DNA of 63,856 nucleotides, filler included, from Folioceros fuciformis (Eukaryota): the NCBI GenBank assembly GCA_049999805.1. It is 6 parts of 6 records of this genome, joined end to end, with 100 filler letters (N's around TTAATTAATTAA, not from the genome) between each part and the next. Parts side by side here need not be neighbours in the genome. Positions count along the whole stretch, not along the records: positions 31,270 to 41,066 come from JBNGIO010004169.1; 5 more parts are not named here. One strand, written 5' to 3'. Numbering within the stretch: the stretch's first letter is position 1; every line of letters starts with the position of its first letter. Positions 1 through 63,856 of the stretch are shown here, piece after piece. A program made the position numbers and the translations under genes. The notes under the pieces are model-generated. The model did not search any database. It saw nothing but the letters and a program-made list of their open reading frames with translations, and had not been told where the DNA came from.

Positions 1-386
1 ACCTAGATGCCATCAAGGCGCCACACAGGCGCCACTTGGGCGCCATGCAGCCGCCACTTGGACGCCACCTAGGCGCCACCAGGCACTACGTGGGCGCCCG
101 TGACGCACGAAATGAGCGTGCCAGTGAAGCGAGGACCCGATTGACGAGCGCCAGAAAGTGAACAAATCGCAGACGCTGGGAGCGAGAGTGTGGGCGCCGT
201 ATTGACCCCGTCTGAGGAAGTCAGGATCTCGATCAGACGTAGGAGGACATTCCTGTTATGAGCGACAGAGGCCCAAGTCGTGGACATACGATTCGGAAGA
301 AGTTGTGAGGGTAACCTGTAGAATCTACATTTCATTTCGACCAATTTCAAACTAGCTTTTTGGTTGATTTGGATCGATTTTGAAGC

Positions 387-1810
387 ATGACGTCCTCAGA
401 AAACGTCATGTTCAATATCGAGAAGTTAGATGGTACTAACTTCCCGTTCTGGAAAGAACAAGTGTATAATGTTCTAGTACAGAAGAAGCAGATCAAGCCC
501 ATCAAGCTGCTAGGAGTGAAACCTGTTAGCATGACTCAGGATGAGTGGCAGGATCTAGATGAGCTTGCTAGGTCTACCATCATGCTAACAGTGTCGAAGT
601 CGGTCTACTTCAACGTGAAAGACAAGACCACAAGTTTCGAGCTATGGCAGAAGCTGTGTGACTTGTATGAGAAGCAAAGTGCGGCTTCTCAGGTGTATTG
701 GTTGAAACAGCTGATGGACTTGAAGATGAAGGAAGGGACGAGGATGTCCGATCATCTGAATGAGTTCAATACCATTTTCAGCCAGCTCTCATCTCAAGGT
801 ATCTCGTTCCCAGATTCCGTGAGAGCTATGTTTCTGTTGGTCACATTACCAGAGAGCTGGGACACCTTCCATACGGCTCTGAGTAATTCCGCTCCTGCCA
901 GTGGTCTTACCGTTGTAAATGTAGAAGGTAGCCTATTAACAGAGGAGGTGAACAGGAAGAATATGGAACCTTCGAAAGGTTCTAATGCCCTCATGGTGAG
1001 AGGAAGGTCCACTTCGAAGGGGAAGTACAAGGAGCGAAGTTCTTCCCGTAGCAAATCTCGTAGTCGTAACAATGTTGAGTGTTACCATTGTCACAAGAAG
1101 GGTCACATCAGAAGGGACTGCGAGAAGTTCAAGAAGGAAAAAGGTAAGGAGAAGAAGCAGAGCGACAACAAGGCAGATTCGAGTATCGAGCGTGATGAGG
1201 TGAACTCTGTTGACGATGAAGATGTTCTTATCTCTTCTTCTAATGGTTCTGCACAACTGACAGCCATGGAGAGTCACTTATTCTCTAATTGGATAATTGA
1301 CTCTGGAGCATCTTTCCATGTTACTCTGCATAGGGAGTGGTTTAGCACTTATGATGCTACTAGGAAAGGATGTGTTCGGCTTGGAAATAACTACGCGTGC
1401 GAGATAGCAGGCGTTGGTGATGTGCAGCTGAAGTTCGACAACGGATCTTCATTCACACTAAAGGATGTCAGGCATGTTCCGAAGTTGACCAAAAGCATGA
1501 TTAGCGCAGGGCAGTTGGATGACGCTGGCTACCACTGTTGGTTTGGAGATCGTTCTTGGAAGATCTCCAAAGGTTCTCTTGTGATAGCTCGTGGATCGAA
1601 GTGTGGCACTTTGTACTCACTTCAGGTAACCACTGTCAAGGATCATGTGATTTGTGTAGCGGAACAGCCAAGTGTTTCCTTGTGGCATAGTCGGTTAGGA
1701 CATATGTCTCAGAAAGGAATGAAGATCTTATCTCATTTTGGTTATGTCCCTGCTCTTGACTTCTCCGATTTCTCCGTGTGTGAGCACTGTTTGTATGGAA
1801 AACAGACGAT
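387..1810 (+). mobile_element. Ty1/copia LTR retrotransposon gag-protease-GAG-pre-integrase, 3'-truncated
   Basis: The ORF has a copia gag N-terminus (IEKLDGTNFPFWK), a CCHC knuckle (CYHCHKKGHIRRDC), a protease (WIIDSGASFH) and an HHCC region (LWHSRLGH...CEHCLYGKQ). Similarity stops at about 1810, where unrelated AT-rich sequence begins. Confidence 0.95.
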
Positions 1811-1914
1811 TGACAATAGTGTTGCATTTATGTGCTTGAGTGATGTACTTTGTTGCACAAATAAGTAAATAAGTCAGCAAGTGCGTTTGTTGTTTTTGAA
1901 AGAAGTCTCTTATT

Positions 1915-2575
1915 AAAATAAAAAAGTGAGAATACAATCTTGTAGAGGGAAACAAGTTGAATCTAATGGTATATTGCTCGTTTTGAGATTAATCGTACAT
2001 TGGGACTAAATAGCACTTGAAGTTTTGCTCAAAACTTTAAAAACTATCTGGAAGTTTGCAATTTCGGAGCTGTTTCAGACACCATTGTGCATTCCAATGA
2101 AAAATTGACACCACAAGCTTGTAGAGCTCAATGAGAAAATTAATTCTAATGGTATATAGCTTGTTTTGAGATTAATCGTACGTTTGGGCTGAATGGCACT
2201 TGAATTTTTGCTCATAACTTTAAAAACTATCTAGAAGTCTGCAATTTCAGAGCTGTTTTAGACGTCATCAATCATCCAAGTGAAAAACAGACAACTCAAA
2301 CTTGTAGAGCACAATGAGAGGATTCTAATGGTATATAGCTCGTTTCGAGATTAATCGTACGTTGGGACTGAATGGCACTTGAAGGTCTGCTTAAAACTTA
2401 AGAAACTATCTAGAAGTCTGCAATTTCGGAGCTGTTTCAAAGGTCATCTTTCATTCAAATGAAAAAGTGAAAACATAAGCTTGTAGAGATCAATGAGCGA
2501 ATTCTTATGGTATGTAGCTCTTTTTGAGGTGAGTCGTAGTTTGGGACTGAATGGCACTTGGAGTTATGGTGAAAC
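1915..2575. repeat. Tandem satellite, ~180-bp unit, about 3.6 copies
   Basis: The anchor CTTGTAGAG occurs at 1939, 2118, 2301 and 2480 (periods 179/183/179). Each is followed by TCTAATGGTAT..TTGAGATTAATCGTAC..GGACTGAATGGCACTTGAA-like sequence. Confidence 0.93.
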
Positions 2576-2637
2576 CTTACAGTATTATAGCTAGCACAAA
2601 CCGTAAGCTATGACAAGTGCTGGAACCCCTTGATGTA

Positions 2638-3591
2638 TCACTCCTCTTCCTGCCTTGGGCGCTTGGATGCTTGTACCAAGAGCTTGGCCAGCTCTATTTG
2701 TGTGAATTGATGGAGTTCAACAACCTTCATGCTTTGCTCTAGCCTTGTTTTCTCCATGTTTTGAAGGCTCTCTAACCTTACTCTCTCCATCCTTTGGAGG
2801 TTCTCTTGCTTCACAACTTCAACTCTTGCTCACACCTCTGCAAAGTTGTAGATTGATTCAACTATCTTGTCTATCCCAATACTTGAGAGCTTCCTTTTGG
2901 CTTGCTTGGAGACTTGCTTCGCTGTAACACCTTTGAGATTTGTCACTTGATTGAAAGGTGAATCACAAGAGTGATAACCATTGGATGTCCAAGGAGGAGT
3001 AGGGCCCCTAGCAAGAGTTGTAGGGGGTGGGGATGTAGGAGGAGGAGAAGAGGCAGGAGGGAAGCTTGCTGGTGGGTTGTGAGTGTGTGATGATTGACAC
3101 ACACCTTCAAGCATCCCATATACCACACCTTCACAAACATGCATTTCAGTTAAATCCACAAAGCTTAGGTCATACGAGTTATGCATTTCTACCATCTTTG
3201 GATTGTCTGACATGAAGGAATGCAGAGCTTCCCAAGAAGCCTACTCAGAAGCATACACTCATGTGCCAAGCTTTTTGGTCTCTTGCTTATATTGCTTCTT
3301 GAGGAAGTCCATTTTGTTGCGATATTGCAAACCTGTTGGGACAAATCCCATGCAAGAGGACGAAATCCTGAGTGCAATAGCATCCTAGTGGCGGGAGGCA
3401 AGGTTCCCTTTGTGAAGATGGTTGACATACAACTCCTCGTACGCCAAGATGAGAGCATGAGTGTTGTCTCCTGTCCATGTAGCCACATTCTAGTTTCGAA
3501 GCCTAGGAATCGCTGAAACTTGTCTCCCAGATGCGCATGGGACAAGTGCTAGTTGTGTTGCCAACATGCTGTATTGGGACAGCGGATCCAT
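2638..3591 (-). pseudogene. Decayed trihelix / Myb-SANT-like DNA-binding ORF (SIP1/ASIL-like or PIF-Harbinger ORF1-like)
   Basis: One 318-codon frame from ATG 3591 contains several in-frame TAG/TGA stops and no frameshift. It reads TWTGDNTHALILAYEE..KGNLASRH*DAIA..PTGLQYRNKMDFLKKQYKQE, then a Pro-rich linker, then a coiled coil IVESIYNFAEV*ARVEVVKQENLQRMERVRLE..QIELAKL. Confidence 0.7.
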
Positions 3592-3704
3592 GGGGATCAG
3601 ATTGGGCAACTTCACGAACATTGTCTAGCACAAACAGTGAAATATCTCGGGTGCTTAAAAAAATGCATGTCAGTTGTTACGGGAAAACCGCTTTGACATA
3701 TACA

Positions 3705-3757
3705 GAGCTCTGTCCGTTAAAAGTAGGGAGCAACCCTACTTTTAACGGACGGAGCTC
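3705..3757. repeat. Near-perfect hairpin (24-bp arms, 5-nt loop)
   Basis: GAGCTCTGTCCGTTAAAAGTAGGG-agcaa-CCCTACTTTTAACGGACGGAGCTC; 23/24 positions pair. Confidence 0.95.
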
Positions 3758-4020
3758 CATTTCCTTTTAAAAGATCATTTCATGGACTACGCGACGGACA
3801 GAGGTGTTCCAATATTCAATGTAAGTAGCCCTTCAGTCGCATTGCTACATACAGTACTTCGGTTTCTATAACGAACGTCTTCTTCATTTTCGTCATTATG
3901 GAGATAGTTGGACCTAAAGCTTGGTGTACCATCGTTGGTTGGCTTGTAATATCAGACCAGACGCAATGGTAAAACCCTTTTAGATATACCCTTTATGAAG
4001 GATATGTAGAAAGAAGGGCG

Positions 4021-4204
4021 AGGCGCAATCGGTCACTGTGAAAGTAATGAGGTGCTTGGCCATGCCCGCCATACCAACGCCGTGGGGAATGGGTTACCCG
4101 TTGGGCATGAGCTATTGAGGAATGTGGCCGTTGATCGCATGCGGGCATGGCCAGGCACCTCAAGACTCGTGCGCTCATTACTTTCGCAGTGACCACTAGC
4201 GCCT
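4021..4204. repeat. Imperfect foldback (MITE-like or hairpin RNA)
   Basis: Paired blocks are AGGCGC/GCGCCT, GGTCACTGTGAAAGTAATGAG/CTCATTACTTTCGCAGTGACC (20/21) and GAGGTGCTTGGCCATGCCCGC/GCGGGCATGGCCAGGCACCTC (20/21). Confidence 0.9.
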
Positions 4205-4403
4205 GCCTAAAAAAGGTACCTCAGGGTTACCATGCCATGGAGGCTGAGAGGAAGGCGTGTGGATGAGAAGAGTATGGCATGCGAAAGCGGACAGAAATTG
4301 TTTGCCCTCGTTTGTAGCATAAAAACCATAATGAATGATTGCTTTGGTGCTCAGACGGAAATTATTCTCCTTGCCAAGGAGGACATCTGCATTGGCACCA
4401 AAA

Positions 4404-4925
4404 TACTAGAGTCTTCTGGAAGCATATGAATCTTGTTTCCCCTTCTCTAAGTGAAAGCACTCCACACACCCATGGTATGATGGCTATCCCTTTTTATTTG
4501 AAGAGTGTGATTCCTCCAGCTTCTCGCACCTTTGCACGGCCCTCCTCACCAGAAGGCATATCGGGATGGAGAGGGCGATGCTTCACCCTCGCCAGCACCT
4601 CCACCTTCTCTTGCCTTTCCACTATATATGGCCCGCCTCTAATGAAAGGCAGATTGGGATGGAGGGGGCGGTGCCTCACCCTTGTTGCACCTCCACCTCC
4701 TCGTGCATTATGGCTTTGTCAAGAGGCCTTGCTCAGGATGTTTGTTGTGGATTGTTAGGTGTGAGGCGCACATATCGGGGAGCATGGAGGGAGACGTGGG
4801 TTGGAGAGGCACTTGGGAGGCAGCCCTATGGTTTGATCTGCTTATGCAAATACTTCCCCTTGTCAAACGCCAAATTGCCCAAGTTTGCACATGCCCGAAA
4901 GTGGCAAACAAATGTGTAGAATCAT
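4404..4925 (+). repeat. Left repeat block: part A (~4404-4720) is inverted at 8880-9292; part B (~4755-4925) is direct at 8225-8690
   Basis: CCTCACCAGAAGGCATATCGGGATGGAG at ~4544 matches reverse-complement CTCCATCCCGATATGCCTTCTGGTGAGG at ~9106. GGAGCATGGAGGGAGA occurs at ~4779 and ~8249. Part A contains ~90-bp subrepeats. Confidence 0.85.
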
Positions 4926-6383
4926 GACTGCTTATAGCCTGCTGCACAAGCAAGGCCTGCTCACAGTCCACCAGTCCACAAACGTAGCCATATTCGTCTA
5001 ACCGCATCCACGTTCAACGAAAGCACGGCTTATAGCAAATTCATGTATGCAAAAAAGCTCACAATTTTGGGGAAGGTTGTTGCACAAGCAAGGCCTGCTC
5101 AAGAGTCCACCAGTCTATTGACACAACCATATTCGTCTAGCCGGCTCATGGCAAATCAACATACACAAAAAGGTTCACAAATCCGAGTAGCAACCACGTA
5201 AATTCTACATTCGCTACACCTCCAGTGTCTACAACCACCCCCCCACCCGAGCCTCAACAAAAGCAGTGCAACAGATTAAAGTGCCTAGCCTAAATCTACA
5301 CACAACCCCAACCCCCTTCTGCCTGCCTACCTCTTCTACATGCACCCAACATCTACAGCAAGCTTCTCTAGGCTAGCCTTCACCATATCCAGCCCTACTA
5401 TGACCATTTCCACCATTGTCTACAAAACACCACCATGGACAAGGCAATGCAAATAGCATGCCTCACTCAGTTTGTACTGTCACTCACCCCCTCCAATGCA
5501 CACATCTTGCCCTTCACCTCACTCCCACCCCCCTTGTTGCCACGCTTGCAAATCTCGTCACTCACACACAAAGAAGCACCTGCAAATGCACGACGTTTGC
5601 CATTTCCATCCCTCACACACTCAACTACACGTCGTCTCCCTCCCCAGCCGCTCACTACATGCAATGCTTGCCGCTTCCTTGCCCCTACGCGACATCTATC
5701 TGCACTACTCTCCTTTGCCTCCTCCTTTGAGGAAGCATCCTCCGTGTATTGCACACTGGGTTTAGGGTTGCATATTGTATTGCACACTGCTATACCCTAA
5801 ACCCGTGTACTGAACTTAGCAACCTCCATTGAATGCCTGGCAACTTCCACTAGCGATGCAATGAGAGGATTCCGAGAGACAGGACATTCGCTATGAACGA
5901 TGCCAGGGCTGCTGCAGGCTGTCCGCACTAGGCCATCCACGCATGAGGCAAGGGAGGGCTACGTAGTGTCTCCCGTGGAAGAAAGGCAGCGAGGTGAGGG
6001 GGGCAAGAGAAAGCATGGGTTGTTGCAGTGGAAGGGAAGAGCGGGGATTGCCATGGAGCCGGTAATTGTGTTGAATGCCGCAGACGTTGAGNNNNNNNNN
6101 NNNNNNNNNNNNNNNNNNNNNNNNNNNNNNNNNNNNNNNNNNNNNNNNNNNNNNNNNNNNNNNNNNNNNNNNNNNNNNNNNNNNNNNNNNNATGGGAGGG
6201 GAGGAAGCGGCCACCACGCCTGCCCCAAATGATACAAATGTGGAGGGTGGAGAAGACGAGACGCCTAGGTAGGAGAGGTGTTCATTATAGCCCGCAAAGT
6301 TGCTAGAAATGTCATTGGAAACGAGGCAGACAGAAGGAATATTAAAAGACATGGCTAGGCGGCTCAGCTGTACGGAGTAAACA

Positions 6384-7655
6384 TTGAGGCAATGGCTAGC
6401 AGGTTGTCCGTGGTGGACTAGTGCATATGCGGGGCAGAACTTGATAATGGCGGAAGTGGTATCGATCATAGTGCAACATGTGGCAACAGCTAAGCAGGGT
6501 GTGACATGGGGGGTTGGTGTAGTCAGAGCGGCGTTTCATGATGTGTTGTACAACTTGCTTAGGTGGAAAATTGCAGTTGCATTGTGGGCATTGCAACCAG
6601 ATGCTTTGGCAAATGAGAGACACGCTTCGCATCCAGCAGGTGTAGTACACAAACAGGACGTCGATTGTGGAATGTAAGTGCCTGCCGTGTGCATAGTTGA
6701 GAGGAGGAGGGAGAATTGGTGGACTTGGGTGCTTGGAGAACATAAGTTCTGCTGGTTGTTGTAACCACTTGTAATGAGTGCTGACCATACATTTTGCTGT
6801 AGCATATGACAAGATGTATAAGTTTCATATGAGGGTGCATGCAGCCATAGATGGGGCCACACACTATGTAACGTGGGCAGTTTTGGCCGATAAAAAGAAG
6901 GCTGAAACAATTTTTGATGCGCACAATGGGGCAGTAGAGAAGTTTGGGCATTTACAGCGACTCCGATCAGACTTTGTAGTGGAGCATAACCTAGAAGAGG
7001 TAGACTTCATGAGAGCGAGACCTCGAGAGAATGGTAACAACTTCATTATCGGCCCATCTGTTCACAATCAGGTGAGGATGAAGAGGTAAACCTAGGGTGG
7101 AAATATAGGGTGCACAGAGAAAGGGGGTGAGGTTTGATTGAAGAAATAGCTTGCTAAGGTGGAACTTGTGGGCATGCCATGCCATAATCTGGTGGTGGAG
7201 GGGTGTGGGTGTTTAGTGTAGAGGATTGAACACTTTTGGTTCTTAATGAAGGAGAAGTGGGGGTTTTTGTATAAGGGTACATGCTGGATTTGCAAGAGAG
7301 CAATGAGTTGGACATGACAAACCCATGGCATGTGCACTCGCTACATGCAACATTCATGCCTACAATAAGGAAGGAGCTAGTCACCTTCATCAGAGTTTGG
7401 AACTTGCACAAAGTGAGGAAAATGGTTTCTAGAGATGGGTACATTCCAAGCCATGTTCCAATCGAGGCATTCCAAGAAGCAGAGCGCCTTGCTGGGCTTG
7501 TTAGGCCACCTCCATATAGTGTGGACAATGAAGATGATGGAGATTACATGGTTCCAAGGCTCCAATTTACACGGAATAATGCACCTAAGGTGTGGACCTT
7601 GCGACAAGTTCTATTGTTGAGAGGGGTAAGGCAAGTGGGGTGTGATGTTGGATGA
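6384..7655 (+). mobile_element. Degenerate intron-containing IS3EU-like DDE integrase/transposase
   Basis: Removing GT-AG introns 6674-6802 and 7072-7221 gives ..YDKMYKFHMRVHAAIDGATHYVTW..KKAETIFDAH..AVEKFG..RLRSD..FIIGPSVHNQ^RIEHFW..LDMTNPWHVHSLHATFMPTIRKELVTFIRVWNLHKVR. This matches the DK..HxxIDG..RSD..GxSVHNQRIE..WNxHxxR signature. There is a frameshift near 7279. Confidence 0.8.
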
Positions 7656-7908
7656 AGGTTTGTGTTACATGTCCTCACCCACAAGCTGGCTATGTAGGAG
7701 TTGGAAGATGCGAGAGATCGGACATACGTATTGGGCTGGAGTGTACAGACTACCTACTAGATGCATATTGCTTGCATCGGGCCTTGACATCAGTGTGCTT
7801 GTATAGTAGACGATGAGGTGTCTGCCTTGAAGAACAAGTTTGGATGTGGAGGGAGGAGAAGTGTAGCCTATGGACATGGTAGGCTATCAACCTACTGCGA
7901 GGCCTTTT

Positions 7909-7970
7909 GGTGGAAGGAGAGTAGAGTGGTGGAAGGAGAGTAGAGTGGTGGAAGGAGAGTAGAGTGGTGG
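7909..7970 (+). repeat. 19-bp tandem repeat x3
   Basis: (GGTGGAAGGAGAGTAGAGT)3 followed by GGTGG. Confidence 0.95.
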
Positions 7971-8224
7971 TAGGAGGTCACTTGTGGAAGCGATGTGGAC
8001 GTTCAACAATGTTATGAGCTAGAATGAGATAAAATCAATCGCACTTAGTAGGTTGACTGTGGACAATTAGAAAGGCAGAAAAATCAGACACCTATGATTG
8101 CGAGCAATTAGCGTTACAATTGGTAAGAACACTGTTTGCAATAAGATCGGGCAACTAGGCAAAATATGGGCAACCATTGAAGTGTGTCAAAAATCGGGCA
8201 AGGAAGGATATTTATTGCGGAATG

Positions 8225-9292
8225 TGAGTTGTGAGGCATACATAGTGAGGAGCATGGAGGGAGATGCGGGCTAGAGAGGGGCTTGGGAGGCATCCCTGCA
8301 GCCGTGGAGGGTGGCTAAAATGCGTGGTATGGATGGAGAGCTTTCGAGTCGAAACCATTCTCAGAAAACCTTGCTATCCGAGTTCCAAGTTCCAACAAGC
8401 ATTCCAAGTTGTCACATATTTGTGTTGGTCGAGTCTAGCATCCAATGTCAAACTGCTAGCAATAAACTCATCAGCTTGTAGTCCCCATGGTTCGATCTGC
8501 TTATGCAGATGCTTCCCCTTCACGAATGTTGGATTGTCCAACTTTGAACATGCCTAGACAAGGCACATGAAAGTGACAAAATCATGACCAGCTATGCTTC
8601 TCCTTGCATGGCAACGTAAAGACCGAGGGCTTTGTGCCCCATACCCTGTCGGAAGTATTCGACACAAATGTGATTGAATCAGGTATGGTGATGCATTCTT
8701 GCTGCATTTCACTGTAAAGTAGAAGATCTTGCTGGCACTTTGTGAGCATCTAGTACTGCGATGCCAAAGGGCAATCAATGTCGGGCTGCATGTGAGGCGC
8801 CCCAGCAGCCCTTCATGTGGTTCAGTTGCCCCTTAGCCACAAGGGTTGTAGGCACTAGCCATGGAGTGTGCCTAGAGCATGGATGGAGCTAGAGGCGCGA
8901 GCGAGGGTGAGGCACCGCCCTCTCCATCCCGATCTGCCTTTCACAGAGGCAGGCCCTGCAAAGCCGTAAGGCAGGAAGAGGTGGAGGTGCGAGCGCGGGT
9001 GAGGCACCACCCCCTCCATCCCGATCTGACTTTCGTACAAGCGGGCCGTGCAAAGTCGTAAGGTAGGAGTAGGTGGAGGCATGGGCGAGGGTGAGACATC
9101 GCCCCCTCCATCCCGATATGCCTTCTGGTGAGGGGGGCTGTGGAGTTGGAGGAATCTCACTCTTCAAATAAAAAAGGACAGCCATCACAGCATGAGTTTG
9201 TGGAGTGCCATCACAGCATGAGTGTGTGGAGTGCTTTAGCTTTCACTCAAAGAAGGGTAAACAAGATTCATACGCTTGCAAGAATGCTCGAG
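8225..9292. repeat. Right repeat block (direct copy of B plus inverted copy of A with three ~90-bp subrepeats)
   Basis: See the 4404-4925 entry. CTCCATCCCGAT recurs three times between 8920 and 9120. Confidence 0.85.
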
Positions 9293-9429
9293 AGCTAAAA
9301 TGGCCACTTCGGTTGGCGTTCCAAAGCAAGCACTCCACATTTCAAATCAGTAAAGCATATTCTCAAAGATACCCAAATGATAAACAATTGAAGAGAGGGA
9401 GGGTATGGCCGCTTTGGCATGCCATACAA

Positions 9430-9550
9430 GAGGATGTGGAAGAGCTTGCGAATGTGCTTCACACGCAGCTAACCATTCCTGGCTTTGGAATCACGCTTTG
9501 CAATGGTTAGCCGCATAAAGCCCATTAGCAAGCTCTTCCACTACGTCTTC
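9430..9550. ncRNA. Pre-miRNA-like imperfect stem-loop (candidate only)
   Basis: GTGGAAGAGCTTGCGAATGTGCTT..GCAGCTAACCATT pairs with AATGGTTAGCCGC..AAGCCCATTAGCAAGCTCTTCCAC around a loop of about 24 nt. No known miRNA was recognised. Confidence 0.35.
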
Positions 9551-9899
9551 ATGGGGCAAAAGCTAATCCCATCACAAGCATATGTTTCTATGGGATCAGC
9601 TCAAGTGGTGCTTCAAGTGCCCATCACCAGAAAAGCCTTGTGGGTTTGGAGCTTCCAGTCCAATTCCTCGATTTCAGCACACTCGACAGCCGAGTGAGAC
9701 ATATCTAAATAGATTCAAATCCATCAGACAAGTTCACTCAGAAAGTTCACAAATTACAGCAAGTACATGTAAGCAAAATGCAATGATCCACATCACAACG
9801 TGCTTTCTTGTCCTCCGGATCCCCACATACATGTATCACGAAGTATGTGTACCATCACAAACTGTAGAGCGTTTTTTCCTCAACACATACAGACACCAA

Positions 9900-10535
9900 C
9901 TACTGTACAGTGTACTGCCTGTCCAGATCAACCACAATGAGATCGTCCACAAATGGGAGCAACTTCTCTTGTTGCACAGCCTCCTGTCTGGGGTCCGAGC
10001 TGAACTTGGCCAAATCGTCCACGGACTCGAACCTCAGCACCAAGGCCCACCCGTAGCCCTGGCTTCTGTGCTTAGAGAAGTCGACACCCACGCTGCTTCC
10101 CACTGCATACAAGGCCTTGATTTGCTTCTCGACCTCCAGCAAGGGCGTCACATCCTCCTGCCTCACGCCGTCCTTGGGCCTCGCAAGCACCACGCGCACG
10201 GCACCAAGCTTACTGCTGGGGACGACATCATCAGGACTTTTCTCCCAGTCCACTGCTATAACATCATCCACGACAGTAGTCCCAAATTGCACCACTCGTT
10301 GATGTATGGGGTGCACATTGTACGCCTCCAGATGCGCCTTGTCCTTGTACCTGCTATAGAGAGCGTGGGTGAAGCCTGCCCGCAAAGGCCCCACGGCAGG
10401 CCCGGCGGTGAGCTCCAACGCCTCCTCCAGCTTCTCCAAGCCCCTCAAATCTGCCTCCAGAGCGGCCGATGTCTCGGGGGGAGAGCCCTCCTTCAACCTG
10501 AACAACACCACATGCCCTCCAATGCTTGAAGCCAT
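9900..10535 (-). CDS. Stress-responsive A/B barrel (Dabb) protein with two domains, intronless
   Basis: Motifs HVVLFRLKEG, GFTHALYSRY..HLEAYNVHPIH and DVIAVDW. A second repeat includes RSQGYGWALVLRFES..LPFVDDLIVVD. Confidence 0.92.
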   Translation of the reverse strand: MASSIGGHVVLFRLKEGSPPETSAALEADLRGLEKLEEALELTAGPAVGPLRAGFTHALYSRYKDKAHLEAYNVHPIHQRVVQFGTTVVDDVIAVDWEKSPDDVVPSSKLGAVRVVLARPKDGVRQEDVTPLLEVEKQIKALYAVGSSVGVDFSKHRSQGYGWALVLRFESVDDLAKFSSDPRQEAVQQEKLLPFVDDLIVVDLDRQYTVQ

Positions 10536-10664
10536 GCTCGCCGATTATGAGTCTGCTTCACCCTCGTGCCAGCCCACTTTCAAGATCAGCTTCTCAAGGT
10601 TGTCATTGTTTACCGGGTCCAATCGTCTTAAAGCACTGTATCACCATCATCGCACAGTGGAGAA

Positions 10665-11046
10665 GACTCCCGTAGGTGGATCCCACGTATTCGCGGCCGA
10701 AGAAGGACGGTGAATGAACGACAACATTTTGTAACTTTCTGGGAAGCCGCAGGTCCCGACTATCGAAGCTGCATACGACATTGCGTTCAGTCCGGCGTCT
10801 GCAAATGGGGCAGGGGGAGCCGCATCCAGCCCGCAGCCCATTTCCCACAAGGGACTCCCGTAGGTGGATCCCACGTATTCACGGCCGAAGAAGGACGGTG
10901 AACGAGCGACAACTTCTTGTAACTTTCTCAGAAGCCGCAGGTCCCGACTATCGAATCTGCAAACGACATTGCCTTTCAGTCTGGCGTCTGCAAATCGAGC
11001 CAGGGAAGCCACATCCAGCCCGCAGCTATGGCCATTTCCCACAAGG
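10665..11046. repeat. Tandem duplication of a 188-bp unit upstream of the Dabb gene
   Basis: GACTCCCGTAGGTGGATCCCACGTATTC..CCATTTCCCACAAGG starts at 10665 and again at 10853. Confidence 0.95.
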
Positions 11047-11341
11047 CGTGCTTCGTTGCTCGCTTCCATTTTCTCTCTTGGCGATCACCAGGATAAACTT
11101 GCCCATATCTTGTCAAGCTATCGATGTACATGTGACGTAATCGGTATGATGATTGTATGCATATGTATTGACCAACACCTGAGGCAGCCTAACATGGGTG
11201 CGTTGGGAGAACACGGCGGAGCATCCTCACGACTCCGACTTCGAGAGATTACACCCAAAGAGACTGGGAGAGTTAGCCAGCCTAATGATGAGGAGACAGA
11301 ACAACTGCATGAGTTTACTGCCATTTCAACAGCCAGGCCCT

Positions 11342-12753
11342 CTAGAAATGCGGGTTGAACGCCGAACAGTTTGCTCGAATTTCACCATCAGATCCCGTCT
11401 TCACTCCAACAGAAGAGAATTTGATCATGGACTCTGCAAATACTTGAAAGAAAGCATCCTGAGCAGCAGCCAGAGTGAAAACCAGTGGCCTCGTGGACTG
11501 GTCGGTGAAGAAAACTTGATCTGAGAGGAGCAGTCCCCTGCCTGAGAGCAGGTTGAGGTAAAATTTGTTGTCGAAGGTGAACGATGTATCCGCATCGAAA
11601 GCCACAGTAGTGTCCGGGTTGCCACCTACCAAGGGGCATTGTTTCTGGAAGACGGCAAGTTTTGGTACCCTCAGTCGTCTGCGGGACACTGTGAATGAAA
11701 AGGCGTTTGGTAGTAATGCACTGCTTACTCACCTGGAGGTCGAGGGCGAATTGCAGATCCATGCTCGGGTCGGTGGTGAATGAGCTGTTGAAACTATACA
11801 GGCGGCTCATCAGCGGATCACAATGCGAAAAGCCGATTGTGTGTGCGCCTGTTAGCACAATGCAGAAACAGAACAGAATGGACCGTGGAATACGTTGTGT
11901 AAAAAGCAGCTGCAGACTTGTAATATGAAGGAGAGCGCGTTTGGATCGCACCGGCAAGAATGACCAAGTCATCCAGTGAAAGGCCGAGGTTGCCAAATAT
12001 TTGGGCTTGTTGCTGAACATCCATGCTTGATGATGGGAGAAATCCTTCGACCAGAGATGCAAGCGAAAACAAGCCATCTCGACGTCCCTTCGGGACCTCC
12101 CAGGTTGGGCCTCCTGTCTGTGGAGAAGATCCAGTGATGCACGCTTATTCGTACTTCGAAAACAGGCATTCGCTAGACAAGACGACTCGAGAGAAGTTCG
12201 TATTTACAACTTTTACCAGGGAAACCACGTCCCGTGCGATCATGGCTAATATATCTGCACAAGACACAGTCGCAGGACACTGCTTCTCGACCTGTTCCTT
12301 TGCAAGGAAAACCGTGGCAAAGGCCTGTGCTGGAATGCTTTGATTGTCCGAGTGATCTCTCTCCGCAAGGGTGCCGTTGTCCGAGGCGATCAAGATGGAC
12401 CCATCGCAGCCCTGCCAAAACACAAGAAAGCGCAAATGCTGCCAAGGTGTGGTCTCCCTAGTTATTTTACCAGCATACACACGTAACAATTGAAAGATCG
12501 GACATTGTACCTGCACGAGGCAGTCGTGCGCAAACAACCTGAGCGCTGAAGGTGCAACCACATTGGACTGTCTCATCAAGTTTGCAACCGTGCCCCGAAC
12601 AATTTCATCCACATTTGGGCAGCTCGTGGCGTAGAAGTCGACAGTCAGCTGCCCTTGTGCGCGATCCAAGCTCCACAGGGTATGCATCAAGCCCACCAAC
12701 GCAGCCAAGACGATCGACCCGGCCATTCTGATTGGAATGCAAACTTTTCTCAA
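11342..12753 (-). CDS. Class III secretory peroxidase, 5 exons (introns 12412-12510, 12118-12216, 11849-11951, 11645-11732)
   Basis: It has a signal peptide, QLTVDFYATSCP, distal RLFAHDCLVQ^GCDGSILI, VSCADIL, GGPTWEVPKGRRDG, proximal GAHTIGFSHC, FDNKFY, GLLLSDQ and GEIRANC. The GT-AG junctions join in frame. Confidence 0.96.
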
Positions 12754-13156
12754 AACACTTTCCCACGACGTTGCCGTATTGGAGAAACCAGGTGCTTTAC
12801 CGGCACAGGGTCACATGTGAGAACATGTGTCGCATGTGAAGCTGGAGACAAGTTAGGTTGCAGGATAAGTAGGGAAAGGACCTTGTGAACCAGATACTAG
12901 GATCCGATGTCTACGCTAGACTGATTCTTGTAGGGGTGGGGGGAGGATCCGGAGGAGAAATAGCAGAGGATTATGAGCTTCTTTATAAAAGACTGTACAA
13001 CGAAGATCACAAGTTATGAAGACTGAATACAATCAGGCTGAATTCCCCACACAAACAAAGGGGAAGCGACAATGTACAAGTGCACACACGCAGAGAGCAA
13101 ACCATCCTCCGTTATGTTACTGACCAAGCGTGAAGACGGTACCGTATGCACCACCA

Positions 13157-13825
13157 TCATAAGATGTCCGCCCCACCAGTCCCACCGCCCCTGCCATTTC
13201 CGCTACAACTTCCATCCAAACGCGACCTCTTCGCAGAGTCCAAGCAATCTGCTTCCGTCTCCCCATCCGACTCTCCATTCATGGCTGTCGACTGACCCGT
13301 CTTTCTCTTAGCTCTCGCCTTGCGGTTCTGAAACCAGTTGTAAACATTCGTCTCCTGAATGGCTCCGTGCGCGCTCAGCTCCACTGTGATCTCCTTGATG
13401 CGCTGCTTGTTTGGAGTTCCCCCGCCCTTCCGAAACAGCCTCTCCAGAATTCGGAGCTGGTTCTGGCTCGGGGTCCAGCGCTGCCTCGCGGTCACTCTGT
13501 GCATCCCATTTCCCAGCGACGCATGATCAAACATGTGATTGACGACCACTCCGGGCATCTGAGAATGCTCTTGCACGCTGGCCTTCTGCATCTCCGCCAG
13601 CTGGCGGCAAATGGTGGTGTACACCGATATCTGCCGTTGAAGCGTTTCCACCTGTTCTTCAGTCATGGCTGGCTGCACCGGTACCTGTAACTGCGCATGT
13701 ACAGGAGGCGGCAGCACCATAACCGGGGCCGGAGCCGGGGTCGGTTCCGCCGGTGCAGCAAAAGCGTAAACTGCAGGCGGCTGCACTCGCGGCAGGCCAA
13801 CAGGATCCAAACCCAGGCTACGCAT
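13157..13825 (-). CDS. WOX13: WUSCHEL-related homeobox protein, WOX13 (ancient) clade; CDS intronless
   Basis: The WOX13 motif MTEEQVETLQRQISVYTTICRQLAEM precedes the homeodomain RQRWTPSQNQLRILERLF..GTPNKQRIKEIT..ETNVYNWFQNRKARAKRK. The first in-frame ATG is at 13825. Confidence 0.93.
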   Translation of the reverse strand: MRSLGLDPVGLPRVQPPAVYAFAAPAEPTPAPAPVMVLPPPVHAQLQVPVQPAMTEEQVETLQRQISVYTTICRQLAEMQKASVQEHSQMPGVVVNHMFDHASLGNGMHRVTARQRWTPSQNQLRILERLFRKGGGTPNKQRIKEITVELSAHGAIQETNVYNWFQNRKARAKRKTGQSTAMNGESDGETEADCLDSAKRSRLDGSCSGNGRGGGTGGADIL

Positions 13826-14921
13826 GTTTGTTTTCGACAACCGGAACAAATTGCACACACACGTTGGGCAAAGCTTTAGAGACGAAACAGACTGGCGGAA
13901 ACCAGAAGCGCGATGATTCAACCACTTGTATGCTCTCGTTCTCTCAAACTTCAACCCCAGCTCGAGATTCCCGACGTTCACCAGCAGGCCGTGCTTGCAA
14001 GCTTGCTTGCTTTCTTCAACCTTTAAGAGCTCTCAGGATCTGAAACTTGTCTCACGACACAATGGACAATCAACCAATTTTAAGAACCAGATCCTTGTCA
14101 GAACAGACAACACTGCTCGGCTGAGCACTCCGTCGACTGGCTGGTTGCAGCGGGCAAGAGCAAGCTTGCAACTGGCGTCAGGAAGTCGACCTGAAACTGT
14201 GTGAGAAACGAAGCCTGACGCAATGTTTCGCTACACAGACGAACAACTTGCAGGTCTTGATCTAGACATCAAGAGGCGGATTCAGGTCAGAGCGTTCAGT
14301 CACGGATGAGCAAGGACACCAATGACACGGGAGGAATATGGTCACCAGACAATTCGCTCCGACTTGAAATTGCACTTCGAAAGGAACTTCTCCGACTTCT
14401 GCTTGACTTCGGGAGAGGAACTTCTCAAATTCTCGACTCTCGAGAGACTGCAATTTCTTCTCCACACATTCACAGTTACTCCGCCTGGCTGACTTCACGG
14501 CCGGGTCGATTTATATCTGGACACGAGAACTACACACGTCCACACAACGAAAACCTGAAGCTCTCAACCTTTGTTAAGCTCCACGGCAGGCATGCGTTTC
14601 AAGACAGCCCATGCCCCAATGCACATGCAGATCAAAAGAGACAGACTAGTTGTACTGGCGTTCGGATTTTGGCCACCAGGCACCAGAGCCCGGCGTGCTC
14701 TTGTGTCGCACCGCTCGGGCAGGCGTCCCTGTTTCAGGCCGATTGACTTCCAGCACTACCTGAAACTGCCAGGAGACAAACAACGGTTTCGCAACCGGCG
14801 CAGGCTGATACAATCGGAACGATTATGTCTCTCTCAGGAAAAAATTGAGTCCTGGACGTCGGGAGAACAGAGACGCAGATTCAACTTGTCCAGCATCGAG
14901 CTGATCTCCCTCCCGGCTGCG

Positions 14922-15060
14922 GAGACGTGACGTCTCGAAATCCAAGTGACGGGCGCGGTGGCCGCATTATACATTAGCCCTAAAAAGCCAAGTGGACGCC
15001 GGAACTTCAGTGGCGGCGATAGCGGCTAAACAGAAGCCGGCGAGTTTAGCTGCACGTGTC
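14922..15060. promoter_or_regulatory. ACGT-core/ABRE-like motifs in the divergent WOX13-CMT1 intergenic region
   Basis: GAGACGTGACGTCTC is a near-palindrome with two ACGT cores (14922-14936), and CACGTGTC occurs at 15053-15060. Short motifs like these can arise by chance. Confidence 0.3.
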
Positions 15061-15297
15061 GCTTGCCACCTCATCCGTTTAGGCGTGGCCGGGTGGAGAG
15101 GGGATCACAGCAACCCCTGGCAGCCCGGCCCAGGATCAGGCGCAACAGGGGCGCAGCAGGGATCGGAGTGAAGTTGCCTGCATTCGCACGGACGACAGGC
15201 CTAAAAGTGGCGGACCTGCGTCTGGTGGAACAACCAAGGTGAGGAGCAAGTATAGCGCGGGCGTAGGGGTGAAGGGAGAGCTCGCTGCGGGCTGGCG

Positions 15298-17931
15298 ATG
15301 GCGGGTGCGGGAGCGTCCGCCTCAACCATGGCCGACGCCTTCAGGTTCGCCTCCGCGCCCGCCTCGCCTGCGCCCTGCGCCTCCAGCTGCGCCTGGACGG
15401 GCTCGCCGGTGGTGGTGGCGAGAGTGTTCTGGTCCGGGAGCGGCCAGCCGGGTCGTAGGAGATGGAGCAAGTTTGCGAGCCGCCTTACATTCTTGTCCTC
15501 CGGCGGGTAAAGTACCAGCCGGCGAGTTCTCTTTCTCTTCCCCCCGCCTGCCTTCCGTCGCCGTTGTTTGCAGGTCGGAAGAATTTTTTGTGGCCAGCCT
15601 CGCATCTCGTGCACGTGGCCGGATTCAGTGCCTCTGTGCTGGTTGTGGCAGGAATTTTATGTGACGAAGAGTCATAGCAGCTGACTCACGCACAGTATCC
15701 GGGATGGATGTCTCCATTCTCGGCCCTACAGTTACGCATTTTAGGGGCTTGCTGGAAGAATGTGCTGAACGGGAATGAGCTGCTATGTGCGTTCCTTCTT
15801 ATTCGAGCGAGCGCAAGTGGAAGAGATAGGCTTTTCATGGATTATTCTGCTGCCTAGTCCAGACAGTTTATCATGGATCAGGCTGCTGCTTGGTCCAGAA
15901 CTCGTCCACGGATCGTCCAGGTCGTCCTGTGAATTGCCAGTCCCTCGTCTGAAGCCTACCTCGTTTTATGTTTTCAACAGAGGACTGGTTAGGAATGAGT
16001 GCTTGGAAGGTGGCAGCTCTCTCGGATGCGTTCGAGCGTTTGGCCTAGGTGAGTGCCGTCTCGGAGTAAATGTGATGGCCCTGTCGATTCTCGTCATGCA
16101 CGAAAAGTTGTGCTCTATGACTGAGGCCGGGTATGGATGTCATGTTTTATGTTACAAGGATATTCAGGGACTCCTCCGAGATTTGCGAGGCACAATGTTT
16201 CTGCCTCAAGCGCAGACTTTGGATCAGGAGGTTACAGGGAAGGAAATGAGGTGGACGTCTCAGCAGACGATGAGAAGCCCGTCCCACAAACAGCACCGCA
16301 AGTCATGTAATGTCATAGTCTCCTCAAGGTTCAGGATTTCCTAATTAATGGCTCATGTTGCGAGTACTCGCTATGTTGTGTGCTAGTCCTTTCCAGAGTA
16401 ATGAGCCTCTTACTTTGCAAAAAGTATTTTCTGTCTGTGATGCTCAAAGACGTGCTATGCGCTTGTGCAGACAATCGTCTGTAGGGGACAGGAAGCAGAG
16501 TTTGCAGGCTGTAGGTGCTCTGTCAACTCTCATTGTTGTGGGCTTAGTAGCTGCCGTTGTGGCCACTCTTTCAAGTGGGGGGCCCGCTGCACTCGTGGCA
16601 GCTATAGCCAAATCAGGCTTCAGTGCAGCATTTGCACTTATTTTCGTGTCTGAAATTGGCGATAAGGTAGGAATTTCGAAGGTTGTGAGCAAGACGTGAT
16701 GTCTACCTCCATAACTTGTCCTTAGCCTACTGGTTTTGCATGGCAAGAACTATCCGTTGCATTGCTGACTTTAGGGCGATCCGTGCAGACTTTCTTTATT
16801 GCGGCATTGTTAGCTATGCGGCATTCAAGGGGGCTGGTATTTTCCTTACCTTGATGTATTGTGCTCTGGTCTCGGATATCTCTGCTGCACAGTTTTTTTT
16901 GGAAGATCATGATTCCGATGGGCAATTCTTGACAGTGCAGGTTTTGCTGGGGGCATCGACTGCCCTGGGCCTTATGACAGTAATCTCTGTCCTCATTGGG
17001 AGGCTGTGTCAGCGTGTTCCCCAACAACTTCAGACAAGTGCGTGAAAGCTTGAGGGAGCACTTTTCATACGTTCCTCTTCGTCGTAGACATTACGAGCAT
17101 ACTCGTTTGTTATCCGTAACCCCTTCCATGTGTTGCCTACCCAGCTCTTCCTGTCGGAGAATATGCGGCTGTTGCATTGTTGATCTGGTTCGGGTTGAGG
17201 TCTATCAAGTCCGCGTACGATTTGCCGTCTGCTCCTTCCACTAGTCGAGGTAATCAGGGAACAGAGTGTGGAGAACTCGCGGAGGCAGAGGAGTTTTTGA
17301 AGAAATCAGAGGTAGGAGTTAGTGGAAGCAAAGAAATTTTCCGTTTAAAAAACCCTTTATCTAGCGATTTAATATCCTGGCTACAGGGTGAGAAGAAAAT
17401 CAGTACCCCACTTGAGGTGCTCGTGGAAGCTTTTAGCCTAGTTTTTCTAGCGGTAAGCAGCTCATTGTTCTGCCTGTTCACAATACAAATTGATTTCATC
17501 TCTGACATGGGATGTGTTCGTATCCAGGAATGGGGTGACCGATCAATGCTGGCAACTGTAGCACTTGGTGCCGCTCAGGTAACGTGTCCCAGAAATCACG
17601 TGCTCTTTGTGGGCATTTCGCGGTTTTCATGTCTGAAACATAAGTTGCTCTTCTGGCAGTCGCCATGGGGAGTCGCATCCGGAGCCATTGCGGGTCACGT
17701 TTTGGCAACCGCCCTGGCTGTCGTTGGTGGGGCTTTTCTTGCCGAGCATATATCCGAGAAAGTGGTAAGTTTTCTCATTTCGTGCTTGCTTGTAAGACCT
17801 GATCGCCCTAGTTACGGGCCCCTTTAGGATGAACACTGTGTTCACCCCTGCTGGTGGTGTGGTAGGTGGGATACATCGGAGGTGTCCTTTTCTTAATTTT
17901 TGCGGCAGCCACCTTGCTGGGAGTGTTTTAA
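15298..17931 (+). CDS. CMT1: Chloroplast GDT1/UPF0016 Mn2+/Ca2+ transporter (PAM71-HL/CMT1-like), multi-exon; 5' exons tentative
   Basis: Spliced exons give GGPAALVAAIAKSGFSAAFALIFVSEIGDK^TFFIAALLAM..LPVGEYAAVALL..FLA^EWGDRSMLATVALGAAQ^SPWGVASGAIAGH..ISEKV^VGYIGGVLFLIFAAATLLGVF*. The Ala/Ser-rich first exon looks like a transit peptide. Confidence 0.92.
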
Positions 17932-18478
17932 CCGTGTTCGTACCTGTACTCAATGTGGTACCGCGGAGTTTTGTGGAGACGTCCTGAGGTAGATATTAAA
18001 TGTTACCTCGTCCTGATTTATGTACACATGGCCCACATTAGGTAGTCTACATCGTGACTTAGGGTACTTCGCGGAAGTCCGCAATCGCCGGACATTTTTG
18101 GCATTGGACGACCCGTCGTCTTCTTTTTTGTCTAGACGATCTTTATTGTGATGCAAAATTATATCTTGCTTATAATGCTGAGCTGGTAGTTGTGGAGAGT
18201 TGAAGATGTCTACAAGTAAGATTGCCACGAATTCAAATATTTTATTGCTTATTAATTTTAACACTCTAAAAATGATAATATACATTATGGACGAATTAGG
18301 TTTAGTCAAAGAAAACTGTTTTTTAATGAAAGCCCTAGACTTCTTTGGGCAACTGGGCTCCCAAAAAATCATACGCCCACCCCGTCCCCAAAGGTATATA
18401 TATATATACCACTATATGTGCAGGCAAAGTCATCACACGGCTATTCGTGCTTTTGAGTTTCAGTGACCTTTGCTGAAG

Positions 18479-19494
18479 ATGGGGAAGAAAACGGAGGCGA
18501 TGCTGCGGAGCTTGCAGGGACGGAAACAGGACTATCTGGACGAAGATGATGAAAGGGCTGCGCCTAGCTCGTCCCGGAAACGCAAGCAGCGGACCCAGGA
18601 TCCTGAGAAGGAGAAGGCGCAGAAGATGAAGATGGCTGCTACCAAGCAAGTACCTTGTTTTGTTGGCTGTGTCTTCGGGCCGGTTCAGTTGCATTGTTTA
18701 GAGTGTGTGGAATTCTGTGGCTTACGTTCGAGTCTGGGTTGAAGGAGCCTGCAGAGGCAGATATGCAAGCAATGCGACAATCTGAGTACATCAAAGCATT
18801 TGATTGTGGCCATAGGGAATCACTCGTACCTCATGCTGCCTCCACGGGGGCCGCTGGTGCTGGGTCACTGCTACATCATCCCGTTGGAGCATGAGGTGTC
18901 CAGCAGGAATGTGGAAGAGGCCGTGTGGCAGGACATGCGGAATTTCAAAAAGAGTCTGCTGCAGATGTTCGCGGCAAAGGGCAAGGATGTGCTCTTTTTG
19001 GAGCTGGCGTTGACTGATGCTCGGCAGAGGCGGCATGCCATTGTGGAGTGCGTTCCCATTCCACCTGCAGCCGCAAAACAAGCCCCTTTGTTCTTCAAGA
19101 AGGTCAGTGGTTTTTGTGCGATTCTGACCTAATTGGCGAGGGTTTGTAGGCAGTTCAGAAATGGCCTAACCTGGATGATATTGTACAGGAAATTGATGAA
19201 GCTGAAGAGGAATGGAGTCAGCACAATTCTAAGAAGTGTATTGAGACCGGTGAGAAAGGGTTGAGAGGGTCTATTCCTGCCAACTTCCCTTATTTCCATG
19301 TGGAGTTCGGACTCCAGCGAGGCTTTGTCCATGTGATCGACGACGAGAGCAACTTCAGGGGCAAAAATTTTGGGCATTCTGTACTCAAGGGCTTGATGAA
19401 ACTACCTGCAGAGCCCCCGCAGCAGTCCGTGAGAGACTTTCTCAAGGGTTGGGATTGGGATTCGTATGACTGGACCAAGATGCTAGACAGCTGA
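18479..19494 (+). CDS. CWF19L2: CwfJ-domain (CWF19-like 2) protein, short form, 3 exons
   Basis: Motifs CKQC..KHLIVAIGNHSYLMLP..GHCYIIPLEH..MRNFKKSL..HAIVECVPIP..APLFFKK^EIDEAEEEWSQHNSKK..LRGSIPANFPYFHVEFG..GFVHVIDDE..YDWTKML. Introns are at ~18650-18754 and 19103-19188. Confidence 0.88.
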
Positions 19495-20572
19495 TCATAA
19501 CCCTCTTACATCACAGGTCCGTGCCATGAGTGAGTCCAGGTTACGAGGGACGTGGGCTCAGGAGATGGCGATGTGTCTGTACAGAATTCCAGACTAAGTC
19601 GGCGATGATGTGACATCCAATTTTTTTGGTTGTACCGTAATCCAGGTCTTCTAGGGATGGACAACGAGACGTAGGATTGTGTCATAAAAGCACAGCAGCC
19701 TGACGGAAAAGATTGGATGCTTCCGCATCTTGGCAATGAAGAACAGCAATGCATCAGGAAATTGGGCACTATGTACCTCCTGATCGCTACCTTACCCTGC
19801 AGCCTGTCCAATGATTGGAGTTGGGATGGATATAACTGGACCAACATGCTGCTGAGCATTGACTTTCTCCCATTCTCGGGCCGTTAGTGAGGGGTAGGTT
19901 TTGATGGACACGGGCCTCCAATAAGTCCGGACTGATGGCTGATTGTCCAGTAGCAACGGGCCATAATTGCAAGAGCCAGAACAATTGCGGATGAAGGAAG
20001 ATTGAGGATGATCTGGGAAAGCCAGATTGGAGAAAACTGGCTGCTCAACAATTTGGCAACCAAACGATATTTCTGTGAAGTCGAGTGGCTGCGGATCTGA
20101 ATCTTCTCATGTGAAGACTTGAGTTTGGACTAGTGAACTGACGGGAAGCGATGACGGATGGGAAGTGACTGCGGATCCAAGTGGTCTGCATACAAGCTGT
20201 CCGGTCAATGGCCAGAATCCACAGCTGCAAAAGGTGGACAGAAACTCTTCGCTCTTGTCGGATGAAGCAGTAGAAAGAGTGATGTATCTAGATAGCTTGT
20301 AAGTGCTACGATCGGGAAAATAAAGGACGATTTCTGTTGTGCAATCCTGGAATTTCACGTGCTCACATCTCCATGTATGTACATCAAATCTGGCCTAACA
20401 GTTATGTACAACTCTGAAAGGACGGACGATTTTGGGACTCTGTACATCCCTTGAAGGTCACGAACCTTCATGGTTCAAACTTCTACCGCACCCAGCTCGA
20501 CAACGGGAGCTGGAGAAGCAAGATCTGCGCCCATGGCAATCGATTTGAAACAAATGAACCCCATCTTCTGTG

Positions 20573-21022
20573 CTAAGTAGCAGCACAGACATCCGAAGAG
20601 TCCCCAGAGCTGGTACCAGCGCGGAACAGGTAGAACCCAAACCCAAGCCCCAGAGCAATCGCGATGAAGACGCCTCCGTTAAAGGACATGACCGCCAGCA
20701 TGAGGAGGTAGCCAATTCCCACACTGACAGTGTAGATCAACGCCTCTGCCAGCTTCTGCGCCTGCGAAGCGGAGGGCGCCCGCACCTTGCCGATGAGCGG
20801 CACGTGGTGGCCGTGCTCCTCGCCATGGGTTTCATGGTAACCTGCCGCCCTGCTCTCCACGGCGCTGCTGAAGGAGGTGCGCTTGCTGGTGAACCATTCG
20901 TGGAACACCCCCACCAGGAAGAGGCCAACCAGCGAGAGTGAGTACCCCAGCCACGAGCTCACAAACCACTCATCGAACAGCAACGTCACCGTCTTCCCCC
21001 AGTAGAAGGTCATGTGCATCAT
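20573..21022 (-). CDS. COPT5: Ctr/COPT copper transporter (COPT5-like), intronless
   Basis: It starts MMHMTFYWGKTVTLLFDEW and has an MxxxM motif in GYLLMLAVMSFNGGVFIA, with three hydrophobic segments. Confidence 0.9.
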   Translation of the reverse strand: MMHMTFYWGKTVTLLFDEWFVSSWLGYSLSLVGLFLVGVFHEWFTSKRTSFSSAVESRAAGYHETHGEEHGHHVPLIGKVRAPSASQAQKLAEALIYTVSVGIGYLLMLAVMSFNGGVFIAIALGLGFGFYLFRAGTSSGDSSDVCAAT

Positions 21023-22646
21023 GGTTGCTGCCTTCCTCTCGCTTCTCCTCGTCGCACCTAGATCCCGCACCCCACTTCATCAGGTCACGGCCGCATCCCG
21101 AAATCCGTGCAAATCCATCCACTTCACCAGCACATCTCTACACAAAATTCGAACAACACACAACCAAAAGACCAAACCTGCCCGCCGAGATTGGATCTAC
21201 TACGAGGTTGCGAGACGAAGCGGCTGGAGAACGCCCTCTGCTAAGAGACCGATCGCCTCTCTTTGTGCCTATCCACCAAACCAGCAGTATCCAGCGTATC
21301 TGATCCGTATTTGCCTGTAGCAGACAAGCCGGTAGGTCCTACATGCAATGTGGAATATTAAAAAAATGGAAAAGAAACGCAAGATAAATGGGTTGCTAGA
21401 TTTGCTTCCACATCGCCTGCAAGCTCCCCTTGCTAGGAGCGCACACTTGCTCGTCTCCACCGCAAAGTGCCTCCAAGCATCCTGCATTTTTAACTTGAGA
21501 GCACACATTTCTTCCATGGCCACCATATGGCTGGCCGGCTACTCACCAAGCACAGCCTACATTGTTGCTGTTGTGTTAGCCAATTTTGCTTCCACTTGGC
21601 TCCACCCCAAGTAGTGAATAGCTAGATGGTCACAATGCCAATGGTGAAGCTGGTCCGGAAATTTGTTGATCACCTACATGGCCAACAAGGTTTGGTACAA
21701 CCAGCTTGGTAAAGGATATGACTGACAAGATGTGGTACAAACATGACAAACATGAAGGAACCCTAAGTCATGTCAACCTCATTTCCTACCATGCCCTAGG
21801 GACCTCTGCAAATCTCAGTCCATGGTACGCATTGTGCAACTACACAAATAGAGGGTACAATTGTCTTCAAAGTCCATGAGCAGAAATTTGGGAAGACAAC
21901 AAGCCATTGGAGGCTCCTATTTCAGATGCGAAAATCGATCAAGAGGTCGTGCTTGGGCCTTCTTTCACCTCTCAAGACAAGTCCAAGCACAAAAACATGT
22001 TCATGTACCTATTGCTTCTTCGATTGCTAGCTGGATTTGGAGTGATAGAGCTTGGAGATTCTTGCATGTCTAACAGGAGTTGTCCCGAATGGTCTTGTTC
22101 CATACATACTAGCTCCAATGTGTATGATTTATGAGGAAATGTTTTTATCCTCCCGTGCATGACACATATATATAAGAGATGCTATCATATATTCCAGCAT
22201 AATACGCAACAAAATTATCCCTAATATATCACGCAACAAAATGTAAGGTATCGCCATCTATGGCTGCTTGTGACGGGATATGGGTTTTAGGAATTGGGCA
22301 AACGATGGTGAAATCGTTGCCCATAAACCCTGAACCCCTCCGTGGTCTGGAGCCGGGTCCCGTGGTGGTGGTGCTGCAGTGCGTGAAGGACTGTGGGAAA
22401 TTCTTGGAATCGCGGGTCATGGGATACTCAGTGTTTCGATTCAGGGATGGTGGCGGGTATGGAAGATGATGATGCAGCCTCCAGTTCTTGCCACGTTTGA
22501 TGAAACTTACAATGGCTGCCCTGGTTTGATAGAGAAGCAACAGGACTTAGCTGGTCTCACGGGGTTGGAGGGGCTCGGACCAGTCGAGCACGCACAATGT
22601 GGGTGTTGAATTTGTGAATTGTAGGATATTGGAGCAAAGGAACAGG

Positions 22647-23808
22647 ATGGCGTCCTTCGCGGGTGCCCAGGCCGTGTCTGCTTCGGGGCTGGGGGCATGG
22701 CGACCCAGCCTTGGAGCTCGTATGGGCAGGCAGCGGGCCAGGAGAGTGAGGCTGGTCTGGGTCGGCCATGGGGTGCGGGCTGGAGTAGCTGGTGGAGATG
22801 GTGAGGAGAAGCAGCAGCAGGTCAGGAAGGGGAGGAAAGGGAAGAAGGCGCCAGAGGTGATGGGCGTGGAGGAGAGGTTGAAATGGACGGAGGGGTTGCC
22901 GCAGGTGCAGGAGCATTTGCCTTATACCGATGTTGTGGAGCTTAGGCAGCAGGAGGGGTTGAGGCACATCATCAAGCATCCGGGCTCGGTTTTGAAGGGA
23001 CGGCCGGATGTGGTTCTGGTTGTGTTGGAGGATGGTAGGGTTGTGAGGACTGTTTTGCCTGTACCAGAGAGGGACAGCAAGTTTTGGGAGGATTGGGCCA
23101 GTCTGAAGATGGACGACCTTGTCATGGAGGCGTACACACCTGCTCCGCCCAAGCCAGAGTTGGTGGGATGGGCAGCCAAGGGCCCGTCCCTTACTTTTCT
23201 CACCAATGTGGCTGGGTGGATTTCGCGAATCGGGAAGGCACCCTCCCAGCAGCAACCGGGGCATGGCAGGAAGGAGTCAACTGCCAGGGCAGCAGCTCGT
23301 GCGCGTCTGGAGCAGCTCGAGCAGGCTAGGAAGGAGAAGGAGGCTGCTCGTGCCAACCGGGAAGCTGAGGCTAAGCAGCTCAAGGCTGATGCTGCTAAGC
23401 GGGAGCGTGAAGCCAAGGCCAGAGCAGTCGCCAATAAGGAGCGTGCCAAGGAGGCCGAGGCAAACATGAAGTCGCAGGAGGAACGGAAGCGGCAGTTGGC
23501 TGAACAGGTTCAGAAAGCAGCAGAGTGGAACAACTTCTGGTTTCAAGCTGCTCGGAATGAGGGTTTTAGGTTTTCTATGGGCGTCTTCTTCTTCTGGTTG
23601 TTCTACCAGACGATCGTTGTCGGTGTGAAGAAGCGGAAGCAGGACTACGAGGATCGTCTGAAAATCGAAAAGGCTGATGAGGAGGAACGAAAGAAAATGA
23701 GGGAGTGGGAGGACGAAATGGAAACCATACAAGCAGTTTCGACTTCGGAGGGTTGGGGCAAGGAGGGCATGGGTGAGGACGACAGGCAAAGAATGGAAGA
23801 GATTGAGA
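22647..23808 (+). CDS. FTSHI2: Chloroplast inactive FtsH-like AAA protein FtsHi2, 5' part (cut by scaffold end)
   Basis: Motifs LPYTDVVELR..HIIKHP..VLVVLEDGRVVRTVLP..FWEDW..AYTP and FFFWLFYQTIVVGVKKRKQDYEDRLKIEKADEEERKKMRE match the FtsHi2/EMB2083 N-terminus as I recall it. Confidence 0.85.
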
Positions 23809-23908
23809 NNNNNNNNNNNNNNNNNNNNNNNNNNNNNNNNNNNNNNNNNNNNTTAATTAATTAANNNNNNNNNNNNNNNNNNNNNNNNNNNNNNNNNNNN
23901 NNNNNNNN
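23809..23908. other. Artificial scaffold spacer N44-TTAATTAATTAA-N44 (also 31170-31269, 41067-41166, 50249-50348, 57125-57224)
   Basis: An identical 100-bp all-frame-stop linker occurs five times, and flanking genes and elements are cut at it. Confidence 0.97.
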
Positions 23909-23921
23909 ATATATATATATA

Positions 23922-26900
23922 ATGCAAGAGGTGGAAAGTAATTTGGTTCATCATGAGGATCAACTATGTTATGGAAAAATTAATAAATTCTATGGAATAA
24001 TGGATGGTTTAATTTGTTCTATCAAAACAAGACAATTGATTGATGCATCTTTACTTACTTGTCATGGGTGCTTTCAGAAGAAGAAGAAGCTACGTAATGA
24101 TAAAACTATTTGTCTGGTTCCTACTTTTGTCAAAGTTTTGGTGGGAACAAAATTGGATATGGAGCAATGGCTAAATATGCTAAAGGTCTTAGAATGTACC
24201 ATTCTTTGGATTGAAATACAAGAAGAGGATGGAATAATGAATGCCACTAATGGAGTTTTAAGATTAGCATGTAGGTTGCGATGTCAAGAAACTATAATAG
24301 TGGATATATTGGGTGGACTTTCCAATGTTCAAGTTATTAGATATAATAATATCAAGAGAGGAAAAGGAAAAAAACATGAGTGTTGTGGTGGCGTTGAAAG
24401 AAAACATTGTTGGAGAAGAAACGGTGAAGAGATTAGTAATTTGTGGGTAACAAGTGACGATGGTTTTCATAGACTAACTTCAATGATGACTTCAAATGGC
24501 ACCATAAAATATTTCAAAGAAGTATTGACACAAGTAGTTGATATACCTAGTTTCATTGATGTACCTCTTCAAGAGATTGATTTGCTTGACCTTACAACTT
24601 TGCACTCATTTATTATATTCATGCATGAAAAGGATGTAGTAGTAGTATGGCAAGGTTGTGACTCCCTTCATTGGGCTATTCTTAATTTTGATTTTTCAAC
24701 TTGTAGAATGCAAATAGCAAAAGGTACCTCTTTAATCAATCTCCAGGGTTATTTTCAACTGAAAGCAACTGGCTCTAATTCTCGTTTTCACACTTTACAC
24801 AAAAAATGTGGAGTCTACGATAAAAGATTACCTCGAAAGGAGGGTAAATCATGCTTAAACACTGATGATGATGGTGATGATGATGATGATGATGATGATG
24901 ATGTTGGGTGTTGTTGGACTCCATGGCATGGTGGCTTATGTGACGTGAACCATGTACAGCTGGGCATACTTGGTAGTTTTCTACATGAGTTATTTTGTAT
25001 TGATAATGATGTGTTTTCTCATGCAATTGCTGCTAATGAGACTTTAAAACAATTCCATCATTTGCTAAAGAACATAATAGAGCCTTGTTATGATGTACAT
25101 CATCATCAACACTTCATGGGATACACATCGTGGGAACTAAGGACCAAGAGTTTTTGTCCAATTTTTTTAGGGTTACCATCCAGTGAGCGATATGCTCTAT
25201 TACAAATGAAAAGTCAAGATCCATTCACTCGAGAAAGAAGCATAGATTTCCTAGTAGAAAGGGTGCTAGAAACATTATCAGAACATCATGATCAAAGTTT
25301 AATGACCAGCAATGTAAGTCATCCTTCACATGTGCAAGTGCAAGTGGAGTTGAAACCTAAAATTTCTTGTCCATCATGTTGCAGCATTGCAGTAGCTTGG
25401 TCAACAAAATCCTTGAATAGCATGATAAATTTATTCAAAATTATTAAAAGGAAGCAGAAAACAAACTTGTTTCTTCTTCTACCTAGTTCATACCATAGAT
25501 ACAAAGAGAAAAATACCTCAAACTCCATGTTGCGTAGAGCAATGTCAGCATTTCCCTTGGAGAGGAAAGCATCATTATTTCATCATTTACAAGACCACCA
25601 CCACCACCAAAACCGTATGGTAAATATCATAGCATTGGGCAATCAAACGGAGAGAACTTTAACACCAAGTGTAACAATATACTCACAAACCAATTTCAAC
25701 TTTACTTTGAGCAAATTACTTAATTGGAAGAGTTTTAGTATTTGTTCAAACTATACAAAAATAGAAAAAAATGCTAATTGGAGGAAATTTATGAAATGGG
25801 TAGAGTATGGTTTTATGAACTCTCTTGTATATCATGTATACTCAAGAAATGCAAATGAAGGACAACAAGATAAAAAATCCACCAAAAGTATTCAAGAATT
25901 TGCAAATACATGTTTGAAAATAGTGTCTATTATTCCCAGAGAAGGAAGTAGAAAACTAGTAGACTCCTTACTTAAAGTTCTTGGACAAAGTATTTGTCTA
26001 TTCAAAGTAATAGGTCATTTGTTATCTTCTAACAATACAAATAATCTCAATTTGGATTTGGATAACTATTTGGTTCTCAAAGGAGTACAAAAAAATAATG
26101 ATAAAACTCCATTAGAAATGCATGAGAGAAGTTGGCTCATTGGGATGCAAAGCATTTTGAGCTTATTGCATTTGATCACTTCAAAGTCATCTATTGTTGC
26201 TGCTTGTTTAGTGCAGCAATCACAAGGACTGAACTTGTTGGTTGAGATCTACAACATTATTGTTAATTTGTCTTATAAGCACGAGTCCAAAAGTTTTGAC
26301 ATTTTGAAGAGTGTGCATCTTGAAGAGAAACATGCTCAAAGTATGATGACTCCATGGACATTGGATTGTTATGATTCCCTAGCACTTGGTCATTCTAATT
26401 CTATGTCCTCCTTTCCAAGTTCAACAATGAATCATGATGGGTCACCATGCTCTGGAAATTGTCTAATTGATGATACACCACATAGAGACGCTTCAATACA
26501 TATGAAGTCTAGTGATGAAATAATGGGAACACATACACATAGTGACCCTTGTCTATGTATGAAGTCTAGTGATCCACACTACTTAGTGAAAAAGGCAAGG
26601 TGTAGTAAAGATAGGAGAAGCTTAGCTTGTTGTGATATTTGTAATGTGTCTCTACTAGACCAAAATATGGATGTCACTAAGGATGCTATTTTCTCTAAGG
26701 AAATGTTTCATGGTCATGGAGGCATGAATACGACACAGCAGCAGCAGCAGCAGCAGCAGCAGCCGCAGCCGCAGCCGCTGCCGCCGCAGCAGCAGAACAT
26801 TCACTTGGGTATGTCACATAAATTTGAGACATCGTGTGTAAGTGAACCATTATCATATTCATTTTCAAAATGTTACACACTATTATTATCAACCAGACAT

Positions 26901-27159
26901 AGCTTTCAAACATTACCAACACTATGTAATCATGGTCAACTTAGATGCAAAAGTTGTCATTGCATGGACAAGTATGAAAAATTTCATGTGTTGTCAACAC
27001 TTGGGAAAATACTTTCAACAACTTGTGGAAGAACTATTCTCCCTATTAAGCACATCATTATGTTGAATCCAAATGCTAGTATATTAGCCCAATCCTTCTT
27101 GTTAGAACTTTGCACACTCTCATGCTGCTATTGCTATGGTCATGTATGTATGGACATAT

Positions 27160-27190
<31 letters not shown>

Positions 27191-30100
27191 ACATTTGATC
27201 CATAAAATAATATTTACGTTAGATGAGTTATTTGATGTACAATTCACACCTTTTCACCTTCAACTAAAGCATGAAGGATTGCAACCCTCAAAATATTGTT
27301 TTTCTACTATTTTCCTTCAACTTTTGAATAGAAACATGGAGTTTATAATAAACAAAGAAAACAAATCGGATTATTTTTCTCACATGTCACATAAAAATAA
27401 TAATAATAAAAATACAAATAGAGAAGAAGAAGAAGAAGAAGAAGAAGAAGATGATGATGATGATCCAATCCACAATTGTACTTTACATAGATGGATTCAT
27501 ATTGGACTTCAATTTAAAACCTTAAAAAATTTTATGAATTTGTGTCCCAAACAAGGAGATGCTGTAAAAAGTGTGCTTGCAACATGTACCCCTGCAATAA
27601 CTATGATGTTTGAGATGCTCACAAAGCTTGGATGCCCAAGTACATGGAGCATGGCACACATCTTAGTACTACAAGAACTTCTCTCAATGTTAAGTGTCAT
27701 TTGTCACAATGCAATTAATCAAAACCACTTGCTTCTACATGAGTGTATGGAAATTGAAGATTTCATTTGGCAACTAGTCATGGACAAGTCCCAAAATTGG
27801 CATTGTATTAAAAGATTCACAAATTGGACCTTCTTAAATGCGTGTCAATATTGCTTTAAAGCCCTTATGGAGAATCATCATGAAAGTTTGAGCAAGCACT
27901 TACTAATATGTCATACTTGTAATAATGTAGTAAGAAAATTAAACTCATCTACTCAAGCTGAAGCCACATCATTCCAAGGTTTGTTAATATTGAGGCTAGT
28001 ACTGCTTAAGTTTTTTCAGCTTCTAGTTGCTTTGTTACAAAGACGAGTTGATAATCACAAAAATATTACTTCGGGTGAGGACCTATTTCTAAATATTTCA
28101 GACATCATTACAACAACATTTGAATTTTTGATGGACCCAATGCATGGTATCTTGATGAATTGCATTAGAAATCTTTGTAGCCTGCTACATGAAATTACTC
28201 CACATGAAAATCAATGTTGCTCAACCTCCTCTTCTCGATTGCATACAACGTATGTGCAATGCAATGTAGACAAAATCTCCACAAGGCTTTCAAATGGATG
28301 TGAGAATTCCAAGTGCATCAATAGTAAACATGTATCTAGTAAGCATGATTTATCAAGTTATAATAACAACTTTTTTTTTTCTTCTTCTAAAAACTTAAAT
28401 AATATTATTAATGCACATAAAACCCTCTATAAGCTCTTTAAGGAAAATAAATAGTTCTAATAAATTGAGAAAAAAAAAACAACAACTAAAGAAAGAAAGA
28501 AAGAAGATATGAGGAATTTGAATATTTTCTCCAATTTTAATTCATCATTTTTGTTATCATTTTGCAAGGAACAACAAGAGATATAGTGTGCAAATATTGT
28601 TGTGCCTCAACTTCATTCCTTCGTGGCTTGTTCATACATGTGCAAAAAGAGTGTATGCATCTTCTTATAAACATCTTTAGCATAAATATTTCCAGTACCT
28701 CATATCAAAGTTTCAACACCGAGACTACTGAGACTGAAATAATGGAGAAGACTCCATTTTTCAAAAGCACTTACCTTAATCCATTTATGGATCAAGTCTT
28801 TGTTTGCTTTAAACAATTATACAATAAAGATCTTGGCCTTGAGGATCAACTGCAATCAAAATTTCCTAATAATGGGTTAGTTTTTTTATGCCAAAAAATA
28901 CATTTTTATTTATTATTACTATTTTCGGGTAGAACCTACATAATGTAGTACATGAATGGGGTAACACACAAAGAATGCATGAATCCATGTCACATGTCAC
29001 ATAATAATACAACACTCTCGTTATAAATGCCAGTGATATATTAACATGTCTCAAGGAGGATGAGCTTTCAGATTTATGTAAAATTTATGCAAGTGTGCTC
29101 TTGACTTTAGCACAAAATCAAACAGAAGAAATAGGCAACCAATTTCAAAAAATTAAAACTATAGAGTTTCTTGTTAAAGAAATAAGTTTGGAGTATGAAG
29201 ATTCTAGATTAGTTTCTATGAAATCAGAAATAGATGATAATGCGAATCCTGATAACAACACAAAACGAAATGTAGAACAATACAATAACCCTAAACTTTC
29301 AAACAAGGATAGTAATTCAAACAATCAACTTAATGTACATGGTACGTGCAATGAATGTGTTGGAGAGAAGGAACTGAGAACACATACATACATACATACA
29401 TACATACATGCATGCATACATACATACATACATACATACATACATACATACATACATACATNNNNNNNNNNNNNNNNNNNNNNNNNNNNNNNNNNNNNNN
29501 NNNNNNNNNNNNNNNNNNNNNNNNNNNNNNNNNNNNNNNNNNNNNNNNNNNNNNNNNNNNNATACATACATACATACATACATGCATACATACATACATA
29601 CATGAGAAACTAAGGCATGTGATTTTGGTACAGAACAAAATCTACACCTTTACCATTCTTCTTCAAGATCTCCAAGTGTTGAGCACATGTCAAGGAATAT
29701 GAGTATGGAAAAATTGGATTGTAATGTGAAGGAGAAAATAAAAGATGCTAGTTTCTGTATGTATAAAGGACAGAATCAATCAATCCCAAGAAGAATCCGA
29801 AGTAAGTGTCAAGGAGAGCATGTTTGTAAGAAGATATTGCAGTTATTTTATTGCAGTGCAGTGATTTCTCATTGGTTTGTTAACATGCTGCTAGAAAATT
29901 AGGGGCATCAAATCTTTGTCAAAGAATCATTAAGAAGGGAACTTCAATATACGAATATGTTCTAAACAAGTTGTACAATTTAAAAGCCACAAAACCAAAA
30001 ATTTATGTACAAGAGGATAACAAAATTTTGGATCATCCTTCATTTAGAGCTAGAGCAATTAAAAACAACATTAAATTTGAAGACCTAAATGCACGACAAT

Positions 30101-31162
30101 TAGATAATCTACATTTTGAGGAGAAAAGAGATTTTGAAATATTGGAGTCAATGACAAAGTCTACATATGCTGGTACGTTTTGTAAGTTGAATGATCATAT
30201 CATAGCATGAGATGGATTCAACAAGCACAATCAATTAAATTAGGAGTGATATGCAAGAGATACATCATAGGTAAAGTAACAAAATTATCTTAACTAATTT
30301 TAAAAAAGTTTTTTTTTTGCATGTACATGCATCTTGCTCGTATAGGTGATATTGTTCGACCCATAATACCAAAGTTGAAGCTACTTAATTCATCGAGAAA
30401 ACCTAATGTAAAGAGATATTTGTAATTATTGGCTAATTATGCAAACATGAAATAAAATTGCATACATCCAAACACATAGATTCTTAATAAGCCTTACAAA
30501 ACCTTTGTAAATAGGAGACTTGTAACAAAATTTCTACAGCTACCACATCCTCATATGAATGTGAGAGGGTTAAGAAAAGAATATATCGACATTATGCTCT
30601 ACATGTTGTTGTACTGGAATTAGTCATGTCACTTATGCTTACTTCACAGTACGTTTGTTATGTATATATCCTTGAGGCTACATTATGTTTTATGCTTTTT
30701 GTAAACCTATGATACCAATAGCTAGTAGCTAGATGCACGAATTCAAACACACATTAAATGCTAACTTTTGAGAAATCTTGCAGTGACACTTTAAAGATAT
30801 ACTACACTGATAGGTTCCCAATGGAACATGGCAAGGTGAATGTACCATTTTTTTTGTCATATCGTATCCTTGTGAATAATAATTGTTCATATTGCCCATC
30901 ATAGTAAGAATTATAGTAAATCTGTTTTTTTTTAAACAACAATTTATTTTATATGATTGATTTTATTCTTAGAAAGTTACTCTCCTGAAATATCATAGAC
31001 CTCAATCATCCAAGAAATTTAGATTTGTTGGCTATATTGACTACAAGGATGAAGGACTACAAAAATTCAGCATATCAAATCTTGAAGTTAATGTGTAGAA
31101 AGATATCAAATCTAGAACTATATCATTCTCGACAACTTATTGATCGTGGTGCTTTTGCGCAA
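23922..31162 (+). CDS. Giant AT-rich uncharacterised protein with a probable C-terminal protein kinase domain (3' end beyond scaffold)
   Basis: Proposed phase-compatible GT-AG exons are 23922-28249, 28681-28875, 29034-29341, 29634-29801, 29903-30172, 30346-30407, 30515-30648, 30784-30863 and 30999-31162 (1903 codons). The chain ends ..[17 protein letters not shown], which resembles a kinase Gly-rich loop. Confidence 0.75.
29382..29603 (+). repeat. (TACA)n microsatellite spanning a gap, inside predicted intron 29342-29633
   Basis: CATA/TACA tandem repeats lie on both sides of the N run. Confidence 0.95.
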
Positions 31163-31269
31163 GTGAGAANNNNNNNNNNNNNNNNNNNNNNNNNNNNNNN
31201 NNNNNNNNNNNNNTTAATTAATTAANNNNNNNNNNNNNNNNNNNNNNNNNNNNNNNNNNNNNNNNNNNN

Positions 31270-33027
31270 CGAGAGGGGAGTGTGTTCCCTTCTTTCTTTT
31301 CTTTGGGGTTAGTCTAATGACTCTTGCCGGGTAGGAGGAGTCAGTAGGGAAGTGTAGAAGGTAGTGGTGTCGTTGCTGGTTGCTGGTAGTTGCTGGTGTT
31401 GGTGCTGGAGTGAGAGAGTGAGTGAAGTGAGTGAGGGACGTCGCAGATCTAAGAGGTTAGGGTCGTTGTAGTGACTGGAGTGAGTTTGTGGGCACAGAGA
31501 GAGGTGCAGCTGACCGCTGGACAGCGAGGCTGTCCTACGCCTCATCGGAGCTGGACAAGAGCCCTCGAATCCAGCATCGAGTCGATCAAGTCCGACCCTC
31601 CATCCACAGCAGCAAGGAACCCCATCGCTCCTTCGTGGGAACGAAACCCAATGTCTCAACGACAGTGGGATAAGTGTGGCCACTAAAGGTGGAACCCGTT
31701 GGCAATTAGTGCCCAGGGTTTTCCCTCCACATACAACCTATCTGATAAAGTGATGCTTGATCTCAATATGCTTTGTTCTAGAGTGGAGGACTAGATTCTG
31801 GGCCAGCGCAATGGCCGACTGGTTATCACTCAGCAACGAGGTAGGTGCTGATTGTGTTTCTCCTAGTGAGCCCAATAACTCTCTCCCATGCAAGATGTCT
31901 TGTGCTGCCGTCGTTGCAGCAATGTACTCAGCTTCGGTGGAGGAGAGGTACTACGGGTTTCTTCTTACTGTGCCATGAGATTATTGTGGCTTGATGCTTG
32001 TCCTTTCCTAGCATCAGACAGTTGGCTAAGATTGAGCGTCGGATGTCACTATTAGCAGCCCAGTCTACGTCACAGAAGCATGTTAGGAGCAGGTTTGTAG
32101 GTCGTTGTTTCTATAGTAGCCCAAGCTTCGGGGTGCCTCCAAGATAGCGCATGCATCTTTGTACAGCCATCTTTGCATCAGGTGAGCCTGTAGGAGGAGG
32201 GAGTCATTCACTTTGGGAGTCAGTCTATCTCTTCGTGAGCTCTTGGAGGTCCTCTCTTCATGAGCTCTTGTGGTTTGTCCCTGCTTGGTTTAGGACCTGT
32301 AGTGTGTTGCCGGCTGTGCAACGTCTGGTAGGATCGCAAGCCGCGTGTTGCCGGCTGTACAATGTCTGGTAAGATCGCGGGCAACGTGTTGCCGATTGTA
32401 TAATGTCTGGTAGGATCACAAGGTGTAATGACCAGGGTGTAGGGGCTTGCCCCTAGCTCTTGATTGTAAAGGATGTGTCTTTCTCTCGACCTGACCACTC
32501 TTGTTCCTTGCTTGGACAAGTGCTGTAGGCCGGCCATGTTTCATGGAGTCTGGTAAGGTTGTGGGGGGGAGATACCCGAGAGGGGAGTGTGTTCCCTTCT
32601 TTCTTTTCTTTGGGGTTAGTCTAGTGACTCTTGCCGGGTAGGAGGAGTCAGTAGGGAAGTGTAGAAGGTAGTGGTGTCATTGTTAGTTGTTGGTGTTGGT
32701 GCTGGAGTGAGAGTGAGTGAAGTGAGTGAGGGAAGTCGTAGATCTAAGAGGTTAGGGTCGTTGTAGTGACTGGAGTGAGTTTGTGGGCACCGAGAGGGGT
32801 GCAGCTGACCGTCGGATAGCGAGGCCTGTCCTACGCATGATCGGAGCTGGAGGGGAGCCCTCGAATCCATCATCGAGTCGATCAAGTCCGACCCTCCATC
32901 CACAGCAGCAAGGAACCCCATCGCTCCTTCATGGGAACGAAACCCAATGTCTCAACGACAATGGGATAAGTGTGGTCACTAAAGGTGGAACCCGTTGGCA
33001 ATCAGTGCCTGGGGTTTTGCCTCCACA
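31270..33027 (-). mobile_element. Two ~465-bp LTRs (31270-31731, left end cut; 32560-33027) around an ~830-bp internal region with a decayed copia RNase H
   Basis: The two LTRs are direct repeats, and the complete copy has TGTGG...CCACA termini. The internal minus strand reads STEAEYIAA..SDNQSAIALAQN..HSRTKHIEIKHHFIR. A ~41-bp tandem repeat x3 lies at ~32300-32420. Confidence 0.8.
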
Positions 33028-33179
33028 ATAGGCCTCTTAGAAAATAGGTGGTATTTGTTTTTTTGGAGTTTTGATAGGATTCCTTGGAGAGGTAATTAGG
33101 AAACTATGTTAAATAAGGCTAGATTAAATAGGATGATCAAGAGATAGTGGTGCAGTTTAGAAAGTCAATAATCGTCTAG

Positions 33180-36100
33180 GTTACCCGTGGCCGTGGAAAA
33201 TGTGAAGTAGGGGGTAGGGTGTGCCCGTGGAGAGGGGCGCCGGCGTGTGTGGAACCCTAAGTCGGGCATGTGAGGGTGAGTTGGGGCCTCGGGAGCATGC
33301 GGAAGGCGGTTGGGCATAGGCATGGAGGTAGGGTGCCTAGGCCTGCCCTGGCCTCCGGCCAAATGGCCGGGGCTGAGGATCTTGGCCGGTAGGCGGGCCG
33401 GCCTACTGCTGGGATGGATCGGGGCGACGGCGAGGGGAGTCGGGCAAGCGGGCAGGCTGTTTGGCCAGATCCAGGCCGGGCTAGCCAGAGGGCGAGTCCA
33501 GGCATGCGAGCCGATTGGTAGGGGCCCTACCAGATCCGGCTGGCTTCCCAGCTGGATCTAGCCAGCCAACGGGCTGGCCAAGCCACGGGCAGCAGCGGCC
33601 GTGGATGGCGTGCGACCGGATGGCGGGTTGGATCGATCGGTCGGCGGGCTGGGTTGATACGGGCCGGCTAGCAGGTAAGGCCCAGGAGGGGCAGGCCGGG
33701 GGAACAGAACGGGCGGCTGGTCAGGCGGATCGTGGTAGGTGGGCTTGGCCGGATCGTCATGCGGCCGTTGGCTGGCTGCAGTAGTAGATCGGTTTGCAGG
33801 CTGGCGGGTTGGATTTAGCCAGCCAGGGGACCGGCCTGGCTGTAGCTAGAGGCGGCCAGGCAGATAGCCCAAGGGCTAGCAGGGACCAGGCGCTGGCCGG
33901 TGAGGCAGGAAGCCAGAGGTGGCGCTGGATCCAGGCCAGACGAGCCTTGGGCTGATCAAAGCGGTAATGGCTAGCAGGTGAGTTTGAGGCGGATGAAGGC
34001 GGCCAATGGGCTAGGGAGATCCTGGCCGAGGGGGAGTCCAGGCCAGGAGGGATCCTGGCGGGTGGCGGGCTACTGAAGAGCTTAGTTTGCAGCCTAGCCC
34101 GACCGGGCTGCTGGGAAGCAGGCAGGCCGGCTTGGAGGCTCCTGGATTGGTCAGCAACAGGCGGGGCGGATCGAAGCTGATTGGGACCAGGGCTGGATCC
34201 GAAGGCTGGCAAGCGTCCCAGCAGCAGGATCTCACGCAGCGGTTGGCTGGGTGGGATCATGGCAAGTAGGCAGACCCATGACGTGCGGAATCGGGCTCAG
34301 CGGGATTGAAGCCGGTAGGAGGCCCAATGGTAGTCGGATCCAGGCCAGGCGGCTATGGGCTTCGGGGTGTTTCGGGCTGTGGCCGATCGGCCAGAGCCCA
34401 GTAGATCGGGCTGCAGGCAGCCAATAGCGGCAATGGATGGCATGCGGCTAGGTGGCGGGCAAAGTCGATTAGGCAGCAAAGCGGCCGGGGAAGGACTCGA
34501 GAGCCGGGCAGTGTCTGGTTGCAGAAACCCAAGCAGCCAAGTAGGCTGGCTTCCGGCCTCCAAGCAAACGAAACCAGCAGCTGGCCAAGCCGGGCCGGCT
34601 GGCTGCTTGGCTGGATTTGGAAGGCAGGAGGCTGGTGTGTGGCCTCGGTGCAAGCGGCTTGGCTGGCGCTGAAGGCTGGCTGCAGGCACGAGGGGCAGCA
34701 GGTAGCCGGGCCCGTCAGCAGCCAAGCAGCCGGCTCAGCGGCTGGCTGGCTTGCTGGATTAGGAGGCAAGCAGGCAGACAGCCAGACAGGCTGCGGGACC
34801 TACGCGCCAAGCTCAGAGCCAGCACAGGGATGGCTGGGCGGTAGGGCTGGTCGGAGTTGGAGCTAGGCGAGCGGCGCTAGATCTAGGCCAGGCGGGCTAC
34901 AAGCAGATCATGGCAGATTGGCGAGCACCCGGGCAGGCCAGTGAGCGGTGCCAAATCTGGGCGGCCGGGGTTGGATCTGGAAGCCAGGCACCAGCCTGGC
35001 TGCAGGACCCAAGCAGAGGTCTGGTGGTGGACTCCAAGCAGCGGAGGTGGCGAATCTAGCAACCAGCCAGGCCGGCTGGCGGCTGGCCGGGTGGGATCCC
35101 GCTAGGCAGACTAGGCCGGCTTGGCAGGCAAGACAGGCTGTAGGTGACGAGCTGGCATCCAGGCTGTGGCTGCAGGAGACGGATCCAAGCAGGCCGGGAG
35201 GCGCCAGATCCAGGCACTCGCCGGATCCAGGCAAGCTGGCTAAACCGTGGCAAGGCAACCAAGCAGTAGCAGTAGACCGACAGTAGGCAGGATGGCCAAA
35301 TCGGCGGCTAGCAGGAGGGTGGCATCGGATCTGCGGGAGATCTTTCAGGAGTTGTTCGAAGAAGGAGCCCAAGCTGCCAGGTGCTGGGAGGGTGAAGCCA
35401 GTAGTCAGCCAGCCGGGCATGTTGGTTGCCTGGCTGAATCCGGAGGTCGGTTGGCGACCACTAGCCAGTTGACCTGGGCAAGCAGGCGACGATCCACCCT
35501 AGGCTGGCCAGCCAGGACGGGGGGGAAACAGGTTGGTTGGATGAGGAGGGACGATCGAGGGACAAGCAGCAAGAGCTGGATCGGAGGCCACTGTGGAGGA
35601 AATCCTGGCCGGCAGGGCGAGGTGCAGGGGGCATTGCCAGAGCCAGGTTCCTGCCTAGCGGCTGGCGGTTGGCTTAGCGGGATCTGGGGGGGCTAGATGC
35701 CTGGCCAGATCTGTGAGGACGGAAGGCCAGTGCGCGGCCTCTCAGCGGCTAGCGAGTTGACATCCTGGCAGGTAAGGGCCAGATCCGGGCCGAGGTCCTG
35801 GCTGGACCCAGCAGGTGAGGTGGTTGCAGGGCAAAAGGGGGAAGTCGGATGGTGGGTGGACGGCGCTCAGGGATGGCCGATCCGGACCGGTAGCCTGGTT
35901 GGCGGCCCGGAGGGATGGCAGGCTGGTAGGCCGGATCCAAGCCGCTGCCCGGGATGTGCACCCTGGCAGTTGGCTGAATCGTGGCCAGGCCTACCAAGCG
36001 GGGAGCAACGTGTGGCCCACGTGAGACGGCTGGGGGCTGGATTCGGGAGCCAGGCAGCAGCCAGGCTGCAGGATCCTAAGCAGGAAAGGCAGCGGGATTT

Positions 36101-36300
36101 GGGCTGTGGTCTCGGGTGGATCCGGCTCCGGCTGACTGCAGATGCAAGGGAAGNNNNNNNNNNTGGTCTCGGGTGGATCCGGCTCCGGCTGACTGCAGAT
36201 GCAAGGGAAGATGCCCAGGCCCTGGTCTCGGGTGGATCCGGCTCCGGCTGACAACAGATGCAAGGGAAGATGCCCAGGCCCTGGCTGATGGTTAGTTGTC
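33180..36300. repeat. Very GC-rich low-complexity tract, probably TE-derived; 59-bp tandem repeat at ~36105-36285
   Basis: The tract is dense in GGCTGG/GGCCGG/GGATCC/CTAGCC words, and no ORF has recognisable homology. TGGTCTCGGGTGGATCCGGCTCCGGCTGAC occurs three times. Confidence 0.65.
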
Positions 36301-36667
36301 TAGGGACGGGCTACAGGGCACTAGATGAGTAGGTCTACCGAGTCATGGGCCTTGGCCAGCAGAATGGAGGAAAGGATATGAAGACAGTGTGGTCTCTAAA
36401 GGGGTGCAGATGATCTAAGGGAAAGGAGAGGATCGGAGGGGGGAAGAGAGTGTCGAGAGGCACTTGAGAGTTTTGGTAGTTTTGAGGGGTTGATTAATTT
36501 TGATAAAAGCAACCAGGGCACAAGTCAAGGTTAGGGCTAGGTCAGGGTTAGCATTAGGTTGGAGTCAGGTTTAGGGTTTTGACAAGTGGAGGGTTCTGTC
36601 GAAGGCGGGTTGACCTGGTTAGATAGTGATAGGGGTTCCTGGCCAAGGGGGGATAAGAGGCCAGGCG

Positions 36668-38629
36668 TGTCATTGAGTGGGGGGTTTGTGAATCGTTAAC
36701 CATGGACAGCTTATGCTAGCTATTGAACGGGTTATGCTAATATACATTTAATTTTGCAACCTTTGGATATTAGGGTTTAGTATAAAAACACATCTGAGAT
36801 ACTTTGCTAATTAATTACTTTTGTTTGTGAGACTCGTGCCATTGCTCATTAGGCTCTCGTCTTACACAACGTGCATAAACGATGCCCGTTTGTTGATATG
36901 GTATCAGAGCCCAATGCTCTGCTATCTGAACGAGTTCTGTGAGAATGCCGAGATCAAGGAATCCTAACAGAGATCAAAATAGGAGAAGTCACGGTGGTCG
37001 TGGGGGCAGACTTCCTCAACATCAATCACGTGGACTTTCTCTGGAAGAAGCAATAGATCTCTACGAACAGGATTACTCAAATCTTTGGCTACGGAAATTT
37101 GTAGATAAACATTCAAGGTGTGGATTACATAAACCACCCTTTCAGCAGCCTAACTGGAATAAAGCAATTGATGCTGAATTCAGAGCTCGCTGTTTGAGGA
37201 GAGGTGTGAACCCTGACGGCTTCAAATACAAGCCCCAGAAGAAATCCACGCCTGCAATTTCCAGACAAACAGATTTTTGTCACCCACCAAGCAACAGCCA
37301 GAGCATTGCTGACAGATCTCTAGCTGCAGCTATCAGAGTAGAGAAATCCTTATCTGTTGTCATCTCAAGACAAGAGCTCTTTAGGAACAGAGTGAAAGAA
37401 TTGGACCTGGCCTTGGATTTTGCCGCCCAATCAATCCTGGATACAAGACAAGACATTAAGAACCTTTCTTACCAGTTTCAGAACATGAGTTTGAAGATGG
37501 AATTGGAGAAACACTTCACCAGTGTGCAGGATTTGCCACAAGTTCGCTGATTTTCCTGCTTCCGCTGTGAGGGAGCCTGGAGCGCCAGGCACAGGCACAA
37601 TGTTGGTGCCAGATACAAAGAGGTGCATGCATTGTCGTGACCTTTCGTCTTTCAGCCCTTTCCTACATGCCATTTGTTAGCCAACAGATGCACCTGTTCA
37701 CAAGAAGGTGGCATGGTAGTTAGGGTTCGGAATTCTTGATGCAAGCATGTGTTTTTTGAAACACTAACCTAAAAATTAATAGGCATAGCGTTTCGTTTTA
37801 TCTCATGTACCGTTTTGTAAGCTAACCATGCATGCAGTGAAGAAGTCGAAGGGGAAATTAGTTTAGAAAGCCTCAGGTACACAGCACTTGTTGCCTTCCC
37901 AGCTAAGCTCCCCCTTCAGCCCTTCCCTACACACAAATGTTAGCTAGCTGTACACCCTTGTAAGTGAGACATAGATACTTACCTGGATTGTCAGAGCCAT
38001 AGCTCCCGTACATCTTGGTAGATTCTAATGTCCTCAAATCCCATAGATGCATTGTTAGCATCTCTCGTACAGCAATTTCAGTCTTTAGGCATACAGCCAC
38101 CCCTTGCACAAATATACAAGATGGCTACCACCACTTCTCCAGTATTCACAACAGATTTGAAGGAGAAAGACCGTCTCAACGGCCAGAACTACAAAACCTG
38201 GCGTGTGAGAATGAAGAGTATCTTGCTGGCTCGTAGTGTTTGGTCCATAGTTGATAAAACATATGCTAAACCGAATCCCAATGCTACTCCAGCACCTACA
38301 GCAAATGAAATTGCTAAGTGGGATCAGCATAATGAAATAGCAGTTGCTCTTCTAATAAATGGGATAGATGCAGATCTTGTGCCAGATGTAGAACCCTTGA
38401 CAGAGGCTTCTGCAATTTGGGCACAACTAGAGAAAACATATTAGCAGCAGAACATGATGTCTCTGTGTGCAGTGCAAACAGAATTTTTCTTGTTGCGCAT
38501 GAAAGAGGGAGAGAAAGTGTCGGCACATACCAGTAAGTTCCGACGTCTTAGAGCTCAGATTACGTTGTTGACTGGTGAGAAAATACCAGAAACACAAGCA
38601 GTTGCAAAGCTCCTCTCTAGTTTACCTCC
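36668..38629 (+). mobile_element. Copia element B: 5' LTR (~36668-36898), PBS, extra ORF0, gag (38121-38629, truncated by another copia)
   Basis: TATAAAAA occurs at 36781 and the Met-i PBS TGGTATCAGAGC at 36899-36910. Gag reads MATTTSPVFTTDLKEKDRLNGQNYKTWRVRM..EFFLLRMKEGEKVSAH..KLLSSLP, with an in-frame TAG at 38442. The LTR start is uncertain. Confidence 0.85.
36945..37550 (+). CDS. ORF0: intact 201-aa extra ORF between PBS and gag (Arg/Gly-rich N-terminus, C-terminal coiled coil)
   Basis: The ATG lies about 35 nt after the PBS and the frame has no stops. VEKSLSVVISRQELFRNRV is homologous to the ORF at 53904-54297. Confidence 0.7.
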   Translation: MPRSRNPNRDQNRRSHGGRGGRLPQHQSRGLSLEEAIDLYEQDYSNLWLRKFVDKHSRCGLHKPPFQQPNWNKAIDAEFRARCLRRGVNPDGFKYKPQKKSTPAISRQTDFCHPPSNSQSIADRSLAAAIRVEKSLSVVISRQELFRNRVKELDLALDFAAQSILDTRQDIKNLSYQFQNMSLKMELEKHFTSVQDLPQVR

Positions 38630-41066
38630 TAAAGGAACGCTCTAGGAGCTACATAGTGAAGGAGAGGAGAGGAGGAGGCAAGGAGGAGAGGAGAAAGAGA
38701 GGTCACACTCTCACAATAGAGTCCCACATACAAGGGAGCTCAAGGGGGTATTTATACCCTCTAGAAGAGCTCCCTAGGAAGCTTCACAAGAAGCCCACAA
38801 GAAGCTGCACAAGAAGCTTCCTAGAGATTAGCTTAAGCTAATCTCAACTAATGATACTTAACTAGACACTAATCTTAGACTAAACACATTAGTCTAGGCA
38901 CATTGGGCTTTAATAACCCTACAACCGCCCCCTTAAAGGCCAATTACCTTGATAGGAGAGTGATCTACCTCATGCCCATGAGTATTCGAGCTTGTGCGAA
39001 TTGCTCCGAAGAGAGCCCCTTGGTGAGAACATCTGCAGGGTTCTGACTGGTGTGAACTTTGACAAGTTGTACCCTCTTGTCTTCCAACACCTCTGGAATG
39101 AAGTGATACTTCACTTCCACATGTTTGGTCTTCACATGAAACACTGGATTCTTTGCCAATTGGATAGCACTCTGGCTATCACAATGCAACACTGGCATCT
39201 CAACCTTGATCCCCAAATCTCCCACTAAACGAGCAAGCCACATGGCTTCCTTGCACGCCTCAGCCGCTGCAACATACTCGGCCTCTGTGGTAGATAGCGT
39301 TATGCACGATTGCAAACGCGATCGCCATGAAACTACCCCTCCAGTGCACATGAAGACATAACCTGATGTGGACCTCCTTTTGTCCATATCCCCTGCATAA
39401 TCAGCATCCGTATAGCCCACGACAGATGCATCTTCACTACCAAAACATAAGCACAAAGCTTTTGTACCATTCAAGTACCTCATAACTCCTTTCATTGCCT
39501 CCCAAAGCTTCCTGCTAGGGTTTGACATAAACCTTCTAACCACTCCCACTGCAAAGGCAATGTCAGGACGTGTAGCAATCATTGCATACATCAAACTCCC
39601 TACAGCTGATGAGTATGGAACCTTCTCCATTTCAGCTTTGTCCTCCGCAGAGCTTGGGCAATCCTTGCTCGACAGTTTCACATATGGAGGCAACGGAGTA
39701 CTTAGTATCTTCCCCTTCTCCATATTGAAGCGTTGAAGCACCTTGTTAATGTATTCAGTCTGAGACAAGTACAGCAAACGCTTCTATCTGTCTCGACGAA
39801 TACGCATGCGGGGAATATGGCTTGCCTCTCCCAAGTCTGTCATGTCAAAGCGACCATTCAACTTTGACTTCAACGTTGAAATCTCATCACTATTAGTCCC
39901 AGCAATTAGCATATCATCCACATAGAGGACCAGAATGAGCAAGCTTCCATCCTTAGCTTGCTTCGTATAGAGGCAATGATCCTCATCGCTACGCTTGTAG
40001 CCTTGAGAAAGCATAAATGAGTGGAACTTTAAATACCACTCCCTGGGTGCCTGCTTCAAACCATAAAGGCTCTTCTTTAACCTGCACACCAGATTCTCTT
40101 TGCCCTTCTCAATGAAACCCTCTGGTTGTTGCATGAATACCTCTTCCTGGAGATCACCATGCAAAAATGCCGACTTCACATCCATCTGGACAAGTTCCAT
40201 GTCGAGCCTCGCAACCACACCAAGAACACATCGCAAGGTGGTCATTTTGACAACCGGTGAGAAAATCTCATCAAAGTCAATACCTTGCTGTTGCTTAAAA
40301 CCGTTCACAACCAATCGTGCCTTGTACTTGGGTTTGCCATAATGGGGTATGTCCTTCATCTTATACACCCATTTGCATGGCAACGCCTTTTTGCCCTTAG
40401 GTAACCGAACCAATTCCCAAGTTTGGTTCTTGTGGAGTGAATCCATTTGCGACTGCATTGCCTTCTCCCACTTGTCCTTGTCAGTCACTGACATGGCCTC
40501 TTGGTAACAAGAGGGCTCCCCACAATTCGTCAGCATGACATAATCAAGAGATGCAACATACCTGTCAGGAGGACGTGAAATCCTTCCTGACCTGCGGAGT
40601 ACTGGCGCCTCGACCGGAGCTGGTTGCACTCTCTCCTCTTGTACAAGTGGAGGAACTTGTTCCTGCACATCACGACGTTCAACCTGCGCAGGACGGTCAA
40701 ATCTGTCTTCTTGGAAGACCACCCGTCGCACCTCCATAGTTGGAGGAGGTTTCTTGTGCATCTTGGTCTCGTTGAAGAATACGTCATTGCTGCGAACCAT
40801 CCTCTTGGCTGCTGGATCCCATAGACGGTATCCCATCTCACCAGATTCACCATAGCCAAGAAAAATACATTTCTTGGACTTGGGTGCCAACTTGTCCCGA
40901 AACTCCTTCGGAACATGGTAGTATGCCTCGCAGCCAAATACTCGTAGATGCTTATATGACGGCTGGTTTCCAGACCACATCTCCTCTGGAACCTATTCAT
41001 CCACAGCCCTATTAGGAGATCTGTTAATAAGATGCACCGCAGTAGCCACTGCTTCTGCCCAAAATC
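38630..41066 (-). mobile_element. Ty1/copia 3' half: integrase end, RT, RNase H, PPT and 3' LTR
   Basis: Motifs HLRVFGCEAY, YKARLV, QMDVKSAFLHG, LKKSLYGLKQAPR, LYVDDML, GYTDADYAGD, STTEAEY and CDSQSAI, with one premature TAG at 39784. PPT AAGGGGGCGGT precedes the LTR start TGTAGGG at 38923, and TATAAATA lies at ~38750. Confidence 0.95.
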
Positions 41067-42409
41067 NNNNNNNNNNNNNNNNNNNNNNNNNNNNNNNNNN
41101 NNNNNNNNNNTTAATTAATTAANNNNNNNNNNNNNNNNNNNNNNNNNNNNNNNNNNNNNNNNNNNNCTTTTATACTGCACAAGGAAGGGGGCATTACTGA
41201 TGTGGTATATTCTTTGCCAATACTATTTTAAATGCATGAAAGACAATTTCTCAATTTATTTTATTTATGATTTTTTATATTACTAGAATTATTGATATGG
41301 CATATTTGTTGCAAATGATGTTTAACAAGCGCGCAATAACATCCCCTTGAGAAGAGTGGGAAAGTCCACCCAATTCGAAGCAAAAGCAAGAGCAAATATA
41401 AAACACCAAACACAAGCACTAGCTTGTAAGTAGTTTCCCTTCTCTCCTAGGAGGACTTAGACTAGATTGTACTCTCACTGGTGCTCTTTATTCTAGATTC
41501 ACGAGTCAACAAGAACATAACCCAGAGGGTTAGAGAGAACTCCATATTTTCATCTAAGCTAGGATCTTAGCTCTCTATCCGCTTCACTTCCTCCACAAGA
41601 GCTCTCTTACAGGGTTTACACCTTGGGTGTTCACAACCTAAGCAAATAATACTCTCATTGGATGTTCATAGCCTAAGCATACAATGCTCTCAAGGCATGA
41701 GGGATATCAATCTCGTTGTCCTTTAACTTCAAGCTAGGTCCCTTTTATACTCATGCGAAGGGTTCAGATCCTGAAAGACAAGATCCTTTGGAGCACGACA
41801 TAGGTAATTGAGTTTAAGATCCTAGGATATGAAAAAGAACCAGCGTCTGCACCCACCTTATTGTGGAGGCTATTTACAAGCACATGACAAGGTAAGATAT
41901 TATTGTTCTTTTTGGAAGTAAATGCGAACATAGTAGTGACTCTTCTTAGCTTTGGTGTGAAAGCTGCATGTGCATTCTTCTCACTCTCATTGAACATAAT
42001 TGTTGTGATTTTGTACTGCATTTGCCTTTCCTACTGCGCTTGGGGTTTAAACACCACATCGTCTCCTTGCGATTCAATATGCTCATAGTGAGGTTACCCT
42101 TCTAAGCCAAGTTCTACTATCACCCCCTTCCTAGGCCCGCATACTTATCCATTATGTTACAAACTTTGTTACTACGGCCCTCCTTCTCGATTTGTCTATC
42201 GAGAACAAGGCCTTTTGGGAGTAAAGAGGCATCTCAAACACACGACAGCTAGGCTAGGGTTTCATCGTGTCGATTCGAGCTAGTGTCGTTTTCCAATACG
42301 ACATAAGCAAGCATTCTAGCTAATCTAATAATTTAACCAAAAGAGTCAAGTCGTAATAATTTAACCAAAAGAGTCAAGTCGTTGAATCTTTGACGTGTCT
42401 TTGCTCCTT

Positions 42410-44280
42410 CTTTTTTTTTGCAAAGAAAAAAAATCTAATTATTCACAGCCTAGGCTGCAGCATGGGTACAACAGTTACACATGCAACTAAATGAGGAGTT
42501 AGCATGTAAGCTAATTCTATGCTACAAAAACAAGCACAACTAATCTATCCTGCGGGCTAGAGATATCCGGACCTTATGTGGCTTGCCTGCCCCAAGGGCT
42601 GGAGTGGTCCCATTGGCCATTTTGTTGGAGGAATCCTGCTAGTTTCCACTCTTTCCCTCTAAACTTGGTGTGGCGGAAGTTTGGATGCTCTCCGTGACCA
42701 CAAGGACCTGTTCCCAAATGCGCCATAACAGAGCTTTCACAGATACCGGATCGCTTCCACCATAGACCATCGCTGTCCAGTTTTGCCACAGAGAGAAAAG
42801 AGACAAGGACCAAACCACTCCCCACCATTGGTACTGAAGTAGTGGCCCCCCCGATTGCTCATCTAGTCCGAATAAGGCAATTTGCTCGGTAACCAAGATG
42901 GGGAGAAGCCTCTGCAACCACCAGCCAACTTCGTTCCAAATACCTTGCGCATAGTCGCACTGATAGAAAATATATTGGCTTTTATGAGGGGCGGCAATAC
43001 TGCATAGCCTGCAACGATCCTCCCCCGTAGCCACCAATAATCCGTCCCAGCGATCTGCATTAAGCAACCAAGCTTGAAAGAAACACTAGATGGTTACCCT
43101 CACCTTGAGGGGGATCCCTAAGGTCGACCACATGAGTTTGATCGTGGCCCTTTGCCGACGCTGGGAAAGCCCCAACCTAGAGGCCAGCCGACTTCGCCGA
43201 AGAGATTTTGTGCGTGCACCAGCCGGAGGTAATTGACAGCCGACGTAAAATTGAAGAGTGATTTCGCGATTGCCTGCTTACTTCCTAAGCTCCCAGGCCA
43301 CATATAGAGGTTGGGACACATCGCTAACTCCCAATTCTCCTTCATGCGAAACCAACACCTTACTCGATTTTGTTGCAAGGTTTGCTTCCTGTTGCCTTGT
43401 TCTTCTTGAGTAAGCCAGTGGCCCGCCCACCTAGCCCTGTAGAGCGTAGTAATCCCTCTTAGGCCTATTCCACCAATCGCCCCTTCCTCTCTACCTCTCT
43501 CTTCCAAAAACCCCTCTGCATTCATAGTCCTATAAGAGAGATTCCCTTTGTCATCTGTCAGTGAAGACACAAGCACTGCTCTGTCAAAGTCTGGTAGGGG
43601 TACATCCTCCTCCTAGTCGGAACCACTTGACCTATCTTCCATGGGGCACGCCCCCCACATATTAATGTCCACCCAGGCTTGCTGTAGTAGTGCTTGCTTC
43701 ACCTCCTCTGCCATCCCTTCTTGTAGCCAAGAAAGCATTAGTCTCACATGTCGAACCAGAACCCCAAACTCATCTCGCGCCTCCTCCGTTGTTTTCCAGC
43801 CATCCTCTATTCAGTTCCACAAGTGGCCGAGTTGCACAATGCCTCTTCTACTAGCAAAACCAAAGATTTGGGACCTGTATACCCGGGAAAGGAAGTCTTG
43901 TGACCACAACCCCTTAAAGCCTTGGAGAGGAAGGCCCAGCACATCATCCCTATTCCTAGGCTTGGCTAAGAGAAAGAAGGTTTTAACCTCCAAGAAGCTG
44001 CGCCTTATAGAGGCAAATAGAGGGCAGCAGNNNNNNNNNNNNNNNNNNNNNNNNNNNNNNNNNNNNNNNNNNNNNNNNNNNNNNNNNNNNNNNNNNNNNN
44101 NNNNNNNNNNNNNNNNNNNNNNNNNNNNNNAACCAACTTTTCCAAGGGTATCCCATTGGGCCCGCTGCCTTTAAAACCCATTGTGCATGTAGAACCTTCA
44201 TTTTGCTCGTGGGGTCCATCAACCCAAGCCCACCCCAGTGTCTACTCTGAATAATATGTTGGCACGCCACCTTATGTTCT
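42410..44280 (-). mobile_element. Degenerate L1-clade LINE, 3' part of ORF2 with a possible poly(A) tail
   Basis: Motifs HKVACQHIIQSRHWGGLGLMDP and zf-RVT-like CRLC..YIFYQCDYAQGIW. A T-run at 42410-42419 could be the tail. Confidence 0.75.
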
Positions 44281-44288
44281 TTTCACAA

Positions 44289-47200
44289 TAGTATCAAAGC
44301 AACTGATCCTCGAATCAAGATGTTGGATGTTGGAAGTTATGGATCATTGCTAAAGAAATGAAGATGACTGTTTTCATCCTCAAAGGCACACCATAAACCC
44401 CAACTTGTTCATGAAATAAGGAATGACAAGGAGACGAGGCAATAGCAGACAACGTGTAGCCCTCCCTATCTCAACCATGAGGGAACAATTCCACGAGATT
44501 CCAATTGAAAATTGGGTCCTGCCACATCGCAATCAAAGCAAGACATACATTCACCACAATTGGGTGCTCTTGCCTAGAGATCAAAACAGGAGAATTTTGC
44601 AAGAACAAAAACTTGTCAGCTTGTGAAGGGATTTCATGATCACCAGATAGAGCACAAGCAACATCATTGTGATCAACTTAACCCAATGCTACATACCTTG
44701 CAAGTTGGTGCTGCAGTTGGTGTTCTGCAAATCATAATCACCACACTCCACTTGCAAGCATCAAAAGGGCAGGTATTAGTGCACTTCCACGGTAATGAAT
44801 TCATCCACCACAAATGTTCACAATGCTACAGGAACTTTAAGGAGTGAGATCGATTCAATGAGACTAAGTATAATACTTGGGCAATTCGCATGAAGTCTGC
44901 CCTTAAATTGAAGGAGGTCTGGAAATATGTGAATGGAGCCTTACCTCGTCCCACACTCACTATTGCCACAATCTCAACGCTAGCCATTACACAAGTTGAC
45001 ATTGATAAATGGGATCGTGGAGATAGAACAACAGAGCATCTGAGCATCAATGGTCTGGATGAAAGCATGATGGATCATGTTGAGGGCTATGACACATCCC
45101 AAGAAATTTGGGATGGTCTAGTTATATAAGGCACAGAGTGTTAAGTCCCTTGTGGAAGTGAGGATGACTTTCTTCTCACTTTGATTGAAAGAGAAGGAAG
45201 GTGTTTCAACGTACCTTGGCAAGCTTAGGTATCTCGTTTACTGCTCTCGTTCCTTCGCTCTAAGATAACAAAGCTTGATGCCGCTACACAACTTTTGGCT
45301 GGCCTACCTCCAACATAGCAAGGGTTCGTTTCACAGTAAAACGGGCCCCTTTAGACAACTTCAACAGCTGTTGTAGTAGGTGGATCCTCAACACTAATGG
45401 TTGTAGGTCTATTAGCTTCTATGCTGCAAGAGGAAACTATGAGAAGATAGAGCTCAACCTCATCTTCTGTTGTGACTCCGGCCAAGGTGCTAGTGGCTGA
45501 AAGAAAGCCTAAATGGAACAAAAAGGAGGGCCTATATACAACAACACGAGCAAAGGTGATAGGGGAAAAAAGAAAGAAGATTGCAATTGGTGTTCAATAG
45601 AAGGGCATTGGAAGTGCGATTGCCATAAGAAAAAGGCAGGTGAACCACACAAGAACAACCCCCTTGAGACACATGTTGCTAAATCTTTAACAAGGAATGT
45701 ACCTTTAGTAATGACAGTTTGTTTCCTTTCTACTCACATATCACCTTCTTTGTGGTACTTGGGCTTTGGAGCCTCTACTAATATATGCAACTAGACATGA
45801 GGTGTTTCAGTACATTTGCTATTGATTCCACATGGCAAGTTGCTATAGTAGCTGATGATAGGTCAATTGTAGTGAAAAGGGACAATGGTCCTTTACACTT
45901 TTATAGGAACAGAAATACACCTACAAGATGTTCTCTTTGTACCTGATATGACCAAGAACCTTGTCTCAGTCAAGGCTCTTACAACCCACGACGATATTAC
46001 TTTCTTGTTTACGAGAAAGGGTTGCAAAATATTCTATGGTCACCATAGAATATTTTCAATTATACCTTTCTCGTATTCTTCAATTCACATTCTTCAATTG
46101 TATCATGGTGATACAATTGAGAGTTACTCACCTCAGAGTTTTTGGTTGTATTGCTTCGGTGCTTATTACCCTTCAGGACAAGCCTAAGCTAGTGGATAGA
46201 GCCACTCGAAGTATATTTGTTGGTAATGAAGAGCAGATGAAGGCGTACAATCTATACATGCCCTCTACACGCCAATTGACATATGCAAGGAGTGTTGTCT
46301 TCAACGAAGCTCTAGTGCTCACATGGGTAGTGGGAGCTTCTTTTGCAAGTGGAGAACACCCACCTCAAGATTCAACTTTGGACTCAGATATAGTGATGGG
46401 AGGTGGCATTGTTGACTCCCACACATTTCCTGATTAGCCATAGAGTTGAATTTAGAAATCCATCATATGAATGTTTGCACCAAGTTTTTATGTGGAGAAC
46501 TTAAGGAGGAGATATATATGAGGCAGCCCTTGGGCTATGAAGATATTAACCTAGAGCTCCTCTGCAAGTTGCTTAACTGTCTATAGGGCTTAAAACAAAG
46601 TGCTAATATTTGGCATCATAAGTGTGATGGTCGTCTCAAATTCATGGGCTTCATTCAAAGCCATGCTGATAGTCATGGTTATTATCTTGCTGGCGGCTCC
46701 GACTTTACTATTAAATTAGCCTTGTATGTTGATGACGTATGCATGTTTGGCATAAATATAATCCTAATTAACCATGGTAAGGACATGTTATGGGTGGAAT
46801 TCGATATGAAGGATATTGGTGTTCTTCAATATTGTCTTGGAATTCAAATTCTTGGTGATCAACCTCATGGCTAGATTTTTATGCCTCAACAAAAATATGT
46901 AAGAGAAACTCTAACTCATTTTCATATTCAATCCGCTAGGCCTGTTACTGTTGGATGAGGATTCGCTTACCCTTTAAATAATAATTGTATTAAATAATAA
47001 GTGTATTAGGGTTAGGCGAGTAGATATGAATAGTTTCATTTATTTTTAGGGCACGTTGACGGTTGGTAGTTGGTAACTGCCGTGTCATGTGAAAGACACA
47101 CGAACGTCGTTTCACCATCTAATTCTATTCTTAATTCTATCGCTTCCTTGCCTACATGTCTCTAGCGCGCGTGCGCCTACTACAATCTACTTGCTGTTCA

Positions 47201-48035
47201 TAAACGACAGTTACGACTCTAGGAGCAGCTGATATTTAGTTATCTTCAGTGAACTGCCCACAATATGATGCTAAGCATGCCGATGCCAATATGCTTACTA
47301 TCCCTTATGTTGGATGTATGGGTTGTCTTCTCTATTTAGTTAATTGGACTAATTCGGATATTATGTATGTTGTTAATGTTATTGCTCAATACCTTCAAAA
47401 CCTAGGTAGGATACATTGGGTAGCAACTGCTATTTGGTTATCTTCAGTTGACTCCTACAATATGATGCTGAGCGTGCAGATATGTTTGCTATCCCTTATG
47501 TTGCATGTGTGGGTTGTCTTCTCATCTGACTAATTGGACTAGGCTGGAGATTATGTATGCTGTTAATGTTACTTCTCAATACCTTTAGAACCCAGGCATG
47601 GTACATTGGCTAGTAGTGAAGAGGATCCTAAGGTATTTGAGCAGTACTTCAACATATGGCATTTGCAATATTGCCAAAAGTCAAAACAAATTCGAACTAG
47701 CAGGATTGGTAGATGAAGATGGGCCTTTGACTCCAATATTGTTTTATGTTATTTGGAGCTTCCGTAAGTTGGCGATGTAAGAAGCAAACAAGTCTTGCCT
47801 TGAGATCAGCAGAGGTTGAATATAAATATCATCTCTTTACTTGCCTCTTACCGAGATATGTAAGGAGATTGAGTGGGAGCGTTCACTTCTTAGTGATATT
47901 AAGCGTCCTCAACCTCAATCTACATTACTTAATTGTGATAATATGTTGGCTATAGGTTTACTCGCTTATCCTCGTTATCATGCTTGCACTAAATATATTG
48001 AGCTATATCACCATATTGATGATATAGCTCGGTAG
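44289..48035 (+). mobile_element. Copia element C, heavily degenerate, same lineage as A and B
   Basis: It has a decayed PBS TAGTATCAAAGC, gag DRFNETKYNTWAIRMKSAL, knuckle CNWCSIEGHWKCDCHKKKAGEP, VLFVPDMTKNLVSV, HLRVFGC, LALYVDDV and CDNMLAIGL..HACTKYIEL. An RT segment of about 200 bp is duplicated in tandem at 47230-47620. Confidence 0.88.
46949..47209 (+). mobile_element. Solo LTR (261 bp) with 5-bp TSD GTTAC, inserted in the RT of element C
   Basis: GTTAC-TGTTG...CGACA-GTTAC. Confidence 0.9.
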
Positions 48036-50007
48036 GGTGATTATAGGTGAATATGCTTGGGCTGCTAGAGCATTGCGCCCAGAGCTGGCTGCATTTGCAA
48101 CTGAGGACACCATTGCTGCACTTCGTGCCCTTCATCTAGAACCTCATGACACTATACCACAAGATCTTCTGGACCACACGGTCGAGGAGCCTTTTTGCTT
48201 GGATAGGGTTGTTTTTGGGCATGCACTCTCTTCTGCGCCGCGACTTTCTTTAGGAGTTTGTCTGGCATAGTTTATGACCATTTTCGAAATTATTTTTCTC
48301 CTGAGGATCCCTCAAGTGGTTTTTCGGAGCTTTATACATTAGCAGCTACTGTGGCTAGGGGCGAAGTTCTCACTTGAATCTCTCAAGTTTTGGCGGCTAG
48401 TAGGCTACTTGCATTGAAAAAGCCCACCTTAGGAGTGCGCCCTATTGCTGTGGGGGAGGTATTTTTGCGCCTTATTAGCCGAAGTATCGCAATTCAACTT
48501 TGGGAGTACTTCTAAGCGCATCTTGCACCCCACCAATTTGGGTTTCCTATTGTAGGTGGGTGTGAGTCTGCCGCTCTCGGCATCTAGGTGGCCCTTGCGT
48601 TACCTCCTCACTGGGTAGGTTTGCAGGTTGATATTGAAAATGCTTTCAACACCATCTCTAGGGTCGCCATCTTCTCGGAGCTCAAGAGTGCAGGAGGTCA
48701 ATTGGCAAGTCTTATCCCTTCTGTTCGCTCCTTCTATGGCTCGCCATCCAAGCTCTGCTACCAACACGGCCCGACTATTGAGGGGATCTCAGTTTTTGAT
48801 TCAACAACAGGCACAAGGCAAGGGGATAGGCTGGGGGGTGCTCTTTTTGCAATGGTGCATTTTTGTGCATTGTCCTCTACTGCCTTAGCATTTCGGGAAT
48901 GCCTTTTCCCTTCCATGGCTGATGACACTCATATTCTTGGGCAAGGAGTCACAGTCAAAGTAGCATTTGATTTCTTCTCATCATAGCTCTCCAAGGTGGG
49001 GTTGCGGGTCAAGCTATCTAAATGCAGGGTTTGGTCCCCTTCAAGCATCACTCCCCCCCTTCAATATTTGGGGGGGGGGGATAACACCCCCTCGCAGGGA
49101 CTTCAAGTCTTGGGTGTGCCTGTGGGACCTCCTGATTTTGTTCATAGGTTTGTGGATGAAGCGTTGGATGAAGATTTGGCTCATATCATGGATCACAAAT
49201 CGGTGATCCTCATATTGCGTTTGGTATCCTTTCTTCTTGTGTTGCATAGCAACCAGGTTATCTCACTAGAACTGTTGCGCCTTCTCCATTTTTCTTATCA
49301 AGTCTCAGGAAGTTTGATAATCAAGTTATGCAGGCTCTTGGGAACATCATAGGTTCAGGCACCTACAAGTGTGCTGTCGGTGATTTGGCTCGCAAGCAGG
49401 CTTCTTTGCCAGTCGTCTTTGGAGGGGTTGGTCTTTTGGCCATGGAGGCCTCTTCCCCAACTACCTTTCTCGGCAGCTGGGCCCTCTCGGCTCCAATTTT
49501 GGCCTCTCTTTTTTTGCTACAAGATTCCCCTGTTCTTGAAAGTTTTATTTCACCTGTTGAGGAGAGCGTTTTCTCTTTACAAGTGTCTCTTAGGCAAGCG
49601 AGGGACTCTCTACCTTTGGAGGCTCGTGAGGCTCTACCTCCTTTCACCTCTTTTTCTAGGGAAGGGTTGAAGGGTCTCCAAGCCTCCCTCTTAGAAAAGC
49701 AATATGGCCAAGCACTAAGAGCCCTTCTTTCATACTCATCCATCCCTAGGTCTTCTCGAGCTCGTATTCGATCTTGTTCAGGTAAAGGAGCTGGCTCTTG
49801 GCTTTTAGCTCGACCTTGCATCCAGACATTTCGAATCGCACCAGCAACATTCGCCACCACGATGAGATTTCGCTTAGGTTTGGCCCACCCCTTGGCTTTT
49901 TCTCTCTCCACATGCAGTTGTGGGGTTGCCATTGTCGATACAGGGTCCCATTTGGCACGTTGTCCCGTTGGGGGGCACCACATTGCCACTCATGATGCAG
50001 TTCGGGA
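48036..50007 (+). mobile_element. CRE-clade (restriction-like endonuclease type) non-LTR retrotransposon fragment
   Basis: Motifs GVRPIAVGEVFLRLISR, LAPHQFG..GGCE, VDIENAFNTISR, GTRQGDRLG, MADDTHI, LGVPVG, LPVVFGGVGL, GAGSWL, FATTMRFRLG and CSCG-x7-HLARC-x8-HDAVRD. It carries stops and frameshifts, and an LTR insertion has removed the endonuclease part. Confidence 0.82.
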
Positions 50008-50248
50008 TGACAGGTTATATTTAATTTTCTTTTTATTAGTTCAGGTTAGGGTTAGGGGTTAGGTGACGGTTACAATCAATAACCGTCACCTGGTCAAGTT
50101 CATATGACATGTATCGTGACATTCTATTCAATTCCCTTCTTTATCTACACGCGAACATATCATGGTATCAGAGCGTGCGGCGATCCATGTCGTGCGTTTA
50201 ACTCCCAGCGCACGAGCAGCCTGGATCGGCTGTGTGCACTTCGGTGCA
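50008..50248 (+). mobile_element. Short 5' LTR (50008-50162) plus Met-i PBS of an LTR element inserted into the CRE element
   Basis: TGA...TCA termini are followed immediately by TGGTATCAGAGC (50163-50174). Confidence 0.8.
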
Positions 50249-50348
50249 NNNNNNNNNNNNNNNNNNNNNNNNNNNNNNNNNNNNNNNNNNNNTTAATTAA
50301 TTAANNNNNNNNNNNNNNNNNNNNNNNNNNNNNNNNNNNNNNNNNNNN

Positions 50349-53300
50349 CGTAGTCCTGGGGCTGCGCCATATATATTTCCTCCTTGATGTCTCCATGTAA
50401 AAATGCAGTACATACGTCCATCTGATGTAGTTCCAGGTTGAACTCAGCTGAGATAGCTAACAACATCCGAATGGACTGTGCCCTAACGACAGGGGAGAAG
50501 GTTTCCTGGTAATCCAAACCAGGAACCTGTGTGAAACCCCGAGCGCAGAGCCTAGCCTTGTACTTGGCGATCTCGCCTTCAGCATTTAATTTGGTCTTGA
50601 AAACCCATTTGCATGTAACAGCTTTCCTTCCTGGTGGCAAGTCTGTAAGTTCCCATGTCTTGTTTTTCAAAATAGACTGGTATTCCTCCTCAACTGCAGC
50701 TTGCCATTTATCTGCATCTGAACCGGCATAAGCAGCATCCATGGAAACAGGGTCTAACAGCAGAGGTGAGCTACCAGCAGTCGGAGCATGTGAAGATGGC
50801 CGAAAGTCATGAGATTCATAGGGAGGCTCAGCCCATTGTGAGCGAGGAAGACGAGAACGAGATGGGTTACGTCTTGGGGGTACTGTAACTTGAGAATCCT
50901 CCTCTGCAATTGGCATCACTGGATCTACATCTGGCAGAGGATCAGGTTCAGGGACTAGGACTAGGTTATCATCCTGGACTGTAAAATCGATATCATCTGG
51001 TGGATGTACTGTGTCCGGAGCAGGATCAGGAGGATTATTGGGATGATTATCAACAAGAGCTTGTGGATCAACTACAGGTAATTCAGCTGCAGGTTGCTTG
51101 ATAGGAGGGACAAGCCCTTGTGGAAACTGAGCAGGTTGAACATCAAAACTAGCTGGATCAGAAGTAGAGTCTTCATCATCCGAAGATTCAGAGTCTGTGT
51201 CAGCATGTACACCAGGTTTGGTTGAAAGACCAAAATCTATCAGCTCTTTGAAAACAACGCTACGAGCTAAAACAGGAGCAAAGGTAATGGGATCAATCAA
51301 TTTGTAAGCTTTGGCTTCTTCACTATACCCTATGAAAATTAAAGCTCTAGACCTATCATCTAGTTTCTGACGCTTTTCTTTTGGAATGTAGGCAAAAGCT
51401 GGGGACCCAAAAACTCTGAGGTGCAGAATACTCGGCTTACGGCCCCATATCATTTCATAAGGAGTCTTCCGTTGAAGAGAACTGGTGAGAAGACGATTGA
51501 GAATATATGTCGAAGTCACCAACGCTTCGGCCCAGTATTCTGCAGGTAAGCCCGCCCAGCTGAGCATGCTCCTGGTCATGCCCATAAGTATCTGATTTCT
51601 ACGTTCCGAAACACCATTTTGTTGTGGTGTGTAGGGAACGGTGAACTGGCGAATGATACCTCTATCTAGAAGGTATTGATCAAACTGAGAGTTACAAAAT
51701 TCAGTCCCGTTGTCCGTGCGGATGCACTTGAGGGAACGGTCTGTCTGCTTTTCTGCCATGGAAAGCCACTCTTTGAAACAACTGAATGTGTCACTTTTTC
51801 TTGCCATAGGATATGTCCATGTATATCGACTAAAATCGTCGGTAATGGTCAAGTAATACAGGGAGCCGCCAATGGACCTGGTCTGCAACTTGCCAGAAAT
51901 ATCACAATGTATGAGATCAAGAACAGCCGAAGAGCGAAAACCTGAATGCGGAAAGGGTTTCTCCCGCTGTTTGGCCAGTAAGCAGGCTTCACAAATCGGT
52001 AAGTCCTTGAAACATGAGGGTAAAGGTTCAGCATAACAATCTTCTGTGGACATCTTGACTAAAGTATTTTTGTTAACATGGTCGAGTCGAGCATGCCACA
52101 ATTTGGCTTGTTCAGTTGCTGGAAGATAGACAGGAGTGGTTGCTGAGGCGACAAGGCTGGAGGTTGGAACCTCACAAATCACATCCAGTCTATAAAGATC
52201 GAAGTCGGGAATGCCTCTCCCGATGCATTGTGTAGCAGAAGCTCGCCTGAAAATTTCACAGGTGGTGCCAAAGAAACGAAGCTCAAGGTTGAAGTGTTGA
52301 GCAAGGAGCTTTACAGATAGGAGATTTTTCGCCATTCCTGGCACATAGAGTATTCCTGGAACATGCAAGACTGAGTTGTCAGTCATCACAAAACGGCAAG
52401 TACCATATCCCTTAATTGGTAAGCTTGTCGATCTCTGCTCGTCTCCAAGAAGAACAGATTGAGTTGAATTGGGCATCTCCTTATAGCTGCTAAATAAGCG
52501 CTTGTCCTTACAGATGTGCGCAGTGGCGCCAGAATCCAAAAACCAGCTACCAGGATCACTTGATGAAGAGGAAAGACAAATGGTGTATATCTTCACCACA
52601 GCTTTACCTCCTTCAGTCGAAGATCTCTCCTTGGCAACAGAAATCACCTCAGGTTTAGATCGACGAGGCTCACCAGCCTTCTTGCGGCGACAATCTCTCT
52701 CCCAATGACCTGGAATGTTGCACCAGTTGCAGCTACCAGGTCTCTTTGTGTTCGTGGAAGAGGATCCAGCAGTGGAGGTTTGGCTATTTTGTCGGCCTCT
52801 ACCTCCTCTGCCTCTCCCCCTGCCAAAACCTCCACGCTAAGCAGAGGCATAGAGGACCTTATCAGTCCGGATCTTTCCAGAACTGCTTGAATTGTGTCGA
52901 AACCGGCTTTGTTCCTCTTGAAAAAGGGCAGCAATGACACTCTCAAGAGTGATGCCTGCCGGTCGACCAGCTGTTACATTCTGTCCAGCAACAGCTAAAG
53001 GTCCATTCTGGAGAGAGACAAAAGTTTGATACGATGCAGGCAAGGTGAGGAGAAGTCGCGCAATGGCATCCTCCTCAGACATCGTGGAGTTCAATTGAGC
53101 AAGGCGGGAGCGAAGGTGACGAAATCTACTTGTGTGGGCAGCCACACTGTCACCCTCCCGCATCTTCAAAGTGTAGAACTCATGCATTGCAGCAGATTTA
53201 GAAAGAATTGTCTTCACGGCATATGTACCAGTAAGCTGATCCCATATGTCTTTTGCGTTTGTCAGATTTTTGACATCAGGAATAAGGACTTCATCAAGCC

Positions 53301-54624
53301 CATAGATAATAATTGCAACAGCAACACTGTTTAGAGTATTCCATTTGTCGACATCAGCCTGAGTTATTTGTGCACCACCAGAGACAGTAGTAGCGGTAGC
53401 TCCAGCAACAGGAAGAATAGGTTCTGGGTATGTACCATCTACAACTGTCCAGACCCCCCTAGCTCTTAAAGTGGTTTGCATGCGCACACGCCAAATTTCA
53501 AATTTTGTACCATTGAACCTATCTTTGTCCTTAACTTCGGAAGTAAAAGCTGGCGTGGCAGACATGACTACTCGACGTGTAGAGAAGGGATTAACAAATG
53601 AGGGTATTCGCCCTTGACCACGTCTATGATGAAGAAAAGGAGACAGGGGAAAGTGCAGGAGGTGGTCGCGAGTTGACATGCATACTTGCAAAAAGTCTGA
53701 ACGGGTAAGCGGTTACAGATCTGAAAAGTTTTTAGGGTTTCTACTTCAGCAAGAAAACTAAACTAGCCTACTGACTTTCTGTCTAGGGCTTGTGAGGTCA
53801 AGAAAACCGGTTAAATAACCGCCTGTCCAGTGGCAGCGGAAGGTTCATGTGAAGAAAGACCTCTATAGCACAAGATCCCTAGGCAAGAACAAAGGAAACC
53901 AAATCAATCTGAGTGCTCCTCATGAGAGGAGTGAGTAACCTTATTCAGCATCTGTAGTTGCGTGGTAAGTCTGTCAATTTCTGAGGAAAACTTGGTGACA
54001 ACTGTATGGATTTTCAGATTTGTTGGGTCCAGCCGTTTTGAAAAAGACTCTTGGCGTTGAATTGCAGCATTCAACGTACTCTCCAAAACCAGATTGGGCT
54101 GAAAATCCAGTAATATGTCTGATAAAGTTCTGGTGGTCTTCGTGCAGGATAGTGGGGCTGAGGCAGGACTTCTCAAGCAAGGTCTGCTGGCAGATTGATC
54201 TGATTTGTAAATTCTGCCACAATTATCACAAGATTTAAATGCAGTAAAATTCTTTGTTGATCGCCTAGGATTACAGCGATTTTGACAATTCCAGTAANNN
54301 NNNNNNNNNNNNNNNNNNNNNNNNNNNNNNNNNNNNNNNNNNNNNNNNNNNNNNNNNNNNNNNNNNNNNNNNNNNNNNNNNNNNNNNNNNNNNNNNNTAT
54401 CTAAAATATAACACGCTGGCATAATGACAAGAAAGCTTGACATTCTGTGCATTCAGTACATGCACCAGCACAAAGGTGACCAGCACACGAGAGCATAGAC
54501 AAACATAAATAAATAAATATATTAAAAATAAAATTAAATATATTTATACTAAACCCTAACTAGGTAGGTCATTTAGCCATGCATACTCCTAGGTTAAACT
54601 AATAATAAAATACTATTTTCAACA
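50349..54624 (-). mobile_element. Copia element A: 5' LTR (from 54624), ORF0, gag (ATG 53565)-protease-integrase-RT; 3' end cut by scaffold
   Basis: The LTR starts TGTTGAAAA. Motifs are MSATPAFTSEVKDKDRFNGTKF, CNWCNIPGHWERDC, WFLDSGATAH, LWHARLDH..CEAC, DDFSRYTW, IRTDNGTEF, TPQQNGVSER, YKARLCARGFTQ and QMDVCTAFLHG. Gag and pol share one frame, broken by a single TAG at 52837-52839. Confidence 0.95.
53904..54297 (-). CDS. ORF0 of element A (5' part hidden in N gap)
   Basis: The frame is open and ends about 340 bp before the gag ATG. LESTLNAAIQRQESFSKRL is followed by heptad-like sequence; a Cys-rich segment (CQNRC, CDNC) is present. Confidence 0.6.
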
Positions 54625-54889
54625 CTAACTAGCCCGTATCCCGGCGTCATGCATAGTTTAGTTTAGGTCGTTAAGCGAATAGTTACACATATACATATAT
54701 TTATTATATAAGTGCACGAACAGGTGCACAGTCGTAACGTTAACAGTCAACCGCCGTACCGGTTCACATGACACGGCCTCTTATGGCCTTACACCCACAT
54801 TCACAAGTGGCTATTCTGATTTTCTAAGCTTCCTCTCTACGCCGTGTGCTACCGATCCTACGCTACGAATCCCAGTACTAAAACGACAA

Positions 54890-56529
54890 AGAGGGTTTGT
54901 GTGCACCTCGTAGCACCCCCGGGTGCAATATTTTCCCTCACAAAGTGTGTTTCAAATACATTTGCAATTTGGATGAGGGTATTAAGGAGGATGTCTTTAG
55001 AGAGTTAACGTCGCTATATGGTAAGACATATATGTTGGATCAGGTGTTTCCAATTGCAGAGAAACATGAGCAGGTGAGAGCGTTACTAAAGGCTATGGGA
55101 AGAAAGGTTGGAACAGGCAAAAGAGGAGCATTTTCAGCAACAGTTTCTCGACATAATTATTGCCTAAATGGAGACCAAATTGGCAACAACAGTCGAATAT
55201 GCCAAGAGTGGACAACAGGTATATGAAGCATGTCATGAATGTGGAAGCGGAAAAAGGATTGAAATGTTTGCGTTGTGGAAGCGGTGCACATGTGATGATG
55301 GAATGTTTGATTAAGAGGGATGTGGGTTGTAAACATTGTGGGAAAAAGGGTCATTTGAAGAAAGTCTATTGGCTAAAGTACCTATCTCTGAAGCCTACAA
55401 AGTTTGGTCTGAGGGGGCAGAATGTTAAAAATGTGAGGCGAGGCAGGTGCAAAGAGCAGGAGGAAATTGGTTTGGGAAATTCAGTGGAGATAACTTGGAT
55501 CGAATAGACAAGTCTCACAAATTGTTGGAGTTGCATATAGCAGATTTGAAAGCTTAAATCGATAGGTTGAAGGTAGATAGCGTCCAGAATAGTGGAGTCA
55601 AGAAAAAGGAAGTTAAAACGGTGGAGAAAAGGAAGGATTTGGGTGAGGAGGAGGAGGCTTATAAGGAGTTTCAGCTGGATGCGTTCGTTCATGAGGTGAA
55701 CATGGAAGATGCATTGGAAGTAGAGGTTGTACAAAAAAGATACAACACAAGATTGGGGGGTCAGAATAAGGATCATGGAAGATCGGCGGTGGTAGGTTGG
55801 AAATATTCACAATCATTTGAAGTATTAGATGTGGATGTGAAAGATTTTGGTGAGAAAATGTGTGGCAGACCAGTGAAAGTGATGGAATAGCAGAGGAGTA
55901 AGAGAATAGAGGTGTCTCAAAATGATTTGATCGATTGTATCCAAAGTGTGTTAGAGTTGGGTGTCATGGTGGGGGTGAGCGAAGCAAAAATTTGAGAACT
56001 TTGGCAAGACGTGATGTTGGAGTGGTCGGATGCAAGTAAGAAGCTAAGCAAGATAGTTTCACTTTGTCTCAATAGTAATAATCGGAATAATGAACACAGA
56101 ACAAAAGTTAGACTAGGAATTGCGTTTTTGGACAATAGGGGATGTGAATTTTTGATAGATGGTTTTGTGCCAGAAAGGGTACTAATAGATTCGGGGGCGC
56201 AGCCTACGTTAATTCATTTCAATACGGCATTTGCCATGGGATTGAGAAAGGGGGATATACAGGAGACAAGATGGAAGATAAGGATGGCCAATGGAGGTTT
56301 GGAGGCAGTGGTGGGAGAGACTAGGGAAAAATTGCAGTTATGCTTTAAACCTGGAACAGAGGAAGAGACCGTAATTAGTATGAAATGCTTGATTGTTAAA
56401 TCTGGAAATTTTGATGTCATCTTGGGGATAGAGGCTTTGTTCATGCATGGAGAAGGAGTGGATTTATGGACAAAGGAGTTTTATTATCGTCCCGGGTGGC
56501 GACAAGGTGAGGGAATGAGAGTAGCAAGG
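54890..56529 (+). mobile_element. Degenerate Ty3/gypsy-type gag-protease remnant
   Basis: It has twin knuckles CLRCGSGAHVMMEC and CKHCGKKGHLKKV, and a retropepsin VLIDSGAQPTLI..FDVILG. An LTR-like remnant ending AAACGACA at 54888 precedes it. Confidence 0.75.
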
Positions 56530-56611
56530 GGGAGCGAATCATAGTACTACAACGATAATAAGGGGGCCACACTTCCCCCTTATTATCGTTGCAGTACTAT
56601 GATTTGCTCCC
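56530..56611. mobile_element. 82-bp foldback mini-element with a possible AAGG TSD
   Basis: 37-bp arms (35/37 paired) enclose an 8-nt loop, and AAGG flanks both sides. Confidence 0.75.
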
Positions 56612-57224
56612 AAGGAAGTGAACTAGTGTCAAGGTTTCCTACAATCTCCCCACACTACCCTAATCTAATCCTATCTATCAGCCGGCTTCTAGACCTAACC
56701 ACACTATAGCAAAAAGATCAGAATCCTTAGCCCCGTCTTCAATACCAACCACAACTCCAGCTGAATGAGAACTCCAGCATCATCTTCAACTCCCACTTCC
56801 AAGTCCAGGTATCAGCCGCCTCAGCAGCTGAGAGGAGGCCCTAGCCCTGTCCTCGGCCTCCACTCTCAGCCCTAAATGCCAACCACCTCAGCAGCTGATT
56901 GAGAACTTCAGCACCTAAGCTCCTCACCTCAGCACACCAACTCCAAACTCCAGCACTTCAAATGTCTACTCCAGCACTTCAGCTCTTCAGCCCTTCACTC
57001 TAACGTTTCACTCCTAGATTTTGGAACACAACAGCCCCTCACTTGTAGTCCTTGAGGCAGGGATGTGCAAACCTAGGCTGGATAGCCTCCTTGGCTCACA
57101 GCCCTGCAATCCATCGCCTTGGAANNNNNNNNNNNNNNNNNNNNNNNNNNNNNNNNNNNNNNNNNNNNTTAATTAATTAANNNNNNNNNNNNNNNNNNNN
57201 NNNNNNNNNNNNNNNNNNNNNNNN

Positions 57225-60060
57225 CACACACACGACATGCTTGTTTTTGCCCCGTCACCCGTGCACTGCATGGGCCTCTGCTTATCCTTTCCCGCATCAT
57301 ACTTCCTCCACATGTCGTCAACCTGCCAGCCCGCCTGCCATGGGATGTCGCCTCTTGGACAAGCAGTTCGTCCTCTTGTACGAACGTCTTGCATCATGGG
57401 GATAAGGATGCTTCTCCTTGGGACATGCCCCTCGTATGGCTTTAGAAGAAGGATGCCCCGGATGCACTTACCCCTCCACCTTTTCAACTCCATCTGGGAT
57501 AGATAACATGATACCAACTTGGATTCAGGTTTCGCCCGAATGTCTCCTGTGCTTAGCCAGGCCCTGCCTCTACTCGGGAACTTTCCCAATTTCCCGGCGT
57601 CTCGACGTTCTTCAGCATTGTATCCACACTGGGGGCTGAACACTGATTGCCTCTGTCGCCTTCCTTCCATCTGCAAAGCCAGAGATGACCAGTGTGTGAA
57701 GGGCTCGTGCAAAAACAAATAGGTTCAACTATGTTCTTTGAACGGTATCGGACACACAAACCTTGAGGAACTGAAATGACAGCTGCTCGATCCTTGGGAC
57801 TATGGGAGTCGACATGTTTCCACATATGATCAGCAATCATTCCCTGCTCACACATTGGGCACCATTCGTCGTCCACCACCATGGCGTTCAACTTTTTGAA
57901 GCCGCACTTTGGTCGCAGAAGCAAGATAATGTATCATTCTTCAAGACGCTCAAAATCCGTCAGCCACCACTTCCCTGGACTCGTCTTTAGAAGACGAACT
58001 TGCAGGTACATACCTAGGTGTTCACGTCTACTCACCTTCGATGTTCCCATTGTCAGAAGCCCTTGTGGAAGGGACTCGCTGTGAAGCTTTCCAACTTGCT
58101 GACCAAGGAAGGATGTTACGTCATCATGTCACCGCTGGTGAGATCCTGCCGCTCATACAGGTCTACAGCCACAGCCTGTGTTCCAACCCTGCACACCTGC
58201 CTGAACTGCCACAATGGCACCAAATTCTGCTCCGCATCTGAGGTCTGCACAAGGCGAGCGTTATGATTCCTACACTTGCGCCCTCGTTCCCATGCAGCAC
58301 TCTATCCTCATGTATGGGCAGAATACAACCTTTTTACCGTCACCTTCCCGCTCATCAGCGGTTCTTTCAGCAAATTTAGACCACCTTGTCTGTTAGGTGA
58401 TTACTTCGAAAATACTTGTCTGTTCGTCACATGACTTCCAGCAGTTGGAATGTCACAAAAATCATCCCAAGCTACAGCGTTGGACTTCTCCCTGTCCGGG
58501 TAAGCGAGTACGCTGACTGCAGAACTTGGAAGATGATTCTCTACCTGTGATGATCTCCCTGATGACCATGTTAAAATCCAGCTGGTGTTGAACTCTTCAT
58601 CAGTGTGCACAACACCTACAAGGATCAACAGCAAGTTTAAGGAGAAGAGGCTTTGAGCGTCAGCACCGCTAAGGTTAGAGATCCTTGGAACCCCTCCGAC
58701 CACACAAAACTGGAAGATCTCCAACCAGCAACGACGTAGCATCTATAGTGATGTGAGGACCTGCAAAGAGGTGGTCTAGTCAAAGTCGACATCATCCTCA
58801 TCTTCATCCACACGCACGTTCACAGCTGGCAGCAGTCTCCCAGGAGAGTACAAAACCCATCTGTATGCTCAGACCGCTGGGACCATGTAACTGACCTTGC
58901 AACCTTTCACGCTGGGACCATGTAACTGACCTTGCAACCTTTCACTTCCTTTCTTTCCAAGTGAACTAACCAGCGTGATATGCAACATTGCGTTAATTGG
59001 CAACCAGTTGAGCCACATACCAGGAGTCTTTCGTTGGCAAGTCCTCAATTAGGTCAGTAATCAAAACCTGCGATGTCTTGGCTGTAAGCACCTGGTTCAC
59101 TAAGTCACACTCGTACAGAAAATGGGAGGGGCAGAGAGCTTACAGGACTGTACACGCCATACAGCAAACAAAACTCTTGTGGAGTAACTTATTGCCTACG
59201 CTCGATACCTTCAGGAGCCACAAAGCCTTCCAAAACACCGGTTGGCAGTTGCCCGTTACATCCCTCAGCATACGAGAAAAGCAACCCTCTACACGGAAAA
59301 CACACACCATCGAGGTGCAGATGGGGTTTGGTATTCAAAGCGGCCAGATTGGTTCACTGGACTTGACCTGTAAGCCCCAACAGGTCAAGCAACAAAGTCA
59401 GAAAAGGCGAACACGTATTCTCAACCAGACAACTCTTCTTCTCCATACACAAGGCCATCCACCGAGGCTCTTCATTCCGCCAAGAACGTCAAAGGTACTG
59501 CACAGTCTCAAGCAACCATCAGGACAAGACTCCCTCCGCGTACACTTCAACAGCGGACAGCATTGTGTTCCATCCAGAATCTACACTAACTGCTCTGTCT
59601 GAGCACCCCAGCCCCTCACATTCGAGAATTGAGAGCAAAACAGGATCCACGTGTGTAAAGGTGCCGTATGGTGAAACGGGGAAGAGAACTACATGGAGTG
59701 AGCGACACCTCACAAAGTTATGCACTGACAACCTACAAAAATTGTCCCACCCTTCCCAACCAGAAGATCGTCCCACAATAGAGTAAGGGAGCTTGGATCA
59801 ATCTTAGACTAACACATTCACGTTCACCTGCGTAAACTAGCCGAAGACCCGACATCCTTGGAAGAAAGGAAGCTCACGATCCGGCAAGGCTCCTGGTCAG
59901 GCAAGTGTTTTGAATTCCACGCATCCAGAATCCGATTGCGGGCCACTTCGATGGAAGTGTCCGGGTGTAGCCAAAGTGACCAGGCGCAAAGACGCAAATT
60001 TAGAGACTCCAGATGCATCGGACTGCAACGGTTAGTACATACAGGTCCACCACGCACCAT
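57225..60060 (-). mobile_element. Highly degenerate LINE-like sequence (APE endonuclease start near 59630)
   Basis: Frameshifted NVRG/GLG and PD..CL.ET remnants resemble the L1 APE N-terminus; RT motifs cannot be read cleanly. A 35-bp tandem duplication lies at 58875-58945. Confidence 0.4.
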
Positions 60061-60639
60061 CCCGATTGCTCCCCAACATACAATCCACCAGATTTTAATG
60101 AGACTTTCTGTTTATTAGGAGACTTCAAAAACATAAGAAATGTGCGAAGAAGCTATGAGGCAAGCTTTATGCCTGACCCAACAAACATGCGCCTTAGGCC
60201 CGCCAGGTGTGAAGAGCAGTCTCAATTTTATACTGGACTAAAAAGTTTTGTGTGTCCTTCCATTGTGTGCATCTTCCTATTATGAGAAGATTTATTAGCG
60301 GGCAAGGCAAGATGGCCTGCCCCTCACCTCTCCTTGTTTTTGGATCTCCTTGCTAAGCATATGAGGCATGATTGCTAATGGCAATTGCTCACACGAAAAA
60401 TCTGGTTGCTTGGTAGTGGCATGATCACAAACAAAATTTGGTTCTGGCACCGATTCTCTCTTCTCTACTTCAAGGATGGTGGTTGAGCTAACCTACCTAA
60501 TGTTTTAGTATTTCTTACGAACATGAACGTGCTGCAGAGATCAAATGGATATTACCCAAGTCATTGCACATATCTCCCTATCTACACCTATGACCCGATC
60601 ACCATTGGTGGTTTGTCTCCCTTCTTTTGGGGTAAATGG

Positions 60640-61590
60640 TTTCCCATCTTGTTTCCCATCTTGTTTTCAATCTATAGAAATCCTAGATATGTTTTCAATC
60701 TATAGAAATCCTAGATNNNNNNNNNNNNNNNNNNNNNNNNNNNNNNNNNNNNNNNNNNNNNNNNNNNNNNNNNNNNNNNNNNNNNNNNNNNNNNNNNNNN
60801 NNNNNNNNNNNNNNNNGTCCAATCCTCCTCCCCATGAAAACCTTTGCATACAAACTTTCATAAAACCATGTGCTTATTATTCTTGCTAGTTATGTGACTC
60901 CGTTCTTGCACATAGTACGTCCAATCCTCCTCCCCATGAAAACCTTTGCATACAAACTTTCATAAAATCCTTGTTACACACAACCACATCTATATCAAAA
61001 ACTTAAAAATAAATCAAATAATAATAATTAAAATAAGTTAAAAAATATAAAACTTTTAGGACAAGGTTGTTTGTTTGAAAGAATTGGTTTTTAATTCTTA
61101 TTTTTGTTATTTTGACTAATTGAATTATTCTTGGGCAAATTTGGGTCAATATGTCCCATATCTTCTTCTCATTTTACACTAAAAATTTGTATGCATGTCT
61201 TGTTAAGTGTCGCCCTATTGTTCTTTACTTGTGTTTGAAGACTGTTGTCTACTTTTTCATGTACACATGTTTAATCCTTCTCATTAACTTTGCACCAAGA
61301 ATGTGAATGTAATTGTGCTTCCACCTCAACCACAAACTATCCAAGAAAAAGAAGACAACATCTAGGTGGAGGCAAGGAGTTTTAGAAAATGGAAGAGCAT
61401 GTGTCATCCACCAAACAAAAGAGCATGTGTCGTCCACATATGACACCTGCCAAACAGAAAGGCATGTGTCATCCACTTAGGACATCCGCTAAGCAGAAAG
61501 ACATGTGTCATCCACAAAGGAGTTCGTGGAGAGAAGAGCATGTTTGATCCACCCAGGAGTTCCATGTTACAAAAGAGCATGTGCCATAAC
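60640..61590. repeat. Cluster of short tandem repeats
   Basis: GTTTTCAATCTATAGAAATCCTAGAT occurs twice. GTCCAATCCTCCTCCCCATGAAAACCTTTGCATACAAACTTTCATAAAA occurs at 60817 and 60919. An AAGAGCATGTGTCATCCAC-like motif occurs about six times at 61395-61590. Confidence 0.85.
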
Positions 61591-63856
61591 AAGGAGATAG
61601 TCATTCTGCCATGGCACAGAGACGTCATTCTGGAAATATGTTCATATATAGATTTTATAATTATATGTCAAAGTATATCAAACTAAATAAATAGCTAAAA
61701 ATAAATAAAAATTAGCATACCAAATTAGGTAATGCTCAAGGGATTAGCTAGAGATACAATTTGGGTATATATCTTGTGGGTAGCATTTATGAATAGCAAG
61801 CACAAAGTGTGTCTACAAAACTCATGTATCAGGGGCATACTAGCTTCACAACTATAACTATCACCTCATGAGGATGGGAAGCTAGTTAAGTAGAAGGTAG
61901 AGGAGGAGCACCTTAGAATGTTTTTGTTCTAAGGCATGGAAAAATAAGTTGTTGTTCGATCATGAGTGCACATTCTCATTGTGCCGACACTTAAGGTTGA
62001 AGCACAAGCTAAGGCAAGCATTCTTTTGGTACAAACATGTTATGTGCAAAGGTGTGCAGGACTGCTCATCGCTACCAAAGTCCATTGTCATAGACAGCTG
62101 AGCCTAATAGGCACGAGCAATGAACAACATAAACTTGCAAGCGTGGCAATATCTCGCCACCCTTAGACCACGGGTGGGCACTCTTGACGAAAGTGAGCAC
62201 TAGTCTAGATCTGTTGGTTTGGGCATACAATCGTAGAGCGACACCCTAAACCAATAAATACCATTGTCCTTACAAACATTAGTACAATCATGGGTGCCGA
62301 CTTCAAAGGTGGCCAGGGAGGGTGCCAGCTAGCCGGCACCTTCCCTGGCTTTACATTTCTTGTAACCTGTATAACCCACATGCATTGTTGTATTGGAGGA
62401 ACCTAGCCGCACATTATTCTGTTTTAAGACAATTATGTATTCCATTATGTATAAGGAGCGGAGATGAGAACTTGAAATCCTAACTATAAGCTTACTCTAC
62501 ATGAGGATCTTCCGTAGGCTCAAAGTCAAAAACTATCAACACATTTCCTAGCATAGCTATCTCCTTTGCACCAAAAGTATCAACCACCTTCAGCAGCTTA
62601 GCATCAAAATCTGCATCTTCTTCCCAATTGGTGTCCTCACTAGCTATGGAAGACCACATGTGCAATAACCCTCCCCTGAACTATCGGTTTGAATGATTTT
62701 TTTTGTTTTCCTTACGTTTTGCGTGATGGAGTGTTCAAGAACTGCCCAGGGCAAGGCTCTTTATATTAAAAGTTGTCCTTAGCCTGTGGGAGTACCACTT
62801 CTGGGATTTTGTTTTTCTTTTCTTTTACAAATAACTAGTCCTTGGACCTTGAATTGAGAATGTCAGGCCAGGCTAGAAGGATGAGGGATGTCGTGAGCAT
62901 GAAGGTGCTCATGTCCTAGGTTCTACCTGCAAGGTGAGTGAGTGCTCACTCTAAATATGTATGTTGTGGTTGGGGCAGTGGGGGGCAGGGACTACTATAG
63001 CCACTGGCTGTTATTAGTGGCTTCTTCAAATGGGAGCTAGAGCATATCCTTCACAAGTGGTGTCGAAGGAAAGGATTGAAGAGGAGGTTAGAACATGGGT
63101 GGAGGAGCGAATAATTTGGCTGTCCAGTGATGAAGAATGAAGGAACTTTCGCAGAGGACATGGACGGATGGCATCTCCTAGGAGGAATGAAGAGACATAC
63201 ATTGGACAACAGAAGTGAGGTGGAGGTATTGTGGGAAGATCTTTCGGATCAAAGGTGTGGTAGGGGAAAGGGGAATGCCCATGGACCGAAGGGCTAGACG
63301 GTCACAGGGGAGGTGTGCCCACTAATTTAGGAGGAGAGTAGTATCATAGGTCATGATTTTCTTTTGGATTAGAAGATAAGGTGCTAGAAAATTTTGAACC
63401 CAGGCATGCTGAATTTGTAGTTGCACCCATGATAGGCTAGTTGTTTTTGGACTCTAGAAAGTTGCGGGAGTAATGGCACTCCGAGCCCAAATGTACAAGA
63501 GACTTTTTTGTGTCTCTCTCTTTAGACAATTTCAGGTGTGAGCTCTAGTGTGTTGAATTTGTACGCGTGGTTGGTTGGAGATGTCCGATCGATGGTGGAT
63601 TGATTCGGTGTGTTGTCCTCTCGTCATAAGAGGATAGGGAGATCCCTAAGTGGTCGAGAGTTTTGTGACCAAGCTCTGCAACTGGGGTGATTGGTGGTGA
63701 AGAATGCTTAGCACCTAGCAAGGGAAGAAAATCTATACAAAAGGCCAAGGTAGGAAAACGACTAAACACCTGGGAAGCAGGGAGGGAATGCCTGTGGATC
63801 CCTATAGAGCTATCCAGCTGTTTACTTTTTACTTTTCTTATTCCGCTGTCTAACCA

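What the first reader, a model, noticed from the sequence alone, without database searches (positions are those of the whole stretch)
6384..7655. Spliceosomal-intron-containing IS3EU-like DDE transposase in a land plant
Seen: the ORF track shows only fragments, but removing a 150-bp GT-AG intron (7072-7221) rebuilds GPSVHNQ^RIEHFW. A 129-bp intron (6674-6802, with a CTGAC branch-like site) precedes YDKM..HAAIDG..RSD. Established: this signature belongs to integrase-core transposases of the eukaryotic IS3-like group, which I know mainly from fungi and animals and not from standard plant TE superfamilies. Inference: this is an under-annotated DNA transposon lineage retained in non-seed plants or acquired horizontally. 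This copy is frameshifted.
Basis: partly seen in the sequence, partly recalled or inferred. Interest (0 to 1): 0.75.

Follow-up and report, generated by a model that had tools for sequence, protein, structure and literature searches.

The report
Dead GingerRoot/IS3EU DNA transposon copy
This is a broken copy of a GingerRoot (IS3EU-type) cut-and-paste DNA transposon in a land-plant genome, a transposon group already described in 2019 from clubmosses and mosses, so it is a sound but ordinary find.

Summary
Window 6381-7652 (+) carries an intron-split integrase-core (Pfam rva_4) transposase gene.

- **Intron 2 (7072-7221):**
- **Intron 1:** ends at 6802 as described. Its donor is better placed at 6667 than at 6674, because only 6667 keeps the frame and gives the family's D-S-Y join.
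- **Frameshift:** real. It is a 1-bp loss in the G run at 7275-7277. Sibling contigs from the same sample carry the extra G.
- **Catalytic residues:** all three survive, as D(56)D(35)E.

The gene sits inside a complete element, 4273-9426:
- inverted terminal repeats of about 450 bp;
- termini TATGG...CCATA;
- a 6-bp target-site duplication (GAAGAG / CAAGAG, 5 of 6).

These are the published IS3EU/GingerRoot hallmarks.

The sequence signature matches Selaginella lepidophylla GingerRoot proteins in a published alignment. A tree puts it on the plant side, apart from the clade that holds the one animal-labelled hit. Both intron positions recur in relatives.

The IS3EU assignment is therefore right. 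The lineage is not new, though: GingerRoot was reported from lycophytes and bryophytes in 2019 and merged with IS3EU in 2023. I found no support for recent horizontal transfer. The host lineage within land plants stays unresolved.

Verdict: a new member of a known kind, of low to moderate interest.

The parts
4267..4272 (.). Left target-site duplication (GAAGAG)
   Evidence: Matches 9427-9432 at 5 of 6 positions, directly outside the TA...TA termini. The chance of 5 or more of 6 at a fixed position is about 0.005 (my calculation).
4273..4730 (+). Left terminal inverted repeat. It starts TATGG and holds about two subterminal repeat units of about 90 bp (4513-4709).
   Evidence: Inverted-repeat pairs I1-I10. 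Local alignments to the reverse complement of 8951-9427: outermost 24 nt 20 of 24, core about 79%.
4870..5540 (.). 671-bp stretch that at least one sibling copy lacks (an insertion here or a deletion there)
   Evidence: Joint 4869->5541 in one contig each of X1 and X2, with 18 other letters between.
6092..6191 (.). Assembly gap (100 N) inside the element; the real gap is about 6 nt
   Evidence: A contig of run X3 bridges 6091->6192 with only GGGGGG between, depth 6.76.
6381..6666 (+). Upstream coding exon (open frame, 95 codons + 1 base): pre-catalytic region. It ends in the first catalytic Asp (codon 6663-6665).
   Evidence: Collinear but weak match to profile positions 57-103 on its own (E 0.32). 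It becomes part of one continuous 157.9-bit match once spliced. There is a weak collinear match to Selaginella moellendorffii P0031 residues 197-265 (E 0.4). No Pfam hit alone.
6667..6802 (+).
   Evidence: Only this donor keeps the frame and yields D-S-Y. In 18 of 20 relatives' genomic fragments the residue before Y-[D/E]-K is A or G, as expected when the G of an AG acceptor is read as the first codon base.
6803..7071 (+). Catalytic-core exon: YDKM...IDG...RLRSD...GPSVHNQ. Second catalytic Asp at 6970-6972.
   Evidence: Pfam rva_4 E 6.9e-9. Own profile E 7.7e-28. 86 relatives at E<=1e-3 among 1.84 billion representatives.
7072..7221 (+). Intron 2, 150 nt, GT...AG, phase 0
   Evidence: Profile continuity. 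P0006 and P0013 read straight through the join. 18 of 32 plant-type relatives break right after HN[Q/V], 16 of those 18 with V (GTN) next; 12 are uninformative. All 5 short broken fragments among the 10 relatives scanned end at rva_4 position 103, as this exon does. Sibling contigs keep CAG|AGG ATA GAG CAT TTT TGG.
7222..7652 (+). Downstream coding part: RIEHFW (catalytic Glu at 7228-7230), then the C-terminal half of the rva_4 domain. Stop at 7653-7655. A GTAAGG at 7626 could be a further donor (untested).
   Evidence: Pfam rva_4 positions 126-170, E 2.1e-7. The distance from RIEH to VWNLH is 58 residues, as in P0006, once the frameshift is bridged.
7275..7277 (+). Frameshift: G run one base shorter than in sibling copies
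   Evidence: 'Put in behind 7274: G' in 4 contigs of X1 (depth 73 of 105) and 3 of X2 (40 of 63). The window's own form is in an exact contig 7062-7768.
8951..9426 (-). Right terminal inverted repeat, ending ...CCATA, with three subterminal repeat units of about 92 bp (8886-9124)
   Evidence: Contig depth falls to the single-copy level (about 11) beyond about 9430.
9427..9432 (.). Right target-site duplication (CAAGAG)

Best explanation
Window 4273-9426 is one complete, end-to-end copy of a GingerRoot/IS3EU-superfamily class II (cut-and-paste) DNA transposon. It is about 5.06 kb once the false 100-N gap is closed.

**Gene.** Its single recognisable gene lies on the + strand, with at least three coding parts (6381-6666, 6803-7071, 7222-7652) split by two spliceosomal GT-AG introns. 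It encodes an RNase-H-fold DDE transposase of the rva_4 integrase-core type with a D(56)D(35)E triad.

**Mechanism (inferred from the family, not shown here).** In an intact element the transposase would bind the long terminal inverted repeats and their ~90-bp subterminal repeats. It would cut at the TATGG...CCATA ends and insert with a staggered 6-bp cut. After repair this leaves the 6-bp duplication seen here.

**State of this copy.** It cannot make the enzyme. A 1-bp deletion at 7275-7277 shifts the frame 16 codons after the catalytic Glu, and no N-terminal DNA-binding exon can be recognised. It is one member of a diverged multi-copy family in this genome. At best it could be moved in trans by an intact sibling.

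**Origin.** It belongs to the plant branch of the superfamily and looks inherited within plants, not recently imported.
For: **Shown here**
- Family: rva_4 hits on two collinear exons. 10 of 10 relatives scanned have rva_4 as best family.
- Signature: the spliced reading shows D-S-YDKM, IDGATH, RLRSD..EHN and GPSVHNQRIEHFW. This matches S. lepidophylla GingerRoot (for example SL_GR-020) and Repbase IS3EU rows in the published alignment. It includes the plant-specific 'EH' where the listed animal and fungal rows have 'G.E[NT]' (supplement of PMC10045372, part 12).
- Triad spacing: D56D35E.
- Splicing: the spliced model scores 157.9 bits against 88.5 unspliced.
- Element ends: inverted repeats with TATGG...CCATA termini and a 5-of-6 6-bp TSD. 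Published hallmarks are a 6-bp TSD and TA..TA termini for GingerRoot (PMC6839031 section 15) and for IS3EU (PMC10045372 passage). Fungal IS3EU show TAYGG..CCRTA (PMC12730594 section 3.1.3 passage).
- Multi-copy: 110 contigs of X1 were laid at >=80% likeness, 65 of them under 90% alike. Siblings carry the unshifted frame and the same acceptor plus RIEHFW.
- Tree: among 86 rows it falls in a 21-row clade (SH-aLRT 85) with P0003, a fragment that by eye matches SL_GR-014 closely. It lies outside the 51-row clade (97*) that holds the jellyfish sequence.
- Linkage to plant DNA: an exact contig runs from 8382 through the right end into the flank. The same contig-segment holds a class III peroxidase, a homeodomain gene and a COPT5-like gene.
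- Content: only 2 of 56 ORFs of 45 aa or more inside the element have a significant Pfam hit, both rva_4.
Against: - The TSD is imperfect (5 of 6).
- The repeats (about 450 bp) are longer than the 100-150 bp reported for S. lepidophylla. Their middle part (4296-4416 vs 9284-9403) aligns poorly.
- Direct repeats 4735-4895 ~ 8205-8554 show the internal structure is not a simple TIR-gene-TIR.
- The donor proposed for intron 1 (GTGGAA) is weak, and a consensus GTAAGT lies 7 nt downstream. No RNA evidence decides between them.
- No N-terminal HTH exon was found.
- The tree rests on 130 columns. The window's end branch is long (1.45), its clade has SH-aLRT 85 and not 95 or more, and the two named S. 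moellendorffii proteins fall elsewhere.
- Best identity to any of 1.84 billion representatives is only 46-51%.
- Sibling data come from the same sample that probably gave the assembly, so they are not independent of it.
- No second full copy could be fetched to confirm the ends, and no empty site was seen.
Confidence: 0.88

Rival explanations
1. It is a leftover integrase fragment of an LTR retrotransposon (Ty3/gypsy or Ty1/copia), of which the window holds several.
For: Pfam rve also matches exon 2 weakly (E 3.8e-4, 21.1 bits). Copia elements lie at 384-1865 and at three further places in the window. GingerRoot integrase cores are related to Gypsy integrases (PMC6839031 abstract).
Against: - rve is below its cutoff (32.6), while rva_4 is above its own on two exons.
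- No RT, RNase H, protease or gag hit lies inside 4273-9426: 0 of 56 ORFs.
- The repeats are inverted, not direct LTRs.
- The signature and the TAYGG..CCRTA ends are those of IS3EU/GingerRoot.
- The 95 codons upstream of the first Asp hold a single cysteine, so no HHCC motif.
Confidence: 0.03
2. It is a recent horizontal acquisition from a fungus or animal, or foreign DNA mis-assembled into a plant scaffold.
For: Language-model look-alikes of the C-terminal part are clusters labelled mostly Basidiomycota or Ascomycota. IS3EU is best known from animals and fungi. The window is a chain of contigs joined by artificial spacers.
Against: - It groups with plant-type sequences, not with the clade that holds the jellyfish protein.
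- It shares the plant-specific EH signature with Selaginella GingerRoot.
- Both intron positions recur in relatives.
- It has many diverged siblings in the same sample.
- An exact contig links its right end to the neighbouring gene. All plant genes cited lie in the same spacer-free segment 1-23808.
Confidence: 0.05
3. It is a host gene domesticated from a transposase. On this reading the introns and conserved exons reflect host function, not a mobile element.
For: It has spliceosomal introns at positions conserved among relatives, and all three catalytic residues are kept.
Against: It has a frameshift, flanking inverted repeats with a TSD, many diverged copies, a long terminal branch and no recognisable N-terminal part.
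Confidence: 0.03

Closest known systems
GingerRoot elements of Selaginella lepidophylla (Cerbin et al. 2019, PMC6839031)
   Same: - The DDE core signature is the same, including D-S-YDK[LM], IDG, R.R[SA]D..EH and HN[QV][RK]IE..W (alignment rows SL_GR-005/-009/-014/-020/-069).
- 6-bp TSD, TA...TA termini, terminal inverted repeats, and a size within the 3.9-12.9 kb range.
- The host is a land plant.
- An intron after HN[Q/V] is implied in a Selaginella-like genomic fragment, P0003. It reads on into non-homologous residues where SL_GR-014 has KIEAFW.
   Different: - Identity to any fetched relative is only about 40-50% over the core.
- The inverted repeats are about 450 bp with ~90-bp subterminal repeats, against 100-150 bp.
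- This copy is dead.
- The introns of the transposase gene are not discussed in the main text of that paper: 'intron' occurs once, about captured gene fragments.
IS3EU superfamily of Repbase (animals, fungi); Kojima & Bao 2023 (PMC10045372), Kojima 2025 (PMC12730594)
   Same: - One lineage with GingerRoot (bootstrap 99).
- W/H..D-[SG]-YDKL or -NHKL, IDG, R.D, HNQRIE.W.
- 6-bp TSD and TA..TA ends. Fungal families end TAYGG..CCRTA, exactly as here.
- No HHCC motif upstream of the core.
   Different: - The listed animal and fungal IS3EU rows have G.E[NT] after the second Asp where this copy and the Selaginella rows have .EH plus a short insertion.
- Some fungal families carry TET/JBP and alpha-kinase genes. 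None is seen here.
Ginger1/Ginger2 DNA transposons and Ty3/gypsy integrases (Pfam rve)
   Same: RNase-H-fold DD35E integrase core. Ginger2 also makes 6-bp TSDs.
   Different: The core signature differs (rows Ginger2-*). rve scores below its cutoff here. No HHCC, GPY/F or chromodomain was seen. The published tree separates them from IS3EU/GingerRoot.
Bacterial IS3 / IS481 insertion sequences
   Same: Related DDE core and the presumed prokaryotic ancestry of the superfamily.
   Different: This element has spliceosomal introns, long inverted repeats and a eukaryotic host. The termini are TA..TA where those have TG..CA.

Membership tests
IS3EU/GingerRoot superfamily | DDE transposase core with the superfamily's signature blocks and a D..D(35)E triad | tested here: met
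   Spliced reading compared by eye with the published alignment rows IS3EU-* and SL_GR-*. Triad at 6663-6665, 6970-6972 and 7228-7230, spacing 56 and 35.
IS3EU/GingerRoot superfamily | Pfam rva_4 (PF24764) is the best-matching integrase-core family, not rve. That rva_4 covers IS3EU is my inference: relatives and the Repbase-like signature share it. | tested here: met
   (36.1 and 31.3 bits, cutoff 26; rve 21.1, cutoff 32.6). 10 of 10 relatives have rva_4 as best family.
IS3EU/GingerRoot superfamily | 6-bp target-site duplication | tested here: met
   GAAGAG at 4267-4272 vs CAAGAG at 9427-9432, 5 of 6. One copy only; not checked on siblings.
IS3EU/GingerRoot superfamily | Termini 5'-TA...TA-3' (fungal families: TAYGG..CCRTA) | tested here: met
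   TATGG...CCATA. Literature passages.
IS3EU/GingerRoot superfamily | Terminal inverted repeats | tested here: met
   They are longer (about 450 bp, imperfect) than the 100-150 bp of S. lepidophylla or the '>30 bp' of fungal families.
IS3EU/GingerRoot superfamily | No HHCC zinc-binding motif upstream of the core | tested here: inconclusive
   None in the 95 codons recovered upstream, which hold one Cys, and no zinc-finger Pfam hit. The true N-terminus was not found.
IS3EU/GingerRoot superfamily | Phylogenetic placement with GingerRoot/IS3EU proteins | tested here: inconclusive
   The tree of 86 rows places it with plant-type fragments including a Selaginella-lepidophylla-like one (SH-aLRT 85), apart from the 51-row clade at 97*. 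No Repbase IS3EU, Ginger or LTR outgroups could be included, because sequences from a paper cannot be fed to the tools.
IS3EU/GingerRoot superfamily | Repeated, dispersed copies in the genome | tested here: met
   110 contigs in X1 and 100 in X2 laid at >=80% likeness, most under 90% alike. Exact copy number is unknown.
LTR-retrotransposon integrase (Pfam rve) | rve domain above threshold, adjoining RT/RNase H, direct LTRs | tested here: not met
   rve is below its cutoff. No RT or RNase H lies within the element. The repeats are inverted.

The most novel reading that the evidence does not exclude
The host may lie outside the two plant groups (bryophytes, lycophytes) to which GingerRoot has been said to be restricted. 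Separately, two intron positions recur here, in a Selaginella-like genomic fragment and in the unnamed plant-type fragments that are informative (18 of 20 at the first position, 18 of 20 at the second). If these fragments come from different plant lineages, this would mean that an intron-bearing GingerRoot transposase gene has been passed down vertically since early land plants. Sibling copies in this genome keep the unshifted frame, so the family may still be active.
Probability: 0.15. Interest if true: 0.45.

Novelty: new member of a known kind. Interest (0 to 1): 0.22.

Why it matters
Little changes for the field. The copy adds one more plant genome, and one fully delimited element, to a superfamily that standard plant repeat libraries still tend to miss.

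Useful by-products:
- exact ends (TATGG...CCATA, 6-bp TSD, ~450-bp repeats with ~90-bp subterminal units);
- a D56D35E triad;
- two intron positions that appear conserved across plant GingerRoot copies, and that the main text of the 2019 description does not discuss.

These can seed proper annotation of the family in this genome. They also give a marker for telling vertical descent from transfer.

Tried and rejected
- **Whole genome:** none is held, so copies could not be collected.
- **Word-index protein search** with exon 2, longer proteins: no hit.
- **Rfam:** no match in the window.
- **RNA evidence:** no RNA holder is listed. The one run guessed to be RNA (X4) laid contigs only at 4853-4914, 8449-8658 and 9407-9900, none on the transposase exons. 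This says nothing about expression or splicing.
- **N-terminal exons:** tblastn of 100 fetched proteins and a 35-sequence profile against all six frames of 4200-9500 found nothing beyond the three known parts. The next best pieces had E 6-9.
- **Naming relatives:** of 30 cluster look-ups only 3 carried an organism name, two Selaginella moellendorffii and one jellyfish.
- **Host lineage:**
  - The double-Dabb ORF found only Diphasiastrum complanatum proteins, at 33-36% identity.
  - The COPT5-like ORF is 43-51% identical to the named top hits (angiosperms, Ginkgo, Marchantia) and 72% to an unnamed sequence.
  - Conclusion: land plant, lineage unresolved.
- **DNA of relatives from metagenomes:** P0012 found nothing. 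P0237 gave one locus, L001, with only a 24-residue match and no transposase.
- **A possible second, very decayed transposase scrap** at 8129-8212 and 4802-4834: E 0.02-0.4 only, and not seen by the profile. Treated as unproven.
- **Literature search for 'PF24764':** one unrelated paper.
- **Supplements and unread papers:**
  - The supplement of the GingerRoot paper was listed but not read. Its tables of species and element coordinates could bear on host range and TIR sequence.
  - The 'IS3EU' search listing includes angiosperm genome papers (PMC10722297, PMC10576809, PMC11074139), seen only as listing rows. I did not read how the term is used in them.
  - PMC10741241 cites GingerRoot only in its reference list.
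Full report
**What is in the sequence.** The region shows no long ORF on the + strand, only pieces.
- The piece 6805-7071 (89 aa) matches Pfam PF24764 rva_4, 'integrase core domain', at E 6.9e-9 (36.1 bits, cutoff 26) over profile positions 18-103 of 194.
- The piece 7275-7652 matches positions 126-170 of the same profile at E 2.1e-7.
- The classical integrase family rve reaches only 21.1 bits, below its cutoff of 32.6.
- The 20-aa piece that starts RIEHFW and the upstream ORF give no hit by themselves (2 of 4 peptides hit).
- There is only this one copy in the 63.9-kb window.

For intron 1 the acceptor (AG at 6801-6802) and the CTGAC at 6781-6785 are right. The GTAAGT donor at 6674 leaves the frame broken. 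A GT at 6667 gives an intron of 136 nt in phase 1 and an open join in which a Ser codon is formed across the junction...D-S-YDKM....

I built a profile from 35 long relatives and scored three gene models.

| Model | Score | Match |
|---|---|---|
| Donor 6667, intron 2 removed, X at the frameshift | 157.9 bits | one unbroken match, profile 58-281 |
| Unspliced | 88.5 bits | stops at the first intron met |

D-S-Y is also what the family has at this point (see 'Which family' below).

The catalytic residues are all present:
- Asp at 6663-6665, the last codon of the upstream exon;
- Asp at 6970-6972;
- Glu at 7228-7230.

The spacing is 56 and 35 residues, a D,D(35)E triad.

**Relatives support the joins.** A full HMMER scan of 1.84 billion representative proteins with exon 2 gave 86 hits at E<=1e-3, 3 at E<=1e-10 and none at E<=1e-30. 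The best had 71 bits and 46-51% identity.

Most of the closest hits are roughly 80-180-aa ORFs called on genomic or metagenomic contigs, that is, single exons read into their introns. I took the 32 rows on the non-animal side of the tree, leaving out the window and two Selaginella moellendorffii gene models.
- **Intron 2 position.** 18 of 32 stop being homologous immediately after HN[Q/V], and in 16 of these 18 the next residue is V (a GTN codon). 2 of 32 (P0006, P0013) read straight on into RIEHWW. 12 of 32 are uninformative. (plus P0006 and P0007 read by eye, because my pattern missed them.)
- **Intron 1 position.** On the other side, 18 of 20 fragments that show residues before Y-[D/E]-K have A or G there. 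This is what is read when the G of an AG acceptor is taken as the first base of the codon. None shows the D-S of the spliced proteins.
- **Pfam.** 10 of 10 relatives scanned have rva_4 as best family. All 5 short broken fragments among them end at profile position 103, where the window's exon 2 ends. The two continuous ones run on to positions 151 and 173.

So both intron positions are shared with relatives, and the second is absent from some copies.

**The frameshift and the siblings.** I laid Logan contigs of four coded runs on 3800-9900 at 80% likeness or more.
- Run X1 laid 110 contigs and X2 laid 100. In X1, 65 of the 110 are under 90% alike. This is a diverged multi-copy family.
- 4 sibling contigs in X1 (depth 73 of 105) and 3 in X2 (40 of 63) have one more G behind 7274. 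The window's copy therefore lost one G from a G run at 7275-7277.
- With that base counted, the distance from RIEH to VWNLH is 58 residues, the same as in P0006.
- The shorter form is not a slip of the assembly in hand. An exact contig covers 7062-7768 with no differences. It comes from the same sample, however.
- Siblings also keep ...CAG|AGG ATA GAG CAT TTT TGG, that is, the acceptor and RIEHFW, while their intron sequence no longer aligns.
- A contig of X3 crosses the 100-N gap at 6092-6191 with only six G between, so the gap is spurious in length.
- At least one sibling lacks 4870-5540.

**The whole element.** The gene lies between long inverted repeats, about 4273-4730 and 8951-9426.
- The outermost 24 nt agree at 20 of 24 positions. 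A stretch follows that aligns poorly, then a core at about 79%.
- The core holds subterminal repeat units of about 90 bp: two on the left and three on the right.
- The ends read TATGG...CCATA.
- The six bases outside them are GAAGAG and CAAGAG, 5 of 6.
- Contig depth drops to the single-copy level (about 11) right of about 9430. The left flank is itself repetitive, so depth does not mark that end.
- Inside the element only the two rva_4 pieces give significant Pfam hits (2 of 56 ORFs of 45 aa or more). No captured gene is recognisable.
- Direct repeats 4735-4895 ~ 8205-8554 remain unexplained.

**Which family.** The supplement alignment of Kojima & Bao 2023 (PMC10045372, supplementary file 1, part 12) lists Repbase IS3EU proteins and the GingerRoot proteins of Selaginella lepidophylla.
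- Both have ..H.D-[SG]-[YN][DH]KL, then ..IDG.., then R.R[STA]D, then HNQRIE..W.
- The Selaginella rows read D-S-YDKL, IDGAT, 'EH' after the second Asp, and HNQRIEH (SL_GR-020). The window's spliced reading has these same features.
- The animal and fungal rows in that part have G.E[NT] where the Selaginella rows have EH.

Published structural hallmarks:
- GingerRoot: 6-bp TSD, 5'-TA...TA-3' in 72 of 77 intact elements, TIRs of 100-150 bp, length 3.9-12.9 kb (PMC6839031 section 15).
- IS3EU: TA..TA termini, TSD usually 6 bp (PMC10045372 passage).
- Fungal IS3EU: 6-bp TSD, TIRs over 30 bp, ends TAYGG..CCRTA (PMC12730594 section 3.1.3 passage).

The window's element meets all of these. Its repeats are longer than those of S. 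lepidophylla. IS3EU and GingerRoot form one lineage with bootstrap 99.

In my tree the window's protein falls in a 21-row clade (SH-aLRT 85). The tree has 86 rows and 130 columns; P0020 was left out as an unrelated repeat protein. That clade includes P0003, which by eye is close to SL_GR-014. The window's protein lies outside the 51-row clade (97*) that holds the jellyfish protein. Its end branch is long, at 1.45. The two named S. moellendorffii proteins sit apart, and resolution is limited.

**Host.** The element shares a spacer-free segment of the window (1-23808) with these genes:
- a class III peroxidase;
- a homeodomain gene;
- a double-Dabb gene;
- GDT1 and CwfJ genes;
- a COPT5-like copper transporter.

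An exact contig links the element's right end to the Dabb flank. This is land-plant DNA.

The lineage stays open. The Dabb ORF finds only Diphasiastrum (a lycophyte), at 33-36% identity. The COPT5-like ORF is about equally far (43-51%) from angiosperms, Ginkgo and Marchantia.

**How it most likely works.**
- Shown: the anatomy (ends, TSD, repeats, exon-intron structure, triad), the frameshift, and the multi-copy state.
- Inferred from the family: an intact copy's transposase binds the terminal and subterminal repeats, excises the element and inserts it with a 6-bp staggered cut.
- This copy is dead. The frame shifts 16 codons after the catalytic Glu and the 5' part of the gene is unrecognisable. 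It could at most be moved in trans.

[quoted passage not shown] It was found in bryophytes and lycophytes but not in charophytes, gymnosperms or angiosperms (PMC6839031 abstract and section 21). A 2022 paper lists it among eight plant DNA-transposon superfamilies and calls it absent from angiosperms analysed so far (PMC9804982 passage).

Recent horizontal transfer is not supported.

What may be new is small:
- a new, diverged family in one more plant genome;
- its exact ends;
- two conserved intron positions. The main text of the 2019 paper does not mention transposase introns; 'intron' occurs once there, about captured fragments.

I did not read that paper's supplement. I could not add Repbase sequences to a tree.

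**Verdict.** This is a real feature, correctly recognised, belonging to a known superfamily: a new member of a known kind. Interest 0.22.

Noticed in passing
window 23809-23908, 31170-31269, 41067-41166, 50249-50348, 57125-57224: Five identical 100-base spacers of the form N44-TTAATTAATTAA-N44, a linker with stops in all six frames. The window is therefore a chain of contigs whose order and adjacency across these points is not assured. Plain 100-N gaps lie at 6092, 29462, 44031, 54298 and 60717, and a 10-N gap at 36154.
   Followed up: partly
window 3800-9900 (run X3): Run X3, from the same sample as X1 and X2, differs from the window almost only by C>T (242 places) and G>A (170 places). It looks like bisulfite- or enzymatically converted DNA. 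Unconverted Cs in it could give the methylation state of this element.
   Followed up: no
window 9407-9900: A contig of the run guessed to be RNA (X4; 1238 nt, no differences) covers the flank of the neighbouring double-Dabb gene (ORF 9903-10544, - strand). It ends at 9407, 20 nt inside the element's right terminus, so that gene's transcript may end in the transposon's terminal repeat.
   Followed up: no
window 8492-8695, especially 8597-8648: A short stretch inside the element has the highest contig depth (128 in X1). It is also present in several contigs of the RNA-like run, with unlike sequence on both sides. It is probably a separate small, abundant repeat.
   Followed up: no
window 4735-4895 and 8205-8554: Direct (not inverted) repeats of about 80% identity just inside the two terminal repeats. 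They are unexplained by a simple TIR-gene-TIR layout.
   Followed up: no
window 8129-8212 and 4802-4834: Very weak resemblances (E 0.02-0.4) to the region around the second Asp and to the residues just after the RIEH motif of plant-type relatives. They may be scraps of an older transposase fragment or may be chance. My profile did not pick them up.
   Followed up: partly
proteins P0006, P0013 versus P0007 (fetched relatives): P0006 and P0013 are closely related to P0007. They read straight through the second intron position on long genomic contigs (180-300 kb), while P0007 breaks there. This points to intron loss or retro-copies within one family.
   Followed up: no
window 7912-7968: Three tandem copies of a 19-nt unit (GGTGGAAGGAGAGTAGAGT) downstream of the transposase gene, inside the element.
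   Followed up: no
window 384-1865 (+), 38022-38441 (+), 39787-40992 (-), 44848-46871 (+), 52840-53712 (-): Several Ty1/copia retrotransposon pieces (gag, Pol beta-barrel, pre-integrase, RVT_2). The left flank of the GingerRoot copy (3800-4207) is also repetitive by contig depth.
   Followed up: no
window 9903-21076: A run of host genes to the right of the element: double Dabb (9903-10544, -), class III peroxidase in four exons (11345-12810, -), a homeodomain gene (13160-14032, -), GDT1 (16689-17824, +), CwfJ C-terminal domains (18743-19491, +) and a COPT5-like copper transporter (20576-21076, -).
   Followed up: partly

Follow-up and report, generated by a model that had tools for sequence, protein, structure and literature searches.

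Among LTR retrotransposons, those of the Ty1/copia type are usually seen as the plainest, a single gag-pol frame being all that they encode. The locus considered here raises the question of whether one copia lineage of Folioceros fuciformis departs from this plan by carrying a further frame, which we call ORF0, between its primer-binding site (PBS) and gag. The window, by which we mean the whole stretch of DNA that was analysed (63,856 nt, six parts of assembly GCA_049999805.1 joined end to end), holds two elements that bear on the question, designated element A and element B. The evidence therefore comes from two elements of one genome, both present as damaged copies.

Element B lies on the plus strand and opens with the 3' part of a 5' LTR (36653..36898, 5' boundary uncertain), in which a TATA-box 17-mer, TTAGGGTTTAGTATAAA, was found at 36770-36786. 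Weak collinear matches between this LTR and that of element A begin at 36653, and paralogue contigs span 36696-36898 and end exactly at the edge of the PBS. The PBS itself (36899..36910, plus strand) is an exact match to the 12-mer TGGTATCAGAGC, which presumably pairs with the 3' end of tRNA-iMet; there are three matches to this 12-mer in the window at one mismatch or fewer, against a chance expectation of 0.41. According to the parts of Neumann et al. (2019) examined, most copia groups have a PBS that is complementary to the tRNA-Met 3' end.

ORF0 of element B begins 34 nt past the PBS, after three short uORFs/ATGs in the leader, and is intact from ATG to stop (36945..37550, plus strand; 201 codons plus stop). 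It is followed by a stop-rich spacer with no long frame (37551..38027, plus strand), which contains 11 ATGs and, in the ORF0/gag frame, seven stops. Since the gag frame is open from 38028 and its conserved start, MATTTSPVFT, lies at 38121, the spacer measures 477 or 570 nt. The order of LTR, PBS, intact 201-aa ORF, spacer of about 570 bp and gag is exactly that given by the first-pass annotation. The N-terminal part of gag (38028..38645, plus strand) comprises DUF4219 and Retrotran_gag_2, with Pfam values of 3.1e-12 and 1.2e-06 for its two pieces. It carries an in-frame TAG at 38442-38444 and breaks off at about 38650, where a nested repeat of very high copy number intervenes, followed by a minus-strand copia pol; read depth jumps from 38582 onward. 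A direct repeat search found no second LTR for element B on its scaffold, and this copy is dead.

Element A lies on the minus strand of a different scaffold. Its 5' LTR (54398..54784, outer boundary uncertain) carries the same 17-mer at 54543-54559 and abuts an assembly gap of 100 N (54298..54397), which covers the PBS and the start of ORF0. The PBS is placed within the gap because the two LTRs end alike, with ...GTTGATA before the PBS of element B and ...TTTAGATA before the gap, so that its position there is suggested by sequence rather than read directly. From the gap edge at 54296, ORF0 is open for its C-terminal 130 codons plus stop (53904..54296, minus strand; stop codon at 53904-53906), which makes the frame at least 130 codons long with its start lost in the gap. 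A spacer with two ATGs follows (53680..53903, minus strand), and the gag ORF begins at 53679, with its conserved start, MSATPAFT, at 53565, i.e. 225 or 339 nt past ORF0. An ORF ending about 340 bp before gag had been proposed for this element; the frame is there, at 339 nt, only as a fragment whose beginning falls in the gap. The gag-pol region (50349..53679, minus strand) consists of gag at 53679-52840 and then parts of pol, and it stops at the scaffold end at 50349. An in-frame TAG at 52839-52837 closes gag, and the RGG box, CCHC knuckle and PR-INT-RT lie beyond it in the same frame. As for element B, no second LTR was found on the scaffold by direct repeat search, and the element A copy is damaged or dead.

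Consensus-like strings resembling splice sites were seen in these leaders: a donor-like GTGAGA 6 nt upstream of the ORF0 ATG of element B, and an acceptor-like AG before the gag ATG, at a distance of 6 nt in element B and 18 nt in element A.

The superfamily of the host elements was read from their gag and pol domains. Retrotran_gag_2 was detected in element A at 1.4e-30 as well as in the two pieces of element B, and DUF4219 in the gags of both. The pol of element A shows Pol_BBD (98-180), gag_pre-integrs (214-290), rve (308-404), SH3 (465-531) and RVT_2 (725-827), so that integrase precedes a reverse transcriptase of the RVT_2 type, which is the Ty1/copia order; no chromodomain was found in the portion of this pol that is present, and the scaffold of element B is without its pol. 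The tRNA-Met-type PBS adjoins the 5' LTR in element B as an exact 12-mer. An LTR pair with target-site duplication was absent from both scaffolds in the direct repeat search. This absence reflects truncation of the two copies, by a nested insertion or a scaffold end, and does not contradict a copia assignment. The two gags, which had been described as related but diverged, are indeed 45% identical in a two-sequence alignment and 41% identical over 180 aa by tblastn. At the DNA level, as the first reading had noted, A and B have no similarity apart from the LTR 17-mer, which is exact in both LTRs and occurs nowhere else in the window (two matches at two mismatches or fewer, 0.01 expected). We put the probability that elements A and B form one Ty1/copia lineage of this genome, and that ORF0 is a lineage-specific 5' extra ORF of that lineage, at about 0.5 for the two statements taken jointly.

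The arrangement was compared with copia families whose pol is 25-51% identical to that of element A. In all four related families with a recognisable PBS (L001, L003, L004 and L017/L021), gag begins about 20-220 nt past the PBS, and ORF0 gave no tblastn match in the control families at E<=1; these control elements have no such 5' ORF. L019/L020 seemed to have a long leader, its PBS-like site lying 1548 nt upstream of the pol landmark; this was set aside, since the element is a degenerate L004 relative that contains an internal insertion and in which gag directly follows the PBS. The PBS-like site of L015 is probably spurious. Element C, also in the window, has a PBS-like TAGTATCAAAGC near 44283 and gag from about 44780; its leader spans about 500 nt, and the longest ORF with an ATG start in it has 67 aa.

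Both ORF0 frames are longer than chance allows for. A sense ORF of at least 201 aa starting with ATG appeared in 1 of 5000 dinucleotide shuffles of the element B leader; for element A, at least 130 codons were open from the 5' edge in 17 of 5000 shuffles, and anywhere in the sense strand in 66 of 5000. The codon-usage score per codon was weakly positive for ORF0 (+0.04 and +0.02), compared with +0.19 to +0.28 for gag. Two simpler accounts of the frames were rejected: ORF0, spacer and gag are not one broken frame, since seven in-frame stops separate them in element B and they lie in different frames in element A, and a tandem-repeat artefact is excluded by the lack of any tandem repeat in 36945-37550.

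The predicted proteins share an outline. The product of element B is basic (K+R 35, D+E 22), and its single-sequence AlphaFold2 model (mean pLDDT 61.7) has a disordered N-terminus and helices at residues 33-58, 71-85 and 121-190, the last of these long and modelled at a pLDDT of 78-92. The model of the element A fragment (mean pLDDT 55.4, 73-88 across helices) is disordered over residues 1-63 and helical at 67-87 and 94-123. The heptad contrast was matched by 13 of 300 shuffles for element B and 2 of 300 for element A. Both products are thus predicted to consist of a disordered, basic, Arg/Gly-rich N-terminal part and a C-terminal heptad helix of 55-70 residues, and the earlier description of an Arg-rich N-terminus with a coil agrees with these models in both copies. 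A leucine-rich, export-like stretch, ELDLALDF, occurs in the helix of element B ORF0.

Direct similarity between the two ORF0 products is marginal. Nothing aligned in BLASTP (E<=100) or in tblastn (E<=10); Smith-Waterman alignment scored 44, with 13 of 51 columns identical, against 29.7+-4.9 for shuffles. Since 27 of 2000 plain shuffles scored as high, as did 56 of 2000 that kept the hydrophobic pattern, the RQExF match is marginal and partly a coiled-coil effect; the pair had also been chosen by eye. The two motifs quoted by the first-pass annotation do exist, both inside this best local alignment, which places the C-terminal helices in register. Its description of ORF0 as conserved and selected goes further than the empty BLASTP search, the marginal score and the paralogue divergence described below allow. 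The two frames are treated here as putatively homologous.

No homologue of ORF0 was found elsewhere. With ORF0 of element B, a word-indexed search of near-length proteins gave 204 candidates, none at E<=0.01, and an exhaustive phmmer search of 1.84 billion representatives gave no match; with ORF0 of element A, a word-indexed protein search gave four candidates, none of them a homologue. No Pfam family rose above threshold, and PF10536, PF03078 and PF04195 were absent at E<=1. The ESM Atlas held nothing usable for element B, and for element A a best value of 0.82-0.84, under lead level. The PDB searched by sequence gave a single match for element B at E = 0.061 (ribosomal L29) and none for element A. 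The structural check that had been suggested, AlphaFold followed by Foldseek, did yield a model, disordered with helices, and no fold match for element B in the PDB (best E = 2.8). Neither ORF0 matched elsewhere in the window by tblastn. Among near-length proteins the gag of element A had no match at E<=1e-5, the 166 metagenome-contig and 88 viral-contig pattern matches from gag alignment scans yielded no confirmed case, and Rfam gave no match across the whole window.

Further copies of the element B family were examined in contigs from two DNA runs that span the ORF0 region, at 95-98% and 83-87% identity to the window. This comparison covers element B, and run X3, with its excess of C>T and G>A, was left out of the variants. 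The net length change is 0 and +12 nt in ORF0, in frame, and +5 and -59 nt in the spacer. In the paralogue contig, 33 of 198 and 37 of 285 letters differ from the window in ORF0, 23 of 215 in the spacer and 40 of 678 in gag, so that identity between this contig and the window drops from 94% in gag to 83-87% in ORF0. Such ORF0-rich divergence would look like the pattern expected of a dN/dS near 1. Among the variants listed, at least three fall in ORF0, and all three are non-synonymous when read against the ORF. Run X4, guessed to be RNA, has coverage only at 35800-36650, outside element B.

The main rival to a lineage-specific 5' ORF, though less likely, is that the frames are relics or chance runs, i.e. 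that the elements have a long untranslated leader in which coding leftovers or lucky open stretches persist with no present function. ORF0 differs between paralogues at least as much as the non-coding spacer does, its similarity between A and B is marginal, no homologues were found and its codon signal is weak; both copies are dead, and when 7% unconstrained substitution was simulated the frame survived in 749 of 5000 trials. What makes this explanation unlikely is that the length tests (1/5000 and 17/5000) point the same way in two elements at the same place, that both frames are predicted to end in a heptad helix, and that the net indels in ORF0 are in frame. Moreover, with gags at 45% identity the two elements must have diverged far beyond the point up to which a frame free of constraint would last, the frame being open in only 125 of 5000 trials at 14.5% change.

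Somewhat more doubtful still is that A-type and B-type elements captured unrelated sequence independently, from a host gene fragment or another element, so that a single conserved ORF0 would not exist. LTR retrotransposons are documented to transduce genes, and the available parts of Neumann et al. (2019) count 45 copia and 314 gypsy groups with extra ORFs, probably the result of many acquisitions; the lack of significant sequence similarity between ORF0 A and ORF0 B would follow directly. Against this, no donor was found (none in Pfam, 0 among 1.84 billion representatives for ORF0 B, none in the window), and two captures would be needed at the same place and on the same strand, both open and both with a terminal heptad helix, whose helices lie in register in the best alignment.

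We give little credence to a purely regulatory uORF, in which translation of a long leader frame would throttle or time gag-pol translation or RNA packaging while the peptide drifts freely: it would account for the persistence of frame and position under sequence drift close to neutral, for a leader that in element B has three short uORFs ahead of ORF0 and 11 AUGs behind it, and for the unusually stable predicted RNA fold of the element B spacer (MFE -150.7 kcal/mol, z = -3.53, equalled by none of 100 shuffles), but it need not reach 130-201 codons, does not require a disordered and heptad-helix architecture in both lineages, and meets no unusual fold stability in the element A spacer (z = -0.36).

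We return to ORF0 as a lineage-specific 5' extra ORF, which keeps its position, strand and order between two elements with gags only 45% identical, and which is probably a fast-evolving accessory protein. Directly behind the tRNA-iMet PBS, the internal region would then begin with ORF0 as a sense gene of its own, followed by a non-coding spacer and gag-pol. Since no long frame precedes ORF0 on full-length RNA, it would be translated by scanning ribosomes; gag-pol, lying behind it and, in element B, behind 11 AUGs, would therefore depend for its translation on splicing, shunting or internal entry. Judging from the models, the basic tail may bind nucleic acid and the helix may multimerise, and the product could chaperone the element RNA or act as a cofactor in its packaging or export. 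Fast evolution, as in other retrotransposon extra ORFs, would leave only frame, position and architecture preserved. Selection on ORF0, its translation and every functional step are here what we infer from the layout and the models, and the anti-silencing, RNA chaperone or assembly roles offered for it are purely conjectural.

LINE-1 ORF1p, whose frame precedes the enzymatic ORF, offers a functional analogy: it is small and basic, binds nucleic acid, multimerises via a coiled coil, and has an RRM and a C-terminal domain beyond the coil. In ORF0 no domain was recognised and the helix lies at the C-terminus, and the PDB sequence and Foldseek searches gave no sequence or fold match to LINE-1 ORF1p. 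A more specific scheme, in which the Arg-rich tail sits on unspliced RNA and the multimerising helix helps to decide between export or packaging and splicing for gag-pol, as a Rev- or ORF1p-like RNA handling factor arisen independently in plant copia, is a long shot.

Among described systems, the closest by layout are ORF0 of Retrosat2, RIRE3 and RIRE8 and the 5' additional ORF (aORF) of Tekay, which are likewise separate sense ORFs between the 5' LTR/PBS and gag-pol. The first-pass statement that 5' extra ORFs are typical of gypsy Ogre/Tat elements was roughly right and incomplete, since the accounts at hand report them also for Tekay chromoviruses, including the "ORF0" of Retrosat2. In those accounts the ORF0 proteins of Retrosat2, RIRE3 and RIRE8 are 30-34% similar, compared with 69-70% for their ORF1 proteins, and the sunflower Tekay 5' aORF protein is mostly disordered, with few well-predicted helices and an NLS. 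Both the ORF0 of Retrosat2, RIRE3 and RIRE8 and the present one are without homologues outside the elements. Retrosat2 and Tekay are described there as Ty3/gypsy chromoviruses with LTRs of about 3 kb and an aORF protein of about 400 aa; unlike them, the present element is Ty1/copia with a short LTR and a 201-codon frame, and the likeness is one of layout and description.

The present frame also resembles the extra ORFs (eORFs) of REXdb, which in the portions of Neumann et al. (2019) examined lie outside the polyprotein, are highly divergent, have no conserved domains and are likewise of questioned function. The eORF-5'F category defined there takes ORFs that precede the polyprotein, lie outside tandem repeats and reach 250 codons or more; the upstream position and the lack of a tandem repeat fit, whereas 201 codons falls under the cut-off, so that, as far as those portions show, the survey would have missed this ORF. 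Its main text names SIRE as the sole copia lineage with a characteristic eORF, located 3' of pol. Unlike that eORF-3'F of SIRE/Sirevirus, which lies between pol and the 3' LTR, the present ORF0 lies between PBS and gag. Ogre ORF1, Athila ORF1 and the Retand eORFs are comparable in being extra ORFs carried by LTR retrotransposons of plants, in some cases on the 5' side of gag. The eORF markers given for the OTA clade in the same partial source are the plant mobile domain PF10536, Athila ORF-1 PF03078 and Transposase_28 PF04195; unlike these Ty3/gypsy elements, ORF0 has none of the three, and its host is copia. A 5' extra ORF is thus known in Ty3/gypsy (Retrosat2/Tekay ORF0, Ogre ORF1) and is not listed as a trait of any copia lineage in the parts of the literature examined.

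If the frames are drifting relics, this is merely a copia family with a long leader, of local interest. If instead ORF0 is a lineage-specific extra gene, the 5' accessory-gene layout of Tekay and Ogre would have arisen in both superfamilies, the 250-codon cut-off, as given in the parts of the survey available, would be exposed as a blind spot, and the 201-aa ORF0 would provide a small, tractable protein for studying what such genes do.

In the window, six scaffolds chained by N44-TTAATTAATTAA-N44 joiners, several copia elements occur along with host genes of plant type (class III peroxidase, homeodomain, Dabb, GDT1 and Ctr). In the plus-strand copia copy, element B on scaffold 31270-41066, the exact 12-mer TGGTATCAGAGC of the PBS at 36899-36910 (+) is followed 34 bases later by the ATG of a 201-codon frame at 36945-37550 (+), named ORF0_B, and, after a spacer, by a gag with DUF4219 and Retrotran_gag_2 that starts at 38028 (+), or at 38121 when the conserved MATTTSPVFT start is used. 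This confirms the layout proposed by the first-pass annotation, with a long sense frame between PBS and gag. Element A, the minus-strand copy on scaffold 50349-57124, has the corresponding frame, named ORF0_A: 130 codons are open between 54296, where a 100-N gap borders the frame, and a stop at 53904-53906 (-), and the start of the frame is probably hidden by the gap. The gag of element A begins at 53679 (-), or at 53565 if the conserved start is taken. Its capsid-like part is separated by a single in-frame TAG (52837-52839 (-), context GCT TAG CGT), either a read-through site or a disabling mutation, from an RGG box, a CCHC knuckle and PR-INT-RT, which continue in the same frame and follow the copia order.

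The gags of A and B are 45% identical. The sole significant DNA match between the two elements is the 17-mer TTAGGGTTTAGTATAAA, located at the TATA box of both LTRs (36770-36786 (+) in B; 54543-54559 (-) in A) and without further occurrence in the window. It links the telomere-repeat-like TTAGGGTTTAG to the TATA box and may be a telo-box-type promoter element. Given that the LTR ends of A and B are alike and that the gap in A begins where the PBS of B begins, the PBS and ORF0 start of element A probably lie inside the gap. The PBS 12-mer recurs without mismatch at 50163-50174 (+), some 75 nt short of the point where scaffold 41167-50248 ends; a further copia element may begin here and run off the scaffold.

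Both copies are damaged, and no LTR pair was found on the scaffold of either. Element A is ended by its scaffold end. In element B, an in-frame TAG interrupts gag at 38442, and from about 38650 the gene is cut off by an extremely abundant nested repeat together with a copia pol on the minus strand. The k-mer depth of this repeat (38650-38960) reaches about 100,000 in two DNA runs, compared with roughly 12-90 over element B, and the repeat probably represents an LTR from a highly abundant copia family, the one with the minus-strand pol at 38968-40992. Upstream of element B, 35800-36650 is a separate, GC-rich repeat family of higher depth, with a 59-nt tandem repeat at 36107-36284; a run guessed to be RNA covers only this region and not element B.

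The ORF0 frames of A and B are more than chance. Among 5000 dinucleotide-preserving shuffles of the 1117-nt leader (PBS to gag) of B, only one gave a sense ATG ORF of at least 201 codons, and the longest sense ORF averaged 59.6. For the visible 618-nt leader of A, at least 130 codons open from the 5′ edge were obtained in 17/5000 shuffles, and anywhere in sense in 66/5000. No tandem repeat underlies the frame. A broken N-terminal extension of gag was also rejected: in B the two share a frame but are separated by seven further stops, and in A ORF0 and gag are in different frames. A codon-usage log-odds score trained on the copia genes of the window was positive only in the ORF0 frame (+0.04 in B, +0.02 in A); it says little, since it is far weaker than that of gag (+0.19 to +0.28) and stops penalise the other frames. 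Elsewhere in the window, a 1514-codon frame (23910-28451 (+)) is already open where its 35%-GC scaffold begins. Its length is far beyond chance at this GC, and a Pfam search of it returned no family even at E<=0.1.

To place this layout among other copia elements, element A pol was scanned against metagenome contigs, which gave 26 loci. Four families whose upstream sequence was long enough and whose PBS had no more than one mismatch served as controls (L001/L002, L003, L004/L012 and L017/L018/L021/L022). In all four, a Pfam-confirmed gag opens about 20-220 nt past the PBS, and tblastn of ORF0_A and ORF0_B against them gave no match at E<=1. The leader of element C, another copia in the window, is about 500 nt with a longest ORF of 67 aa. 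The leaders of B (1.1 kb) and A (at least 0.7 kb), each with a long sense ORF, thus set the A/B lineage apart from copia with the short control leaders. L019/L020 was rejected as a long-leader copia, being a degenerate L004 relative with an internal insertion, and the PBS-like site of L015 is probably spurious. At L001 3694-4160, the copia whose pol most resembles that of A (51% in the best segment) has a gag of the Retrotran_gag_3 type, undetected by tblastn with gag A at E<=1. This mismatch is consistent with the mixed gag and pol histories suspected for copia by Neumann 2019 (PMC6317226).

Whether the two ORF0s are homologous is less clear. BLASTP gave no alignment at E<=100, and tblastn nothing at E<=10. 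The top Smith-Waterman alignment, with score 44 and 13 of 51 columns identical, includes the RQExF motif that the first-pass annotation had reported as common to both, and places their C-terminal helices in register, but the score was reached by 27/2000 plain shuffles and by 56/2000 shuffles keeping the hydrophobic pattern. Considering that the two were chosen by eye, the similarity is marginal, and some of it would be common to heptad helices of any origin. Sequence and structure searches for a third ORF0 bridging A and B found none.

To assess selection, contigs covering the ORF0 region of B from two DNA runs of one sample (same organism label) were compared with the window. Variants of run X3, in which C>T (145) and G>A (139) strongly outnumber other changes as in a bisulfite-treated library, were not used. 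Near-identical contigs differ in ORF0 by 0-5 letters per 247, and an about 95% variant has a net 12-letter insertion. A 691-nt contig differs at 33/198 letters over 37057-37254 and 37/285 over 37314-37598, with two unalignable stretches (79 letters replace 79; 71 replace 59, a net +12 in frame); the +12 of this contig and that of the 95% variant may go back to one event. In a neighbouring contig sharing a 30-letter overlap, the spacer between ORF0 and gag differs at 23/215 letters (net +5, and 109 replace 168, or -59), and gag at 40/678 without indels. From these paralogue differences, the rate of change in ORF0 equals or exceeds that of the non-coding spacer and is about 2.5-fold that of gag. 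Length changes are in frame in ORF0 but not in the spacer, and among the ORF0 variants listed, 3/3 change an amino acid by our own reading. Under simulated unconstrained substitution the frame stayed open in 749/5000 cases at 7% and 125/5000 at 14.5%; that a dead copy keeps ORF0 intact is thus only mild evidence of constraint. The comparison of A and B gives the stronger argument: if their ORF0s are homologous, a frame kept open across the divergence that left gag at 45% identity would require selection, and this argument depends on that homology. We place the odds that ORF0 is one conserved, selected gene, as the first-pass annotation proposed, at about even.

ORF0_B is basic (K+R 35, D+E 22), with 8 K+R in its first 35 residues, including RSHGGRGGR. 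AlphaFold2, run without an alignment, gave a mean pLDDT of only 61.7 for ORF0_B, with a disordered N-terminus, helices at 33-58 and 71-85, and one long helix at 121-190 (pLDDT 78-92). ORF0_A was modelled as disordered over 1-63, with helices at 67-87 and 94-123 (pLDDT 73-88). The hydrophobic a/d heptad contrast of the best 28-residue window was reached by 13/300 shuffles for B and 2/300 for A. No match was found to a Pfam family, a solved structure or, for the B model against PDB with Foldseek, a fold. The "Arg-rich N-terminus plus coil" of the first-pass annotation fairly describes this predicted architecture. Most likely, ORF0 would act on the element RNA as a cofactor that is small and basic, multimerises and binds nucleic acid, a function of which we infer every step.

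In the leader of element B, ORF0 is the first long frame, preceded by three short upstream ATGs (4, 14 and 17 codons), and it would hold the same place on the presumed full-length RNA. Eleven ATGs lie between ORF0 and gag. Since ordinary scanning would be unable to serve gag from that RNA, gag would be reached via splicing, shunting or internal entry. A donor-like GTGAGA lies 6 nt upstream of the ORF0 ATG in B, and acceptor-like AG strings lie just upstream of the gag ATG in both elements, all as consensus strings only. The spacer of B has an unusually stable predicted fold (z = -3.53, 0/100 shuffles as good), whereas that of A does not (z = -0.36).

Extra ORFs are a known feature, described mostly 3′ of pol or in Ty3/gypsy (Vicient and Casacuberta 2020, PMC7264820; Neumann et al. 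2019, PMC6317226). In Neumann et al. 2019, eORFs of >=250 codons were counted in 582 copia elements (45 groups), and the sole lineage trait named for copia in the text is the 3′ eORF of SIRE; the per-lineage supplementary tables may hold a copia eORF-5′F group. A full-text literature search found no description of a 5′ ORF0-type extra ORF in copia, and the anatomy of A and B is unusual for this group. Its closest analogues are the ORF0 of Retrosat2/RIRE3/RIRE8 (PMC3485330) and the 5′ aORF of Tekay (PMC11728184). They resemble the present ORF0 in position and sense, have no outside homologues and diverge far faster than gag-pol; they differ in belonging to Ty3/gypsy chromoviruses and in being about twice as long. 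If ORF0 is conserved, it would be a short copia version of the 5′ extra ORFs already known in plant LTR retrotransposons.
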